Of a stretch of DNA of 64,000 bases, positions 1-64,000 are shown piece by piece; position 1 is the stretch's first letter, and the number at the start of each line of letters is the position of its first letter. Position numbers and translations under genes: made by a program. The notes under the pieces were generated by a model. The model had not been told where the DNA came from. It made no database searches and saw only the letters and a program-made list of their open reading frames with translations. Origin of the DNA: an uncultured Acidobacteriota bacterium (GTDB lineage: Bacteria; Acidobacteriota; Thermoanaerobaculia; Multivoradales; UBA5704); assembly GCA_963770895.1 (NCBI GenBank), contig CAVYRF010000001.1:1632001-1696000 (forward strand), in the 5' to 3' direction.

Positions 1-53
1 AGGTGCGCGGACTGTTCCGATAATCGCCGATCGTGGCCAATAGGTGATCCATC

Positions 54-1877
54 ATGAATCTGCTTCCCGCGCGCGAATTCCAGTGGCTGGTGCGTCAGGT
101 CAGGCCCTTCGTCTGGGCGCACGTCGCCAGCCTGCTGTTCATCTTGCTATCGAGCCTGATGAATCTGCTCGACCCGCTGATCGTCAAGTGGTTGATCGAC
201 GACGTCGTGCCCGGCAGGCGCTGGCGGCTGCTGCCGGTGGCGGCCGCCAGCTTCTTCGCCGCCTACGTGGCGCGCCTGGTCTGCCAGTGGCTGGGCCGCT
301 ACGTCACCTTCGGCGCGGTGCAGAAGATGGTGTTCAAGATCCGCATCGAGGTGCTGCGCCACCTGCAGCGGTTGAGCGCCGAGTACCACGAGCGGACGCC
401 GGTCGGAGAGACGCAGTTTCGCCTGCAGCAGGACGTCGATCAGGTGGGCGACCTGGGCGGCGACATTCTCCCCGGCTCCTTGACGATGATCTTGGTGACG
501 CTGTCGGTCTTGGGCGCCATGGCCGTCCTCGACTGGCGCCTGGCGTGCATGATCCTGCCGCTCGTTCCCGTCTTTCTGGTGCAGCGCTCCCGCTTCGGCG
601 CACGGCTGCGGGCGAGCGCCGACGCCGTGCAGCAGCGCTCGGGAAACCTGAACAGTTCCCTGCAGGAATCGCTGTCGGCCGTCGTCGAGATCCAGCTGCT
701 GGGCCGCGAGAAGCGCCAGACGCGGCAGTTCGCCCGGCTCTCCGGGCAGCTGGTGCGCGCCCAGCTCAAGCGCCGGCTGGCCGAGCTGCGCTTCGCGCTC
801 GGCTCGATGCTGGTCTTCGCCGCCGGCACCGCTCTGATCCTGGCGTTTGGCGGCTACCAGGTGATGCGGGGCAGCTTGACGGTCGGCGGCCTGGTGGCGT
901 TCTATGGCTACCTCGGCCGGCTCTTCGAGCCGCTCAGCGGTGCGGTCGAAATGTACTCCCGCTTCCAGCGCGTCGGCGCCAGCATCCGCCGCCTGCTCGG
1001 CGTGCTCGACTACGAATCGCGGGTTCGCTCCGCGCCCGGCGCCGCGCCGCTGCCGGAGGCGGCTCCAGCCTGGATCGAGATGCGCGACGTGGCCTTCGCA
1101 TACGAGGCGGACCGCGACGTGCTGCGCGATCTCCACCTCAAGGTGGAAGCGGGCGAAAAGGTGGCGCTGGTGGGGGCCAGCGGCTCCGGCAAAAGCTCCG
1201 TCGCCAAGCTGGTGGCGCGCCTCTACGACCCCAGCCACGGCACGGTGTCGGTCAACGGCGCGGATCTGCGCGGCGTCGATCTCGGCAGCCTGCGCGCCCA
1301 GATCTCCTTCGTGCCGCAGGATTCGATCGTCTTCGCTGCCAGCCTGCGTGACAACCTGTTGTGGGGCAATCCGCGCGCCAGCCAGGCGGACCTGGATGCC
1401 GCGGCCGCGGTGGCCCAGCTCCGCGCTGTGATCGAAAAGCAGCCCGGCGGTTGGGACCAGCCGCTGGGCCCCTTCGGCGGCGGCCTGTCGCGCGGTGAGC
1501 GCCAGCGCCTGGCCCTGGCGCGGGCGCTGGTCCAGGATCGCCCGATCCTGATCCTCGACGAAGCGACCTCCGCCCTCGACGCCGCCACCGAAGACGCCAT
1601 CCTCCAGGCCCTGCACACCCGCTGCCGGGACAAGACGGTCCTCCTCATCACCCACCGCCCCGCCGGCGCGCGCTGGGCCGACCGCATCTTCGTCCTCGCC
1701 GCCGGCCGCCTGGTCGAAAAAGGCGCCTACGCCCAGCTCCACCAGGCCGGCACCGAGTACTACCGCCTATGCCAGGAAGGCCAGGTCGGTCACAAGAACC
1801 CGCCGACCGCCCCGACCGCAACCGTCAGGCCGACCGCCGCGGTGCGCCTGTCGCCCGCGGCCAGCAGGTCCGCGTAG
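54..1877 (+). CDS. ABC exporter, fused permease/ATP-binding subunit (MsbA/peptide-exporter type)
   Basis: N-terminal multi-TM domain; Walker A GASGSGKS, Q-loop FVPQD, signature variant LSRGERQR, Walker B ILILDEATSALD, H-loop ITHR. Confidence 0.93.
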   Translation: MNLLPAREFQWLVRQVRPFVWAHVASLLFILLSSLMNLLDPLIVKWLIDDVVPGRRWRLLPVAAASFFAAYVARLVCQWLGRYVTFGAVQKMVFKIRIEVLRHLQRLSAEYHERTPVGETQFRLQQDVDQVGDLGGDILPGSLTMILVTLSVLGAMAVLDWRLACMILPLVPVFLVQRSRFGARLRASADAVQQRSGNLNSSLQESLSAVVEIQLLGREKRQTRQFARLSGQLVRAQLKRRLAELRFALGSMLVFAAGTALILAFGGYQVMRGSLTVGGLVAFYGYLGRLFEPLSGAVEMYSRFQRVGASIRRLLGVLDYESRVRSAPGAAPLPEAAPAWIEMRDVAFAYEADRDVLRDLHLKVEAGEKVALVGASGSGKSSVAKLVARLYDPSHGTVSVNGADLRGVDLGSLRAQISFVPQDSIVFAASLRDNLLWGNPRASQADLDAAAAVAQLRAVIEKQPGGWDQPLGPFGGGLSRGERQRLALARALVQDRPILILDEATSALDAATEDAILQALHTRCRDKTVLLITHRPAGARWADRIFVLAAGRLVEKGAYAQLHQAGTEYYRLCQEGQVGHKNPPTAPTATVRPTAAVRLSPAASRSA

Positions 1878-1880
1878 CCC

Positions 1881-1908
1881 TTGCTTTTGGCGTCGTCCGG
1901 GTTAAAGT
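1881..1908 (+). promoter_or_regulatory. Putative sigma70-type promoter of the SAH riboswitch/ahcY transcript
   Basis: TTGCTT-N16-TAAAGT; predicted start about 1915 coincides with the riboswitch 5' end. Confidence 0.4.
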
Positions 1909-1915
1909 ATCTCCA

Positions 1916-1994
1916 GTCCGAGGAGCGATGCAGGAGGCTGCCGCCTCCCAGGCTCGGACGCCGGCCATGACCGGAGCACAGGAACGGCGCTCAC
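1916..1994 (+). ncRNA. SAH (S-adenosylhomocysteine) riboswitch
   Basis: GTCCGAGGAGCGATGC...CAGGCTCGGAC...AACGGCGCTCAC matches the SAH riboswitch consensus; P1 GTCCGAG/CTCGGAC and pseudoknot GAGCG/CGCTC; directly upstream of ahcY. Confidence 0.92.
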
Positions 1995-2066
1995 CTCAAC
2001 CCTTTCCGGGGCCGATGGTGAGAGAGATCCCTCCCAGTTGCCCCGGGTTCCTCTGAGGAGGTCTTC

Positions 2067-3506
<1,440 letters not shown>

Positions 3507-3529
3507 ACTCCAGGCCCTAAGCTCCAAGC

Positions 3530-3563
3530 CATCCGGGGGACCGCTCCGCCGGTCCCCCGGATG
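3530..3563. terminator. GC-rich hairpin between convergent ahcY and glycosyltransferase genes
   Basis: CATCCGGGGGACCG-ctccgc-CGGTCCCCCGGATG, perfect 14-bp stem; no U-tract. Confidence 0.65.
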
Positions 3564-3609
3564 CGGCCAGGCCAGGCGCAGCTGTGGCTGGTGTGGGGAC
3601 GGCCCGCGC

Positions 3610-5142
3610 TCAGCGGTTGCGGCTTGCGGCCGGCAGCTTGCCGTGGGCCGGCAGCCGGTAGAGCCCGTAGCTCGCGTTGCTGGCCATCAGCAGGTCGGGA
3701 CCCGGCAGCAGAGCGGCGGGCGGCGCGGGCGGGCGGCGCCAGGCGAGCTTGCCGACCAGCAGGCAGTCCTCGCGCGAGGCTGCGCCGGTTGCCGCACCGG
3801 CCGGCCCCGGCTCTTTGACTTCGAAGCCGTCCATCACCTCGAGGATGAAGCGCTCGCTGTAGGCCAGCTGAAAGGTCGAGCGGACCTCCCGGCAGCCGCC
3901 GGCGGCCGCCGGCTCCAGGGCGCTCAGGAAGCGCTGATCGCCCGGCATCCGGTCGCTGGTCAGCACGCGCGCCAGGAAGCGCGCCTCGCAGAGCGCCAGC
4001 GGCACCACCACCAGGCCGACCATCGTCGCGGCGCGCCAGCCGGTCGGAGCGCTGTCCGCCAGGAACAGAGCGCTGCCGGCACCGAGCACGGCGAGCGCCG
4101 GATAGATGGGGTCGAGGTACCAGTGGTGCTGCGTGCGGACGAACGAAACGATGAGCAGCGGCACCGCCACCCAGAGGACGAGCAGCGCCACCACCCGGCC
4201 GCGGCGCAGCCGCGCGCCCAGCTTGCCGCGCAGGCTCAGGACGGCGGCGGCGGCGATGACCAGCGGCCAGGGCGCGGCGCGGTCGAAGAGCGCCTCCACG
4301 TAGCTGAGCGGCGACGAGGTGCTCTTGTCGACGATCGTCGTCGAGCGATCGACCACGTCCTCGCGCACCATCCGCAGGAGAAAGTCCGCCGAGCCGTCGG
4401 CGTGCCAGCGCGCCCACACCCAGCCGCCGACGATCGCCGCGAAGAGCGCCGCGGCGGCCAGGCAGGGGAGCAGCCGCTGGCGCCTCCACGAGCCGCTCCA
4501 CACGATGTCGCCGCACGCGACCAGCGCGATCGGCAGGATCGCGAAGCTCTTGAGCAGGAAGCCGCAGGCCAGCAGCAGCGCGATCGGCACCACGCGCCAG
4601 GACGCCGTGCCCAGCTCCGGCAGCTGCACCGCCACCAGCGTCAGGATCAGCGTCAGACAGGCGTCGAAGTCGCCGCTGCGCGCCCCATGGTGACTGAGCC
4701 AGCCGTAGGACGTCGACACGATCAAGCCCGCCACGATCGCCACGCGCAGGCTGAACCATCGCCGCGCCCAGTACAAGGTCGTCCCCGTCACCGCCAGCGC
4801 GCACAGCGCCGAGGGCAGGCGCAGCGCCAGGGCCGAGCCGCCGAACAGAGCGAAGGACATGGCCATCAGCCAGTAGCCGAGCGGCGGCTTGAGGGCCCAC
4901 AGCTCTTTGTTCCCCGCATAGGTGGTGACGACATACGAGTGGTGCTGCTGCATCTCGTAGGCGGTCACGCCGTAGCGGGCCTCTTCGAAATCGTTGATCT
5001 TGGCGTTGCCCAGCGCCAGGAAGAGATTGCAGGCGGCAAGCGCCAACACCAGCCCGACGCACAGCCGAGGCCGCCGAGCCAGGAATGACGCGGTTGGCTC
5101 GATCGGCACGGCGCCCACGTCGCTGCTTGCCTCGCTGGTCAC
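3610..5142 (-). CDS. ArnT/PMT family (GT-C, GT39/GT83-like) membrane glycosyltransferase
   Basis: Multi-TM; EEARY, KPPLGYWLMA, ALRLPSAL motifs typical of ArnT/PMT_2. Confidence 0.85.
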   Translation of the reverse strand: MTSEASSDVGAVPIEPTASFLARRPRLCVGLVLALAACNLFLALGNAKINDFEEARYGVTAYEMQQHHSYVVTTYAGNKELWALKPPLGYWLMAMSFALFGGSALALRLPSALCALAVTGTTLYWARRWFSLRVAIVAGLIVSTSYGWLSHHGARSGDFDACLTLILTLVAVQLPELGTASWRVVPIALLLACGFLLKSFAILPIALVACGDIVWSGSWRRQRLLPCLAAAALFAAIVGGWVWARWHADGSADFLLRMVREDVVDRSTTIVDKSTSSPLSYVEALFDRAAPWPLVIAAAAVLSLRGKLGARLRRGRVVALLVLWVAVPLLIVSFVRTQHHWYLDPIYPALAVLGAGSALFLADSAPTGWRAATMVGLVVVPLALCEARFLARVLTSDRMPGDQRFLSALEPAAAGGCREVRSTFQLAYSERFILEVMDGFEVKEPGPAGAATGAASREDCLLVGKLAWRRPPAPPAALLPGPDLLMASNASYGLYRLPAHGKLPAASRNR

Positions 5143-5329
5143 GAGGTCGAGCGTACCGTCGCGCTACGGCAGTCCACCTGCACGTCGTCGACTCGGAGCA
5201 AGAGCTGCGCCAGCCCTGTGCGCGCGAGGCCGGTAGAGCCACCGTATGGCGCCCGGTCGTCGCCTCGCACGGACGACTCCGTCCTCGTTGGAGACCGCCG
5301 GTCGCAAGCGCCTGCCGGGCGAGCCGGGT

Positions 5330-8254
5330 TCAGGTGCGCGTCGAAGGCGGCGTCGCGCGCCGCCACGCGCGGCGATGGTGGGCGGCGGCCAGGAGGCCGA
5401 GAAGCAAGGCCGCGGCCAGCGCCGCGGTGAGCGCGAGCGGCCGGGCTTGCAGCGCGAGCCAGCCGCGCCCGCCGGGAAGCGGCACGAAGTCGCCGTCGCC
5501 GAGCACCACGACCCCGGACCAGGCGCCGGCGGGAGCGCCGGCCGCGATGCGGTCCCGCTGTGCCGCGGCGAGCGCCGCGCTCAGGCTGGCCCCCTCCGCG
5601 AGGTGGTGGTAGAAGCCGTCGAACAGCGCCGCGGCCTGGTCGTCCCACTGCGACCAGAGGGTGCCCAGCACGGCCTTGGCGCCGGCCTGAAAGAAAGCGC
5701 GCGCGAGGCTCAGCACTCCCTCTCCGTGCAGCAGCTTGCCGCGGGCGGTGGCGCAGGCCGACAGCACGACGACGGGGCTGTCGAGGCGCAGACCGACGAT
5801 GTCGTTCAGCCTCAGCAGGCCGTCCTGCTTCGATCTGTCGGCGCCGGGCGAAAGCCAGATGCCCGAGCTCGCCGGCTCCTGCTCGTCGATCCAGGTGTGG
5901 GTGGCGAAGTGCAGCAGGCCGAACGAGGCGAGCCGCGGGTGCGCCTGCAGCACGACGTCTTCCGAGACCGCCGCCCCCACCCGCTTCTCGCCGCCCAACC
6001 AGCGCGCCACGGAGTCGGCTTCCCGCGCCGCATAGGGGAGCGAGGCGAGCAGCGTCGCGGCGGCCTCGCCCAGGCTCTTCTGCGCCGTGTCGTCGGGCGC
6101 CGCTGGAGCGGCCAGGACCAGGGCTGGGCGATCGGCGGGCGCCGGGAGCTGGCCGCGCCAGCGGCGCCACAGGGTGGCGGAGGGAGCCTCGCTGAAGCGA
6201 TATCGCAAAGCGAGCGGCGCCTCGCCGGCCGACCGGCGCAGCGCCGCGAGCGGGACGCGGTACAGCTCGTCGTCGGGGATCACGATCAGGTGCTCGATCC
6301 ACGGCGGCAGATCGGCGAGCGCGCTTGCCAGGGTCCGGCGGTAGATCTCGGCGGCGGCCTCCGCCTCGCCGCGGTCGGTGGGGGCTGCCGCGGCGGCGTC
6401 TTGGCGGTCCGCCCGCCCGCGGTTGGTCGCCGCCGCCCCCTCGACCGGCGCCAGGAGCTCGACGAATCGGCGTACCGCCTGGCGCAGCGCGCCGCGGTCC
6501 GCATCCTTCAGGGCATAGGCGATGGGCGGCGCGTCGCGGGTCGCCACCAGCAGCCAGGAGCCGCCGCCGAAGTCGCCCCGCCAGTCCTTCCAGGGGGCGA
6601 TCTGAAACGCCAGCAGCGCCTCGTTTCTGGCGAGGCTGCTCCGCACCTGGCGCAAGGTCGCGAACTGCCCGGCGCCGCCCGGCGGCGGGGCGGCGGCGGG
6701 TGGGTTCGCGCGCTGGGCGGCGAGCTCGCGCCCGGCGCGCTCGATCGCGGCGGCGTCCTGGAGCGCGTTGGCACGTTCGCCTTCTGGGACGGCGGGGTCG
6801 TGGAGGCGCGCCTGGATCCGCTGCCGGCTCTCGTCGATCTGGTCGGCCCGGTGCTGCCAATGCTCCGCCGAGAGGGGTGTCGCCCCGGCGCGCTGAAGGG
6901 TGTCGAGCAGACTCCGGGCGCGCAGGCGCTCGGTCACCAGAAAGGCTTGCTCGAGCCAGCGGTCATCGTGGGTTTTCGACCATGCCGTGAAGAAGGTTCC
7001 GGCGAGCCAGGTATAGTCGTCGGACCACACCGAGAAAAGGCCGGCCTGGCTCGACCGGTTCTGAGCGCTGCGCAGATCTTCGATGGTGCCGAGCCCCTTG
7101 ACCAGCTCGTCGGCGCCCGCGATGGACGCACCGGCCGCCCAGGCGACGCGCATCGCCGTTCCCTCGACCGGGGCGCGAGCCCACGGGGTGTCGCCTGCCA
7201 GCCTGACGGCTTTCTTCACCGCGTCCTTCGCCTGGTCCGGCGCGCGCTCGGCGAGCTGCCGCGCCTGGGCATCGAGGCAAATCCCCTGGTGCGGCGCGTC
7301 GGCAGCATCGCTCCGGCAGCGGCCGACCTGATCGCGACCCTCGGCGTCGCGCAGCAAGCCCGCCAGGGCATAGTGCGCATCGACGGCATTGCCTGGATCG
7401 CCAGCTTGCTCGGTTGCCAGCGCAGCCCGCAGCATCAAAGCGACCGCGGCGGAGCGCTGGGTGTCGTCATCCGGCTGCTCCACCAATTTCTCGATCGCCA
7501 TCCGCGCCAGCCCGTAGAGGGCGCCGGCCGCGGCTCTGCGGTCGTTGGTGTCGAGCGCGATGTGCTGGCATTCGTCGTACTGCTGCGCAGCGCGGTCGAA
7601 GAGGCCGAGCTCGGCGCTGATGTTGCCCTGCATGTTCAACAGGGTCTCGTGGAGGTCACGCGCTTTCCAACTGGTATCCCCTGGCGCGATCCACGTCGCG
7701 GCCTGCTCCAGGTGGCGGGCCGCGGCGTCGAGGTTCAGGCCGGCAGCGAACAACTCTTTCGCCGTTTCGATCTCGTCGTCAGCGTACAGCAGCCGATCGC
7801 TTGCCGCGGCCGCAACGGCATGTGCACGGCCGCGTTCGAACTGCGCTTCATCGACATGACGCCAGTTCAGGACATAGACCAGGTCGTCGCGTGCCTGGAC
7901 CTCGCCGCTGGCGTCCCGGTCGGCCGCGAACAAGGCGGCGGTCTTGCGAAAGGCGGATTCCCAATGCCGGTTGGACTTCGGATCGGCCCACAGGAGCAGT
8001 CGCCAGAGGTCGAGGTAGGCCCAGTGACAGCCGGGGAAGCGAACGTGCAGGGTGGCTAGCCGCCTGCTGGCCGACCGCCAATCGCCGCTCTTGCCCTGGG
8101 CGTAGAGGTCTTCGGCCGCCTGCTGGCAGCCGGGCCGCGTCACAGCTTGTGGGTCGGAGGCACCATTTACAGGTGCGGAGGCCGCGGCGGGGACCGGAGC
8201 AGCGCGCCACAGGGAACAGGCAATCGCAAGGGCTGTCGCTGCCCGGCGGCGCAC
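5330..8254 (-). CDS. Exported TPR-CHAT (caspase-like) protease with C-terminal membrane anchor
   Basis: N-terminal signal-like segment; helical repeats; ERLRARSLLD, IVIPDDEL, LLHFATH, VVLSAC, GEGVLSLARAF, LW motifs; hydrophobic C-terminus followed by basic residues. Confidence 0.88.
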   Translation of the reverse strand: MRRRAATALAIACSLWRAAPVPAAASAPVNGASDPQAVTRPGCQQAAEDLYAQGKSGDWRSASRRLATLHVRFPGCHWAYLDLWRLLLWADPKSNRHWESAFRKTAALFAADRDASGEVQARDDLVYVLNWRHVDEAQFERGRAHAVAAAASDRLLYADDEIETAKELFAAGLNLDAAARHLEQAATWIAPGDTSWKARDLHETLLNMQGNISAELGLFDRAAQQYDECQHIALDTNDRRAAAGALYGLARMAIEKLVEQPDDDTQRSAAVALMLRAALATEQAGDPGNAVDAHYALAGLLRDAEGRDQVGRCRSDAADAPHQGICLDAQARQLAERAPDQAKDAVKKAVRLAGDTPWARAPVEGTAMRVAWAAGASIAGADELVKGLGTIEDLRSAQNRSSQAGLFSVWSDDYTWLAGTFFTAWSKTHDDRWLEQAFLVTERLRARSLLDTLQRAGATPLSAEHWQHRADQIDESRQRIQARLHDPAVPEGERANALQDAAAIERAGRELAAQRANPPAAAPPPGGAGQFATLRQVRSSLARNEALLAFQIAPWKDWRGDFGGGSWLLVATRDAPPIAYALKDADRGALRQAVRRFVELLAPVEGAAATNRGRADRQDAAAAAPTDRGEAEAAAEIYRRTLASALADLPPWIEHLIVIPDDELYRVPLAALRRSAGEAPLALRYRFSEAPSATLWRRWRGQLPAPADRPALVLAAPAAPDDTAQKSLGEAAATLLASLPYAAREADSVARWLGGEKRVGAAVSEDVVLQAHPRLASFGLLHFATHTWIDEQEPASSGIWLSPGADRSKQDGLLRLNDIVGLRLDSPVVVLSACATARGKLLHGEGVLSLARAFFQAGAKAVLGTLWSQWDDQAAALFDGFYHHLAEGASLSAALAAAQRDRIAAGAPAGAWSGVVVLGDGDFVPLPGGRGWLALQARPLALTAALAAALLLGLLAAAHHRRAWRRATPPSTRT

Positions 8255-8394
8255 GCTAAGATTCTACATCAAATGGGTTACAACCTTCCATGGAACCGGC
8301 GGTCGGAGCAAGCGACGCCGGCGGAAACCCCCTGGGAGGGGGGCCGCCGGCGCCGCCGCAGCCGATCCTGTTGCCTGCCGCCGGACTCGCGGTG

Positions 8395-8523
8395 TCACTC
8401 CTCCAGTTGGCCCCCCGGCGGGCCGGTTTCGACCGGCGGCGTCGCACATTGGATGCCGACCTCGCCGCTGACTGTCATCTGGTACGTGTCCTGATCGTTC
8501 GAGGAATCATCTGTATTTGCCAT
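8395..8523 (-). CDS. 42-aa acidic micro-protein MANTDDSSNDQDTYQMTVSGEVGIQCATPPVETGPPGGQLEE
   Basis: Strong RBS AGAAAGGAG upstream of ATG; co-oriented within the ECF-CHAT cassette. Confidence 0.65.
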   Translation of the reverse strand: MANTDDSSNDQDTYQMTVSGEVGIQCATPPVETGPPGGQLEE

Positions 8524-8546
8524 GAAGGATCTCCTTTCTTTCTCGC

Positions 8547-8771
8547 TCAGGATTCCAGGCTCTGCTGGGGCGCAACGGTCTTGCACTCGGCCGCGGCCGG
8601 CGGGATCCGGCGCTTTGGGCGGGTGATCTTCACTCCGAAGTTCCAGAACAGGCTGAGGCTGAAGCCCCTTCTGCGTGCGGGGACTGGCTGCGCCCGGACC
8701 GCTCGCGCGGGAGGCTGGGGGGGATCGAGCTCGGCGATATCGACCCGGCTGAATCGGTCCTCGTGCGGCAT
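8547..8771 (-). CDS. 74-aa basic/Pro-rich micro-protein (MPHEDRFSRVDIAELDPP...)
   Basis: RBS AAAAGGAG upstream of ATG; fills the gap between anti-sigma and the 42-aa ORF. Confidence 0.55.
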   Translation of the reverse strand: MPHEDRFSRVDIAELDPPQPPARAVRAQPVPARRRGFSLSLFWNFGVKITRPKRRIPPAAAECKTVAPQQSLES

Positions 8772-8953
8772 GGTCTCTCTCCTTTTCACGGTTCACCTCT
8801 CAGTGATGGTCTCCGCGGTGTCGGCCGGCGGCCGGCCTTGTCTCCGGCGGGCCACGCTCCCTCGATCTGTCCGCTTCCTACTAGACGAAGCGCAAGGCGC
8901 GATCCCCTCAGGCCCGCGCGTGACGGCGAGGCGCCCAGAGGACGGCAAGGGAT

Positions 8954-9682
8954 TCAGTGGACGGAAAACGTTTCGATTTGCGAGGTGGCGCTCAGGCGGC
9001 CGGGACCTGTCGCCGTCACCTGCCAGCTCAGCACCGATCCCGCGGGGAGTTTGGCGAGCGCAGTATCGGGCACCTGGTAGACCTTGACCGCCAGCTCTGT
9101 AGCTTGGGCCACGACGACGCCGGACCGCGTGCGCACGACGACGTCGTAGAGCACGCCGGGCGGGCCCTTCCAGGAAAGCAAGCAGCTGGAGCGGGAGGGG
9201 GCCTGGCAGCCGGTCTCCATCAGCAGCAGCGGACGGGGCGCCAGAGGCAGACGGGGCGCCGCGGCCGGCGCCAGCCCGCCGCGCAGGGCCGGCGCCGGCG
9301 CCGGAGCGCGCAGAACCTGGACGCCGATGAGGAGGGCGGCGGCCATGCCGGACGCCGCCACCCAGGCCGCCAGGGGGCGGCGGCGTCGCCGCTCCGGCTC
9401 GGGCGCCGCGGCCGTGTCGGCGCCCTGGTCCGCCTGTGGGTGCTCGAAGGCGACGGCGAGCCGCCATTCCTCCGTGCAGGCGGGGCAGGCCGCGAGATGA
9501 TCGATCACGTGGCGCAACGCATCGGCCGGCAGCTCGCCGTGCACCGCCAGCCAGATCGATTCTGGCGCCGGGCAGTCGGCGGGCACCGGCGGCTGGGATG
9601 GGCCGCCGGCAAACGCCCGGCGCAGCGACTCCAGATCGCCGCCGTCGCCCCTGCTGCCGCGGACGCCGCCGTCGCCGCTCAT
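8954..9682 (-). CDS. zf-HC2 (ZAS) anti-sigma factor, single TM plus extracytoplasmic beta domain
   Basis: HLAACPAC zinc motif, TM segment; ATGA overlap with the upstream sigma factor stop. Confidence 0.85.
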   Translation of the reverse strand: MSGDGGVRGSRGDGGDLESLRRAFAGGPSQPPVPADCPAPESIWLAVHGELPADALRHVIDHLAACPACTEEWRLAVAFEHPQADQGADTAAAPEPERRRRRPLAAWVAASGMAAALLIGVQVLRAPAPAPALRGGLAPAAAPRLPLAPRPLLLMETGCQAPSRSSCLLSWKGPPGVLYDVVVRTRSGVVVAQATELAVKVYQVPDTALAKLPAGSVLSWQVTATGPGRLSATSQIETFSVH

Positions 9683-10221
9683 CGCGCCACCCCCGCCGCC
9701 TCGAGGCAGCGGCGCAGATCCGCCAGGCCGCGGTAGACCAGGTTCTCCGCCCGCTTGGGGCTCCAATTCAGGAGCTGGGCGGCCTCCGGCACGCTGTGTC
9801 CCACCAGGTGGAGCGTCACCGCCAGCCGCCGGGGCCGGACCAAACGGGCCAGGCAGGCGCGAATCGCCCGCCCCTGCTGCCGCGCCGACGTCGTCTGCTC
9901 GGGATTCGCGGCAGGTGTCGAGTGCTGCGTGTCGACCCCTTCGTCTTCCAAGGGGACCTCCCGCCTGCGCTTGAGCCGGCGGATCTCGTCGACCAGGGCG
10001 CTATAGGCCGCCTTGCGGAGGTACGCGGTGGAGAGGTCGGTGCTCCCGTCGCCGCGGCGGCAGACTTCGACGACGCGCAGCAACGCGACCTGCACGACGT
10101 CCTCGGCGCTCGCGGCGAGCCACGGCGGGCAGATGCTGGCGACGGCGCGCGTCAAGGCGGCGCGCAGGGCGACGAGATCCCCCTCCGCGATGGGGGAGGG
10201 GCCATGAGGCTGGCGCTCCAC
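9679..10221 (-). CDS. ECF sigma-70 factor (start approximate)
   Basis: AEDVVQ region 2, AYSALVDEIRR, region 4 HTH SVPEAAQLL...AENLVYRGLADLR. Confidence 0.9.
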   Translation of the reverse strand: MERQPHGPSPIAEGDLVALRAALTRAVASICPPWLAASAEDVVQVALLRVVEVCRRGDGSTDLSTAYLRKAAYSALVDEIRRLKRRREVPLEDEGVDTQHSTPAANPEQTTSARQQGRAIRACLARLVRPRRLAVTLHLVGHSVPEAAQLLNWSPKRAENLVYRGLADLRRCLEAAGVAR

Positions 10222-10659
10222 GTGTGCCGGCTCGATCGTACGGTTCGTATAATTCGAGGATTCGCTGAAGTCTACCACGGCCACGGCGTGGGCGACCCGG
10301 ACGCGCCGCGAATTCGCCGCCAGGACCCTCACCCGGCGCGAACGCAGCCGCAGGTCGAGGCCGGGCCGCGGCCGGGGAGCGGCGGCACATTTCACCGCCT
10401 CGGATGGACCCTGCCGCAGGCTCGCGCCAGCCGCAGCCGGTCCTCCGCCATCTGGTTCCAGTGCGCCGTCGTACGCCATCGCATCGATCCTCCGCGCAGG
10501 AGCGCCCGCCCGGCAACGCGGCGGGCCTCATCCCGCCGCCGCCGGCAATCCGCCGTCGTCCTCACAACGAATGTCGATGGCCTTTCCCCTCAAGGCGCCG
10601 CGACGCAAGGCGCTGGCGACGCACCTGCTGTACGATGGCTCAGTTCCAAAGGAGAATGG

Positions 10660-11571
10660 GTGCGACCTATCGCGGCGATCGATATCGGCAGCAATACCGT
10701 CCATCTGCTCGTCGGCAAGGCGCGCAAGGGCGGCACGGTCAAGCGCATGGTGTCCGAATCCGAGCTGCTGGAGCTGGGCCGCGAGGTCGAGCGCCACGGG
10801 CGGATTCGCGGCAAGAAGGTGGCCCAGCTCGAAAAGGTTCTCCGCCAGCAGATCGACAGCGCGCGCAAGGCGGGTGCCGAAGAGGTGCTGATCGCCGCCA
10901 CCAGGGCGATGCGGGCCGCCAGCAACGGCGCCGACGTGGTGCAGAAGCTGGAGCGAGCGCTCGACGTACCGGTGCGCCTGCTGTCTGCCGAAGCGGAGGC
11001 GCGGATTGCATTCATGGGCGCGGCGCCGGACCTCCACCCTGCCGGCGCGCAGGTGCTCATCGACAGCGGCGGCGCCTCGACCGAGGTCACGCTCACTTCC
11101 GGCCGCAGGCGCCGGGCCGCCGCGTCGATGCCGATCGGCGCCTCGCTGCTGTGCGAACACCTCCAGGGCGACCCGCCCGGTCCCCTGGAATGGGCGCAGC
11201 TTTCCTTGCGCCTGGCGGACGCTCTCAAGCTGCTCCCCGCCGCGCCGCGGCCGGCGCGCGCCCTGGCGGTCGGCGGCACCGCGCATCGGATCGAGGAGCT
11301 GCACGGCGCGGGCCGCGGTGAGGCGGTCGGCCTGCCTGACCTGGAGCGCATCGCGCAACGCCTGCTTCGCCACCCGGCGCGCAAGATCGCCCGCGCCGCG
11401 GGCCTGCAGAGGAAAAAAGTCATCCTGCTCGCGGCGGGAACGCTGGTCCTGCATGCGATTCTCAACCACTACAGCCTGGAAGCCCTCAACATCGGCCATC
11501 ATGGCCTTCGCGACGGCATGATCGCCGCCTTCCAGCGCGCCGGCGGCAATTGGTGGCGCCTCAAGCGCTGA
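10660..11571 (+). CDS. Ppx/GppA family phosphatase (short form, no HD domain)
   Basis: IAAIDIGSNT, ATRAMR, EAEA, DSGGASTE, GGT, GLRDG motifs; GTG start after GGAG. Confidence 0.9.
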   Translation: MRPIAAIDIGSNTVHLLVGKARKGGTVKRMVSESELLELGREVERHGRIRGKKVAQLEKVLRQQIDSARKAGAEEVLIAATRAMRAASNGADVVQKLERALDVPVRLLSAEAEARIAFMGAAPDLHPAGAQVLIDSGGASTEVTLTSGRRRRAAASMPIGASLLCEHLQGDPPGPLEWAQLSLRLADALKLLPAAPRPARALAVGGTAHRIEELHGAGRGEAVGLPDLERIAQRLLRHPARKIARAAGLQRKKVILLAAGTLVLHAILNHYSLEALNIGHHGLRDGMIAAFQRAGGNWWRLKR

Positions 11572-11815
11572 GATGCGCGGGCTCTATCCAGCCCGTCGAG
11601 GGCGCGTCGGGCAGGGGGTGCGTTCCATACCAAGGAGTATTGTTAACCGTACCCATGGGTATGGTAAAGCCGGCCTGGGTAGGGGAGGCGATGGCGGTGC
11701 TTCCCCACGGAAGGTGACAGGTTGTCATCGGAAAGGGACGGTCCGCGGGGCGCCCCGGCGCTGCCAAACCTCGTCTGCAGAGGGGAAACGCAGCAGCGGC
11801 CGGCAAAAGATCGAT

Positions 11816-11831
11816 TGGTATCGGCTTTGCA
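11816..11831 (+). promoter_or_regulatory. Putative sigma54 (-24/-12) promoter
   Basis: TGGTATCGGCTTTGCA with exact GG-N10-GC spacing, about 27 nt upstream of the ATG and RBS GGAGG. Confidence 0.55.
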
Positions 11832-11858
11832 AAGTTAGAGGGCTGGAGGTACAAGATC

Positions 11859-12272
11859 ATGATTACTCGCGAACGCAGGCTTCTTAAAATCGGGATGACC
11901 CTGGCGCTGGCGTTACTGGTGATGGCTCCGCTGGCCAGCTTCGGCGCAGTGGTCGTCGGTATCGGTGTTGCCGCTCCTGGCCCCGGCTACGTGTGGGTGC
12001 CCGGTTACTACAACTACAACGCCTGGGTGCCGGGCGCCTGGGCGCTGCCGCCTTACGCCGGCGCGGCCTGGTACGGCCCGCATTGGGGCTGGTACGGCGG
12101 CCAGAGGGTCTTCGTGCGCGGCTATTGGGGCGGTGGTCCGGGCTTCCACGGCGGCTACGGCTATCGCGGCGGCCCCGCCTTCCACGGCGCCGTCGGGTTC
12201 CACGGCGGCTTCCATGGCGGCGGCTTCCACGGCGGCGGCTTCCACGGCGGTGGCGTCGCGCATCACCGCTGA
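11859..12272 (+). CDS. Secreted YXWGXW-repeat protein with GGFHG repeat tail
   Basis: Signal peptide; PGPGYVWVPGY, AWVPGAW, WYGPHW repeats; C-terminal (GGFHG)n. Confidence 0.85.
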   Translation: MITRERRLLKIGMTLALALLVMAPLASFGAVVVGIGVAAPGPGYVWVPGYYNYNAWVPGAWALPPYAGAAWYGPHWGWYGGQRVFVRGYWGGGPGFHGGYGYRGGPAFHGAVGFHGGFHGGGFHGGGFHGGGVAHHR

Positions 12273-12313
12273 TCTTCCCCGCGGCCGCGGCCGCCCACAG
12301 GCCCGTCGCTGAT

Positions 12314-12353
12314 CTCCGGCCCCGAAGGGTGCTCCTTCGGGGCCGGAGCTTTT
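12314..12353 (+). terminator. Rho-independent terminator
   Basis: CTCCGGCCCCGAAGG-gtgct-CCTTCGGGGCCGGAG followed by CTTTT. Confidence 0.85.
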
Positions 12354-12419
12354 GTAGCGGGCACTCCGCCGCCCGCGGACGGCGGCCGATTTGCTGATAC
12401 GCTCCCCGGCATCACGACG

Positions 12420-15400
12420 ATGGACAAGAGCGAGCCCGATCCGGGGTCCTTGCCCACGGCTGAGCGGCCTACCGAGGCCGCCACCGAGGCGATGCCGTTG
12501 GGTGCATGGGCGGCGCGCCCGCCGGGCACCCCCGCGGCGGCGGCGCCTGACGGTGAGACGGCGACCGCGCCGGCGGTCGGCGACGTCCCGGCCGGCGGGC
12601 AAGATGGCGAAGCCGCGGCGGCGCGAGCCATCGCGGCGGGCGGGCGCTACCGGATCGAAGGGCTGCTGGGGCGAGGCGGCATGGGGTTCGTGTTCCGCGC
12701 CCACGACGGCCGGCTGGGCCGCACGGTGGCGATCAAGGCGCTGGCCGCCTCGGGCGCGGCGGCGGCGGCGCGGTTGGAGCGCGAGGCGCAGCTGCAGGCG
12801 CGGGTCGATCACCCCAACGTCGCCAAGGTGTACGAAACCGGCGAAGCGCAGGGGATGCGCTTCATCGTCATGCAGTTCATCCCCGGCAAGCCGCTCAGCG
12901 CGCTCGCCGAATCGCTGTCGCTCGACGAAAAGGTGCGCCTGGTGCAGCGCGTTGCGGAGGGTGTCCACGAGGCGCACCGCCTGGGTCTGGTGCATAGCGA
13001 CCTCAAGCCGAAAAACGTCCTGGTCGTCGCCGTCGAGCAGGGCGGCTGGCACCCCTACGTGCTCGATTTCGGCATCGCGCGCGAGGTGGCGGCGGCCGGG
13101 ACCGCCGGCGAAGGCGCCACGATCACCGGCACGCCGGCCTACATGGCGCCCGAGCAGGCGCGCGGCGAGCCGCTCGACCGCCGCACCGACGTCTACGCCC
13201 TGGGGGTCATGCTGTTCCGCCTGCTGTCGGGGCGCCTTCCCTACAGGGAGCAGAGCACGCGCGAGACGCTGGAGCGGGTGCTGCACGAACCGGCGCCGCC
13301 GCTGCGCCACGTGGCGCCGGACCTGGAGGCGATCGTCCGGAAGTGCCTGGCCAAGGCTCCTGCCGAGCGCTACGCGACGGCGCGCGGCCTGGCCGACGAC
13401 CTGGTGCGCTGGCTGGACGGCGAACCGGTCCTGGCGCGGCCCCAGACCCGCCTCTACCGGCTGGCGACGCGGGTGCGCAAGAACCGCGTGCTGGTCGCGG
13501 TGTCGCTCGCGGCGCTCGCCGGCGTGCTGGCGGCCTCCGGCTGGGCGGTGGCCGAAAGGCTGCAGACGGCGCGCCGCGCCGAGCTGGCGCAGCGCTTCGG
13601 CCGCGAGGAAGAGCGCTACGAATGGACGCTGCGCGCCGCCTACGAGCTGCCGCTGCACGACACCAGCGGCGAGCGCAACGCGGTCGGCGCGGCGATCGCG
13701 CGGCTGGATCGCGAGGTCCGCGGGCTGAGCCCGGCCCTGCGCGCCCCCGGCGACGCGGCGCTCGGCCGCGGCCTGCTGGCGCTGGGCGACGACGCGCAGG
13801 CGCGGCGCCACCTGGAAGCCGCCTGGCGGGCGGGCAATCGCGCGCCGGAGCTGGCCTACGCGCTGGGCCTGACCCTGGTGCACTCCTACCAGGAGGCGCT
13901 GGCGCGCGCCCGCCTGGCGCGCGACGAAAGCGAACGGCAGCTGGCGCTGGCCTCGGCCCGGCGGCGGCTGCGCGACCCGGCGCTCGCCTATCTGCAGGCG
14001 AGCCGCGGCGGCGACCTGGTGGCCAGCCAATACCTCGAAGCGCTGCTGGCCTACCTGGCGGGCGACTCGGCGACGACGCTGGTCAAGAGCCGCGCGGCGA
14101 TCGCGCGTCTTCCCTGGCTCTACGAGGCGCTGGCACTGCAAGCCCAGGCCTGGCGCGCGCGCACCGAGCGGGCTCCCGACGAGGCGGGGCGCGCGGCGGC
14201 GCTGGCGCAAGCCGAGGCGGCCCTGACCCAGGCGGTGCGGCTGGGCGCCAGCGACGCCTCCCTCTACCTGGGGCTGTGCGAAACCGAAATCGAGCAGCTG
14301 CAGGAAGCCGTCTACGGCACGGGGGTCGGCGTCGCGCCGCTCTGCGATCGCGCCGTCGCCGCCTGCGACGCGGCGCTGCGCGCCGAACCGCGCTTCAGCC
14401 CGGCGCTCGCCGCCAAGGCGGAGGCGCTCACCCTGACGGCGGGATTCGCGCTCGAACACGGCGCCGACCCCGAGCCGCGGCTGCGCCAGGCCGCAGCGGC
14501 GGCCGCCACCGCCATCCGCCAGGCCGGCGGCGACGCCCAGCCGCACCGCGCGCTGGCCGCGGTGTGGAACCTGCGCGCCCGCGCGCTGCGGCACCAGGGC
14601 GGCGACGTGCGCCAGGCCCTGCGGCCGGCGATCGCCAGCCTGGAGCAGGCGCTGCGCTGCGAGCCCGACGACTGGCTGAGCCTGGCCGACCTGGGCAACG
14701 CCCTCGGTCAGCGCGCCATTCAGGAGGGGGAGCACGGCGAGGACGCGGCGGCATCGTTCGCGGCGTCGGTCGCGGCGCTGGAGCGCTCGGCGGCGATCGA
14801 GCCCAACCTGTACACGACGCGCTTCAACCTGGGCCGCACCTACGCCGATTGGGGAGAGTTCCGGGCCGGTCACGGCCAGGACCCCACCGCGGTCCAGGAC
14901 CAGGCCGTCGCCGCCTACCGCCGCGCGATCGCCATGAGGCCCAGCTTCGCGCAGGCCTACAACAGCCTGGGCGCGGTGCTCTTCTTCCGCGCCAGCCAGC
15001 CACGCCCGGGCATCCAGCCGATGGCGCTGCTCGAAGATGCCCGCGTCGCGCTCGCCAGGTCGATCGCCATCCAGCCGACCTACGCCAACCCGCACTTCAA
15101 CCTGGGGCTGGTCTTCCGCGAGATGGGCAACCTGGAGGACGCCGCCGGCAGCGACCCCTGGCCGCACCTGCGCCAGGCCATCGAGGCCTTCGGCGACGGC
15201 CTGCGCCTCAACCCGAAGATCTTTTTCGCCTACATCGAGCTGGGACGCATCTACGTCATCGGCGGCCGTCACGACGTCAGGCTGCACCGCTCGCCGCTCG
15301 ATTCGACCGCCGCCGCCGTGCGCCTGGCCGAGCGCAGCCTCGCCATGCAGCCCGACGATTTCATGGCGCTCAAGATGCGCGCCGAGGCCCACATGACGGA

Positions 15401-15836
15401 AGCCGATTGGGCCCTCGAGCAGAAGCGTTCGCCCAACCCGCTGCTGGCCCTGGCGCAGGCCGACATCGAAAGGGCCGCCCAGGTCAACGCCAACGACTTC
15501 GGGGCCTACGAGCTGCTGGGCGACGTGCACCGCGCCGCCGCGCGCGCCCGCCTGGACGCCGGCCAGCCCGCCGCACCCGAGATCGACCAGGGCCTGGCCG
15601 CCATCGCCAAGGGCCGCCTGATCGCCGGCGAGGACCAGCCCGGCCTGCTCGCCGTCGCCGGCGGCCTGTACCTGGCCCGCGCCGAAGCAGCCCGCGCCGC
15701 CGACGCCCGCGCCGCGGCGGCGCGCATGGCCGTCGCCAGCTTCGAGCGCTCCGCCCGCCTGCGCCCGCCGAGCGCCACCCAGCTCGCGCCCGAGCTGGCT
15801 CGCGCCCGCCAGCTGGCGGCGTCCCCCGGCTCCTGA
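12420..15836 (+). CDS. Hanks-type Ser/Thr kinase with TM segment and long TPR array
   Basis: GRGGMG, VAIK, HSDLKPKN, DFG, GTPAYMAPE, TDVYALG; TM at RVLVAVSLAALAGVLA; TPR repeats. Confidence 0.93.
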   Translation: MDKSEPDPGSLPTAERPTEAATEAMPLGAWAARPPGTPAAAAPDGETATAPAVGDVPAGGQDGEAAAARAIAAGGRYRIEGLLGRGGMGFVFRAHDGRLGRTVAIKALAASGAAAAARLEREAQLQARVDHPNVAKVYETGEAQGMRFIVMQFIPGKPLSALAESLSLDEKVRLVQRVAEGVHEAHRLGLVHSDLKPKNVLVVAVEQGGWHPYVLDFGIAREVAAAGTAGEGATITGTPAYMAPEQARGEPLDRRTDVYALGVMLFRLLSGRLPYREQSTRETLERVLHEPAPPLRHVAPDLEAIVRKCLAKAPAERYATARGLADDLVRWLDGEPVLARPQTRLYRLATRVRKNRVLVAVSLAALAGVLAASGWAVAERLQTARRAELAQRFGREEERYEWTLRAAYELPLHDTSGERNAVGAAIARLDREVRGLSPALRAPGDAALGRGLLALGDDAQARRHLEAAWRAGNRAPELAYALGLTLVHSYQEALARARLARDESERQLALASARRRLRDPALAYLQASRGGDLVASQYLEALLAYLAGDSATTLVKSRAAIARLPWLYEALALQAQAWRARTERAPDEAGRAAALAQAEAALTQAVRLGASDASLYLGLCETEIEQLQEAVYGTGVGVAPLCDRAVAACDAALRAEPRFSPALAAKAEALTLTAGFALEHGADPEPRLRQAAAAAATAIRQAGGDAQPHRALAAVWNLRARALRHQGGDVRQALRPAIASLEQALRCEPDDWLSLADLGNALGQRAIQEGEHGEDAAASFAASVAALERSAAIEPNLYTTRFNLGRTYADWGEFRAGHGQDPTAVQDQAVAAYRRAIAMRPSFAQAYNSLGAVLFFRASQPRPGIQPMALLEDARVALARSIAIQPTYANPHFNLGLVFREMGNLEDAAGSDPWPHLRQAIEAFGDGLRLNPKIFFAYIELGRIYVIGGRHDVRLHRSPLDSTAAAVRLAERSLAMQPDDFMALKMRAEAHMTEADWALEQKRSPNPLLALAQADIERAAQVNANDFGAYELLGDVHRAAARARLDAGQPAAPEIDQGLAAIAKGRLIAGEDQPGLLAVAGGLYLARAEAARAADARAAAARMAVASFERSARLRPPSATQLAPELARARQLAASPGS

Positions 15837-15970
15837 AGCCGCACCGGCGGCTCCCTGCCGGGGCCAACCCGCGATCGGGTTGACCGATATTTCGCGATCA
15901 ACTATATTTATGTTTGTTTAAATGAGCATTGCTTGCTTAGCGGCGATGGATCGTAGAAAAGGAGAATGCC

Positions 15971-18103
15971 ATGAAGCGCTTCCTGGTGGTGGTTTCGATT
16001 GTCGCGATCGGCCTGATTGCCGCGTGGCGGAGCCGGGCGTCGGAAACGAGCGTGCCGGCCACGGTGGCGGTGCACGGCGGGCCGGAGCTGTCGGTCACCG
16101 GGCCGGTGCTCTTCCAGCCGGCGCCGGATACCCAGATCTACGTCGCCGATTTCGCCGTCACCCTCAAGGGGGAATCGACGACGCAGACCACCACCACCGA
16201 CCTGGCAGGGCGGTACCGGTTCCATGACGTCGCGCCGGGCCGCTACTCCGTCTGCTGGGAGCAGCCTGGGTGGGTGAGCGGCTGTACCCCCGAAGTGGCG
16301 GTGACGCCGGGCAATTCCGCCTATCCGCACGCGGTGCGGCTCAAGCCGGAGGCAGCCGACAGCGTCGCCTGGGGCGACGTCAGCCTGGCGGACGGCGGCA
16401 GCGCCGTCGTGGTGGACCGCGGCTTCGCGATCGAGCAGACGCCGGCGGTGCAGGTGCTCGACGCGGCGGGCAGGATCATCGGGACGGGGCGTGCCAACTC
16501 CTCGGGCAGGTATGCCATCGGCCTCCAGGGCGCCGCCGCCGCGGTTCGCGCGGTCGCCGGCGCGGCGGACCAGCAGGTGAAGCTGGAGCACGGTGCGGCG
16601 AGCCTCGCCACCCACATCCAGTTGAACAATCACCGGCCGGTCATCGCCAGCGTCGAAGTGCTCCAGGGCGCCGTCGCCGCGACGGCGGTCCATCCGGGCG
16701 ACACGCTGACGCTGCGCCCGTTCGCCACCGACGCCGATGGCGATCGCCTGACCTATCGCTGGACCGCCAGCGCCGGCACGATCGCCGGCGCCGACGACGG
16801 CACGGCAACCTGGCAGCTGCCGGCGTTCCCGGCGCGGCTGGGCGCCACCCTGCTGGTCACCGACGGCAAGGGCGGCGCCGACCGCCGCACCGTCTCCATG
16901 AGCGTCGGCGGAGCGCGGGCCAACGTCCGGTTGGAGGCGGTGGGCGCACCGCCGACGTGCAACCCGCTGTCGCTGGCCGGGGTGCCGCCGCCGTCCGGCT
17001 ACTCGCCGGGGCCGCCCGTCACGCCACCCGACTTCCTGACCTTTCTGCTGACCAGCGACAACTCCGCCCAGTACTACCAGAACGTCGATCCCAACTCGCT
17101 CCGCGGCACCCTGGGCGACTGGTGGCAGGCGGCCGGGTTCAATCCCACGGATGGCTCCGGCGGCGTCGCCCATGCCGCCTACCTCAACTGGAACGATCTC
17201 GGGTTCGGCCGCGACATGCACTTCAACACCGTCGGCAACAACGTGTACGCCTGGGTGACCAACTACGGCTGCCCCGACGACGATCCCAACAACGCCAATC
17301 TCGCTGCCTCGCCAAATCCCGCGGATGCGGTCGCCACCGTGTGCATGGAGTATTCGCCGGTGGAAGGCACGACGCAGCCGATCGTGAAATTCTTCGTCTA
17401 CGTCGGCGGGGTCGCGGCGGGCGCGCGCACCGGCCAGGCCAATCTCGACGAGTGGGGCGGCAAGCCGGTGCCCAACCTCTGCCAGACCTGCCACGGCGGC
17501 ACCGACGCCTATCGGGGAGGCGCCAACGTCAACCTGGCGGCCAACTTCCTGCCGTTCGACCTGGCCCTGTTGCAGTATCCCGGCCCGTCCAAAACGCCGC
17601 CGGCGGCGGACCTTCCGGCCTACTACCAGATGAATTCCATCATCGCCAAGCTGACCAGCCCGCGGCCGGCGATCGCTGCCCTGATCAACGGCTGGTACAC
17701 GCCGCTGACCAGTCCGCCGACGCAAAACAACAACTACCTGCCGACGGGGTGGCAGCCAGGCTCCGGCGCGCCGCCAAGCGCCGCCGGCCTCTACCAGACG
17801 GTGATCACTCCCGGCTGCCGGACTTGCCACTACTCGTTCTCGGACGACATCAACTGGGATACCTATTCCTCAGTCCTGGCAGACAATTCGACCATCCAAG
17901 CCTACGTCTGTGACACCCAGCCGGTCATGCCGCAGGCCGCCGTCACCTACATCAACTTCTGGACCAACGCCTACGGCTTCCCCACGTCGCCGCCGACGTT
18001 CCTGGGCCAGTACACCGATCCCAACTGGCCCGCCTTCGGCTCCTGCACGGCGACCGTCGCCAGTCCCGCGCCGGGCGGCGGCTCCTCCAGCGGCAGCCGG
18101 TAA
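15971..18103 (+). CDS. Secreted Ig-like/carboxypeptidase-regulatory domain protein with diheme cytochrome c C-terminal domain
   Basis: Signal peptide; TTTDLAGRYRF and DADGDRLTYRW Ig/PKD motifs; two CxxCH (CQTCH, CRTCH); RBS AAGGAG. Confidence 0.8.
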   Translation: MKRFLVVVSIVAIGLIAAWRSRASETSVPATVAVHGGPELSVTGPVLFQPAPDTQIYVADFAVTLKGESTTQTTTTDLAGRYRFHDVAPGRYSVCWEQPGWVSGCTPEVAVTPGNSAYPHAVRLKPEAADSVAWGDVSLADGGSAVVVDRGFAIEQTPAVQVLDAAGRIIGTGRANSSGRYAIGLQGAAAAVRAVAGAADQQVKLEHGAASLATHIQLNNHRPVIASVEVLQGAVAATAVHPGDTLTLRPFATDADGDRLTYRWTASAGTIAGADDGTATWQLPAFPARLGATLLVTDGKGGADRRTVSMSVGGARANVRLEAVGAPPTCNPLSLAGVPPPSGYSPGPPVTPPDFLTFLLTSDNSAQYYQNVDPNSLRGTLGDWWQAAGFNPTDGSGGVAHAAYLNWNDLGFGRDMHFNTVGNNVYAWVTNYGCPDDDPNNANLAASPNPADAVATVCMEYSPVEGTTQPIVKFFVYVGGVAAGARTGQANLDEWGGKPVPNLCQTCHGGTDAYRGGANVNLAANFLPFDLALLQYPGPSKTPPAADLPAYYQMNSIIAKLTSPRPAIAALINGWYTPLTSPPTQNNNYLPTGWQPGSGAPPSAAGLYQTVITPGCRTCHYSFSDDINWDTYSSVLADNSTIQAYVCDTQPVMPQAAVTYINFWTNAYGFPTSPPTFLGQYTDPNWPAFGSCTATVASPAPGGGSSSGSR

Positions 18104-18281
18104 AGCGCCGGCGGGGTGGGTAGCCGGCATCCGGTTGCTCACCCCGCGAGCCCCCTCCGCCGCTGCGCCTCCTCAAGGGCGCGGCCCGGCCGCCGCCCTC
18201 GATCTTCGGCGCCGACTCCGCGTGATAGCTTTGGCGCGCGATTCGTGCGGTAGTCAAAGACGGCAGTGAACCGGCACCGGT

Positions 18282-19811
18282 GTGTCAGGGGGGCGATCGA
18301 TGCGGATGCTACGGACAGGGCCTTTTGTGGTTCTGGGTGTGGCGGCGGCGCTGGCCGCGTTTGGCGGCGGCGCCCGGCACGCGGCGCGGGCGGTTTCGGC
18401 CAGCGCGGCGGCCGCGGGCGCCACCGCTCCGACTGCGGCATCGGCTGCCCCGGCGACCACGGCAGCGGCGCCGCGCACGATGCGGGTGGACTACTACCAT
18501 TCGGGCAGCGCGCACGCGGAGCGATTCAGCCTGGACCGCGTGGTGCTCGAACCGCTCCCCTGGCCGGGCAATCCGGCGCGGCCGATCGACGACACCAACC
18601 TGGGCCCGTACCTCTTCCAGGTGATCGACCGCGCCAGCAACCGCGTGCTGTATTCGCGCGGCTTCGCTTCCATCTTTGGCGAGTGGCAGGAGACCGACGA
18701 GGCCGGCCGCGGCGAGCGGACGTTCTCCGAATCGGCCCGCTTCCCGGCGCCGTCGCACCCGGTGCGGCTGGTGATCGAAAAGCGCGACGAGCAGAACGAT
18801 TTCCACGAGATCTGGGCGACGACGATCGATCCCGCCGACCCGTTCGTCGATTCGTCGGCGCCGCCTTCGCCGGGACCGCTGCTGGCGCTGCAGAAGAGCG
18901 GCGACCCGGCGGTGAAGGTCGACTTTCTCATTCTGGGCGACGGTTACACCCAGGCGGAGCTGCCCAAGTTCGAGCGCGATGCGCGGCGGCTGATGGAGAT
19001 CCTGTTCGCGGCGCCGCCGTTCAAGCAGCACCGGAGCGACTTCAACGTGTGGGCGCTCTGCCCGCCGGCGGTCCAATCGGGCATCTCGCGGCCTTCGACC
19101 GGTGTCCATCGCCGCTCGCCCGTCGGCGCCAGCTACGACACGTTCGGTTCGGAGCGCTACGTCCTCACCTACGAAAACCGTACGTTCCGCGACATCGCGT
19201 CGTATGCCCCCTACGAATTTGTCGAGATCCTGGTCAACGGCCAGACCTACGGCGGCGGCGGGATCTTCAACCTGTACAGCACCGTCGCCGCGGACAGCCT
19301 GTGGTCGCCGTACATCTTCGTGCACGAGTTCGGCCACCACTTTGCCGGGCTTGCCGACGAGTACTACACCTCCGACGTGCCGACCGACGCCACCAGGCTG
19401 GTCGAGCCCTGGGAGCCCAACGTCACGATCGATCCCCAGGCGGCCAAGTGGGCGGCCCTGCTGTCTCCGGGCGTGCCGCTGCCGACGCCCTGGAAGAAGG
19501 CGGAGTTCGAGTCCTATTCGCACGCCATCCAGGATCGCCGCCACGACATCCGCCGCCGGCAGCGCCCGGAATCGGAGATGGACGCCCTGTTCACCGAAGA
19601 GCGCGCGCACGAAACCGTGCTGCTCGGCACCGACAGCTATTCCGGCAAGGTCGGCGCCTTCGAGGGCGCCGACTATCGCGCCCACGCCTATTACCGGCCG
19701 CAGACCGACTGCATCATGTTCACCCGCGACGAGGGCGGCTTCTGCGCCGTCTGCCGCCGGGCGATCGAACGGGTGATCGCGCTCTACACCGCGGCGCTGG
19801 GCGGCTCATGA
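18282..19811 (+). CDS. IgA peptidase M64 family metalloprotease
   Basis: RTMRVDYYH N-domain, LGDGYT, YGGGG, HEFGHHFAGLADEY, YRPQTDCIM, FCAVC. Confidence 0.93.
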   Translation: MSGGRSMRMLRTGPFVVLGVAAALAAFGGGARHAARAVSASAAAAGATAPTAASAAPATTAAAPRTMRVDYYHSGSAHAERFSLDRVVLEPLPWPGNPARPIDDTNLGPYLFQVIDRASNRVLYSRGFASIFGEWQETDEAGRGERTFSESARFPAPSHPVRLVIEKRDEQNDFHEIWATTIDPADPFVDSSAPPSPGPLLALQKSGDPAVKVDFLILGDGYTQAELPKFERDARRLMEILFAAPPFKQHRSDFNVWALCPPAVQSGISRPSTGVHRRSPVGASYDTFGSERYVLTYENRTFRDIASYAPYEFVEILVNGQTYGGGGIFNLYSTVAADSLWSPYIFVHEFGHHFAGLADEYYTSDVPTDATRLVEPWEPNVTIDPQAAKWAALLSPGVPLPTPWKKAEFESYSHAIQDRRHDIRRRQRPESEMDALFTEERAHETVLLGTDSYSGKVGAFEGADYRAHAYYRPQTDCIMFTRDEGGFCAVCRRAIERVIALYTAALGGS

Positions 19812-21545
19812 CTTGAGTTCGCCGGGCGACACCGGCTGTGCAGTGCTGCCGCGGTGGTACTTGCTCATCTTCGGCGGCACAAAGGCCAGCCGGGCCAGCT
19901 GCGGTGCGAGGTCCTTTTGCGGGATGACGACCTCCACCAGCGCGGGCACGTCCCGCAGGTGCTCGACCGCGGCCAGCGCCTCCTGCAGCTCGCCGATGGT
20001 GCGCACGCGGAAGCCCCGCGCGCCGAAGGCGGTTGCCAGGGCCACGTAGTCCCAGCTGGGCAGCAGGTCGAACGGCGCGAACTTGCCGTCGGGCGCGAAG
20101 GCCTGCAGGTTGACGAAGGCCTGCTCGATGGCGTAGGCGTCGTTGCTCAGCACGAAGACGACGGCGTTGCACCGGCTGGCCGCCAGGCTCGACAGCTCCT
20201 GGCAGATCATCCGGAAACCGCCGTCGCCGGCGACCACGAACGGCCGCGTGCCGCTTGCCAGGGCGATGCCCAGGGCACTGCCGGTTTCGTGGCCCAGGGA
20301 GCCCCACGCCGCCTGGGCGACGAAGCTGTCGCGCGGCAGTCCGTAGAGATTGCCGAACACGTAGAGCGAGGTGCTTTCGCCCAGGACCAGGGTCACCTTG
20401 CCAAACAGCCCGGCGTGGCGCAGGAAGCCGCTGAGCTCGCCGTAGAAGTTGTTGTAGGACAGGGGATCGCCCGCGCCGGCGGGGGGCTGGGCAGGCGAGT
20501 CGTCCGGCGCCTGCGGCAGGACATATTCTTTGGCTCCGCCGGCGGCGGCAAAGCGCGCCGTGAGCGCCGGCAGGAAGTCCGCCAGCAGCACCTGCTGGTA
20601 GTGGCGGTAGCCGATCCTGGCCTCCGCTTCGGTGACCTCGATCATCGCGCCGAAGCTTGCGGCCATGATGTCCAGATAGTCGTCGGTGATGATCGTGCCC
20701 AGCGCGATGGGGCAGTCGGTGGCCTTCATCACGGCGCGGGTGATCGCCGGCGACGCGGGGCCGGCATAGGTGCCGATGAACCTGGGCTGGGCTTCGTCCA
20801 GGACCGTCTTGCCCAGGCTGGTGGTGGTGAAGTACAGACCGCTGGCGTCGATCAGCTGCTGCAGCATGCCCTGCAGGCCGAAGCGGTGGATCTCCACCCC
20901 GGCCCACAGCACCGGCAGGCGGGCCGCCTGGATGCGCTCCCAGGCGTCGTCCACCGCCGCCGCCAGGCCCGCGGCGTCGCTGTGCCCGACGATCGCGGCC
21001 AGGGTGCCCTGCGGCGCGGCGCAGGGCAACGTCCAGACGTCCTGCAGCACCTCGATGTAGATGGGGCGTCGGTGGGTGAGCATGGCGACGATCGCGCCGT
21101 CGATCTGCGCCGGCGCGGCGAGCGGGTCGGTGATCACCTCCGACGCCACGGTGACGTTGCGGAAGACGATCTGGTCGGCGAGCAGGTCGCCGGTGCTGTG
21201 ATGGAAGAGGATGCCCTGCGTCCGTTCGAGGTGCCGATCGACGGTGCTCGGGCTGGCCGAGATCACCGCCACCGGCACCCGTTCGACAAAGGAGCCGGCG
21301 GTGGCGTTCAAGATGCTGAAGCCGCCGACGCCGTACTGGACGCAGGCGGCGCCGATCCCCTTGAAGCGCGCATATCCGTCCGCCGCATAGCCGCAGCCCA
21401 GCTCGTTGACGTTGGCGACGCGTTCGATGCCGCCGTTCGCGTCCAGCGCTTCCAGAAAGTGGCTGGCGTAGTCGCCGGGGACGGTGAACATGTGCTGCAG
21501 GCCGGCCTGGCGCAGCCGCGCGATCAGATATTCGGCGACGTTCAT
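19806..21545 (-). CDS. TPP-dependent alpha-keto acid decarboxylase (indolepyruvate/pyruvate decarboxylase family)
   Basis: MNVAEYL, FTVPGDY, NELGCGYAADGYAR, FHHS, GDGGF...N TPP motif; RBS GGAGG. Confidence 0.92.
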   Translation of the reverse strand: MNVAEYLIARLRQAGLQHMFTVPGDYASHFLEALDANGGIERVANVNELGCGYAADGYARFKGIGAACVQYGVGGFSILNATAGSFVERVPVAVISASPSTVDRHLERTQGILFHHSTGDLLADQIVFRNVTVASEVITDPLAAPAQIDGAIVAMLTHRRPIYIEVLQDVWTLPCAAPQGTLAAIVGHSDAAGLAAAVDDAWERIQAARLPVLWAGVEIHRFGLQGMLQQLIDASGLYFTTTSLGKTVLDEAQPRFIGTYAGPASPAITRAVMKATDCPIALGTIITDDYLDIMAASFGAMIEVTEAEARIGYRHYQQVLLADFLPALTARFAAAGGAKEYVLPQAPDDSPAQPPAGAGDPLSYNNFYGELSGFLRHAGLFGKVTLVLGESTSLYVFGNLYGLPRDSFVAQAAWGSLGHETGSALGIALASGTRPFVVAGDGGFRMICQELSSLAASRCNAVVFVLSNDAYAIEQAFVNLQAFAPDGKFAPFDLLPSWDYVALATAFGARGFRVRTIGELQEALAAVEHLRDVPALVEVVIPQKDLAPQLARLAFVPPKMSKYHRGSTAQPVSPGELKS

Positions 21546-21547
21546 CG

Positions 21548-23269
21548 TCACCCCTCCTGCACCTTGGCGAGGCAGCTGGGCGTCACGCTGGCCAGGACCT
21601 TCCCGGCCTTGCGGACCTGGACGCAACCCTCCAGCGCGCCGCAGCCGCCGGGACAGGGCACCGGCATGAGCGCATAGTGCTTGGGCACCCAGCTGGGCCG
21701 GCGCAAGCCGAAGTAGTCTTCGAGCATCGATTCCGCGGTGTCCAGCGCCCCCTCGACCCAGCCCTGGCCGTAGGAGTACGCCTCGCCCACGATGTGGATA
21801 TCGAGCTCGGGGACCGGCTTGCGCATGCGGCACATCACTTCGTCCAGACGGTAGGCGGCTTTCCATTCGTGCCAGCCGCCGCCGTACGGGTCCTCGTTCC
21901 AGGTGTGGTAGACCGCCGAATAGGGCATCGGCAGCTCGGGCAGGGCGTGCAGCGCGGCGACCTGCCGGTTTGCCACCTCCACCATGTCGGCGGTGGCCGG
22001 GAACTCCATCTGCGGCACGATGCGGTCGACGCCGGCTTCCAGGCAGGTAGGGCGGTACCCCTCGTAGGGCACGCCCAGCTCGAGCCCCTTCCAGAACGGC
22101 ACCGTGCTGATGTCGTTGTACGAGGCCATGAGCAGCGAGTTCATGAACGGCAGGCCGTCTTCCTGCTCGGCCTCGGTGCCGAAGTAGTACGTCTGGCGGA
22201 TCGGCAGGTCGGTCACCGAGCGCCCCGCCACCAGGCCGAGGGAGCGCCACCATGGGCTTTCGTAGGCCAGGAACAGCTTGAAGGCGCTCTGGATCAGCAC
22301 CGACGAAAGGTTGGCCTGCAGCCATGGGTCGTCGAAGAAGCGGCTCTTGATCAGCTCGAGCGAGCGCCGGGGCATCGCCAGGATGATCTTCTTGGCGCGC
22401 ACCGTCACCGGCTGGGCGCTGGCCGCCCGCGTCTGGCCGGCGGTGGTGACGGTGGGCTGGAAATGCAGCGTGTAGGGGTACTTCCCCGAACCGATTTCGA
22501 TTTCAGCCAGGCGATGGTTCATCAGCACCCGCTTGCCGTGGGGCAGCCCGCCCGGTCCCTGGTGATTGAAGCGGTCGGCCAGCTGGATCGGCAGCTGGTC
22601 GTAGCCGTCGGCCAGCGTCATGAACTGGGTCTGGTCGCTGTACTCGGTGGCGGGCAGCTGCGTCACGGCGTTGGCATTGGCGACGTTGGCGTCGTAGCCG
22701 CCGGCGTCCTTCATGAACTGGTAGCCTTCGTTGCTCAGCGCCTTGAACATCAGGTCCCAAAAGCCCCACTGCCACAGCGGCTTGCCGAAAGCGCGCACCT
22801 TCATGGTGTCGCACAGGCTGAGGTTGGCCATGCCGGGATAGATGTTGTTCATCACCTGGACCTGCAGGTTGGTCGGTCCCTGGCCGCGCTCGATCCAGGC
22901 CATGTTGTAGGGCACCTTGGCCGGGTCGGCAAGCTGGTGCAGGCGCAGGTGCTTGCCGCGCAGGTAGAAAAGGTTGCAATTGGAGCCGACCGGTTCGGGC
23001 GCCCCCATCGGGAATGGCTTGGTCTTCAGCTTCAAATGATCGACGACGCTGGCGACCATCTTGTGCTCGGTGGGGATGTAGCGCATGCCGCCGACCTCCG
23101 CCTTGACGTGCGGCATGCCGGGCAGGGTCTTGGTGTACAGGCGGCCGCCGATGCGGTCGCTGTATTCGAAAAGGGCGATGCGCGCATCGTCCCCCGATTC
23201 GTGCTGCAGCCGCCAGGCGCAATAGGCGCCCGACACACCGCCTCCCACGACCGCCACATCCAGATCCAT
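21548..23269 (-). CDS. Flavin monoamine oxidase / L-amino-acid oxidase family protein
   Basis: VGGGVSG dinucleotide fold, RIGGRL, EVGGMRY, GEAYS...GWVEGAL; Cys-rich tail. Confidence 0.9.
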   Translation of the reverse strand: MDLDVAVVGGGVSGAYCAWRLQHESGDDARIALFEYSDRIGGRLYTKTLPGMPHVKAEVGGMRYIPTEHKMVASVVDHLKLKTKPFPMGAPEPVGSNCNLFYLRGKHLRLHQLADPAKVPYNMAWIERGQGPTNLQVQVMNNIYPGMANLSLCDTMKVRAFGKPLWQWGFWDLMFKALSNEGYQFMKDAGGYDANVANANAVTQLPATEYSDQTQFMTLADGYDQLPIQLADRFNHQGPGGLPHGKRVLMNHRLAEIEIGSGKYPYTLHFQPTVTTAGQTRAASAQPVTVRAKKIILAMPRRSLELIKSRFFDDPWLQANLSSVLIQSAFKLFLAYESPWWRSLGLVAGRSVTDLPIRQTYYFGTEAEQEDGLPFMNSLLMASYNDISTVPFWKGLELGVPYEGYRPTCLEAGVDRIVPQMEFPATADMVEVANRQVAALHALPELPMPYSAVYHTWNEDPYGGGWHEWKAAYRLDEVMCRMRKPVPELDIHIVGEAYSYGQGWVEGALDTAESMLEDYFGLRRPSWVPKHYALMPVPCPGGCGALEGCVQVRKAGKVLASVTPSCLAKVQEG

Positions 23270-23868
23270 GCTGATGCTCTCCTCTTTCTGTTTTGCCACT
23301 GATCGGCTCCTCGTCGGCGCCCGAACCGCCGCATGATGGTCCGCGAAATTATGCCCATCCTAACATGCTGCCATGGTGCCGCCGGGGCGGCGCCGAGCTG
23401 CGGCCGGGAGGGAAGCGCGGTGCCGCGGTGCGGCTCGGGAGGGGAGGCGCGGTGCGTACGAGCTGAGCGCCGCCGGGGGTGGTGCAACGTCGGACTCGCG
23501 ACAGCGCGACGCTTGGCGGTCGAGGAGACAGCGCGTCCTTTATTGAGGTCGAAACGTGGAGCATGGGCGCGGACGATCGCTACTTTTTACTGCCGCCCCG
23601 AAGGTGCGTGGTCGCCCCACGTCAGAACCGGGGGTATTTAGTGCGAAAGCATGCTGGACGCTAGTTTGCGCATGAGCAGGTAGGGTGCCGTGGACGCTGG
23701 AGGTAAGCGTCCTTGAAGCGTCCGATCGCCGTGCCCGCGGCGCCCCGGGGGACGTGGCACGCACTTTGAGATGGCGTCTGGTGACGTCGAGGCAGGATGG
23801 AACGGCTACCGCGAAGACGATGCTTCGCCGGCGGACCTGGATCACCTGCCTGACGAAAGGGGTGGGTC

Positions 23869-25542
23869 ATGGGCGCAAAGGCTGTGGCACTGATCACCTT
23901 TCTCTCCGGCGTCGCATGCTGCGGCGCACTTCTCGCACAATCGTACGCGGTCGCACCGGGCGCTCCCGTCGCCGTGGGCGCGCCGCAATACGCCGCGGCA
24001 GCGGTGTGGACGGCCACGGACGGAAGCCGCGCGACGGTTGCTTCCGGCGCCGCCGCGGTCGATCTGTCGGTTTTCTTCAGCAAGCTGTCGCCCTACGGAC
24101 GCTGGATTTTGCGCTCCTCCTCCGGGTGGCTCTGGGTGCCCAGCGGGGTGCCCGCCGGTTGGCAGCCCTATACGGTGGGCCATTGGGCAACGTCCGACTA
24201 CGGCTGGATGTGGATCTCGGACGAGCCGTTCGGTTGGGCGACCTATCACTATGGCTGGTGGGTCGACGATGCCGAGTACGGCTGGACGTGGCTGCCTGGC
24301 GACACCTGGGGCCCGGCCTGGGTCACCTGGCGGAGCGGCGGCGACTACGTCGGCTGGGCGCCGCTGCCGCCGGACGACGGCGACGACTACGACGACGATG
24401 CCGGCGAGGTGGATCAGCCGCCCATCACGCAATTCTGCTTCGTCAAGGAGAGCTCGCTGCTGGCGCCCGAGATCGTCAACGTGTTGCTCGCGTACGACGT
24501 GACGATCGTCGACGCCACGAAGCGGGTCGTGCATCGCCGCGGAGACGGTTCCCGCGTGATGAACCCGGGCGTGCCGGTGGGGCAGGTGGAGCAGGCCGCG
24601 GGGCAGAGCGCTCCGCCCGCGCCTGCCGCCGCCATCCCGCCAGCCGCGACCAGCCCGCAACCCGGCCCGCAGCCCGGCGGAGTCTCCTATGGCGGCCCGC
24701 CGCCGCCCGCCACGGTGATCAGCTTCCGCCCACCGGCGATCAAGAAGCCCGGCACGCTGCGCGTTCCCACCGGCAGCATCATTTACCTGCCTGCATCGCC
24801 GGTATGGCCCCGTCAGCCGCTGCGGCCGCAGGCGGCCGGGGGGCCGGCGACCGCGGGTCCGCAGAAGCCGGCGACCGGTCCGGTCGGCCGGCAGGGGCCG
24901 CCGTTCTACCCGGTGACCGCAAGCGGCGGGGCAAGGCCGGTGCGGCAACCGCAGGCGCCCACCATGGCCGGCCAGCCCGGGGCCGGCCGCGTCGAGCGAC
25001 CGGCCCAGACCGCAACCGAGCAGCCGCGCCCGACCGGGGCGCAACCCGATCGGCAGGGTGAAGCGAACCCGCGCCAGCCGGAGCTACAGCAGCGGCCTCC
25101 CCAGGCCCAGACCGAGCAGCAACGGCAGGTCGAGCAGCAAAGACAGGCGGAGGCGGAGCAGCAACGGCAGCAGGAGCAACAGCAGAGGCAACAAGCCGAG
25201 CAGCAGCGCCAGGCGCAGTCCCAGACCGAGCAGCAAAGGCAGACTCAGGCCCAGGTCGAACTGCGCCGCCAGCAGGAGGAGCAACAGCGTCTAGGGCAGG
25301 CCGACCAGCAGCGGCAGCAAGAGGAGCAGCAGCGGCAGGCGCAAGCCCAAGCCGAGCAGCAACGGCAGGCGCAGGCCCAGGCCGAGCAGCAGCGTCAGGC
25401 GCAGGCCCAGGCCGAGCAGCAGCGGCAGGCGCAGGCCCAGGCCGAGCAGCAGCGGCAGGCGCAGGCTCAGGCGCAGGCCCAGGCCGAACAGGAGCGGCAG
25501 CAGGAGGAACAGCAGCGCGCCCAGCATCCGCCGCCGCACTGA
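23869..25542 (+). CDS. Secreted DUF6600-like (Trp/Gly/Tyr-rich) protein with Pro-rich and Gln-rich tail
   Basis: LSPYGRW, WQPYTVGHW, EPFGWATYHYGWW, WGPAWVTWR, YVGWAPLPP motifs. Confidence 0.85.
   Translation: MGAKAVALITFLSGVACCGALLAQSYAVAPGAPVAVGAPQYAAAAVWTATDGSRATVASGAAAVDLSVFFSKLSPYGRWILRSSSGWLWVPSGVPAGWQPYTVGHWATSDYGWMWISDEPFGWATYHYGWWVDDAEYGWTWLPGDTWGPAWVTWRSGGDYVGWAPLPPDDGDDYDDDAGEVDQPPITQFCFVKESSLLAPEIVNVLLAYDVTIVDATKRVVHRRGDGSRVMNPGVPVGQVEQAAGQSAPPAPAAAIPPAATSPQPGPQPGGVSYGGPPPPATVISFRPPAIKKPGTLRVPTGSIIYLPASPVWPRQPLRPQAAGGPATAGPQKPATGPVGRQGPPFYPVTASGGARPVRQPQAPTMAGQPGAGRVERPAQTATEQPRPTGAQPDRQGEANPRQPELQQRPPQAQTEQQRQVEQQRQAEAEQQRQQEQQQRQQAEQQRQAQSQTEQQRQTQAQVELRRQQEEQQRLGQADQQRQQEEQQRQAQAQAEQQRQAQAQAEQQRQAQAQAEQQRQAQAQAEQQRQAQAQAQAQAEQERQQEEQQRAQHPPPH
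25321..25470 (+). repeat. Five tandem 30-nt coding repeats (consensus AEQQRQAQAQ)
   Basis: GCCGAGCAGCAGCGGCAGGCGCAGGCCCAG units abutting with no spacers. Confidence 0.9.
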
Positions 25543-25669
25543 GAGATGGCGATCCGGGCAGCCGTCGCGGGGCACTGAGTTCTACGAGATTTTGCCGGGA
25601 GAACGGTTTCCGTGCGCGGATTGCGTCTATATAGGTTGAGGGGTAGCATCGACGCCAAAGGGACGCCAG

Positions 25670-26230
25670 ATGATCGCCCACGCGCCGCCGATGACCTACC
25701 AGGACCTCCTCCGCCTCCCGGACGACCTCCTGCGTCACGAGCTGATCGACGGCGAACATTCCGTGAGCCCCGCACCGGACTTGAAGCATCAAATGGTCGT
25801 GCTCAATCTTGGGCGAATCCTGTCGACCTTCGTGCGGGAGCGCGGTCTTGGCACCGTCCTGGTCGCTCCGGTCGACGTGCTGTTCTCCCAGCACGACGTC
25901 GTTCAGCCCGACGTGCTGTACGTCGCCGCGGCGCACGCCGACCGGCTGCGTGAGCGCCACGTCGCGGGTGCGCCCGACCTGGTGATAGAGGTCCTTTCGC
26001 CCGCCAGCCGCGGCATGGACCGGATCAAAAAGCGCCGCCTGTACCAATCCCAAGGCGTAGCCGAATATTGGATCGTCGATCCCGCGGCACAGACGCTGGA
26101 GGTCCACCGCGCGGCCCTTCCCGGCGGTCCGCTGGCGCAAGCGGAAGTGCTCGCCCGCGCCTCCGGCACCGTGCTGCAAAGCCCGCTCTTCGCCGGTCTG
26201 CGCGTCCCTCTGGCCGACGTCTTCGACTGA
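25670..26230 (+). CDS. Uma2 family (PD-(D/E)XK) endonuclease-like protein
   Basis: HELIDGE, HQ, VQPD, APDLVIEVLSP, GVAEYWIVDP. Confidence 0.93.
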   Translation: MIAHAPPMTYQDLLRLPDDLLRHELIDGEHSVSPAPDLKHQMVVLNLGRILSTFVRERGLGTVLVAPVDVLFSQHDVVQPDVLYVAAAHADRLRERHVAGAPDLVIEVLSPASRGMDRIKKRRLYQSQGVAEYWIVDPAAQTLEVHRAALPGGPLAQAEVLARASGTVLQSPLFAGLRVPLADVFD

Positions 26231-26417
26231 CCTGCCATCGCCGGCCGTTCCTGCCGGCGAAAGCCGCTCGATTCCTCGCGCTGCGGGTGCGAGCAGAGGC
26301 GACAGGTCGATCGCCTCCAGCCCTCCTGACGGCATTGGACCGACCGGCGGCGGGCCCTGCCGGCGGCCCGCCGCGCGGCGATCGAGAGCCGCGCCGCGCG
26401 ACGGTGCTAGCGACCGG

Positions 26418-26612
26418 TCAGGATGTGAATGGGTCGGAGCAGCACAGGGGACAGGTGGGGCAGTGGGGGCAGCCGCAGATCTTGCAGATCGGCTCGCCTT
26501 GACAGCCGCCGATGAGCGGCGTTGGCGGCGTCGCCGGAGCGGCGGCAAGGAATGCCGAGGACACCAGGGCGAGAGCGACCAGCAGGCCGAGGCAACGACT
26601 CTTTCCACGCAT
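26418..26612 (-). CDS. Small secreted 8-Cys peptide (64 aa)
   Basis: RBS AAGGGAGG; signal peptide; mature GGCQGEPICKICGCPHCPTCPLCCSDPFTS. Confidence 0.75.
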   Translation of the reverse strand: MRGKSRCLGLLVALALVSSAFLAAAPATPPTPLIGGCQGEPICKICGCPHCPTCPLCCSDPFTS

Positions 26613-26809
26613 GTCGAATCCTCCCTTGATGCTTTGCACACTACATGAAAGTAGATTGGACCACAATGCATGGAATTATTCACTGAGACATTACGATCGT
26701 TGCTGGTTATCAATATTTAGCTGGGCTCTTGCGCGCTGATTTTGCGCTCGGGTATCCTTCACCGCGTCACAGACCCTGCCAGCCCCTCGTACCAGGGAAA
26801 GGAGCTCGG

Positions 26810-28819
26810 ATGCCCGCGAACAAGACGTTGGCCGGCGGCTGCCTCTTCATCCTCGTCCTGTTCGCCGGCCAGCCCGCGCTGGCGGCTGACGAGGGCTTTG
26901 CCTCCGGACTCAAGTGGGGTCTGGAAAAGACCGTCGGCAGGCTTACGGAAATTGGCTACAAGACCAACTGCAAGGCCAAGAACCTCGACTACAAATCGGA
27001 CGACAGCTGGTATTGCGGTGCCTTTGCGGCGCTCTCCGGGCAGGACAAAAAGGAGTGGGAGGAGCGGCTCGCTCACGACGTGGCGGCCATCCGCGACGGC
27101 ATCGCGCAGATCAAGAGCGGCATCGCGGCGATCCAGGACGGCCAGAAGACCCTCTACAACCAAAACCAGCAGATCCTGGTGCGGCTGGACGAGATCGGTC
27201 CCGAAACGGCGATCGGCAAATCCTTGTCGCGCATTCGCGTGCTGTTCAACGAGCAGTACACGCCGCTGTTCACCGGCCAGCGGCCCTTCGCGGGGCCGGC
27301 GCTGGTCGCCTTGGCGCGCCAGATCATCTTCGTCGACAAGATCGACCAGGAGCTGGGCATCATCGACGACCAGCTCACACACGCCGATTTTGGCAAGGAG
27401 ACGCTGCTGCGCTCCTACGCCCGGCGCATGAGCCTGAAGATGGCGGCCGCCGGAACCCGCAATCTCGATCCGGCGTACGACTACCTGGAATCGGTGACCG
27501 ACGACCTGCTGGCCGAGCAGCGCAAGGGATATGTGCTGTACACCTGGGCTGCGGTGACGCTGGAATCGGTCTGCAAGGTGGACAGCAAGCAGTGCAAGGA
27601 CGCGCAGAAATTGCCACATACCGCGGTGCAGTATCGCGACATCTTTGCCCAGCACGTCCGTGGCCAGGTGGCCGAGCTGAACGCCGCCCTCGAATGGTTG
27701 GTGCTGGCGCACAGCGATCCTCATAGCCGCCAGGCAAATTTCCTCCATCCCGATGCGGCGCGGCTCTTCCGCCGCAACGATCTGTTCAGCGCCGGCAACC
27801 TCGGCATCGGTTATGGCATCGTCGGCCGCGTCATCAGCATGGGGGAGCGGCAGGTTTTCGACGGCAAGCTCCAGGTCGCCGGGGCCCCCCAGGCGCCGGC
27901 CGGTGCGATCAACTCGGTTGCCACTTCGCCCGGTGCGCTCGACTGGTGGCGGGCAACCGGCGCCGCGGGCGTCTATGACGAGGTCCATTTCACCGACCGC
28001 TGGCAGATCTATCACTACCACCTGCCCGGCCAGGGCGCGGGCCGCTACAAGATCGACAGCGCCCTGCCCTACAAACCCTCCGACGTGGCGGTCGAAACCG
28101 TCACGCTCAATGCAACCACCAAGGTGCCCTTTGGCAGCTTCGTGGCGATCGCGCGCGCCGGCGGCGGTTACGCGCTGCTCAGCGGCTCGTGGGTGCGCAA
28201 GGAAACCAACGAGCAGACGGCGATCGGCGACCTGGAGGGCAGGGGCAGCAGCAGGTGGACCGACTTCGCCGCGCCGTACGCCGGCATCCTGTACGGCGGC
28301 CGTCTGTCGTGGGATACCTTCAAAGTTGGCAAGGACCAGCATGTCGAGGCGACCCAGGCGGCGTACGCCGTCAGCCAGAAGCAGATCCGTTTCGCCGACG
28401 GCGGCGGCGAGCTCACCCTGCATGCCGATTTCGGCGATCCGTACTCGATCCTCTGCCCGGGCGGCGCCTGCGCCGATTTCGATCACAACATGGTGCTCGC
28501 CCGCCTGTCCGACTTCAAGAAGGCAGGCTTCGGCGCGCGCGACGCGGAGATGGTGACCAGGACCGCGTTCCTCATCGATACCGACAGCAACGGATCGAAC
28601 GGCATCCAATGGCTTCGCAACAGCACTTTTTCCAGCGCGATCAACGAGCGCCTGCAAGCTGGCAAGGAGTCGGCAAAGATCCGTGTCACCGGCGGCACGC
28701 CCTACAACGTCATCCTGGGCGGCAGCGTCAAGATGAACGTGCAGACCTCCGGACCCGGCAATACCAGCTGGCTGGTCGTGGCGATCGCCAAGATCGATAA
28801 CGCCTACGTGACCCGGTGA
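26810..28819 (+). CDS. Secreted hypothetical protein: N-terminal coiled-coil/helical region plus C-terminal beta-rich domains
   Basis: RBS GAAAGGAG; signal peptide ending ALA; heptad run VAAIRDGIAQIKSGIAAIQDGQKTLY. Confidence 0.8.
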   Translation: MPANKTLAGGCLFILVLFAGQPALAADEGFASGLKWGLEKTVGRLTEIGYKTNCKAKNLDYKSDDSWYCGAFAALSGQDKKEWEERLAHDVAAIRDGIAQIKSGIAAIQDGQKTLYNQNQQILVRLDEIGPETAIGKSLSRIRVLFNEQYTPLFTGQRPFAGPALVALARQIIFVDKIDQELGIIDDQLTHADFGKETLLRSYARRMSLKMAAAGTRNLDPAYDYLESVTDDLLAEQRKGYVLYTWAAVTLESVCKVDSKQCKDAQKLPHTAVQYRDIFAQHVRGQVAELNAALEWLVLAHSDPHSRQANFLHPDAARLFRRNDLFSAGNLGIGYGIVGRVISMGERQVFDGKLQVAGAPQAPAGAINSVATSPGALDWWRATGAAGVYDEVHFTDRWQIYHYHLPGQGAGRYKIDSALPYKPSDVAVETVTLNATTKVPFGSFVAIARAGGGYALLSGSWVRKETNEQTAIGDLEGRGSSRWTDFAAPYAGILYGGRLSWDTFKVGKDQHVEATQAAYAVSQKQIRFADGGGELTLHADFGDPYSILCPGGACADFDHNMVLARLSDFKKAGFGARDAEMVTRTAFLIDTDSNGSNGIQWLRNSTFSSAINERLQAGKESAKIRVTGGTPYNVILGGSVKMNVQTSGPGNTSWLVVAIAKIDNAYVTR

Positions 28820-29014
28820 GCCGCGCCCGGTCGTGCGGTGAGCCGGCGGTGCCTTCCCGCTGGTCGACCGGAGGGCGGCGCGGGCGCCGGGCCGGGCGCC
28901 GCCGGGAGTGCCGGGCGCCGGCTCGACCGCCGTAGGTGGGGGCTCCGCCCGCCGCCGCCTGCTCGACTACCGCAGCGCCTTCAGCTAAAGTCTGCCCTGC
29001 TTGGAGGTTGCAGC

Positions 29015-30205
29015 ATGGTGACTACAGTTGAAAGCAGTCTGGCGGAGGACGTTGCCGCCGTCGCCAGGATCGGCGCCGTGCCGATGATCCTCGACGTTGT
29101 CTGCCGCACCACCGGCATGGGTTTTTCCGCGGTGGCGCGCGTCACCGAGCAACACTGGGTGGCTTGCGCGGTGCGCGACGAAATCGCCTTCGGCCTGCAG
29201 CCGGGGGGCGAGCTCAAGGTCGAAACCACCATCTGCAACGAGATCCGCGCCACCGGCGAACTGGTGGCGATCGATCACGTGGCCGAGCACGAAACCTTCT
29301 ACCGCCACCCCACGCCGGCGATGTACGGTTTTCAGAGCTACATTTCAGTGCCCATCCTGCGCCCGGACGGGCGTTTCTTCGGCACTCTGTGCGCCATCGA
29401 CCCCAAGCCGGCGCGCCTGAACAATCCAGCCACGATCGGCATGTTCAAGCTGTTCGCCGACCTGATCGCGTTTCACCTGGACGCGCAGGACCGCCTGGCG
29501 GCGAGCGAATCGGCGCTGCACGACGAACTGCAGACCGCCGAGCTGCGCGAGCAGTTCATCGCCATCCTGGGGCACGATCTGCGCAACCCGCTGGCGGCGA
29601 TCGATGCCAGCGCCGCGGTGCTGATGGTCCTGCCGCTGGATCAGAAAGCCCTGCAGGTTGCGGCGCGGATCAAGCGCAGCGCCGGCCGCATGGCCGGCCT
29701 GATCGCCAACCTGGTCGACTTTGCGCGCGGCCGGCTGGGTGGCGGCCTGCCCCTGACGCGTACCCTCGCCACCGACCTGGCGGGCGTGCTGGAGCAGGTC
29801 GTCGCCGAGCTCCAGAGCACGTCGCCCGACCGCACGATCATCGCCAACTTCAGCCTGGGGCACCCGGTCTATTGCGACAGTGCACGCCTGGCGCAGCTGC
29901 TGTCGAACCTGCTTGCCAACGCCCTCTCCCACGGCGCGCCCGACCAGCCGGTGCGGGTGGAAGCCCACAGCGATCAGGAGGTTTTCCAGCTGTCCGTCGC
30001 CAATTCCGGCCAGCCCCTCCCGGAAAGCACCCTGGCCCACCTGTTCAAGCCGTTCGTGCGTGCCGGCGACCGCTCCAACCAGGGGCTTGGCCTGGGCCTC
30101 TACATCGCCTCGGAGATCGCCCGCGCCCACCAGGGCGAGCTGGACGTCACCTCCTCCGGCGATGAGACGCGTTTCACGTTCCGCATGCAGCAGCGCCGCG
30201 GCTGA
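29015..30205 (+). CDS. GAF-sensor histidine kinase
   Basis: GAF (TICNEIR, SYISVPI, GTLCAID), H-box GHDLRNPL, N-box NLLANA, GLGLGLYI. Confidence 0.95.
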   Translation: MVTTVESSLAEDVAAVARIGAVPMILDVVCRTTGMGFSAVARVTEQHWVACAVRDEIAFGLQPGGELKVETTICNEIRATGELVAIDHVAEHETFYRHPTPAMYGFQSYISVPILRPDGRFFGTLCAIDPKPARLNNPATIGMFKLFADLIAFHLDAQDRLAASESALHDELQTAELREQFIAILGHDLRNPLAAIDASAAVLMVLPLDQKALQVAARIKRSAGRMAGLIANLVDFARGRLGGGLPLTRTLATDLAGVLEQVVAELQSTSPDRTIIANFSLGHPVYCDSARLAQLLSNLLANALSHGAPDQPVRVEAHSDQEVFQLSVANSGQPLPESTLAHLFKPFVRAGDRSNQGLGLGLYIASEIARAHQGELDVTSSGDETRFTFRMQQRRG

Positions 30206-30270
30206 GCCGCCGCGCGCCACCCGGCGCGCAGCGGCCCCCGGCATGCCTCGCGCGCGCCGCTTGAGACGAG

Positions 30271-33177
30271 TTAGGTCTGCGGCGACGCCGGGGCGGCGGG
30301 AATCCCTTTGCTGCCGTGATCAACCTGCTTGTGCAGATCGGCTCTGACCTGCCAGTCACCGAGCGCGACGAATGCTGCCCAGTATGCCGGCGAGCTCCAT
30401 TCTGTCTCGTCGCGCAGCTCGCGCTGCGCATGGCGCAATGCGTCGGCAGCACGCCGGCCGTGCAGCAACAGGTGAGTGTAGAAGCGGCTCATCAGCTCGG
30501 CTGTGGCCCGGTCGTCGACCTCCCACAGACTCACCACAAGCTGGCTGGCGCCGGCGACGAAGAAGCCGTCGACAAGGCCGACCACCCCTTCACCGCGGAT
30601 CTGTTGGCCCAAAGCCGTTTGGCAGGCTGAAAGGACCACGAGATCGGCAGACAGCCGAAGGCCATAGAGGTCGCGGGAGCGCAGCAGACCGTCACGCGGC
30701 CGGCCGTCGGCCCGATAGAGGGAGAGGAGGAGGCCGGCAAGAGCCGGATCGTCGGCGTCCACCAGGGCATGAGAGGCGAAGTGCAGCAGGTGAAAACCAT
30801 CCAGGCTGCCGCCGGTCACCAGCTCGCGGGTGGCAGCGAAGCCGCTGACGACGGGCACCCCGGGCCGGCCTGCGATGTGGCTGGCAATCGCGGCAATCCG
30901 TCGAGCTTCATCGGCCGCACCGAGGAGGCGGCCAAAGTGCCCGCCGAGGGCTTGCCGGGTCCGTGCGAGAGCTCGGGCCGGATTGCCCAGGGCCTGACCG
31001 TTGGCCTTCGGCCCAGTGCCGAAGCGCGGGTCATCGGTCTCGAACACCGGGTCGGCCACAATTGCCAGCGGCCGCAGCGCCGGGCGCCGGGAGCGCCGAC
31101 GCTGGCGCAACTCGACCAGTGCCGAGGCGGACGGCAGGTGGACGACCTCGTGATCGTCCCCGAGGGCGCGGACAGCGCCAGCTTTTCCAGGCGACAGATA
31201 CAGCGCCGCGAATGGGATGAGATGCAGAGCGCCGTCAGGAATGATGGCAAGCCGAGCCTTCAGGGGAGAGCGAGCCAGAGGAACGAGCACCAGCTCTGAG
31301 AGGTACCGGCAAGCGGAGCGGGCGGCGCTGCGGAAACCGATTCTGTCGCTGAGCGGAAAGAGCCGATGTGCGCTCTGGGCAGCGGCTTCGATCTGAGGTC
31401 CGGCGACCAAGGGAAGAACGTCCACCCCTTGCGCGTCGATTCGCCACAGCCAGCTGCGCTTGGTGCCGAGGGAATAGGCAAGCAGCGTCGTCTTGCTGTC
31501 AAGCTGGGCGAGGATGGCGGCGAGCGTCGCCGGTTGGGCCAGCACCGGCTGAAGCCCGGCATTGCTCGCGTCAGATTCCTGCAGGAGCTCGAACTCGAAC
31601 CGCAGTCGGCGCAGGGTGGCCAGGCGCTGGAGGGCAGGCTCGGAAACTGGTCCCTGAGGTTCCTGGCGGAGGCTCAGATGGTAAATGGAAGAGTTTGTCC
31701 CCGCGGACCTTCCGGTTGTGGCCAAGGCCGCGGATTCGAGTTGCTCGATTTGCCGGCGCAGGAGCAGGCGGCGGGCCTCATCGGCTTGAGCCGGGAGGCC
31801 TGCTGAAGGTGCAGGCGCTGCCAGTAGATCGAGCAGAGACCGAGCACGGGCGCGCTCCGAGACCGCGAAGGCGCGCGCCGCCCAGAGCTGGTGATCGCCT
31901 CGGTTTGGCGCCTCCAGGGCGGCTTCCGCCATCAGGTCCACCAGCTCCCGGTACACGTCCTGCCATCCGCCGAGATAGGTGCCGCGAAGGGATGCCAGAT
32001 GGAGGCTGGAACGCGCCGACTCGACGACGTTCAGGGCGGCCTCGAGCACAGCGATCGCCTCGGTACGCGTGCCGCCGGCGCGCAGGGCCCGCGCCAACTC
32101 CAGGCGCGCCATGACCCGGCCCTCCTGGCCTCCCAGGGCTTCAAATTCCTCCACGGACTGACGAAGAATCGGCACGGCCTTGGCGATTTGCCCCTGGCAG
32201 CGCAGCACAGCCCCGAGGCCAAGGTGAAGGTACGCGGTATGGAAAGGCGACACACCTCCCTTGCGCTGCGATAGCGCCAGCGAGCGCTCCAGATCCTGCC
32301 GCGCCTCGCGGAGGCGGTCGAGGCGGCGGTAAAGCTGAGCCCGTTGTTCCAACGCGATGCACAAGTCGTAATCGGCATTGGCCGCAGTGAGGACCGACAG
32401 AGCATCATCGTAAGTTGTGAGGGCGGCGTCCGGCTGGCCGTCGAGGGCGAGCCCCCAGGCCAGGGAAGCCAGGCTCTGGCCAAGAGTGGTGGTGGCTCCG
32501 GAGCTCCGGTGCAAGGTGACCGCTCGGCGCAGCTCTTCGGCACCCTCACGCAGGCGACCGAGTTGCAACAGCAGCACTCCCCGATTGTGGAGCGCGGCGG
32601 CCTCTCCAGCGAGGTCGCCGAGGCCATGGCGAAGCGCGAAGCATCGGTCGTGAGCGTTGAGCGCCGCGGACGGCAGTCCGCGGGCGGCGAATCCGGCCCC
32701 CAGGTTGTTCCACGCGGTCGCCGCCACGGAAGGAAGACCCGCGGACTCCGCCAGCTCAAGGACCTGCCACTCAACCTGCTCGAGGCCGGCGAAGTCCCCG
32801 AGCTGGAAGAGGACTTCGCCCAGATCGTTCGAGGTCTCGGCGTGCTCCGGAATGCTGCCGTGTTCGGAGAAGGCCCCCCGCGCCTGCTCCAGGGCTCTTC
32901 GGGCCTCCTCCAGACGGCCCTGCCGTCGCAGGTCGAGCCCCAGGCGGCGCCGTGCCCGAGCCTGTTGCAGAGCCGGCGTAGAGCGCGCGTCGCCGGCACG
33001 AGCGGGCCACGTCGTCGGGGCCTCCCGCATCGCCTGGGAGGCCTCGCCTCGATCGCTCGCGGTTACCGGCACGGTCTCAGCTGCCGCTGGTAGCCGAGGA
33101 GTGTGAGCTGGGGAACCGCATCCGACCACGGCGACGGCAAGCCAGCTCACGGACAGCGGACATCGCTTGAGAGTCAC
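30271..33177 (-). CDS. TPR-CHAT protease, probable lipoprotein
   Basis: Lipobox-like AVVGC; TPR repeats; ERARARSLLD, IIPDGALH, LHFASH, LVVLSACQT, GEGVVGL, SLWEVDD, PAYWAAF. Confidence 0.92.
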   Translation of the reverse strand: MTLKRCPLSVSWLAVAVVGCGSPAHTPRLPAAAETVPVTASDRGEASQAMREAPTTWPARAGDARSTPALQQARARRRLGLDLRRQGRLEEARRALEQARGAFSEHGSIPEHAETSNDLGEVLFQLGDFAGLEQVEWQVLELAESAGLPSVAATAWNNLGAGFAARGLPSAALNAHDRCFALRHGLGDLAGEAAALHNRGVLLLQLGRLREGAEELRRAVTLHRSSGATTTLGQSLASLAWGLALDGQPDAALTTYDDALSVLTAANADYDLCIALEQRAQLYRRLDRLREARQDLERSLALSQRKGGVSPFHTAYLHLGLGAVLRCQGQIAKAVPILRQSVEEFEALGGQEGRVMARLELARALRAGGTRTEAIAVLEAALNVVESARSSLHLASLRGTYLGGWQDVYRELVDLMAEAALEAPNRGDHQLWAARAFAVSERARARSLLDLLAAPAPSAGLPAQADEARRLLLRRQIEQLESAALATTGRSAGTNSSIYHLSLRQEPQGPVSEPALQRLATLRRLRFEFELLQESDASNAGLQPVLAQPATLAAILAQLDSKTTLLAYSLGTKRSWLWRIDAQGVDVLPLVAGPQIEAAAQSAHRLFPLSDRIGFRSAARSACRYLSELVLVPLARSPLKARLAIIPDGALHLIPFAALYLSPGKAGAVRALGDDHEVVHLPSASALVELRQRRRSRRPALRPLAIVADPVFETDDPRFGTGPKANGQALGNPARALARTRQALGGHFGRLLGAADEARRIAAIASHIAGRPGVPVVSGFAATRELVTGGSLDGFHLLHFASHALVDADDPALAGLLLSLYRADGRPRDGLLRSRDLYGLRLSADLVVLSACQTALGQQIRGEGVVGLVDGFFVAGASQLVVSLWEVDDRATAELMSRFYTHLLLHGRRAADALRHAQRELRDETEWSSPAYWAAFVALGDWQVRADLHKQVDHGSKGIPAAPASPQT

Positions 33178-33965
33178 CGGTCGAGCTCCACCTCCAACCG
33201 GAAGCTTGCCACCGTCTTGCCGGCGCGGTCTCTGACAAGAAGCTGGTGAGGTCCCTCTGCCAGGTGATCCCGGGGTAGGAACAGCACGAAGACGCCTCCT
33301 TCGCCGGGCATGAGGCCCTGCGACCGGAAGACCTCCGTGTGGCCGCGCCGGATCTCCAGATCGTAGGGCCCGGAGTCCAGCGTGACACCCGGCGCCGCCA
33401 GGGTGAGGACAATTCCTCTGGTGGCGGCAGGAACGACCGTGCGCTCACCGCCGCGCATTACGTCCGTCGCGGTGTCCGAGAGAGCCAGCAGCTCGACGAT
33501 CGGCAGGTTGATTTCGACGGCTCCCCGGGGAGACCCTGGGACGGCGTGGGGGCGCATCTGTCCGACCGCAAGGGCCAGGGCCACTCCTGCAGCGAATGAG
33601 GCCGTGATGGGTAGCCAAGCCCGAGCAAAGGAGCGTCGCGGCTGCGGGGACGGCTCGGCCGCCACCTGGACTCCGGGCAGAATTCCTTCCGCCTGCAGCC
33701 GTGTCCGCATGGCCTGCCAGCGCCGGTCCAGGCCGGCATCGTTCTCGAATGGCGCCTGGCGATCCGCCGGGTCGGGGAAGCGCATCAAGTCGAAGAGCTC
33801 GCTCGCCACGCCGGGGTCCCACGCAGCACGTTCGAGCAGACGCTCGCGCTCGGCTGCGGACAGCTCGCCGGCGTGCAGAGCGATCATCTGGTCGGTTGAC
33901 GGCCGCTCGCCCAACGCTTGCCGGCGCTCGCCAATGATCTCCGCTAGGGTCGTTTTCCAGTCCAT
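33174..33965 (-). CDS. Putative anti-sigma factor (degenerate ZAS region, one TM, periplasmic beta domain)
   Basis: Directly downstream of ECF sigma; LHAGELSAAERERL anti-sigma-like helix; TM WLPITASFAAGVALALAV; GTGA overlap with the CHAT gene. Confidence 0.78.
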   Translation of the reverse strand: MDWKTTLAEIIGERRQALGERPSTDQMIALHAGELSAAERERLLERAAWDPGVASELFDLMRFPDPADRQAPFENDAGLDRRWQAMRTRLQAEGILPGVQVAAEPSPQPRRSFARAWLPITASFAAGVALALAVGQMRPHAVPGSPRGAVEINLPIVELLALSDTATDVMRGGERTVVPAATRGIVLTLAAPGVTLDSGPYDLEIRRGHTEVFRSQGLMPGEGGVFVLFLPRDHLAEGPHQLLVRDRAGKTVASFRLEVELDR

Positions 33966-33979
33966 GGCGCGGCTCTCCT

Positions 33980-34642
33980 TCAACGCAGCAGAAGGACCAT
34001 GATGACCGACAGGACGAAGAGCTCGATCAGTGGATCCAGATTCCGCAGGCGCTGGCGGCCCAACTGGACCTGCTTCTTCACGGTGGCGACAGAAACGCCC
34101 TGCGCCTGGGCGATCTCGTCGATCTTGTAGCCGTACGATTGGAAGAGCACGCACTGGCGCATGCGCTGTGGCAGCTCGTCCAGGGCCGCCCCCAGGTACC
34201 GGCGGCGCTCCGCCGCGAGGGTCAGCTCCAGGGGACTCTTGCCCGGGGCGGCGGGTTCGGCCACGGCCGGTCCGGAGTCGTCGTTCGGCGTCAGGATGTC
34301 GTCCAGAGGGAGCGGGTGGACGGCACTTCTCGAGCGCAAGAAGTTCTTCCAAGTGTTGGACATGATGAACAGAATCCAGGTGTCGAACGACGAGTCGAAG
34401 CGAAAGGACCCGATACCCCGAAAGACCCGCAACAGGATCTCCTGCACCAGGTCATCGACCTCCGACTCTGGGCACCGCCGGATCAGCAGGAGCTTCCTGA
34501 GGGCCGGCTCGTACTCGCGGAAGAGTCGTTCGTAGCACTCCGCGAGCCGGTCTCCGCGCTGGATCTGGCGCACCAGGTCAGGCACCCAGGTCCGATTCCT
34601 GCGCTCTCGCGGTGCCTTTGCGGCGGCGGGCTCCGTGCTCAT
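33980..34642 (-). CDS. ECF sigma-70 factor
   Basis: DDLVQEILL, FRFDSSFDTW, LDELPQRMRQC, IDEIA...SVATVK; RBS GAGGGAGG. Confidence 0.92.
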   Translation of the reverse strand: MSTEPAAAKAPRERRNRTWVPDLVRQIQRGDRLAECYERLFREYEPALRKLLLIRRCPESEVDDLVQEILLRVFRGIGSFRFDSSFDTWILFIMSNTWKNFLRSRSAVHPLPLDDILTPNDDSGPAVAEPAAPGKSPLELTLAAERRRYLGAALDELPQRMRQCVLFQSYGYKIDEIAQAQGVSVATVKKQVQLGRQRLRNLDPLIELFVLSVIMVLLLR

Positions 34643-35013
34643 GCCTCCCTCGAATGGCGGACGGATTGCCACCATAGTCTACTCCGTCCTGTCGCCCGCC
34701 GAGGCCACACGGATACTCCCTTTTCCTCGCGGCTGGGTCTATCCAGGAAATCCCGCGTAGTACGCGGGTCGCCACCCGAGACCGGTTGGCGAACCTGGAG
34801 GCTGCCATGCCAAAGAGCACCGACCTTTCCGAGGCCAGCATCGAAATCCTGAAGGAGGGGGTCGCCGAAGACGTCCAGAAACCCGCCGGCCGTTGCGACA
34901 AGCGCGAGGAGCCCGCTCAGCCGCCCGATCCAACCGCCGAGGCGACGCGAAGCGCCGGCTGAAGGAGGCTTCCTCCGACGATCTGCGGCCTTCACCGCGG
35001 CGACCGTCCTCAT
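34639..35013 (-). CDS. Small putative membrane protein coupled to the ECF sigma gene
   Basis: Hydrophobic segment LSGLLALVATAGGFL; ATGA overlap with the sigma start. Confidence 0.5.
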   Translation of the reverse strand: MRTVAAVKAADRRRKPPSAGASRRLGGWIGRLSGLLALVATAGGFLDVFGDPLLQDFDAGLGKVGALWHGSLQVRQPVSGGDPRTTRDFLDRPSREEKGVSVWPRRATGRSRLWWQSVRHSREA

Positions 35014-35037
35014 TGGACCTATAGGGAGATCCATACT

Positions 35038-35823
35038 TTGGACGCCTGCATCAGGATCCTGTTTCTGGCAGCCGATCCCAGCGATCTGACGCGAACCCGC
35101 CTCGCGGCGGAGTATCAGGTGATCAGGAACGAGCTGGAAAAAGGCAAGCTGGCCCGTCGCTTCGAGCTTCACCCAGAGTTCAGTGTCAAGGTTTCCGATA
35201 TGACCAGGGCGGTGTTGAATTTACGTCCGCACATCGTCCAGTTTTCCGGACATGGATCGATGAGCGGCGACTTGTGTTTCGAGGAGCCGGCGGCGACAGC
35301 GAAAAGAGTCAAGCCCGAGAATCTTGCAGGGTTTTTCGCCCTGCTTGCCGGGCGCGTCGATTGCGTGGTGCTCAACGCCTGCTACTCAGATCAGCAAGCG
35401 GCCTTGATCGCAAAGTATATTCCTTTCGTTGTGGGGTGGACCGAAGTGCTGACAGAGAAGGCGGCAATCTGCTTCTCTCGCGGCTTCTATCAGTCGCTCA
35501 GTGCCGGAGAGAAGATCGCGGGTGCCTTCAACGTCGCCAGGGCGCTGCTCCAAGCAGAGGAGCTCCTGGGCCAGGCCGAACCGGTCCTCAAGGTGGGTCC
35601 AGGTGCTGCAGAGCCGCTTGCCGGACCGTGGGGAGACTCTATGGAATCCGACGTACCTGCACCAGGTAGCCAGCCAGCCGACGGGAACAAGGCTGGCACG
35701 CAGACCGGGGTCAATTTTAACGCCAAGCGAGATCTCATAGTTAATGGTGGCGTCCATATTAGACCAGGCACCCCTCCCCGAAGAGCAAGAGAACCCCCGG
35801 GAAGCCGGAAAGGCTACGGGTAA
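35038..35823 (+). CDS. CHAT-domain protein, no TPR (possibly the 5' part of a frameshifted gene)
   Basis: ILFLAADP, HIVQFSGHG, VVLNACYS, FSRGFY; RBS AGGGAG with TTG start. Confidence 0.85.
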   Translation: MDACIRILFLAADPSDLTRTRLAAEYQVIRNELEKGKLARRFELHPEFSVKVSDMTRAVLNLRPHIVQFSGHGSMSGDLCFEEPAATAKRVKPENLAGFFALLAGRVDCVVLNACYSDQQAALIAKYIPFVVGWTEVLTEKAAICFSRGFYQSLSAGEKIAGAFNVARALLQAEELLGQAEPVLKVGPGAAEPLAGPWGDSMESDVPAPGSQPADGNKAGTQTGVNFNAKRDLIVNGGVHIRPGTPPRRAREPPGSRKGYG

Positions 35824-36373
35824 AATCTGGATCCTGCTCGTTCTCCTTGCGCTCGTAGTCGTGCTCGCACTGGTGGTTGTGCTCGCCATTGTTGCGGTTT
35901 CTCGCGATGGACCAGACGGAGGGCCTCTTGTGCCAAGAGAAATCACCTTGGGTAGCGACCGCACTAAAAATCACCTCGGCATTGTGGAGGCCCCGCGGGT
36001 CCCGCCCGTTTCAGTAAGCGCCGCGATCCTCCAAGCTGGAGCATCCATCCATCTCCTGGCAGCGTCGCTCCAGTCAGACGGGCAACTCCAGATTCGTGGA
36101 CAGGTGCGCCTCGCGGACCTGGGTGATCAGGAGAACCTGCGGAATTACCGTCGGAACCTTGAGGTGCAAGTGACGCTGGGTGATGGCTCCGCCGGCTCAT
36201 CTTTGATCGACGCCGAGAGTGGCGTTTGGCAGGTGAATCTCAGGCCGGCTCACCCCCTCAAGGCCGGGGAGTCGTTGCAAGTCAAGGTGGAGCTATTCGG
36301 CGAGCGAGGGAAACCGGCGCTTGACCATAGCGATGCGACCATCGACGTCGGTGCGTCGGAACCACCCTTATGA
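35744..36373 (+). CDS. Single-pass membrane protein with extracytoplasmic Ig-like domain (possibly the 3' part of the CHAT gene)
   Basis: Long hydrophobic run IWILLVLLALVVVLALVVVLAIVAV; beta-rich remainder; no clear RBS. Confidence 0.65.
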   Translation: MVASILDQAPLPEEQENPREAGKATGKIWILLVLLALVVVLALVVVLAIVAVSRDGPDGGPLVPREITLGSDRTKNHLGIVEAPRVPPVSVSAAILQAGASIHLLAASLQSDGQLQIRGQVRLADLGDQENLRNYRRNLEVQVTLGDGSAGSSLIDAESGVWQVNLRPAHPLKAGESLQVKVELFGERGKPALDHSDATIDVGASEPPL

Positions 36374-37548
36374 GCATCGAAGATCTCTCATCGCTGCCGC
36401 CGCAAGCCGTTGTATTGAGTCCACCACCCGGCAACGACGGCTGCCCTGCCGGGACGGATGCCCTGGGAGAGAGTGCGGAGGGCGCAGAGCAGCCGGCGGA
36501 GCTCAAGGTGTCGAGAATCCGAGTCCCGCAGCCTCCCCGCCTCTCGTTGCCGGAATTGGATCACCAGTTCATCGAGACCTGCCTCCATCTGGAAGATTGC
36601 GAGCCCCGGGTGGCTACCCATCATCGCAGCCTGTTCCTTTCGTGGTACGGAGGTGACGTCGAGCAGGCGGTGCAGGCCCGCGACCTGCTCGAACGTCACG
36701 TCGGGAGGTTGGAGGGGAAGATCAAGCTCCTCTCCAGACGGATGCTCAGGACCGATGAGCTATTGAGTGAGGAACAGAAGGCGGCGGCAGGGGCCGACAG
36801 GGCCGCGTGGACCAAGCTCGACGTCGCCACCGCGGCCGGGCTGGGTGTGTTCTCCCTGATCCTCCTGGGCATGGGGATGAACACGCTGGCGACCTATCTG
36901 ATGGACTCCGGTTTCATCATCTTCGTGGAGCGCCCCGCCCTGGCCTACCTGCTCTCCGCGGTCAATGTGGGCCTGGCAGTTCTGCTCAAGGTGGGCTCCT
37001 CCTGGTGCAGAGACGACGCCACCAGGCATCGGTACTTCGTCTGGCTGTGGCGTCTGGGATTGATCAGCGGAGCCCTCTGGCTCATCACGTTCGCCATCAT
37101 CTTTCCTGATATCAAGGCGCGGGGCGTGGACGAAGTCATTGCCAACCTGAGCGAGAAGAGCGCGCTGAAGGAAAGCCTTCTGGAGGATGTGTTCGTCTGC
37201 TCGCAGCTGGTCTGTGAAATCTGCATCTCCGCGGCGCTGTGGATGCACCTTGAGCGGTTGGCCCGCGCCCATGCACCCGCGCTGGTCATGGTGAGCAACC
37301 CGGAGCACCGCGGATACCGGAAGCTCTTGTCGGAGTGCAACGAGAGCCTGCGTGCCGCCGTGGAGAAGAGGGCGGCGCTGGAGGGCTGGCTCAAAGCGCT
37401 CCGCGCCTGCGAGTCCGCCTACGTTTCCAAGGCGATCTCCGCCGCGACGGCTGGGCTGGTCTCCCGCCAGGCCGGGCGTTACGGGTTGGATGGAAAAAAC
37501 GGTGCCGGACGGTTCCACAACGACGTCGGAAGCGAGGACTCACAATGA
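36370..37548 (+). CDS. Multi-pass membrane protein flanked by coiled coils
   Basis: About 4 hydrophobic segments; ATGA coupling at both ends. Confidence 0.75.
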   Translation: MSIEDLSSLPPQAVVLSPPPGNDGCPAGTDALGESAEGAEQPAELKVSRIRVPQPPRLSLPELDHQFIETCLHLEDCEPRVATHHRSLFLSWYGGDVEQAVQARDLLERHVGRLEGKIKLLSRRMLRTDELLSEEQKAAAGADRAAWTKLDVATAAGLGVFSLILLGMGMNTLATYLMDSGFIIFVERPALAYLLSAVNVGLAVLLKVGSSWCRDDATRHRYFVWLWRLGLISGALWLITFAIIFPDIKARGVDEVIANLSEKSALKESLLEDVFVCSQLVCEICISAALWMHLERLARAHAPALVMVSNPEHRGYRKLLSECNESLRAAVEKRAALEGWLKALRACESAYVSKAISAATAGLVSRQAGRYGLDGKNGAGRFHNDVGSEDSQ

Positions 37549-39245
37549 GCCGGAAAGCATTCAGCTACACGATCAAATCCTGGAGTCTGCGGCTGGGTCA
37601 CCTGGCCTTGGCGTGCCTGCTCGGCACGGCCTGTTGGCATGACTCCTCGGCGGAGTCCGCTCCGCGGCCCGTTCGCAACTACATCGTCGGTGTCTCTCCC
37701 TTCATCCCGCAGGCTCAGGCCGCCGCAGTGCGGAAGGCTCTCTTCCTGATGATGCTGGAGAAGATCCCCATCGGCAGCCATGTGACGGTCTTCGACGCCT
37801 ACCATCTGGTCCGGATCACGGATTTTGCCATTCCCGCAAAGGACGCCTTCACGTACCCGAAGATCAGGACCAAGCAGTTCGCGCCAAACCTGCGGGAGAC
37901 GCAGCGGTTCCTGGATACATCGGTGGTCGGCGACGGAGAGGCGGGCGAAGGGATGATCCGGGTCCCCGAGTTCCTCGACCTGGTCGCCAGCTTGGGACTG
38001 CATGATCAGCCGCCGGCAACAGTGGTGCTGCTCGGAGGGGCGCTGTATTTGGACCCGAACGACGCTCGCTTTTCCATGGCGGGAGGCCTGTATCCCACGG
38101 ATGAACACCTCTGCGTGGCGCGCGCAATGTCCGTCTTCGGCACGACCGACCGGAGGGGCCAGCTCAGGGGTGCGCGAGTACATTATGCCTATCTGGGCCA
38201 CCCCTGGGTCAACGCCGTCCACGAAGAACCGGTGCGGCGTTTCTGGAGCCTTTTCATCGAGGAGCAAGGAGGAGAGTTGGTCACCTTCGTCGGCGATCTG
38301 CCGACGGTGGTCGACCGCATGGCCGATCCGGACGCGCATGCGCCCTGGCGCTACCAGCTCAATTGTACGGAGCCACCCAATCCAAGTCGGCCGTTGAGAA
38401 TCGGCATCCGCTGGACCTGCCACGACTGCGACCTGGACCTCTACTCGCGCCCTGGCGCTGCAGCAGCGGAGCTCTGCTTTCGCAATACGCGGACGCCGGA
38501 GGGTGTCTATATCAAGGATTATACGAGCTCGCCGCCGGCCAATGATTTTGAATGGATTGAGTACCGCGTGCGGGTGGACCTCTCCAAGGTGAAGGCAGCG
38601 GTGAACTTCTATGCCGGCCAATCCGCGGGTGGAGTTTCCGGCGAGGTGCGGGTCCAGAGCGGGGAGCGCACGTATGGCGCTCCGTTTCGGATCGCAGCTT
38701 CGGAAGGCAATCAGGGCGGCGAAAGCGACCACCGAGCCAGCAGCCGCTATTGGACGGTGCTCGACATCGGCGCGCTGGTGGGCCGCGGCAGAGGCCGGCC
38801 GGCTCAACCGGGCATCAGCGCCCAACCGCGGCCGGCGCCCGCGCCGGTCGCTGCACCCCCGACAGAGCCGCCTGCCGCCGCACCGCCCAGCGCGGCAAGT
38901 GCTTCTCGCGGCGTGGGCGCGGCGCGCGGAGTCCGCATCCTGTCACCGCAGAACGGTTCCACGATTCACGCGGGTCAGACGCCGAGTCCGGTACCGCACG
39001 CGGTGGAGGGAGACGTCTATGGATTCGGCCAGGGTGAAATTGAGCGATTCCACCTGGAGGTGGAGGTGTCAATTTTAACCAACGACGTGTTTCCGCAAGG
39101 AATTGCCGAGGTGCACGGCAACGGTACCTGGCGGCTGCCGACCGCCTGGTTTGGCGGCTCCCAACATACCGTCCGGGCGGTGCTCAAGGACGGCAACGGC
39201 AACGAGATCAACTCTCAGGAGATCAGTGTCACAGTGGTTCATTAG
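37545..39245 (+). CDS. Putative lipoprotein: alpha/beta domain, YfaP-like beta domain, Pro linker, Ig-like domain
   Basis: Lipobox-like LGTAC; IRW...DLDLY and KDYT..EWI resemble YfaP/DUF2135; RBS GAGG. Confidence 0.7.
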   Translation: MSRKAFSYTIKSWSLRLGHLALACLLGTACWHDSSAESAPRPVRNYIVGVSPFIPQAQAAAVRKALFLMMLEKIPIGSHVTVFDAYHLVRITDFAIPAKDAFTYPKIRTKQFAPNLRETQRFLDTSVVGDGEAGEGMIRVPEFLDLVASLGLHDQPPATVVLLGGALYLDPNDARFSMAGGLYPTDEHLCVARAMSVFGTTDRRGQLRGARVHYAYLGHPWVNAVHEEPVRRFWSLFIEEQGGELVTFVGDLPTVVDRMADPDAHAPWRYQLNCTEPPNPSRPLRIGIRWTCHDCDLDLYSRPGAAAAELCFRNTRTPEGVYIKDYTSSPPANDFEWIEYRVRVDLSKVKAAVNFYAGQSAGGVSGEVRVQSGERTYGAPFRIAASEGNQGGESDHRASSRYWTVLDIGALVGRGRGRPAQPGISAQPRPAPAPVAAPPTEPPAAAPPSAASASRGVGAARGVRILSPQNGSTIHAGQTPSPVPHAVEGDVYGFGQGEIERFHLEVEVSILTNDVFPQGIAEVHGNGTWRLPTAWFGGSQHTVRAVLKDGNGNEINSQEISVTVVH

Positions 39246-39259
39246 CAAAGGAGGATGCA

Positions 39260-39955
39260 ATGCGACAACTCATGGCGTTTGGGATCGGCCTGGTCCTGGT
39301 CGCTTCGTCGGCGGTCTCCAACGCCGGCAATGGCCGCGGCGTCACCGTGGTGTCCGGAACGGTGCGGGACCAGGGAGGCTCGCCCCTCCAAGGCGCGACA
39401 ATTCACGTCAAGGGCGCCAACCTCACCGACGTTCTGACCAATGCGGACGGTTGGTTTCGCCTCGCCATCGCCGACGTTACGGGAGAGATCCCGCTGCGAT
39501 TTGCACGCGCGGGATTTGCCGACAAGATCTTGGCCGTCCAACCGCAAACAGCTGAGATCAAGCTCGATGTCGTGCTGACCAGGAAGAGCTTGGAAGTCAG
39601 CCTGATGGAGTTCGAGCGCGGTCGCAAGATCCGGGGAAGGGTTTCCGGACTTGCTCCCGGAGAAGAAGGTCAGCTCAAAGTGCTGGTCTACGTGTTGACC
39701 AACAAGTGGTACATCCACCCCGAAGCGGTCGCGACTCCAGGGCTCGGCTTCGCCATCATCGACCCCGCTGGGCGATGGGAGATCGGTAGCGTATGGCGTG
39801 GCTATCAGGCCACCAAGCTGGCCATCCTGGTGGTGCCGAAAGAGGCCTGGGCGCCTCCCACCATCGAGCCCGGGGAAGCCCGGCCGGAGGACACTCTGCG
39901 ATCCCGGCTGGTGCCGCTGGCGATCTCGGTCCTCGCAGCTCCCGCCGGAATCTGA
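39260..39955 (+). CDS. Secreted carboxypeptidase-regulatory-like domain protein
   Basis: Signal peptide; VSGTVRDQGGSPLQGATI, TNADGWFRL; RBS AAGGAGG. Confidence 0.8.
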   Translation: MRQLMAFGIGLVLVASSAVSNAGNGRGVTVVSGTVRDQGGSPLQGATIHVKGANLTDVLTNADGWFRLAIADVTGEIPLRFARAGFADKILAVQPQTAEIKLDVVLTRKSLEVSLMEFERGRKIRGRVSGLAPGEEGQLKVLVYVLTNKWYIHPEAVATPGLGFAIIDPAGRWEIGSVWRGYQATKLAILVVPKEAWAPPTIEPGEARPEDTLRSRLVPLAISVLAAPAGI

Positions 39956-40056
39956 GCCCGACACCGGCGCGGCGGCTGAGAGTCGCCGCGGCGCGCGGGC
40001 CGGGCGGCGTGTGCCGCCGGCCCGCGCGTCGTAGAGCGGTGGAGCGGTGGAGCCGG

Positions 40057-41364
40057 CTACGCCGGCGGCGGCACGGCGCCGGCGCGGTGCAGGTAGCGAT
40101 CGCGCAGGCGGAGCTGGCGTGAGTCCTGCGGCATTTCGACGCCGCGGATGAAGACGTGCTGGGCGGCGGTGGTGAGCTCCAGCGGGTCGCCGTCCCAGAC
40201 CACCAGGTCGGCGTCCTTGCCGGGCTCGATCGTGCCGTAGTCGCGCAGTCCCCAGATCGCCGCCGGATTGGCGGTCATCGCGGCCAGGGCGGTATCCCAG
40301 GGGAGGCCGTAGGCGACGGCGTTGCCGGCTTCCTGCCGCAGGTTGCGGGCATTGTCGGAGTCGTTGGTGAACAGAGCGATGGTCACTCCGGCGCGCGCCA
40401 GGCGGGCGGCGTTTTCGAGCGTCGCCCCCAGGGAGTCGAATTCCGGCAGGTTGTCCAGCGGGTTGACCAGCACCGGCACGTGCGCCGCGGCGATCTCGCC
40501 GGCCACCTTCCAGCCTTCGGCGGCGCCGGCCAGGATCAGCTTGAGCTTGAGGTCGCGGGCGAGCCCGAGCAGGGCTTCGATGTCGCTCGCGCGGTTGACG
40601 CCGACCACCAGCGGCTGGCGGCCCCGCGCCACCGGCACCAGCGCATCCAGGTCGGCCTTGGACACCGAGTAGGGACGGCGCTGCGCCTGGTCGTAGGCCT
40701 GGCGGTGCAGGTCGTAATCGGCGGCATCTTCGATGGCGTGGCGCAGCTTGAGCAGGACGGAGACGCGGCTGGGGCCGTCGTCGCCGGGATCGCCGAACAC
40801 GGCGAGCTGGCCGACGGCCGGGATCACCACGGTGCGGTGCGGGCCGGCCAGGTCGATGGCCGCGACCTGGCCCAGGAACAGGTTTTTGGCGTCGCCGGCG
40901 GGACCGCTGATGGCGCGCGTGATGCCTTCGACGCGGTTGACCGGCAACAGCATCGAACCGGCGTTGATCGCCACGCTGACGTCGAACGCCGCCGACAACG
41001 ACGGGTCGTGGTTGGTGGCGTCGTTGGTGCCGGCGCCGAAGCCCACTTCGACCAGGCCCAGGCTGGTGAGCGAATCCATCAGGCCGGGGGTGACGACCTT
41101 GCCGGCGGCGTCGATGCGCCGCGCTCCGGCAGGAATGGCGATGCCGACGCCGACCGCCTGGATGCGGCCGCCGGCGATCAGGACGGTGGCGCCGCGCAGG
41201 GTGCCCGCGGCGCCGGCGGTGTGCACGGTGGCGCCGGTGATCGCCACCGGGTGTTCGCCGGCGGCGCCCGCGCCGCCGGCTTCGTTTTGGGCTGCGGCGC
41301 GGCCCAGGGCAAGGGTGGCGCTGGCGGCGGCGACGGCGAGGATCAACAGGCTGCGGCGTTTCAT
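40057..41364 (-). CDS. Secreted amidohydrolase-family protein (metal ligands degenerate; partner subunit)
   Basis: AITGATVHT, GKVVTPGLMD lacking HxH, GTIEPGKDADLVVWDGDPL; ATGA overlap. Confidence 0.9.
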   Translation of the reverse strand: MKRRSLLILAVAAASATLALGRAAAQNEAGGAGAAGEHPVAITGATVHTAGAAGTLRGATVLIAGGRIQAVGVGIAIPAGARRIDAAGKVVTPGLMDSLTSLGLVEVGFGAGTNDATNHDPSLSAAFDVSVAINAGSMLLPVNRVEGITRAISGPAGDAKNLFLGQVAAIDLAGPHRTVVIPAVGQLAVFGDPGDDGPSRVSVLLKLRHAIEDAADYDLHRQAYDQAQRRPYSVSKADLDALVPVARGRQPLVVGVNRASDIEALLGLARDLKLKLILAGAAEGWKVAGEIAAAHVPVLVNPLDNLPEFDSLGATLENAARLARAGVTIALFTNDSDNARNLRQEAGNAVAYGLPWDTALAAMTANPAAIWGLRDYGTIEPGKDADLVVWDGDPLELTTAAQHVFIRGVEMPQDSRQLRLRDRYLHRAGAVPPPA

Positions 41365-42968
41365 CGGCTGCCTCCGTCGTGCGCACCGGCCGGCGACGCG
41401 GCCGGTCCGATGGGGGAGTGGTCGCGCAGCCCCAGCTCGAAGTCGGTCAGCGGCTGGTGCGCGGCGTCGTTGCGGTCGTACTCCAGGGCGCCGTCGATAT
41501 AAACCTTTTCGGCGCGGCTGTAGACGCTGAACGGGTCGCCGCTCCACATCACCACGTCGGCCATCTTGCCCACCTCCAGCGAGCCGGTCTGTTTGTCGAT
41601 GCCCAGGGAGCGGGCGGGATTGATGGTGAGCCAGCGGATGGCGTCTTCGGCGGTGATCGCCATGCCGGCCCGCCGCCCCGCGGCCATCGCCTTGGCCGCC
41701 TCCTGGTTGAGGCGCTGGGCGCCGGTGGCGGAATCGGAGTGGACGACGGCGCAAGCGCCCGCCTGGTTGACCAGCGCGATGTTTTCGCGGATGCCGTCGA
41801 GCGCTTCCATCTTGAAGCCCCACCAGTCGGCCCACATGTCGGCGCAGATACCGTTCTGTGCCAGCACGTCGGCAATCTTGTAGGCTTCCACCGCGTGATG
41901 GAAGGCGGTGACCTTGTAGCCGAACTCCTTGGCGATATCGATCATTTCCAGCATCTCGTCGGCGCGATAGCAGTGGTTTTGCACCAGGATCGAACCGTCC
42001 AGCACGCCGGCCAGGGTTTCCAGCTGCAGGTCGCGGTCGGGCGGTGCGAGCTTGTCCCCGGTGGGCGACTTGTCCTGGCCCTTTGCGACCTTGTCCCGGT
42101 ACTCCTGCCAGCGCCGGCGATAGTCGGCGGCGCGGATCCAGGCTTCGCGGTAGCCGGCCACGTTGCCCATGCGCGTCGAAGGCGCGCGGCCTTTATCGCC
42201 GTAGACCCGCTTGGGGTTTTCGCCGCAGGCCATCTTGAGGCCGTACGGAGCGCCCGGGAACTTCATCCCGTCGACGCCCTCGGCGCGGACGTTCTTGACG
42301 GTGATGGAGCGGCCGCCGAACAGATTGCCCGAGCCGGGGAGGATCTGCATGGTTGTAACGCCCCCGGCCAACACCAGGGGAAACTGCGGGTCCTGCGGCC
42401 ACACCGAGTGCTCGGCCCATACCTCGGCGGTGTCGGGGTTGGTCAGCTCGTTGCCGTCGGAGTTGGCCGACACCCCCGGTGACGCGTAGACGCCCAGGTG
42501 GGAGTGGGGATCGATGATCCCCGGCGTCACCCAGCGCCCCTTGCCGTCCACCGCCTGAGCGCCGGCGGCGGCGGCGGCGTCGGGCGCACCGGCGCCCAGC
42601 GCGGCGACCTTGCCGTCGCGCAGCAGCACCCAGCCGTTTTCGATGCGCGGACCGGCGGCGGTCAGCACGGTGGCGTTTTCGATCAGCACCGGCGGCGACG
42701 GCCGCCGTCGATAGGTGGACGCGTAGGCCGCGGCGCCCGGTCCCGGCGCCGGGGTGGCGGCAGCGCTGCCGGCGGCGCCGTTGGACGATCCCGCCGTCGC
42801 CGGGGCCGGGGCTTGCGCCGGCATCGGCGGCTGGTTGGTCCTGGCGGCGGCGCCCGGCGCCGCGGCGGTCGAGGCACAGCCGGCCGCCACGCTCGCGATC
42901 GCCAGCGCCAGGGCGAAACCGGCGGCGGACGCGGCGCGCACCGGGCGCAACGATTCCATGCTGCTCAT
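41361..42968 (-). CDS. Lipoprotein amidohydrolase (catalytic)
   Basis: Lipobox VAAGC; TPGIIDPHSH, LKMACGENPK, NHCYR, HHAVE, HSD, GSLEVGKMAD; RBS GGAGG. Confidence 0.92.
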   Translation of the reverse strand: MSSMESLRPVRAASAAGFALALAIASVAAGCASTAAAPGAAARTNQPPMPAQAPAPATAGSSNGAAGSAAATPAPGPGAAAYASTYRRRPSPPVLIENATVLTAAGPRIENGWVLLRDGKVAALGAGAPDAAAAAGAQAVDGKGRWVTPGIIDPHSHLGVYASPGVSANSDGNELTNPDTAEVWAEHSVWPQDPQFPLVLAGGVTTMQILPGSGNLFGGRSITVKNVRAEGVDGMKFPGAPYGLKMACGENPKRVYGDKGRAPSTRMGNVAGYREAWIRAADYRRRWQEYRDKVAKGQDKSPTGDKLAPPDRDLQLETLAGVLDGSILVQNHCYRADEMLEMIDIAKEFGYKVTAFHHAVEAYKIADVLAQNGICADMWADWWGFKMEALDGIRENIALVNQAGACAVVHSDSATGAQRLNQEAAKAMAAGRRAGMAITAEDAIRWLTINPARSLGIDKQTGSLEVGKMADVVMWSGDPFSVYSRAEKVYIDGALEYDRNDAAHQPLTDFELGLRDHSPIGPAASPAGAHDGGSR

Positions 42969-42997
42969 ACCGCAGATACCTCCGAAAATGTTGTTGC

Positions 42998-43768
42998 TCA
43001 TGAAGCGCGGATCGTACCATGCGCCGGCGGCGTCGCGGGCGCCGGCGCCAATGGTGGCGGCGGTTTGACGGCCGCCAGCTGCATCATGCCGGCGGCGGCC
43101 AGCGCCTGGGCGCACAGATCGGCGACCGGCGCCCACCCCAGCCAGCCAGAAGCGGCGGCCGCGGCCCCGCCGGGCAGCGCGCCGAGCGCCTGCGCCAGGA
43201 GCAGCGCCGCTTCGAGCCCGCTTTGCACCAGCAGCCACACCAACCCCGCGCGCAGCAGCCGCCAGCCGCGGGCACTCCCCGCCGGCGGCCGCCGCAGCAG
43301 GGCCAGGACGACCGCGAAACCCACCGCGAACACCGCCGCCTGAAAGCCCCGCAACGCGCCGAGATCGGTGAAGAAAGGCACCAGCGTGCCCGCCAGCACG
43401 GCGGCGGCAGGGATGCCGGGCACCAGCAGGGCGTTGACCCGCCGGCGCTCGCGCTCGCCGCCGTGCCGCAGCTCGTAGCATCCCGCCGCCAGGGCGGCCA
43501 GGAAGTACCAGCCGGCGGCCAGGTAGAGCACCCAGAAGCCGCGCCTGTCCCACAGCAGCAGGCCGGCCTGGGCCAGCAACAGCCCGGCCCAGGCCCGTGC
43601 CCAGTGCCGCGGCGGGACCGGCCCGCGGCGGCGCCCCAGCCAGCTGAAGAGGGCCAGCAGCGCCAGCGCGCCGCCGGCCTGCGCCAGGACCGCGGCCAGG
43701 GCGAAGGGAGCCAGCGGCGAAGGCAACGGCGGCGGCGCTGCGGGCGGCGGCAGGAGCAGAGTGAGCAA
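42998..43768 (-). CDS. Polytopic (about 7 TM) membrane protein without output domain
   Basis: Repeated hydrophobic segments; fills the gap co-directionally with the amidohydrolases. Confidence 0.6.
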   Translation of the reverse strand: MLTLLLPPPAAPPPLPSPLAPFALAAVLAQAGGALALLALFSWLGRRRGPVPPRHWARAWAGLLLAQAGLLLWDRRGFWVLYLAAGWYFLAALAAGCYELRHGGERERRRVNALLVPGIPAAAVLAGTLVPFFTDLGALRGFQAAVFAVGFAVVLALLRRPPAGSARGWRLLRAGLVWLLVQSGLEAALLLAQALGALPGGAAAAASGWLGWAPVADLCAQALAAAGMMQLAAVKPPPPLAPAPATPPAHGTIRAS

Positions 43769-43862
43769 AGCGCAGCCATGCTAGCATTCCGAGCCAGACA
43801 CTGGCGTTGTGCGCCGGCCTGGCGCCTGCTCCCATGGCGACCAATCCTGGAGGCCCCCGGTT

Positions 43863-46385
43863 ATGACCCTGCTTCTCGACGATCAAGGTGCCGCCGAGCC
43901 TGCCGTGGGCGGTGACCAGCCCGCTACGGCCGTGAGCGCCCAGGACGCCGCCTCGCCCGCCCCGGCCTTTGGCCGCGAAAGCGTGCTGGAGGACTACCGG
44001 CTGGCTTGGGAGAGCCGCCAGGCCAGCCTCCTCGGGCGGCGCGAAGTGCTGACCGGCAAGGCCAAGTTCGGCATCTTCGGCGACGGCAAGGAGGTGGCGC
44101 AGGTGGCCCTGGCGAAGGTCTTCCGGCCGGGAGACTTCCGTTCCGGCTACTACCGCGACCAGACCTTGATGATGGCGCTCGGGCAGCTCAGCCTGGAGCA
44201 GTTCTTCGCCCAGCTGTACGCCAACCCTGACGTCGAGCAGGAGCCCTGTTCGGCCGGGCGCTCGATGACCGCGCACTTCGCCACCCGCATGGTGGAAGCG
44301 GACGGCACCTTCCGCGCCCTGTCGCAGCTGCTCAATTCGCCCGCCGACCTGTCGCCGACCGGCAGCCAGATGCCGCGCCTGGTGGGCCTTGCCTACGCCT
44401 CGCGGCTGTTTCGCGAGCTGCCCGAGCTGGCCCACCTGGCCGACCTGTCGGACCGCGGCGGCGAAGTCGCCTTCGGCACCATCGGCAACGCCAGCTGCGC
44501 CGAAGGCGTCTTCTGGGAGGCGATCAATGCCATCGGCGTGCTGCAGGCGCCGGCGGTGCTGTCGATCTGGGACGACGGCTACGGCATCTCGGTGCCCAAC
44601 GAGCTGCAGCTGGTCAAGGACCTTTCCGAGCTGCTCGCCGGCTTCCGGCGGGCGCCTGGAGGCCGCCGCGGCTACGACCTGTATCGCGTCTGCGGCTGGG
44701 ACTACCCGGCGCTGTGCGCCGCCTTCAGCCGGGCTGCCGATACCGCGCGCCGCGAGCACGTGCCGGCGATCGTGCACGTCGTCGAGATGACCCAGCCGCA
44801 GGGCCATTCGACCTCGGGCAGCCACGAGCGCTACAAGTCCAAGCAGCGCCTGGCCTGGGAAGCCGAAGCCGATTGCCTCCGCCGCATGCGGCAGTGGATG
44901 ATCGGCGACGGCCTCGCCACCGCCGCCCAGCTCGACGCGCTCGAAGAGACGGCGACGCGCGAAGTGCGCGACACCCAGCGGCGCGCCTGGGACGCCATCC
45001 GCGCGCCGATGGAAGAGGACAAGGCGGCGCTGCTGGCACTGACCGCCCAGCTGGTGCAGGAAGCCGCGCCGCAGGCACCCCAGATTGCCGCAGAGGTCGA
45101 AGAGATCCGCGCCGAGCTGGGCCGTCAGGCGACCTCGCTGCGCCGCGACCTGGCGGTGGCGGCGCAGGCCGCCCTGGTGGCGGTGGCGGCCGGCTCGCGC
45201 GGCGCCGCGGGCGGCCCGCCGCCGCTGCCGGCGGCGCGGCGCCTCGCCGCCTGGCGGCAGCGTCAGGACCGGCAGCTTACCGAGCTATACGGCTCCGACC
45301 TGTACAGCGAGACGCCGCGGGCGGCGCTACGGGTGCCGGTGGTGCCCGCGGCCTACGGCGCGGACGCGCCGCTGGTGGACGGCCACAAGGTGATGAACGC
45401 CTGCTTCGACGCCGCCCTGGCGCGCGATCCGCGCATCGTCGCCATGGGTGAGGACGTGGGCCAGATCGGCGACGTCAACCAGGGCTTTGCCGGGTTGCAG
45501 GCAAAGTACGGCGTGCTGCGCGTCTCCGACACCGGCATCCGCGAGGCGACGATCATGGGGCAGGCCATCGGCCTGGCGCTGCGCGGCCTGCGGCCGATCG
45601 CGGAGATCCAATACCTGGACTACGTTCTCTACGGCCTGCAAATCCTTTCCGACGACCTGGCGACGCTGCGCTATCGCACCAAGGGGCAGCAGAAGGCGCC
45701 GGTCATCGTGCGCACCCGCGGCCACCGGCTGGAGGGGATCTGGCACGCCGGTTCGCCGATGGCGGGGATCATCAACTTGTTGCGCGGCATCTACATCTGC
45801 GTGCCGCGCAACATGACGCAGGCGGCGGGTTTTTATAATACGCTGCTGTTGGGTGACGACCCCGGCATGGTGATCGAAGTGCTCAACGGCTATCGCTCCA
45901 AGGAGCTGCTGCCGCAAAACATCGGCGACATGACGGTGCCGCTGGGCGTCCCTGAAGTGCTGCGCAGCGGCGGCGACGTCACCGTGGTCACCTACGGCGC
46001 CTGCTGCCGCATCGCGTTGGAAGCAGCGGACCGCCTGGCCCAGGTGGGCATCCAGATCGAAGTCATCGACGTCCAGACGCTGGTGCCCTTCGACGTCCAA
46101 GGATGCATCCTGGATTCGCTGCGCCGCACGCATCGGATTGTGTTCCTGGACGAAGACGTTCCCGGCGGCGCCAGCGCCTTCATGATGCAGCAGGTGCTGG
46201 AAGTGCAGGGCGGCTACGCCTGGCTCGACGCGGAACCGCGCACCCTGGCGGCGACCGATCACCGGCCGGCGTATGGCTCGGACGGCGACTATTGGTCAAA
46301 GCCCAACCGCGAGCAGATCTTCGAAACCGTCTACGAACTGATGCACGAATCCGCTCCAGCCTTGTACCCGCTTTTTTACCGCTGA
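43863..46385 (+). CDS. Fused 2-oxoacid (branched-chain type) dehydrogenase E1 alpha/beta
   Basis: [60 protein letters not shown]. Confidence 0.92.
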
Positions 46386-46453
46386 AGCAGGTCGTACGCG
46401 CGGCCAGGGAAGGGCGGGGGCGGCGCCGTGGCTCCGCCCCCGGCCGGTGGACG

Positions 46454-46693
46454 CTATGCCGCTGCCTTGGCTTCCAGGGCGGCGCGCAGCTGCCGCCTGA
46501 GCTCCGCCAATTCGTCGTCGCCGGCCGTCGCCATGGAGCTGTCGAGGGCACAGTGCGGCGCCGGGCTCCAATCCTCAGCCACCGGGCCGCCGGTGACGCC
46601 GGTGGTCAGCTCACATTCCGGCTTCGGGTTCGGCTGTGGTGGGACCTTTGGTGATGAGAGGTCGAGAACCAGATCTCTTGCTGCAAAGGCCAT
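46454..46693 (-). CDS. 79-aa small protein MAFAARDLVLDL...LAELRRQLRAALEAKAAA
   Basis: RBS AGAGGAGG; own AT-rich upstream region; co-oriented downstream of the kinase. Confidence 0.75.
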   Translation of the reverse strand: MAFAARDLVLDLSSPKVPPQPNPKPECELTTGVTGGPVAEDWSPAPHCALDSSMATAGDDELAELRRQLRAALEAKAAA

Positions 46694-46809
46694 TGGCGCC
46701 TCCTCTATGGGATGGACACCGTTATCATATCGCATTCCGTCGGTCGTCAACAGGCCAAGGCCGCGGCCGATCTACTTATAAACTGATAGATACTGACGAA
46801 TGTCGGAAT

Positions 46810-49800
46810 TCATTCAATTGTTCGCAGCCAGATGTCGCCTTCTTCGCTGGTCTGGATGACGTACAGCTGGCGACCGTCCGGACTGATGATCGGAGTCCTG
46901 AAGGTGCTGCCCTGCGGAGCCTTGCGCACTTCGTGGCTGACCCCCGTCGCGGTGTCGAGGATCTCCACGTTGGAGCCGTTCGCCATGTCGGCGTTGGTCA
47001 GGTAGATCAGCCGGCGGCTGTCGACCAGCCAGCGCGGAAACAGGCCGCTTTGCGCAGTCGGTCGATAGGTCTTGCGCTGCAGATCGTAAACCACCAGGCA
47101 ATGCAGCCGGTCGCGCCCGGCCAGGCGCAAGCCGTCCCGCGACCACGAGGTGACGCCGAAGAACCCGGCGCCCGGCACTGGCGGCAGGAACTGCGGCTGC
47201 CGCGCCGCGAGCGGCACCGTCAGATCGACCAGCGCGGCGTTGCCGGCGTCCAGGTTGCAGGCCAGGCGCTTGCCGTCGGGCGCCAGCTGCGGGTCGCTGA
47301 CCACGTGCTGCGAAAAAGCCGTCAGCTGGCGCGGTTCGCTGCCGTCGGCGTCGATGCTCCAAGCTTGATAATTACCGCTGCGATTCGAATAGAACACCAG
47401 CTGAGATCCGTCGGCCGACCATTCGGGGCTGCGGTTTTTGAAGTGATCGTTGGTCAGCTGGCGCAGGCCGCTGCCGTCTGGATGGATGACGAACAGGTCT
47501 TCCTGCGGCGCCGCGGTCGCGTAGGCGATCCACTGCCCGTCCGGCGACGCGCTACAGTGGGCCACCTCGCGCCGCACGTGGGTCGTCCACTCGGGATTCG
47601 CGGCCAGCGCCTCGCCGGTCTGCGGGTCGAGGCGGATCGCTTCCAGGTTCTGCTGGCTGTCGTCCGAGGCATAGACCATACGGTGGTTGTCGCTCGCAAA
47701 GCTCATCAGCCCGGTACCGGTGGGCGTGGTGAGCGGCTCGGCGGCGCCCAGCACTTCGCCTGAGTCCTGGTCGATGCGCACCCGCCAGAGATTGAGCAGG
47801 CCGCTGCGGTTGCTGGAAAAATAAAGGTATTTTCCGTCCGGGGCCCAGGCCGGGCTCCAATTGACATAGCCGTCGTCGGCCGTCACCTGCCTGGGCTGGC
47901 CGCCGTCGGCGGCGATGGTCCAGATGATGCGATGGCCGGTCGCCGGGATGCTGCTCCAGAAGGCGATCCGCTTGCCGTCCGGCGACCAGGCCGGCTGCAC
48001 GCCGTCGCCGTCGAAGATCAGGCGCTTCTGCCCGGTGTTGACGTTGATGCGCCACAGCTTGCTGACCGAAACCCGCCGCAGCGGATTTTCGATCCCTTCG
48101 CTGGCGTAGGCGATCTCGCTGCCGTCGGGAGACCAGGTGGGATTGAAGCCGCTATCGTTCAGGCGCCTCACCGATTCGCCGGTCGACCCCATCAGGTAGA
48201 TGCCGCCGCCGTTGCGCTCGGAACGGAATGCGATCTGCTGGCCGTCCGGCGAGTAGGCCGGCTGGGTGTCGTCGGCGGGAGACCCCTGCGACAGGTTGAC
48301 CGGCTTGTCACCGCCGACGCGTTGGGAGAAGAGCGCAGATCGGCCGTTGACCTTTTTGGCGTATACAAAATAGTGGCCGTCCGGCGCCAGGCTCGGAAAC
48401 GTTTCCTTGCCCTCGAACTCGGTCAACCGCGCGTCGTGCACCCGGCGCGGATCGATCGGCACCGATTCGCGGCTCTGGCGCACGTACCAGGCGCCGCCCA
48501 GGCAGGCGAGCGCCAGGGCGCCGGCCGCAAGGCCGCGGCGCAGCACCTTGCCGCGCCGCGGCGCCGCGGGTTGCTGCTGCGCCAGGGCGGCCAGCGTCAT
48601 GCTGGAGCCGGTCAGCGTGCCGGTTACCGGGCCGTACAGCGCGCGCAGGTCGGTGAGCGCCGCGGCGGCGCTCGGATAGCGCTGCTCGGGGTTTTTCGCC
48701 AGCATCTGGCCGACGACGCGCGCCAGCTCGGGCGGCGCGTCGGGACGCTGTTTCAACAAGGGCTCAGGCTCTTCGTTGAACAGCGCATACAGGATGGTCT
48801 GCTCGTGTTCGCCGCGGAATGGGCGGCGGCCGGTCACCATCTCGTAGAGCACCGCCCCCAGCGACCAGACGTCGGTGCGCGGGTCGACCTCTTCGCCGCG
48901 CGCCTGCTCGGGAGACATGTAGCCGGGCGTGCCGAGGGACGAACCGGTGCGGGTGAGCCCGGCGGCGCCGGCCAGCTTGGCGATGCCGAAGTCCAGGATC
49001 TTGACGATCTCGTCGCTGGTGATCATCAGGTTGGCCGGCTTGATGTCGCGGTGCACGATGCCGTTGCGGTGCGCCTTGACCAGCCCGCGCGCCACCTGCT
49101 GCGCCAGCTCCACGGCGTCGTCGATCGCCAGACGCCCGCGTACCAGGCGCTGCTTGAGGGTTTCGCCCTCGTAGCAGGCCATGGCGAGGAACAGCTGCCC
49201 CTCTTCGGTTTCGCCGACTTCGTGGATGGTGCAGATGTTGGGGTGATCGAGCGCCGAGGCCGCCCGCGCTTCCTGCAGGAAGCGGGTCTTGGAGTCCTCG
49301 TCGCGGGTCATCTCGGGAGGCAGGAACTTGAGCGCCACGACCCGCCCCAGCAGCAGGTCCTGCGCCTTGTAGACGACGCCCATGCCGCCGCCGCCGATGT
49401 GGCCCAGGATGCGGTAGTGGGAGACGATGCGGCCGACCAGCCTGCCCGCGGCGACGGGAAAGGCGCCGGTGCCGGTGCCGGGCGTGGCGCCGCCGGCGCT
49501 GCTGGCGCCGCCGGTGCCGGAGGGCATGCCGGCAGGTATGCCGCCGGAGCGCTCGGCGGTGCCGGGCGGCATGCCCTCCGGCACCGGTGACGGCGGCGGC
49601 AACGAGGGCGCCCCCGGCGTCAGGCTGCCGGAGCGGGCCGGTGTCGACGGCCAGTCGCCGGAGGGCGGCGCCTCGACCAGGGTCTGGTCGAAGGATTCAG
49701 ACAGCGCCGGCTGCGCCACGCGCTCGGCGACGCTCAGCAGGTCGGCGTGCAGCTCGATGGCGCGCTGGTAGCGCTCGCCGGGGCGCTTGGCGAGCGCGCG

Positions 49801-50751
49801 CAGGACGATGCGCTCGAGCGCCTGCGGCACCCCCTGGCGCAGCGACGGGATCGGCCGCGGCGGGCGCTTGACGATGGCGTTGACCATGTCGCGCTCGTCG
49901 TTGCTGCTCCAGGGGAGCCTGCCGGTGACCATCTCGTAGAGCACCACCCCCAGCGCCCACAGGTCGACCCGGTGGTCGGCCTCTTCGGACAGGAAGAGCT
50001 CGGGGGCGACGTAGGCGGTGGTGCCCATGACTTCGCCGGTGCGGGTCAGGCGGGTCTGGTCGGCCAGGCGAGCGATGCCGAAATCGACGATGCGGACGCG
50101 CCCGTCGTCGGCGACCATGACGTTGCCCGGCTTGATGTCGCGATGCACCACGCCCTTGTCGTGGGCGGCGGCGAGGCCGGCGGCGATCTGGGCGCCGATC
50201 GCGAGCGCCTGCGCCACCGGCAGCGGGCCGTGCTCGATCTTGCGCTTGAGCGACTCGCCGTCGCAAAACGCCATGGCGATGAAGAGCCGCCCGTCTTCGG
50301 TCTGGTCGGTTTCGAAGACGGTACAGATGTTGGGATGCTCGAGGCGCGACGCGGTGCGCGCTTCGCGGGTGAAGCGGCGCTTGAAGTCCTCGCTGTTGCT
50401 GCGGTGGGGCGACAGGAACTTGAGCGCCGCGTAGCGCTCCAGGCGCGGGTCCCACGCCTTGAACACCACCCCCATGCCGCCGCCGCCCAGGCGTTCCAGG
50501 ATGCGGTAGTGCGCCACGGTGGTGCCGGCAAGCGGCATCGCCGCCGGGGAGGGCGGAGGCGGGGAGGCTGGCGGTGGCGCTGCCCCCTGTCCAGCAGGCG
50601 GTTGGCCGGCGGCGCCGGCGGGTGAGCCCGGCGCGGATGCGCCCGCGCCCCGCCCGCCACCGGGCTGCACGATACCGCTGTCGGAGATCGCGGAGGCCGC
50701 CTGGTCCCGGCCGTCCGGTCCTTGCTGCATGCCTTTGGGATGCTCGCCCAT
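46810..50751 (-). CDS. Tandem dual Ser/Thr kinase with TM and TolB-like (PD40) beta-propeller
   Basis: Two full kinase domains (GGGGMG/ALK/HRDIKPxN/DFG/xPE each), TM, repeated PxWSPDG motifs. Confidence 0.93.
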   Translation of the reverse strand: MGEHPKGMQQGPDGRDQAASAISDSGIVQPGGGRGAGASAPGSPAGAAGQPPAGQGAAPPPASPPPPSPAAMPLAGTTVAHYRILERLGGGGMGVVFKAWDPRLERYAALKFLSPHRSNSEDFKRRFTREARTASRLEHPNICTVFETDQTEDGRLFIAMAFCDGESLKRKIEHGPLPVAQALAIGAQIAAGLAAAHDKGVVHRDIKPGNVMVADDGRVRIVDFGIARLADQTRLTRTGEVMGTTAYVAPELFLSEEADHRVDLWALGVVLYEMVTGRLPWSSNDERDMVNAIVKRPPRPIPSLRQGVPQALERIVLRALAKRPGERYQRAIELHADLLSVAERVAQPALSESFDQTLVEAPPSGDWPSTPARSGSLTPGAPSLPPPSPVPEGMPPGTAERSGGIPAGMPSGTGGASSAGGATPGTGTGAFPVAAGRLVGRIVSHYRILGHIGGGGMGVVYKAQDLLLGRVVALKFLPPEMTRDEDSKTRFLQEARAASALDHPNICTIHEVGETEEGQLFLAMACYEGETLKQRLVRGRLAIDDAVELAQQVARGLVKAHRNGIVHRDIKPANLMITSDEIVKILDFGIAKLAGAAGLTRTGSSLGTPGYMSPEQARGEEVDPRTDVWSLGAVLYEMVTGRRPFRGEHEQTILYALFNEEPEPLLKQRPDAPPELARVVGQMLAKNPEQRYPSAAAALTDLRALYGPVTGTLTGSSMTLAALAQQQPAAPRRGKVLRRGLAAGALALACLGGAWYVRQSRESVPIDPRRVHDARLTEFEGKETFPSLAPDGHYFVYAKKVNGRSALFSQRVGGDKPVNLSQGSPADDTQPAYSPDGQQIAFRSERNGGGIYLMGSTGESVRRLNDSGFNPTWSPDGSEIAYASEGIENPLRRVSVSKLWRINVNTGQKRLIFDGDGVQPAWSPDGKRIAFWSSIPATGHRIIWTIAADGGQPRQVTADDGYVNWSPAWAPDGKYLYFSSNRSGLLNLWRVRIDQDSGEVLGAAEPLTTPTGTGLMSFASDNHRMVYASDDSQQNLEAIRLDPQTGEALAANPEWTTHVRREVAHCSASPDGQWIAYATAAPQEDLFVIHPDGSGLRQLTNDHFKNRSPEWSADGSQLVFYSNRSGNYQAWSIDADGSEPRQLTAFSQHVVSDPQLAPDGKRLACNLDAGNAALVDLTVPLAARQPQFLPPVPGAGFFGVTSWSRDGLRLAGRDRLHCLVVYDLQRKTYRPTAQSGLFPRWLVDSRRLIYLTNADMANGSNVEILDTATGVSHEVRKAPQGSTFRTPIISPDGRQLYVIQTSEEGDIWLRTIE

Positions 50752-51035
50752 GCGGTTCAGCGACGGATCGATATGGAGGTTCTGCCGACCGCAGGCTTGG
50801 TCACGGGAGGGCGCCGACGAGCGGCCGCAACCAACGACACCTTGCGTGCCCTGCTAGCCCGCCAGGGCGGGGTCGCAGCCGGCGGGTAGAGAAGTCTCCG
50901 TGCGGGCCACCAGTGGCGCAGTTTAACAGAACCGACAGCGCCCCGAACACCCTTGTCCGTCGCATGATAGGCTCCTGTGCCGCTCGGGCGCGGCGCCGCC
51001 GTCACGGCACCGCCATTCCGGCGCCGGGGGAACCT

Positions 51036-51557
51036 ATGAGCGAGCCGAGCTCCTTTGCCGCCACCGGCCTGCGATGCCGGTTGTTTTACGATTCTGCGCA
51101 CGCCGCAGTCGGTGGCGCCGCCGCCGGCGGCGAGTGCGTCGCGATCGACCTGGCCGGTGACGCGGGCGCGGCCGAGCCGTTGCGGCGCCTGGGTCTGCGG
51201 GTGCCGGACGACCTGCCGGTGGCGCTGCTCGCGGCGGCGGACGGGCGCCTGAAGGTGGTCGGTGCACGGCTGACTGCTGGAGAGGTCGAGCGCCTGGCCG
51301 CCGGCCACGCCTGGATGCCGGCCGAAACCGTCGTCTATGCCGCCAGCTGGTGCGGCGACTGCCGGCGGACCAAGCGGCAGCTGCAGGAAGCGGGAGTGCG
51401 CTACGCCGAGGTGGACATCGAGCACGATGCGGCGGCCGAAGCGCTGGTGCTGGCGCGCAGCGGCGGCCGCCGGGTGGTCCCCACCTTGCAGCTGGACGGT
51501 CGCCTGTGGGCCTTCAACCCCGAACCGCCGTTGCTGCGCCGCCTGCTCGCGCCCTGA
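51036..51557 (+). CDS. Glutaredoxin/mycoredoxin-like protein with N-terminal extension
   Basis: YAASWCGDC, VDIE, VVPT, FNP. Confidence 0.85.
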   Translation: MSEPSSFAATGLRCRLFYDSAHAAVGGAAAGGECVAIDLAGDAGAAEPLRRLGLRVPDDLPVALLAAADGRLKVVGARLTAGEVERLAAGHAWMPAETVVYAASWCGDCRRTKRQLQEAGVRYAEVDIEHDAAAEALVLARSGGRRVVPTLQLDGRLWAFNPEPPLLRRLLAP

Positions 51558-51681
51558 ATGCAGCCAGCGAGCGCGCCGACCGCGTCTGGCCGCGTCCGGC
51601 GGCGGGAGGGGCGCCCGCGGGGTGCGGCGCGGCGGCGATCCGGGTGCGTGTGGCGTGCCGGAATGTCTTGAGGAGGGAGTC

Positions 51682-52476
51682 ATGAGGATTGCGGTCTGTC
51701 TCAAGCAGGTCCCCAACACCGAGGCGCGGCTGCGCATCAGCCGCGACGGCAAGGGGCTGGACGAAGAGGACCTGCCGTTCATCGTCAACGAGAGCGACGA
51801 ATACGCCCTCGAAGAGGGGCTGCGCCTGGCCGAACAGAGCGGCGGCGAGGTGGTGGCGATCAGCCTCGGCCCGGAGCGGGTGCGCGAGGCGCTGCGCAAG
51901 GCGCTGGCGGTGGGCGCGGCGCGCGCCGTGCACCTGGTGGACCCGGCCTTTGCCGGCGGCGATGCGCTGGCCACCGGCCGCGCCCTGGCGGCGGCCGTGG
52001 GGCGCGAGCCGTTCGACCTGGTGCTCACCGGGTCGCAGTCGGACGACGCCGGCTACGGCGCCACCGGCTCGGTGCTCGCCGGGCACCTGGGCTGGCCGCA
52101 CGTCTGGCTGGTGATGGGGGTCGAGATCGAAGCGGGCGGCAAGAGCGCCAAGGTGACGCGCGAGATGGAAAGCGGCGTCAACGAGATCTCGCGCGTCGCG
52201 CTGCCGGCCGTGCTGCAGATCCAGGCCGGCATCAACCATCCGCGCTACGCCTCGCTCAAGGGCATCATGCAGGCCAAGAAGAAGGAGATCGCCGCCTTGG
52301 GCGCGGCCGACCTGGGGCTCGACCCGGCGACCGTGGGCGCCGCGGGCTCGCGGCTCGAAGTTCTCTCGGTGGCGGCGCCGGCGGCGGGCAAGGAGGTGCA
52401 GATCCTGGGCGGCGATGCCAAGGCCGCCGCCGCCGCGCTGGTCGAAAAGCTGCAAAAGGAAGCGAGGGTGCTCTGA
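51682..52476 (+). CDS. etfB: Electron transfer flavoprotein beta subunit
   Basis: MRIAVCLKQVP, DEYALEE, GSQSDD, INHPRYASLKGIM. Confidence 0.96.
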   Translation: MRIAVCLKQVPNTEARLRISRDGKGLDEEDLPFIVNESDEYALEEGLRLAEQSGGEVVAISLGPERVREALRKALAVGAARAVHLVDPAFAGGDALATGRALAAAVGREPFDLVLTGSQSDDAGYGATGSVLAGHLGWPHVWLVMGVEIEAGGKSAKVTREMESGVNEISRVALPAVLQIQAGINHPRYASLKGIMQAKKKEIAALGAADLGLDPATVGAAGSRLEVLSVAAPAAGKEVQILGGDAKAAAAALVEKLQKEARVL

Positions 52477-53489
52477 TGGCGAAGCGGATCTGGGTGGTGC
52501 CGCAGCTGCGCGAAGGGCAGCTGTCGCGCGGTTCGTGGGAGGCCGTGGCGGCGGCACAGCGTTTAGCCAAGGCGTGTGCGTCGCCGGCGCCGACGGCGCT
52601 GCTGCTCGGCCACGACCTGGGCGGGGCGGCGGCGGAGGCGGCGCGGCGCGATCTGTCGGCGGTGCGCGTCGCCGATCATCCGGCGCTCGCGGCCTACACG
52701 CCGGGCGCCTGGATCGGCGTGCTCAAGGCGGCGCTCGACTCCGGCGCGACCGAGGAGCGCCCCGACTTCGTGGTTTTTCCCCATACCTACCAGACGGTGG
52801 ACTTCGCGCCGCGCCTGGCCCAGGCGGCGGGGGCCGGCCTGGTGCCCGAGGCGACCGGCTTCACCATGACGGAGGACGAGGGCCTGGTCTGGACGCGGCC
52901 CGTTCTGGCCGGCAAGCTCCAGGCGCGGGTGCGCGTGCGCGGTCTTGGCACGGCGCTGGTGTCGGTCCAGTCGGGGTCCTTTCCCGCCGACTCGGTCGAG
53001 ATGGCGGCGGCGGGGGCCTCGGTGCCGGTGCAGCCGCTGGCCGTCGACGCGGCGGCGATCCGGCCGGACCGCGAGGTCCTGGGCTACGAGCAGGTGGCCG
53101 CGCAGCAGGTCGATCTCACCAAGGCGGACATCGTCCTGGCGGTCGGCCGCGGCATCGGCGGCGCCGACAAGATGGGGCCGGCCGAAGAGCTGGCGCGCGA
53201 GCTGGGCGCCGAGATCGGCGCCAGCCGGCCGGTCATCGACAGCGGCTGGCTGCCGCGCGAGCGCCAGATCGGGTCGAGCGGCCAGACCGTCGCGCCGCGG
53301 CTCTATATCGCGGTGGGCATCTCGGGCGCCATCCAGCACCTGGTCGGCATGAAAGGCTCGTCGGTCGTGGTGGCGATCAACAAGGACCCCAGCGCGCCCA
53401 TTTTCAGCATCGCCGACTACGGCGTGGTCGGCGACCTGCACGAGGTGCTGCCGGCCCTGACCGCCGCGGTGCGCGCCGCCAGGGCTTGA
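52476..53489 (+). CDS. etfA: Electron transfer flavoprotein alpha subunit
   Basis: [34 protein letters not shown]. Confidence 0.96.
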
Positions 53490-53580
53490 CCGCCCGCCCC
53501 GGCGCCGCCCCGCTTCGCGGTCGGCCGGCCTCCATAGTATTGTCTCACCTACGCGCGGCGATGCTGCGTGGCCCCCGGCC

Positions 53581-54936
53581 GTGAACGAACCCTCCATGGA
53601 AGACCTCGTGCAGTTGCCAGAGGTCGTGGCTCTGCACCGGCACTTCGACGCCAAGAACCTCAGCCGTCTGCGCTGGCTGCTGGTGATGGTGGCGTCCATG
53701 GCGCTCATCGGCCTGGCGGTGGCCACCGCCACCCGCGTGTCGGCAGGGCGGGTGGCGTTCTACGTCGCCAACCTGGTCGCCGTCGCCGTGTTCATCGCGG
53801 TCTACCGCGAGCGCTTCTTCGAGCGCTACTTCCGCCAGATCCTGGTCGCCTACTTCTTCGTGCAGATGGCGCTGCCCGAAGTCTGGACCGTCCGCTCCGG
53901 CACCGACGGGGTGGTGCAGTTCGGGTCGCTCTTCCCGCTGGTGTTGATGGCGTTTCGCCTGCGCCTGCTGGAGCACCTGGTCCTCTACGGCGTCTTCTGG
54001 GTGTCCAGCGTGCTGCTGCGGATGGCGCCCTACTTCGCCGCCGGGCCGACCGGCGTCCGGGCGCCGAGCGATACCGAAAGCATCGGCCTGTCGGTCGTCA
54101 CCGGTCTCTGCCTGGTCGGCGCGGTCGTCTGGACCCAGGTCGACAAGCGGCGCTTCCTGGCCGGCTGGCGGCGGGAGTACGCGCGTTCGCGCGAGCGCCT
54201 GCGGATGCGCGAAGAGATCGAATACGCGCGCAAGATCCAGCTCAGCATGCTGCCGCAGGCGCCGCCCGACATCCCGTGGCTCGACCTGTCGGCGGCCTCG
54301 CTGCCGGCGACGGAGGTGGGCGGCGACTACTACGACACCTTCCGGCTCGGCCCGACGCAGCTGGTGCTGGTGATCGCCGACGTCTCCGGCCACGGTCTGG
54401 CCTCGGGCCTGCTGCTGTCGGGCGTGCGCAGCTGCCTCTACCTGCTGGAAGACGAGCTGGCATCGCCGGGAGTGCTGGCGCGGCTCGACGGCATGGTCCG
54501 CCGCACCACCGACCGGCGCACCTACGTGACGCTGCTGCTCGCCGTGATCGACCATCAGGCGGGCACCCTCACGGTCACCAGCGCCGGCCATCCGCCGCTG
54601 CTGCACTACCAGGCCGCCACCTCCACCGTCCAAAGCGTCGGCAGCGGCGCGCCCCCCCTGGGCACCTTCTCGGGGGCGCGCTACAGCCGCGACCAGGTGG
54701 CGATCGCCGCCGGCGACCTGCTGGTCGTCTACACCGACGGCGTCACCGAGATGCGCAACGACCAGGACACCGAATACGGCGAGGACCGCCTGCGGCGGGC
54801 GCTCATCCGCGCCGTCGCCGTGCCCCGCGCCACCGGCCGCCAGGTGCGCGACAGCATGCTCTCTGACCTCGCCAACTTCAAGGGCAGCGTCGAGCAGGCC
54901 GACGACATCACCCTGGTCGTAGCGCGCCTGCGCTGA
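53581..54936 (+). CDS. Membrane PP2C/SpoIIE (RsbU-like) phosphatase
   Basis: TM domain; ARKIQLSMLP, VGGDYYD, IADVSGHG, SAGHPP, YTDGVTE, DDIT. Confidence 0.93.
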   Translation: MNEPSMEDLVQLPEVVALHRHFDAKNLSRLRWLLVMVASMALIGLAVATATRVSAGRVAFYVANLVAVAVFIAVYRERFFERYFRQILVAYFFVQMALPEVWTVRSGTDGVVQFGSLFPLVLMAFRLRLLEHLVLYGVFWVSSVLLRMAPYFAAGPTGVRAPSDTESIGLSVVTGLCLVGAVVWTQVDKRRFLAGWRREYARSRERLRMREEIEYARKIQLSMLPQAPPDIPWLDLSAASLPATEVGGDYYDTFRLGPTQLVLVIADVSGHGLASGLLLSGVRSCLYLLEDELASPGVLARLDGMVRRTTDRRTYVTLLLAVIDHQAGTLTVTSAGHPPLLHYQAATSTVQSVGSGAPPLGTFSGARYSRDQVAIAAGDLLVVYTDGVTEMRNDQDTEYGEDRLRRALIRAVAVPRATGRQVRDSMLSDLANFKGSVEQADDITLVVARLR

Positions 54937-54937
54937 C

Positions 54938-56755
54938 ATGGCGCCGCCTCCCCTCGCGGACCCGCCGCGGCCGGCGGCCCAGACTGCCCCCGCGCCCCGC
55001 CGCGGCGGCGGCGGAGGGGCGGCGAGCGTCGGGGTGGGAATCCTGCTCAGCCGCCTGGCGGGGCTCGCCCGCGAGCAGACGGTGGCGTTTTTCTTCGGCG
55101 TCGGGCCGCACGCCGACGCCTTGACCGCCGCGCTGCGGGTGCCCAACGCGCTGCAAAACCTGCTCGGCGAGGGCGCCCTGTCGGCCGCCTTCATCCCGAT
55201 CTACAGCCGCCTGCTGGAAGAAGGCCGGCGCGAAGAAGCGGGGCGCTTCGCCGGCGCCATCTTCGGCCTGCTGCTGGCGGCGGCCGCGGGCCTGGCGCTC
55301 ACCGGCATCGCCCTGGCGCGGCCGCTGGTGGCGCTGCTCGCCCCCGGTTTTCTGGCGGACGCGGCGGCGGTGGCGGCCGGCCACGCGGCGGTCGACCGCT
55401 ACGCGCTGTCGGTGGCGGCGGTGCGGATTCTCTTCCCCATGACCGGCTGCCTGGTGCTCTCGGTGTGGGCGCTCGGCGTCCTCAACAGCCACCGCCGCTT
55501 CTTCCTGCCGTACTTCGCGCCCGTGCTCTGGAACTCCGCCATGATCGCGGCGCTCCTGATCGCCGGTCACGCCTGGCAGGCCGTGCCTGGGGCCGGTGGG
55601 GCAGCCGGCGGTGTCGGCGCCGGCGCCGGCAGTGCCGGCAGCGCCGGCGTCCACGCCGTGACGGCCGCCGTGCGCGACCACCTGCTGACGGCTTTCTGCT
55701 GGGGAGCGCTCGCCGGCGGCCTGCTGCAATTCCTGGTGCAGCTGCCGGGCGTAGCGCGGGTCATCCGCGGCTTCCGGCTGTCGTTTTCGCCGCGCGTGCC
55801 GGGCGTGCGCGACGCCCTGCGCGCCTGGGGTCCCGTCGTGGCGGGCCGCGGCGTGGTGCAGATCGCGGGCTACGTGGACCTCTTCCTGGCGACCCTCCTT
55901 GCCACCGGCGCCGCCGGCGCCGACCGCTACGCCCAGATGCTCTACATCCTGCCGATCAGCCTCTTCGGCATGTCCATCGCCGCCTCCGAGCTGCCCGAGC
56001 TGTCGCGCCTGCGCGCCGAGGCCGATTCCCCGGCGCTCCTCGCCCGCGTCCGCCGCGCCCTGGGCGCCGTCGCCTTCTTCAACGTGCCGACCGTGGTGGG
56101 CTATCTCCTGTTCGGCTACGTCGTCGTCGGCGCCGTCTATCGCCGCGGCAGCTTCGGCGGCGCCGACAACGGCCTGGTCTACCTGGCGCTCTGCGGCTAC
56201 AGCACCGGCATCCTGGCCACCACCGCCTCGCGCCTGCTGCAAAACACTTTCTACGCCCTGGGCGACACCCGTTCACCCGCCCGCATCGCCGTCCTGCGCG
56301 TGGTCACCGCCGCCCTGGTCGCCCTGCCCCTCATGTTCTGGCTGGACCGCTTCCCGCTGCCGTCGCTCTTCGGGCCGCAGCCGCCGTCGCAGCCCCTCTT
56401 CATGGGAGTGTTGGGCCTGTCCCTGGCCTCCGGCACCGGCGCCTGGATCGAGCTCACCCGCCTGCGCCAAGCCCTGCGCCGCCGCCTCCCGACCTTCGAC
56501 CTCCCCTGGGCCGACAACCTTCGCCTCATCCTGCTGGCCCTGGCCGCCGCCGCGCCCGCCGCCTGCCTGTGGCGATGGTTCGCCCGCCGCCCCGGCCACC
56601 TGACCCTGCCGCAAGCCGCCGCCGTCCTGCTCACCTACGGCCTCTGCTACCTCCTCGCCGCCCGCCTGGCCCACCGCCCCGAGCTGGCCGCCGCCACCAC
56701 CCGCCTGAGCAACCGCTTCCGCCGCCCCCCCCGCGGCCCCGCCGCCCCCCGCTGA
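54938..56755 (+). CDS. murJ: Lipid II flippase MurJ
   Basis: SRLAGLARE, RVPNALQNLLGEGALSAAFIP, multi-TM, FYALGDTRSP. Confidence 0.92.
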   Translation: MAPPPLADPPRPAAQTAPAPRRGGGGGAASVGVGILLSRLAGLAREQTVAFFFGVGPHADALTAALRVPNALQNLLGEGALSAAFIPIYSRLLEEGRREEAGRFAGAIFGLLLAAAAGLALTGIALARPLVALLAPGFLADAAAVAAGHAAVDRYALSVAAVRILFPMTGCLVLSVWALGVLNSHRRFFLPYFAPVLWNSAMIAALLIAGHAWQAVPGAGGAAGGVGAGAGSAGSAGVHAVTAAVRDHLLTAFCWGALAGGLLQFLVQLPGVARVIRGFRLSFSPRVPGVRDALRAWGPVVAGRGVVQIAGYVDLFLATLLATGAAGADRYAQMLYILPISLFGMSIAASELPELSRLRAEADSPALLARVRRALGAVAFFNVPTVVGYLLFGYVVVGAVYRRGSFGGADNGLVYLALCGYSTGILATTASRLLQNTFYALGDTRSPARIAVLRVVTAALVALPLMFWLDRFPLPSLFGPQPPSQPLFMGVLGLSLASGTGAWIELTRLRQALRRRLPTFDLPWADNLRLILLALAAAAPAACLWRWFARRPGHLTLPQAAAVLLTYGLCYLLAARLAHRPELAAATTRLSNRFRRPPRGPAAPR

Positions 56756-56803
56756 TCCACGGCCCCGCGCGCTGCAACGTTGTCGGCCTGGCCGATCGAC
56801 CCT

Positions 56804-56859
56804 GGGGCTGCGTGAGCCTGCGGCTCACGCAGCCTCTCGCGCACATCAAGGGCTGCGTG
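56804..56859. repeat. REP-like palindrome plus partial second copy
   Basis: GGCTGCGTGAGCC-tgc-GGCTCACGCAGCC hairpin; GGGCTGCGTG recurs at about 56850. Confidence 0.5.
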
Positions 56860-56974
56860 CGCCCTCGGCTTTCGCTCTGTCGATGCCTGTGGGGCGGTGC
56901 AGGGAGATGTGGTGATTGCAGCAAAATTTTGCACGCGGTCCCGCCGGAGCGGGACCGGTGTCCTCAGGCGGGGC

Positions 56975-57439
56975 TCAGCGGGCGAGGGCGATCTGGGGTT
57001 GCAGGTAGTTGGACATGAGGTCTTCGAGATCGCTGGCGGAGGCGCCGCCGGTGAGGCGCGAGACCATTTCGCCATGCTGGAAGACCAGGAGGGTGGGGAG
57101 GGCCTGGACGCCGTAGCGGCGGGCGGCGAAGGGGCTCCAGGTGAAGTTGACGCGCACGACGCGGGCGCGGTTGCCGAGCCTGGCTGCCAGCGCGGCGAGC
57201 GGGGTTTCCATCTCGCGGCAGGGGATGCACCACGAAGACCAGAACGCCACCAGCACCGGCACGTCGGCGTGCAGCACGGTGCGGCCGAAGCTCAGGTCGG
57301 AAGCGCTCAGCACCTTCGCCGCGACAGGGGCGGACAGCTTGGCCGTCGGGCTGGCCGCGTTGGCCGTGCCCACGGACGAGGTCGACAGGATCGCGCAGAG
57401 GCACACGGCCACGATCAAGCAGACGGCTGGGCGGCGCAT
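56975..57439 (-). CDS. Exported thioredoxin-like protein
   Basis: Signal peptide; PVLVAFWSSWCIPC, YGVQALPTL; RBS AAGGGAGG. Confidence 0.88.
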   Translation of the reverse strand: MRRPAVCLIVAVCLCAILSTSSVGTANAASPTAKLSAPVAAKVLSASDLSFGRTVLHADVPVLVAFWSSWCIPCREMETPLAALAARLGNRARVVRVNFTWSPFAARRYGVQALPTLLVFQHGEMVSRLTGGASASDLEDLMSNYLQPQIALAR

Positions 57440-57441
57440 GG

Positions 57442-58467
57442 CTACTTTCCTCCCTTGGCAATCGGAGACGGTGTGGAGGCCGCCGCGGCGGCTGCGATCG
57501 AGTCGGCGGCGATACCGGTGAAGCTGTTGGCGTGGCCGGCACAGGAGCCGGTGGCGGCATATTGCGGCGCGTCGCCGGCGGCGCGGCGGATGGCGGCGGT
57601 CGTCTGGAAGGCGGCTTCGACGGAGGCCGAACCGCGGTTTGTGGACACCGCGACGCTGCTCGTGAAGCCTTCCGCCGCATCGCCTGGCGCAGGCTCCGAC
57701 CCGGAGGGGGTGCCGGCGGCATCGGCTGCAGGCGCCATGGCGGCGAGCCACAGCGGCCGCACGAACGGTTCGCAGCGCACCTCGTGGTGCTCGTCGGTGC
57801 TCGACACGGCGACGACGTTACGGCCCAGGGCGACAGCAGCCGTGACGAAGCCGCCCGAGTAGCAGGGATCGGCAATCAGGATGAGCTTGCCAAAAGGCAG
57901 CACGGCGATCCGCTGCAGCAGATCGTTCGCCGAGATCGAGCCGTGCCGCAGTCCCAGCACCGTGTGGCCAAAGGCGCGGTAGGCATGGCCCGTCAGATAG
58001 ACCAGCAGCAAGTCGCCGGGGCGCAGCCGCTCCCGCAGGCTCGACACCGCCTGCCGCAAGCCCTCGTCGCTGGCGTCGCGGCGCCAGATCGGGACGACAC
58101 CCGCCGCGGCGCCGTTGCCGTCCCTGTCTTCGCCGGCGGCATTTGTCACACCCGCCGCCGGCGCCAGCGCGAACGTATCGGCCGGTGCATAGCCCAGGCG
58201 GGGCAGTGCGGTGAGCGCCAGGGCGACGTTCATGTTGTGGGTGAAGGCGTCGTCGCCGTTGATGATCAGTGCAAACTGGCGGGCGACCGGCTGCCGGGCA
58301 GCCCTCCCATTGCCGTCGGTCGCCACGCCCGCAGCCGTCGGTCCGGACGACGCAGCCATGCCGGCAGCTGGCAATCCGAACGTCGCGGCCACCGCCAGCG
58401 CCACGCCAATCGCAAACTCCGGGAATCGCCCGGCGCGGCGACCGCGCTCGGCATTTCTGCGTTTCAT
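57442..58467 (-). CDS. Secreted caspase/legumain-clan (C13/C14-like) cysteine peptidase
   Basis: Signal peptide; FALIING, DLLLVYLTGH (His), LIADPCYSGGF (Cys); RBS GGAGG. Confidence 0.82.
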   Translation of the reverse strand: MKRRNAERGRRAGRFPEFAIGVALAVAATFGLPAAGMAASSGPTAAGVATDGNGRAARQPVARQFALIINGDDAFTHNMNVALALTALPRLGYAPADTFALAPAAGVTNAAGEDRDGNGAAAGVVPIWRRDASDEGLRQAVSSLRERLRPGDLLLVYLTGHAYRAFGHTVLGLRHGSISANDLLQRIAVLPFGKLILIADPCYSGGFVTAAVALGRNVVAVSSTDEHHEVRCEPFVRPLWLAAMAPAADAAGTPSGSEPAPGDAAEGFTSSVAVSTNRGSASVEAAFQTTAAIRRAAGDAPQYAATGSCAGHANSFTGIAADSIAAAAAASTPSPIAKGGK

Positions 58468-58742
58468 GATTTGCCTCCGTTTTCGACGAAGCCCAGATTA
58501 GGGCTCGCGGCAAGGAGGCAAAATCGGCGGGAAAGCCGACTTCAGATCGGCAAGAGTCGAGTTCGCGTGTAAGACAGAATGCTACAGGGCGTAGGAGTCC
58601 CCGCCAGGGGCCCAGCGATCATCCGGCAGGTTCAGGGCATGACCGCCCTGGAAAATGACTGCCGCCGCCCGGCCAGGGCAGCCAGGTTTCGTGAGGTCCG
58701 GCGCCCCCCGTACGGAGGGGAGGGACGCTGCCGCAACGTTCG

Positions 58743-61196
58743 CTACTTGAACGAGAAGGTCGGCGGCTTGGCCGCTGGGGTCGTCCAGTGGACCTTCAGG
58801 AATTCCCGCACCTCGGCGAGGGCCTCAAAACTTGCGGCTGGGCCCATGGCCGCGTCTTCGAGATCCGTCCAGACGGTGCGTAGCTGCTCGTGGCCGAGGC
58901 CCAACCGGTCAAGTCGGTCGACCGCACTACGGCAGAGGGCCACCGCCTTGTCTGTTGCGCCTCGGCGAATATGGACTTCAAAGAGGTATAGGAGATCGAG
59001 AAATGCCTCGCGGTAAGCTTCTTGATCGAATGCATGCGCGATCAGCGCTTCGAAGAGCTGCACCGCCTCCTTGGTGCGACCCAGGGCCTCCAGCAGTCTT
59101 GCAGCGAGGAAGTCACCGCGTCGCCTGGTGGTCGGCGGCGCATTGGAGCCACGCAGCGGCTCCGCCTGATCAAACACCTGCAACGCCTGGTCGATTTCGC
59201 CCAGGTCGATCAGGCAGTCGGTGCGGATGAACTCGGCCAGGCATCGCAAGGCGGTATCCGTGGACGGAATGATAGGTATTGCCTGCGCCACGACTGTCAA
59301 TGCCCGCCCTGGGTCAGTGTCCAGGAGTGTGTGCGCCATCTGCACCATGGTCCGGGCGACAAGCGGCCAAGCCTGGTTGCTTTCGTAAAGCTGAATGCAG
59401 TCTTCGAGCGCAGCCAAGGCCTCGACGCGGAGCCCTTGATCCGCCGAAAGAGATGCAGCGATCGATTGTGCCCTTGTTCTTAGTAGAGGCTCGCCAGTGC
59501 CCTGGTCCAAGTGCTTCCTGGCTTGTACAAGGGCGGCGGTTGCCTTGCTCCATTCGGATGCGACACGGCGGGCATTTGCAACCTCTGCCCACAGCCGCGC
59601 TTGCAGGTCATGCTTGAGCGAGGCGGGTGCATCCATAGCTGCAATCGCCTGCAAGGCCAAGCTTGCCGTGAATTCGGCGTCATCGCGGGAATCTGCCTGA
59701 CAAACGCCCGCGATGAGCAGGTCCACGAAGGCAGTGGTGTGATACTCGCGAGATTGAATAATTCGCGCACGCTGCTCGCCTCTCGTAGCATGTTGAAGGC
59801 GAGACCAAAGCGCCTTGGCGATAAGTGATTCGACAATCCCCCAAGCCTTGTCGATTTCGAGGCGGTTTACGTGAGAAGGAAGTCGCTCCAGATCTCTTAC
59901 CGGCTTCGGCGCGGAAGGTGAGGCGCGGTTGTCTTGCCCGCTGCAGTTCTCTCGGGCCTCCCTTACCGTCAGTTCGTCCAGGCACCTATTGTGCGCGGCA
60001 GCTACGATCTTTGCCAAGGTCAGTCGGAGCTGTTCGTGAACCGGGACCCCTCTGCGGTCAAGCTCGTCCAGGACGCGTTGTCCCAAACCCGCCGCATGGT
60101 CGATTGATCCGAGCCGCACGTGAAATCCAAAGATATAGAAAAGATCGAGCACCGCATCTTTGATCAGGCCGCGGTCAAGGGCGTCGCTTACTACCGCGTC
60201 AAATAGCACCTCTGCATGTTGAGTATAGCCGATACCTTCGAGAAGGCGCGCCGCAATAAAATTGGAACGCAAATCAGCATTCGGTCGAACGTGCGCTCGC
60301 TGCAGTCGCTCAGACTCGGCAAAGGTGCACAAGGCTTCCTGCAGGCGGCCAAGGACCATCAGGCAGTCGGTGCGGATTCGTTCGGCGTCGGAGCGGAGGC
60401 TGAACTCATCCGATGCGACATAGATTCTTGCTTGGTCCAAGAAGGCCAGTGCCTGCGCCGGCTCATAGTCTGTGACGCAGTTAGCCATTTTGATCAGCAC
60501 CTGGCCCACCAGTGGCCAGTCATTCCGATCGGTATGAATTTTTCGGCACTTGTCCAGCGAAACCATGGCTGGATCCCATCTGCCTTGGTCTCCCAGGAGC
60601 GAGGCCACTATGGAGTGATATCGAGACCTAAGATTTGGGTCGCCCGTACCCGTCGTGCTGAACCCATCGGCCCGAAGCAGCGCTGCTCCGGCGGCCTGCC
60701 ATTCGCCGCGAATTCGGCGCAAGTTTGCGGTTTCAATCCAGATCGCCGCCAGACGATCGTTCTTGAATCCTGCATTTCCTTCGTCCGCGTCCATCCCTTG
60801 CGTCGCGAGCAATGCCAGGTTGCCAACAGATTGGGCTTTTTCCCTTGGCTGAGGTACCCGCAGGACACCCAAAAGAGCGTCGAGAAAGGAAGGCGAATGG
60901 CAGGCGCGGGAAAGGATCACCCTCTCCTTTTGGGCGCCGCGCGTCAGGCGTAGCAACTCACCAAGCTTCGCTCTTGCCAGGAGACGCTCAACCGCGATGC
61001 CTTTTTCAAACGTGGCCAGGTCGATGAGAACCTTTAGAAGCGTCGCACTCTTTGCCGTAAACGGACGTTCCCCCTGGAGACCGAGGGCGAGAGCGCGGCA
61101 GGTGCGGCACACTGCAAGGTGAGCCGCGACCTGCTCGATTTCAGTCCAGCCCCCTTCGCTGGAGCGACATATTTCCTCTTTGGTCAAGTGGTTCAT
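58743..61196 (-). CDS. zf-HC2-like N-terminus plus two tandem copies of a TPR-like helical domain
   Basis: HLAVCRTC; halves share ANxRR..EW..A.AAL...GTG(D/E)P, ASL..DQG, (E)..IRTDCL, F(I/L)AARLLE, LDL.Y.F..H.R.G, HEQLR. Confidence 0.85.
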   Translation of the reverse strand: MNHLTKEEICRSSEGGWTEIEQVAAHLAVCRTCRALALGLQGERPFTAKSATLLKVLIDLATFEKGIAVERLLARAKLGELLRLTRGAQKERVILSRACHSPSFLDALLGVLRVPQPREKAQSVGNLALLATQGMDADEGNAGFKNDRLAAIWIETANLRRIRGEWQAAGAALLRADGFSTTGTGDPNLRSRYHSIVASLLGDQGRWDPAMVSLDKCRKIHTDRNDWPLVGQVLIKMANCVTDYEPAQALAFLDQARIYVASDEFSLRSDAERIRTDCLMVLGRLQEALCTFAESERLQRAHVRPNADLRSNFIAARLLEGIGYTQHAEVLFDAVVSDALDRGLIKDAVLDLFYIFGFHVRLGSIDHAAGLGQRVLDELDRRGVPVHEQLRLTLAKIVAAAHNRCLDELTVREARENCSGQDNRASPSAPKPVRDLERLPSHVNRLEIDKAWGIVESLIAKALWSRLQHATRGEQRARIIQSREYHTTAFVDLLIAGVCQADSRDDAEFTASLALQAIAAMDAPASLKHDLQARLWAEVANARRVASEWSKATAALVQARKHLDQGTGEPLLRTRAQSIAASLSADQGLRVEALAALEDCIQLYESNQAWPLVARTMVQMAHTLLDTDPGRALTVVAQAIPIIPSTDTALRCLAEFIRTDCLIDLGEIDQALQVFDQAEPLRGSNAPPTTRRRGDFLAARLLEALGRTKEAVQLFEALIAHAFDQEAYREAFLDLLYLFEVHIRRGATDKAVALCRSAVDRLDRLGLGHEQLRTVWTDLEDAAMGPAASFEALAEVREFLKVHWTTPAAKPPTFSFK

Positions 61197-61277
61197 TTAA
61201 GTGATTCCTGCCTGACGATGGCGACGCTGGAACTTTAGCCTATCGCGGAATACGGCCGCCAGTACACTGCGGAAAGA

Positions 61278-61311
61278 CGAGGGGGGCGTTTCTTCCTGGA
61301 GCTCCCCCTCG
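61278..61311 (-). terminator. Hairpin/terminator after the peptide gene
   Basis: Minus strand CGAGGGGGAG...CCCCCCTCG followed by TCTTT. Confidence 0.55.
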
Positions 61312-61326
61312 CGGAGCATGCAAGCC

Positions 61327-61422
61327 TCAGCTGTTGGGGTCGTAGCCGGCTCCGTGGTCCGAAATCAGGGAACGAGGAGACGTGCCGAAGAAAGACAGGA
61401 TACGCAGAACCAGTCGAAGCAT
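61327..61422 (-). CDS. 31-aa peptide MLRLVLRILSFFGTSPRSLISDHGAGYDPNS
   Basis: Strong RBS GGAGGGAG 6 nt before ATG; followed by a hairpin; basic/hydrophobic N-terminus and polar DxGxxxDPN C-terminus. Confidence 0.75.
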   Translation of the reverse strand: MLRLVLRILSFFGTSPRSLISDHGAGYDPNS

Positions 61423-61546
61423 GGTTGCTCCCTCCGGGACAGGTGACCGCACGAGCAAGGTGCCGGGCGGAATGGGTGTCCCTATGTCTGGAGTCTCCGC
61501 CTGTCGGGGCCGAAGGACAAGCACATGCTTCGAGACGGGAGCCTCG

Positions 61547-62269
61547 ATGGAGCAAAAAGTGCCGAGAGTGGAAGGATTCAGGGTACCGACTTTAGAGACG
61601 GAGCGCCTGCGGTTGCGGGACCTGCGGGGCAGCGACTTCGAAGACTACGCCCGCATGTATGCGGAACCTGAGGCGGTGCGTTTCCTGGCTACCGGGGAGA
61701 CGTGGGGCCGCGCCAGGGCGTGGCGGCATATGGCGATGGCGGTTGGGCACTGGCAGCTCAATGGAGCCGGGGTGTGGGTGGCGGAAGAGAAGGGGTCTGG
61801 CGCGTTCGTCGGCATGATCGGATTCTGGGAGCCGGAGACCTGGCCTGGCTTCGAGTTGACGTGGCATCTGGCGCCGAAGTTCTGGGGACGCGGGTACGCC
61901 TGCGAAGGGGCGCGGGCGGCCCTTGCGCATGCCTTCCTGGTCTGGCGGCGGGATCGGGTGATGAGCTTGGTGCACCCGCCGAACCTCCGCTCGGTCCGGG
62001 TGGCCGAGCGGATCGGCGAGCGGCTTGACGGCCTTGTCGATCACCTGGGGTCGCCGGTTCTCACCTTTGGGATCGACCGGGAAACCTATCTTCGAGAGGT
62101 TGCCCCGGCGGCGGTGACGGCCCCGCGGGCGGATGAGCGGGCGTATGAACAGGCGGGCGTCTGGCGACTGGATCCGAACCTGGCACTCCGCGGGGCGGTC
62201 GGCGCCCTGCCACCGCAGGACCGCGATGCTGGAGCGTCTTGGGCCCGCGCAAGCAGGAGCGCTGGATAA
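61547..62269 (+). CDS. RimJ/RimL-type GNAT N-acetyltransferase
   Basis: PTLETERLRLR, FWGRGYACEG, NLRSVRVAERIG. Confidence 0.9.
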   Translation: MEQKVPRVEGFRVPTLETERLRLRDLRGSDFEDYARMYAEPEAVRFLATGETWGRARAWRHMAMAVGHWQLNGAGVWVAEEKGSGAFVGMIGFWEPETWPGFELTWHLAPKFWGRGYACEGARAALAHAFLVWRRDRVMSLVHPPNLRSVRVAERIGERLDGLVDHLGSPVLTFGIDRETYLREVAPAAVTAPRADERAYEQAGVWRLDPNLALRGAVGALPPQDRDAGASWARASRSAG

Positions 62270-62271
62270 CG

Positions 62272-63198
62272 ATGCCGACACGCGATGAGATGAAGCTGCT
62301 GCTCCGCATGCTGCGCACCATCCACGGTGGCAGCCAGCAGGAGCTGGGTACGGCAGCGTCGATCGATCGCACGACGATCAGCCGCTTCGAATCGGGCGAT
62401 ATGACTCCTTCGCGCGCCCATCTCACGCGGTTGGCGAAGGCGGCCGGCGTGTCGTTGCCGTTTGCCGAGTCGATCCTGCTGATGGTGGTTCGCCTGCTGC
62501 TGAACCCTGCGATGTCGGACCTGGGCCGCGCGCGGCCGGACGCAGAGGGCGACGCCTTGACGGCCATGGAGCGGGCGGTGGTGGAGACGCTGCGTTTGGG
62601 GGTCGCGGGGTTGCGCTCGGACCAGGTGACGCGCGACGCGGCGGATCGATCGGTGCTCCCGACCGCTGACGACAGGCTTGCCGTGCCAGCGCTTTGGGCG
62701 CGCTTCGCTGCGTGCGGGCTGGAAGAGCGGCGACGGCTGGTCGGGACGTGCACGGAGTTCCAGACCTGGGCGTTCAGCGAACGATTGTGCGAGCAGAGCG
62801 CCCAGGCGGCGGCGGAAGGCTCCGCGCAGGCGCTCGGTCTGGCGAGGCTTGCCCTGATGGCTGCCGAACGCGCGCCCGGCCCGGCCGACTGGAAATCGCA
62901 CTTACGGGGGCATGCCTGGGCGTTCGTGGGCAATGCGCTGCGGGCGGCGGGCGACCTGCCGGCTGCCGGTGCGGCCTTGTCCTTGGCGCGGACGCTGTGG
63001 CGGGAGGGCGCTTCCGGGTACGCCGGCCTGCTGGTGGGCTGGCACATGCCCGCTCTGCAGGCGTCCCTTGCCAGAGGTCAGGGCGAGCAGGGCCGCCCGG
63101 CCGGCGGCAGCGGTGCCTTGCTGGGGGGCGGCCGCGCGGCGATTGGCGCCGCGGCCGCCCCTGGGAGACGGGGCTTGGGGGATGTTGCGAAGGGCTAG
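62272..63198 (+). CDS. XRE-family HTH protein fused to a TPR-like domain (C-terminus degenerate)
   Basis: LRMLR..SQQELG...RTTISRFESG HTH; LWARF...FQTWAFSERL, AWAFVGNALR. Confidence 0.85.
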   Translation: MPTRDEMKLLLRMLRTIHGGSQQELGTAASIDRTTISRFESGDMTPSRAHLTRLAKAAGVSLPFAESILLMVVRLLLNPAMSDLGRARPDAEGDALTAMERAVVETLRLGVAGLRSDQVTRDAADRSVLPTADDRLAVPALWARFAACGLEERRRLVGTCTEFQTWAFSERLCEQSAQAAAEGSAQALGLARLALMAAERAPGPADWKSHLRGHAWAFVGNALRAAGDLPAAGAALSLARTLWREGASGYAGLLVGWHMPALQASLARGQGEQGRPAGGSGALLGGGRAAIGAAAAPGRRGLGDVAKG

Positions 63199-63408
63199 TG
63201 CCCGCGCGGCAGGTCAGGGACAGGGGAAGGCGTTGGTGTCCTGGACCGCTTGGGCTGCTGATGAAGGCTATCCAGGCTCATGTCCTCCCTAGGGGACGAT
63301 TCTCGATTTGCGGCTAAGCCCCGGGGGCCAGCCTGGAAGAGGCGGGGGTGGCAAAACGCCTTGTAGGCACCTGCCGGTGTGCTTGCGGGAGTACGATTGG
63401 CGCGATGA

Positions 63409-63684
63409 GCGAAGGGCTACCTCAACGGCGTTCAACCCGGCAAGGTATTGCTCGACAGCCCAGGTCTACTTATCCGGGCTTTGGCGCCGCAGCAGCTGCT
63501 GGCGATGAAGCTCTGCGCTTGGCGTGACGACGTGGATGTCGCGGATGCAGCGGTCCTTCTGCATGAGCTCCCTGGTGAGCGAGGAGAGGTTTGGAATCAG
63601 ATTCGGCCCTTCCTCGTCCCCGGCCGTGAGCTCAAGGCAGAGTATGCCTTTGACGATCTATGGGAGTCTGAGCGTGGATCTTAG
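63409..63684 (+). pseudogene. 5'-truncated DUF6036-like nucleotidyltransferase (toxin-like) remnant
   Basis: AKGYL...QLLAMKL.AWRD.VDVADA; in-frame TGA at 63406 and no N-terminal NTase motif. Confidence 0.6.
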
Positions 63685-64000
63685 AGACCTGGTAAAGGCT
63701 CTCTTGCAGTTTGAGACGTTGACGGCACGGCAATGGCTCGCAGATGCAACGCGCTCAGGGTTCGTCTGGTCCGATGTTCCCTCCCCTGATGGCCTTGACG
63801 ATACAGAGCGAGCCGTCGCCGCCGGTGTCGCCGAGCTGTTAGCCGCCAGAGCAGGCCAGACGCCACCATCTTGGGCGGCGGCTATCCCGCCGGCACCGAA
63901 GACTCTGTTCCTCGTGCGCTCCGCCGCCACGATGCCGCGCCTTCGTGCCGCATGCGAGCAAGAAGGCCCGGAGCCCTTACGTCGCCGGGGGCTCTTGGCG
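63674..64000 (+). CDS. Putative partner/antitoxin-like protein of the DUF6036-type gene (runs off window)
   Basis: GTG start overlapping the upstream stop; MDLRDLV...AVAAGVAELLAARAG..PPSW...PEPLRRRG. Confidence 0.65.
   Translation, partial: MDLRDLVKALLQFETLTARQWLADATRSGFVWSDVPSPDGLDDTERAVAAGVAELLAARAGQTPPSWAAAIPPAPKTLFLVRSAATMPRLRAACEQEGPEPLRRRGLLA

Follow-up and report, generated by a model that had tools for sequence, protein, structure and literature searches.

A conserved cassette of ECF sigma factor, zinc-finger anti-sigma factor, micro-ORFs and exported CHAT protease in soil Acidobacteriota

DdvA of Myxococcus xanthus is a transmembrane anti-sigma factor with a periplasmic TPR-CHAT region (PDB 8ROT, 8RW5), and DdvS is its ECF sigma factor (PMC11506125). 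DdvA has so far only been proposed to be its own site-1 protease, and fused proteins of this kind are reported in Myxococcota and in one Comamonas (PMC11506125); "Acidobacteri" does not occur as the start of a word in the text of that paper. In systems of the RseA-DegS-RseP type, a site-1 protease removes the periplasmic part of the anti-sigma factor ahead of site-2 cleavage (PMC11506125). In the type III-E craspase, the TPR-CHAT protein Csx29 cuts Csx30 and so controls an ECF sigma factor (PMC10028731), and for the ECF54 group the gene neighbourhood is reported to include carboxypeptidase, subtilase and CHAT proteins and no anti-sigma factor (PMC8999054).

An ECF sigma factor, a zinc-finger anti-sigma factor, micro-ORFs and an exported CHAT protein form a conserved cassette in soil Acidobacteriota, whose parts, order, conservation and predicted topology can be read from sequences or models. 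In the 64-kb window (the whole stretch of DNA analysed), a preliminary description had placed a co-directional sigma factor, an ATGA-coupled anti-sigma factor, two micro-ORFs and a TPR-CHAT protein. All five genes were found where it put them, on the minus strand, together with three candidate regulatory elements:

9679..10221, minus strand: ECF sigma factor (start uncertain; 180 aa with GTG 10221 as start); Sigma70_r4_2, Sigma70_r2, TIGR02937
8954..9682, minus strand: single-pass anti-sigma factor; zf-HC2, ATGA overlap, alignment, AF2 model, Foldseek
8884..8910, minus strand: bipartite ECF-promoter-like box TGAGGGGATCG-N10-TTCGTC, 44 nt past the anti-sigma stop and ~110 nt ahead of micro-ORF1
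8547..8771, minus strand: micro-ORF1, 74 aa, motif RRGFSLSLFWNFGVKITRPKRR, strong Shine-Dalgarno (SD)
8395..8523, minus strand: micro-ORF2, 42 aa, C-terminal tail ..QCATPPVETGPPGG.., strong SD
8312..8356, minus strand: GC-rich hairpin (13+6 bp), in a terminator-like position after micro-ORF2 and before CHAT; its 10-nt tail has only 3 T
8261..8266, minus strand: -10-like box TAGAAT, 6 nt ahead of the CHAT GTG; no SD
5330..8254, minus strand: TPR-like/CHAT cysteine protease of 974 aa with His786 and Cys834 (PF12770), predicted to be exported and anchored in the membrane at its C-terminus

The sigma factor matches Sigma70_r4_2 (Pfam, 31.8 bits, cut-off 25.7) and TIGR02937 sigma70-ECF (NCBIfam, 53.1 bits, cut-off 42.9), and scores under the cut-off for Sigma70_r2 (Pfam, 20.7 bits against 24). 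The ATG of the anti-sigma gene overlaps the sigma stop as ATGA (9682..9679), and its product passes the zf-HC2 cut-off (Pfam, 23 bits against 22.2). The cytoplasmic part is a helical bundle with a zinc finger (C37/H62/C66/C69), these four residues being near-invariant in an alignment of 31 sequences, as is Arg134 in the linker that follows the predicted transmembrane helix (~105-124). This linker (~125-165) is disordered in the AF2 model of the anti-sigma factor (pLDDT 75.9), with pLDDT below 50 at 130-139 and 147-150. The periplasmic end (167-240) is modelled as an FN3-like beta-sandwich; its best Foldseek matches are FN3/cytokine-receptor domains (E ~1e-3), and profile searches give FN3-like matches at E 0.2-0.3.

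The protease candidate carries a CHAT domain over residues 633-920 (PF12770, E 6.3e-53, Pfam). The His and Cys that had been singled out in the motifs HFATH (782-786) and LSAC (831-834) form an intact dyad, kept in 121/121 aligned family members; Cys313 and Cys326 are kept in 118/121 and 119/121. The signal-like N-terminus and C-terminal transmembrane segment remarked on earlier proved to be family traits: the N-terminus is hydrophobic in 106 of the 109 members with N-terminal coverage, and 111/119 end in a TM-like segment, followed in 110 of those by a basic cluster. From this family topology the protein is predicted to be extracytoplasmic, as had been suggested. Pfam finds no TPR repeats in the window's protein; the "TPR-like" label stands, since the family profile matches LGN/Pins TPR proteins (E 5.5e-8) and the AF2 model (pLDDT 80.4, pTM 0.77) has 23 helices within residues 43-516. 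Among 49 related CHAT genes, 39 have TAnnnT 6-9 nt ahead of the start and 2 have an SD-like motif; as TAGAAT shares the TAnnnT geometry, we prefer GTG 8254 as the start, and we infer that the CHAT mRNA is leaderless. The public gene call (P0001, 937 aa) starts at Val38 of this protein and loses the signal peptide.

The best Foldseek matches of the CHAT model are DdvA (8rw5, E 4.6e-12; 8rot, 1.1e-11), then separase and the craspase Csx29 (PDB). The CHCC centre of DdvA (PMC11506125) also resembles the C37/H62/C66/C69 of our anti-sigma factor. Whereas DdvA is a fusion, the TPR-CHAT protein here is separate, with its own signal peptide and C-terminal TM anchor, a small FN3-like domain serves as the ectodomain of the anti-sigma factor, and no CBASS or CRISPR genes were seen in the window. 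A search for a fused relative of the anti-sigma factor found none, which is weak evidence. The CHAT, anti-sigma and sigma proteins have no sequence match to DdvA or DdvS (PDB); the likeness is thus structural and architectural, and does not demonstrate common descent. Micro-ORFs and a promoter-like box do not figure in the passages on DdvA (PMC11506125), and new here are the apparent ECF-promoter-like box 5' of the micro-ORFs, the strong predicted hairpin 3' of them, and a leaderless-looking CHAT gene with its own -10 box. Csx29 has the same TPR-CHAT fold, its Foldseek matches lying at E 7e-11 to 1e-7, and likewise links a CHAT protease to an ECF sigma factor, but is cytoplasmic and RNA-gated via Cas7-11, in contrast to the predicted extracytoplasmic position of our protein. 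The earlier epithet "CRISPR-independent" holds, as no CRISPR array or cas gene was seen in the 64-kb window and the Csx29 model (NF041237), whose cut-off is 300 bits, scores 14. DdvA is the closer precedent. The ECF54 group has in common with the cassette an ECF sigma factor genomically associated with a CHAT-domain protein; it differs in that the cassette has a zinc-finger anti-sigma factor. As in RseA-DegS-RseP systems, the anti-sigma factor is single-pass with a periplasmic part, but the candidate site-1 enzyme is a cassette-encoded, caspase-fold cysteine protease rather than a DegS-type serine protease, and the cassette has no site-2 protease gene.

Conservation of the linkage was assessed in a related set of 88 CHAT genes in 75 loci, where tandem and paralogous CHAT genes are common; the test was limited to the 65 CHAT genes that have 2.5 kb or more of DNA upstream. 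Sigma and anti-sigma genes lie directly upstream, on the same strand, of 41/65, so that the proposed sigma/anti-sigma/CHAT linkage is conserved in related genomes; by tblastn, sigma orthologues lie 5' of CHAT in 43/75 loci. No adjacent pair was found at 23/65; four of these (L003, L015, L030, L031) come second in a tandem CHAT pair that itself follows a sigma/anti-sigma cassette. At least three loci (L029, L041 and L047) have a full 8 kb upstream with no sigma or anti-sigma gene, yet carry a promoter-like box and a small ORF (recognised by profile in L029 and L047, by eye in L041). CHAT thus needs no neighbouring anti-sigma factor, and its most constant neighbour is the small ORF rather than the anti-sigma gene. 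Genes flanking the module vary from locus to locus; the window's GT39, AHCY and small 137-aa protein were found at 0/75 loci by tblastn. On sequence evidence, nothing points to a cytoplasmic CHAT protein, an inactive dyad or an unconserved linkage. The window also holds a second, distantly related cassette:

30271..34675, minus strand: sigma/TM-protein/CHAT cassette as a whole, with no micro-ORF gap
33980..34675, minus strand: ECF sigma factor
33174..33965, minus strand: single-TM protein, 263 aa, no family
30271..33177, minus strand: TPR-CHAT protein with a lipoprotein-like signal

Here the stop of the TM-protein gene overlaps the CHAT start, and the two CHAT proteins of the window are 30% identical across 601 aligned columns (E 1e-29).

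The explanation that best fits the whole, protease trigger and micro-ORF output included, and which we put forward tentatively, is that this is a four-part envelope-signalling cassette of Thermoanaerobaculia/Holophagales-type genomes, laid out as a split form of the DdvA-DdvS switch. The zinc-finger anti-sigma factor would hold the ECF sigma factor at the inner membrane, with the exported CHAT protease tethered to the same membrane through its C-terminal helix. By analogy with DdvA, the helical-repeat arm of the protease might read a periplasmic cue. That CHAT cuts the anti-sigma ectodomain, as had been suggested, is plausible by analogy; from DdvA and from regulated intramembrane proteolysis one would expect cleavage in trans, likeliest in the juxtamembrane linker with Arg134, after which a site-2 protease would complete the cleavage and free the sigma factor.

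It is also possible, if somewhat doubtful, that the protease lies wholly downstream: the FN3-bearing anti-sigma factor would sense the cue with other proteases, and the micro-ORFs and exported CHAT would be the sigma regulon, envelope effectors present as one to several paralogous modules per genome. The promoter-like box is a single site in the window (both strands scanned). Of 38 matches to the strict motif across the related loci, 36 share the strand of CHAT. The relaxed motif is found no more than 900 nt ahead of 52/73 CHAT genes, and 55 of its 94 matches are so placed on the strand of the CHAT gene; divergent loci have it too. That the box precedes the small ORF/CHAT module so often, and does so even at modules with no sigma/anti-sigma pair nearby (L023, L024, L029, L039, L041, L047, L053), favours such a regulon, as does the frequency of tandem and paralogous CHAT genes. 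Relatives have extra copies in the sigma/anti-sigma intergenic gap, ahead of the anti-sigma gene, as a regulon with feedback would have. Of 44 loci scanned, just two (L064, L015) have a clear box upstream of the sigma gene, and there is none upstream of the sigma gene in the window; the box is thus assigned to the cassette's sigma factor by position only. Its place in front of the micro-ORFs means that these, and possibly CHAT, may be output of the sigma factor and not merely trigger; this placement is no less compatible with an output role for CHAT and micro-ORFs than with an input role. Against a purely downstream role, CHAT seems to be served by a -10 box of its own, with a leaderless start past the hairpin or terminator, and so need not be sigma-dependent, while both the fused DdvA (PMC11506125) and the stop/start overlap of the second cassette argue for a physical partnership of anti-sigma factor and CHAT.

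The micro-ORFs themselves invite other readings. Neither has a family match (Pfam, NCBIfam), and micro-ORF2 has no Atlas match. By tblastn, relatives of micro-ORF1 occur in 2/75 loci (L002 and L008) and of micro-ORF2 in 1/75 (L008). The ribosome-binding sequences directly 5' are AAAAGGAGAG for micro-ORF1 and AAAGGAGA for micro-ORF2. The motif of micro-ORF1 can be aligned to the N-terminal region of single, longer ORFs (L046, L056, L064, L067, L045, L071, L068), and the tail of micro-ORF2 to the CC-T-x-PP-x-x-DPGP tails that small ORFs have in this slot at other loci. Most relatives have, in this slot, a small ORF whose C-terminal tail is Pro-rich, and it is also found before CHAT paralogues without sigma/anti-sigma genes. 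A profile built from main-clade small ORFs misses micro-ORF2; among 20,301 ORFs, its every match at E <0.01 lies directly 5' of a CHAT gene on the same strand, including 5 loci outside its training set.

One might suppose that the small ORFs are precursors of a secreted or modified peptide, made under sigma/anti-sigma control, and that the clan-CD (caspase/legumain-like) CHAT protein recognises the conserved C-terminal tail and cuts or transfers it. The order of promoter, strong SD, short ORF, hairpin/terminator and enzyme gene is precursor-like; the tail varies in synonymous codons beneath conserved amino acids; in L012 and L014 the small ORF is duplicated in tandem, the tails being identical; and in L063, L066 and L070 the slot is filled by a protein of 153-179 aa that has a signal/TM segment and whose tail, C..DP.G..GG, is similar. 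We nevertheless judge this unlikely. Most leader/core precursors have a conserved N-terminal and a variable C-terminal part, the reverse of what is seen here; most of the small ORFs lack a signal peptide, no transporter or modifying enzyme is conserved beside the module, and no precursor family is matched (Pfam, NCBIfam).

Less probable still is a functionless peptide in a cis-regulatory leader, where the Pro/Gly-rich end of the small ORF would slow ribosomes, modulate termination at the hairpin and tune read-through into CHAT. Stalling at motifs of the PP, PPG and DPG type is established, and such motifs end nearly all small ORFs. The window's hairpin, folded alone, reaches -40.8 kcal/mol, and the 146-nt stretch between micro-ORF2 and CHAT has a folding z of -2.6 against shuffles; a hairpin of -17 kcal/mol or stronger lies 9-37 nt past the small-ORF stop in 24/24 relative loci, with at least 4 T in the 10 nt after it in 19/24. 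The hairpin thus follows in 25/25 cases, but the gap varies (9-38 nt) and a ribosome paused upstream would not bridge it; the putative -10 box of CHAT lies past the hairpin; non-proline residues (CC, T, D) are conserved too, and the slot is also filled by 105-179-aa proteins and tandem duplicates. A chance neighbourhood of functionally unlinked genes, which has nothing in its favour beyond the 23/65 CHAT genes without a sigma pair, is scarcely credible, being already contradicted by the same order and strand at 41/65 amid differing flanks, by the second cassette and by the known fused form, DdvA (PMC11506125).

In the split DdvA-like switch that we prefer, the freed sigma factor would transcribe the micro-ORFs from the candidate box, to judge by its position; their strong SDs should ensure good translation, and the hairpin after them would limit read-through into CHAT. 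The micro-proteins would then be the immediate product of the sigma factor. Feedback by the micro-proteins on either the protease or the sigma/anti-sigma pair is our best guess for what follows, and the weakest step. The separase-securin pair of eukaryotes offers an analogy, with the micro-proteins as possible pseudosubstrates: separase, too, joins a helical-repeat arm to a CHAT/caspase-like domain (matched by Foldseek at E 3e-11 to 8e-8), and the cassette CHAT is co-encoded with a small protein that is probably disordered. The compartments differ, however, there is no sequence similarity, and micro-protein and CHAT are paired by analogy alone; the micro-proteins lack a signal peptide, whereas CHAT is predicted to be periplasmic, so that a direct meeting would need explaining. 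A split DdvA-like switch would render the proposed protease trigger open to direct testing.

The five co-directional minus-strand genes of the cassette, from 10221 to 5330, are present as the preliminary description had set them out, in a window of about 69% G+C:

10221..9679, minus strand, ECF sigma factor (TIGR02937, Sigma70_r4_2)
9682..8954, minus strand, anti-sigma factor (zf-HC2), ATGA overlap with the sigma stop
8771..8547, minus strand, micro-ORF1, 74 aa, strong Shine-Dalgarno in front
8523..8395, minus strand, micro-ORF2, 42 aa, strong Shine-Dalgarno in front
8254..5330, minus strand, CHAT protein, 974 aa (PF12770)

The sigma factor matches TIGR02937 (53.1 bits, cut-off 42.9) and Sigma70_r4_2 (31.8 bits, cut-off 25.7), with Sigma70_r2 slightly under its cut-off (20.7 bits, cut-off 24). 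It has sigma2 and sigma4 regions alone, as do the ECF (group 4) factors, in which only these regions are found, within about 180-200 aa. The anti-sigma factor (zf-HC2, 23 bits, cut-off 22.2) has the arrangement of a ZAS protein, with an N-terminal H-x3-C-x2-C encoded beside a sigma gene and then one TM helix, zinc binding being predicted. Among 31 aligned orthologues, conservation reaches 90% or more at C37, H62, C66 and C69, and at Arg134 in the stretch after the TM helix; W171 and Y179 are invariant. In its structural model (pLDDT 75.9), a helical N-domain leads into a TM helix (105-124), and a linker of low confidence into a beta-sandwich (167-240), the closest structural matches of which are FN3-type domains (E ~1e-3; FN3 profile matches are weak, E 0.2-0.3).

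The CHAT domain of the fifth protein (PF12770, 180.5 bits, E 6.3e-53) carries the His and Cys of a clan-CD cysteine peptidase, HFATH ending at His786 and LSAC at Cys834, and peptidase activity is predicted. A search of a protein collection recovered 328 clusters of relatives (E <=0.001). The best 120 of these 328 are all CHAT proteins of about 880-1000 aa, the named ones among them originating from Thermoanaerobaculia/Acidobacteriota, and the nearest relatives are the collection entries P0002 and P0003 (78% and 76% identity). When the best 120 were aligned with the window protein, His786 and Cys834 were present in 121/121, a hydrophobic stretch in 106 of the 109 sequences that cover the N-terminus, and a TM-like segment at the C-terminus in 111 of 119, followed in 110 of these by a basic cluster; Cys313 is present in 118/121 and Cys326 in 119/121. 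This agrees with the earlier claim that the protein is exported and has both putative catalytic residues. The signal-like N-terminus, the C-terminal helix with positive charges behind it and the conserved cysteine pairs, all of them features of composition, point to an enzyme anchored to the inner membrane on its periplasmic side. In the public gene call (P0001, 937 aa) the start is Val38, 37 codons downstream of GTG 8254, so that the signal peptide is lost; N-terminal truncation of this kind also affects several relatives in the collection. We keep GTG 8254 as the preferred start. It is preceded at 6 nt by TAGAAT, with no Shine-Dalgarno. Among 49 related CHAT genes, TAnnnT lies 6-9 nt upstream of the start in 39 and an SD-like motif in 2, and this spacing, together with the scarcity of SD motifs, suggests leaderless CHAT mRNAs transcribed from their own promoter.

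In the AF2 model of the CHAT protein (35-sequence alignment; pLDDT 80.4, pTM 0.77), residues 43-516 form 23 helices; a CHAT fold and, at 937-967, a terminal helix are also present. In a Foldseek search of the PDB, the transmembrane anti-sigma DdvA of Myxococcus xanthus ranks first (8rw5, E 4.6e-12; 8rot, E 1.1e-11), ahead of separases and Csx29 craspases; the global TM-scores, at 0.24-0.40, are as low as flexible superhelices would lead one to expect. The family profile matched LGN/Pins TPR proteins in the PDB (E 5.5e-8) and, weakly, Csx29 (E 0.0077). No Pfam TPR model matched the window protein itself; its predicted architecture, an N-terminal helical-repeat superhelix followed by a C-terminal CHAT domain, is that of a TPR-CHAT protein. 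Sequence searches of the PDB with the CHAT protein (phmmer), the CHAT and anti-sigma profiles and the sigma factor gave no match to DdvA or its ECF sigma DdvS, and the only PADLOC match of the CHAT protein was BovA (20.6 bits), at the catalytic Cys region.

In its report (PMC11506125), DdvA is described as combining a CHCC zinc domain with a TM helix and a periplasmic TPR-CHAT, with enzyme and substrate in one chain and an unknown signal; forms truncated of the TPR-CHAT undergo RseP-dependent degradation, the fused architecture was found by the authors' search in Myxococcota and one Comamonas, and only a subset of DdvA-like pairs lies near defence systems. The DdvA type is also marked by a CHAT active site without the three-helix motif of separase and craspase. 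In the window, ZAS domain, TM helix and periplasmic TPR-CHAT are not joined in one polypeptide but divided between two genes that stand 700 nt apart, the two micro-ORFs lying in the interval; a profile search for longer proteins found no fused anti-sigma form, its sole match being an FN3 protein, which is weak evidence. Unlike DdvA, which controls a CBASS/CRISPR defence island, the cassette has no such island among the scanned window ORFs, and there are neither cas genes nor CRISPR arrays in the window. Csx29, the type III-E craspase, is defined by the NF041237 cut-off and a Cas7-11/gRAMP neighbour, and the window CHAT protein falls outside this definition (14 bits, cut-off 300). The system is thus CRISPR-independent, as had been proposed, and the Csx29/Csx30/RpoE analogy offered with that proposal becomes the more distant one, DdvA being the closer precedent. 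According to a review (PMC8999054), ECF54 sigmas have CHAT proteins nearby and no anti-sigma, whereas the window cassette has one and so departs from that description. In the literature searched, which lay outside subscription journals, we met neither a cassette with anti-sigma and periplasmic TPR-CHAT on separate proteins nor its peptides, nor any earlier account of the small-ORF family and the promoter-like box that accompany it.

A scan of one genome per species gave 249 confirmed stretches, and the best 80 of these 249 yielded 75 related CHAT loci (designated by L numbers), nearly all from Thermoanaerobaculia, Holophagales or unclassified Acidobacteriota MAGs. By tblastn with the window proteins, the sigma factor was found in 43 of the 75 loci and the anti-sigma factor in 44, always on the same strand and upstream of CHAT. 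The loci hold 88 CHAT genes, 65 of them with at least 2.5 kb of upstream DNA: both genes lie upstream of 41/65, one only of 1/65 and neither of 23/65. Of the 23, four (L003, L015, L030, L031) come second in a tandem pair of CHAT genes that a full cassette precedes. The neighbourhood check that the preliminary description had called for is therefore positive, and the linkage is real, though not obligatory. Genes outside the module vary among loci, and the gene after CHAT is usually convergent; Ppx had one tblastn match in the 75 loci, and GT39, AHCY and the 137-aa protein of the window had none. One of these genes lies 187 nt downstream of CHAT:

3610-5142, minus strand, GT39/PMT_2-type (ArnT-like) glycosyltransferase

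As it is absent from all 75 loci, it is probably not part of the cassette, and we ruled it out as a member.

The gap from anti-sigma to CHAT measures about 300-700 nt in most loci and less than 60 nt in four, and is occupied by three conserved elements: a bipartite box, a small ORF and a strong hairpin. A bipartite box with the consensus GTGAGGGGATCG-N10-TTCGTT has 38 matches under a strict pattern, 36 of them on the CHAT strand, including loci without sigma and anti-sigma genes in the available DNA (L023, L024, L029, L039, L041, L047, L053). Scored with a weight matrix, the 64-kb window has a single site, at 8910..8884, between the anti-sigma gene and micro-ORF1. A relaxed pattern occurs within 900 nt upstream of 52/73 CHAT genes, and of its 94 matches in 1.08 Mb, counted on both strands, 55 lie in these brief upstream stretches. 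Many of the other 39 are located, in relatives, between the sigma and anti-sigma genes, at times as divergent pairs; some fall within the sigma coding sequence and are probably due to a conserved protein motif. RNA structure in the 5' region (8960..8772) is not unusual (z +0.83), so we take the box to work at the DNA level, as a promoter, rather than in RNA. Its two halves, kept at a constant distance by a spacer of non-conserved sequence, its one orientation ahead of genes and the lack of an RNA-structure signal fit the consensus features of an ECF-type promoter, and we infer that the adjacent sigma is the one to which it belongs. Autoregulation of sigma through the box was rejected, with clear copies upstream of sigma in only 2/44 loci and none in the window. 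In main-clade loci (e.g. L018, L026, L042) a second promoter-like motif, GAGAAAC-N16-CGTAAT, stands about 15 nt upstream of the box, with a further conserved motif, ATCAACGACTTACATGGGAACC, upstream of it; they might represent another promoter or the binding site of a regulator, and neither was seen in the window. In the main clade, either the box or GAGAAAC-N16-CGTAAT may be the real promoter. Relatives with about 200-300 nt between sigma and anti-sigma have two divergent box copies in that gap, one towards the anti-sigma gene and one antisense into the sigma gene:

L057, 6563-6628, divergent box pair
L028, 6543-6609, divergent box pair
L049, 6416-6482, divergent box pair
L054, 6631-6697, divergent box pair
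L018, 5039-5138, divergent box pair

The observation first made on this cassette is thus confirmed, far beyond chance, and the mechanism proposed with it, cleavage of the anti-sigma ectodomain by the CHAT protease, is plausible but unproven. The reading that we tentatively prefer, giving it somewhat short of an even chance, is that of a DdvA split in two: the CHAT protein would act in trans in the periplasm and proteolyse the anti-sigma factor, and the micro-ORFs, being promoter-proximal, would be the immediate product of the sigma factor. The main rival, that CHAT and micro-ORFs are nothing but output, seems to us somewhat less likely. The two are not mutually exclusive, since a feedback loop would hold both.

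In the largest clade the small ORF encodes 38-53 aa behind a strong SD and ends in CC-T-x-P-P-x(1-3)-D-P-G-P. A profile of this tail, run against 20,301 ORFs drawn from every locus and from the window, recovered 28 ORFs at E <0.01, all directly upstream of CHAT on the CHAT strand, among them five loci and two second copies that were absent from profile building. Codons for Pro, Gly, Asp and Thr vary synonymously beneath the conserved tail, which argues that the peptide itself is under selection. In L006, L009, L016, L019, L037, L041, L059 and L065, loci excluded by the strict criteria, small ORFs that have Pro-rich ends and follow an SD occur as well. Just upstream of the CHAT module of L041, which has no sigma or anti-sigma and whose small ORF has no Cys, lies a gene for a LanC-like and kinase protein (4691-7090, 799 aa), class III/IV lanthipeptide-synthetase-like. 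L063, L066 and L070 have instead proteins of 153-179 aa that begin with a hydrophobic segment and end in a related tail, those of L070 and L063 matching DUF4307 weakly and under its cut-off (E 3e-5 and 0.004). The peptide-family profile retrieved 44 clusters from the protein collection (E <=0.01), all 'hypothetical protein' or unnamed; Pfam and NCBIfam gave no family for the window micro-ORFs or 15 small ORFs from the loci, and the ESM Atlas no usable match for micro-ORF2.

The window micro-ORFs are, as their sequences indicate, a divergent branch of this pattern. Of the 75 loci, tblastn matched micro-ORF1 in two, L002 and L008, and micro-ORF2 in L008 alone, and the main-clade tail profile did not recover micro-ORF2; its tail, QCATPPVETGPPGG, can be aligned position for position with the CC-T-x-PP tails. 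In L046, L056, L064, L067, L045, L071 and L068, single ORFs of 78-148 aa that end in a T-P-P tail match the micro-ORF1 motif R-R/W-x..F-x-F-x-x-K/R-I/V-T in their N-terminal half. Since micro-ORF1 matches the N-terminal half and micro-ORF2 the tail, the two look like halves of a protein that is undivided in these loci.

A hairpin follows the small-ORF stop at 9-38 nt in 25/25 cases examined (-17 to -41 kcal/mol); in 19 of the 25, four or more of the 10 nt behind it are T. The window hairpin (8356..8312, -40.8 kcal/mol) has only 3 T and no T run; over 5000-10700, a consensus terminator/promoter scan found nothing in the micro-ORF/CHAT gap, and Rfam gave only a chance snoU82P match (E 0.42). Reading the small ORF as a leader attenuator is less likely, as is reading it as a peptide matured by the CHAT protein. 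A RiPP/bacteriocin cluster, in which a precursor stands beside a conserved modifying enzyme and/or exporter, does not describe the module: neighbours beyond the four-part module vary and the peptides have no family match.

For a split DdvA in which the micro-proteins meet the CHAT protein, it is a difficulty that the peptides have no signal sequence and the enzyme would be periplasmic; they may act instead in the cytoplasm, on the sigma factor, the zinc domain or the short basic tail of CHAT. A complex prediction of CHAT 40-930 with micro-ORF2, each with its alignment, scored 0.00; run without controls, it speaks neither for nor against binding. By eye, the invariant juxtamembrane stretch of CHAT (residues 918-930, GDGD-x-VPLPGGR/K) resembles small-ORF tails (..GGGDPGPGGPKG, ..DPGPIKG; L010, L021, L040 and others), and the tail might mimic a self-processing site of the protease. 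One might speculate, as quite an improbable extension, that the sigma-driven micro-proteins with their conserved [C]C-T-x-P-P...P tail serve a separase-like protease of the periplasm as its dedicated partners, either as securin-like pseudosubstrates or as cut signals, and that protease, micro-protein, anti-sigma and sigma form a closed feedback circuit, repeated in several paralogous modules per genome as an Acidobacteriota envelope-sensor family.

The window holds a second cassette and other features of related interest:

34675..30271, minus strand, second cassette: ECF sigma, 263-aa single-TM protein, 968-aa TPR-CHAT
35038-35823, plus strand, 261-aa short CHAT-like protein, divergent from the second sigma
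11859-12272, 137-aa protein with a signal-like start, no Pfam/NCBIfam family
12420-15836, 1138-aa Ser/Thr kinase with TPRs, adjoining the 137-aa protein
25670-26230, Uma2-family putative endonuclease (PADLOC candidate PDC-S03, E 1.2e-35)
46810-50751, minus strand, 1313-aa protein with two kinase-domain matches and PD40/beta-propeller repeats

In the second cassette the 263-aa protein has no family and its stop overlaps the CHAT start; there are no micro-ORFs and no micro-ORF gap. The second CHAT protein (30% identity to the first over 601 aligned columns) has no C-terminal TM helix and an N-terminal signal that appears lipoprotein-like by the lipobox consensus. The theme of sigma factor, membrane protein and predicted exported TPR-CHAT thus recurs within 25 kb. 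The 261-aa protein matches Pfam CHAT at E 6.8e-4 (below cut-off), PADLOC 'chat' at 4.4e-8 and SAVED_CHAT at 1.2e-5, and by eye has no signal-like start. The C-terminal run of GGFHGG repeats in the 137-aa protein is encoded by a 15-18-nt tandem repeat (12141-12254).

The cassette is a variant of the known sigma/anti-sigma/CHAT theme in which enzyme and presumed substrate are split. This separation makes a Cys-to-Ala control, a trans-cleavage assay and the mapping of the site straightforward. The cassette also adds an unnamed protein family of about 40 aa and a candidate promoter motif that could define the regulon of the sigma factor. The module is common, with 249 confirmed stretches and 328 protein clusters, nearly all of them from little-studied soil Acidobacteriota.
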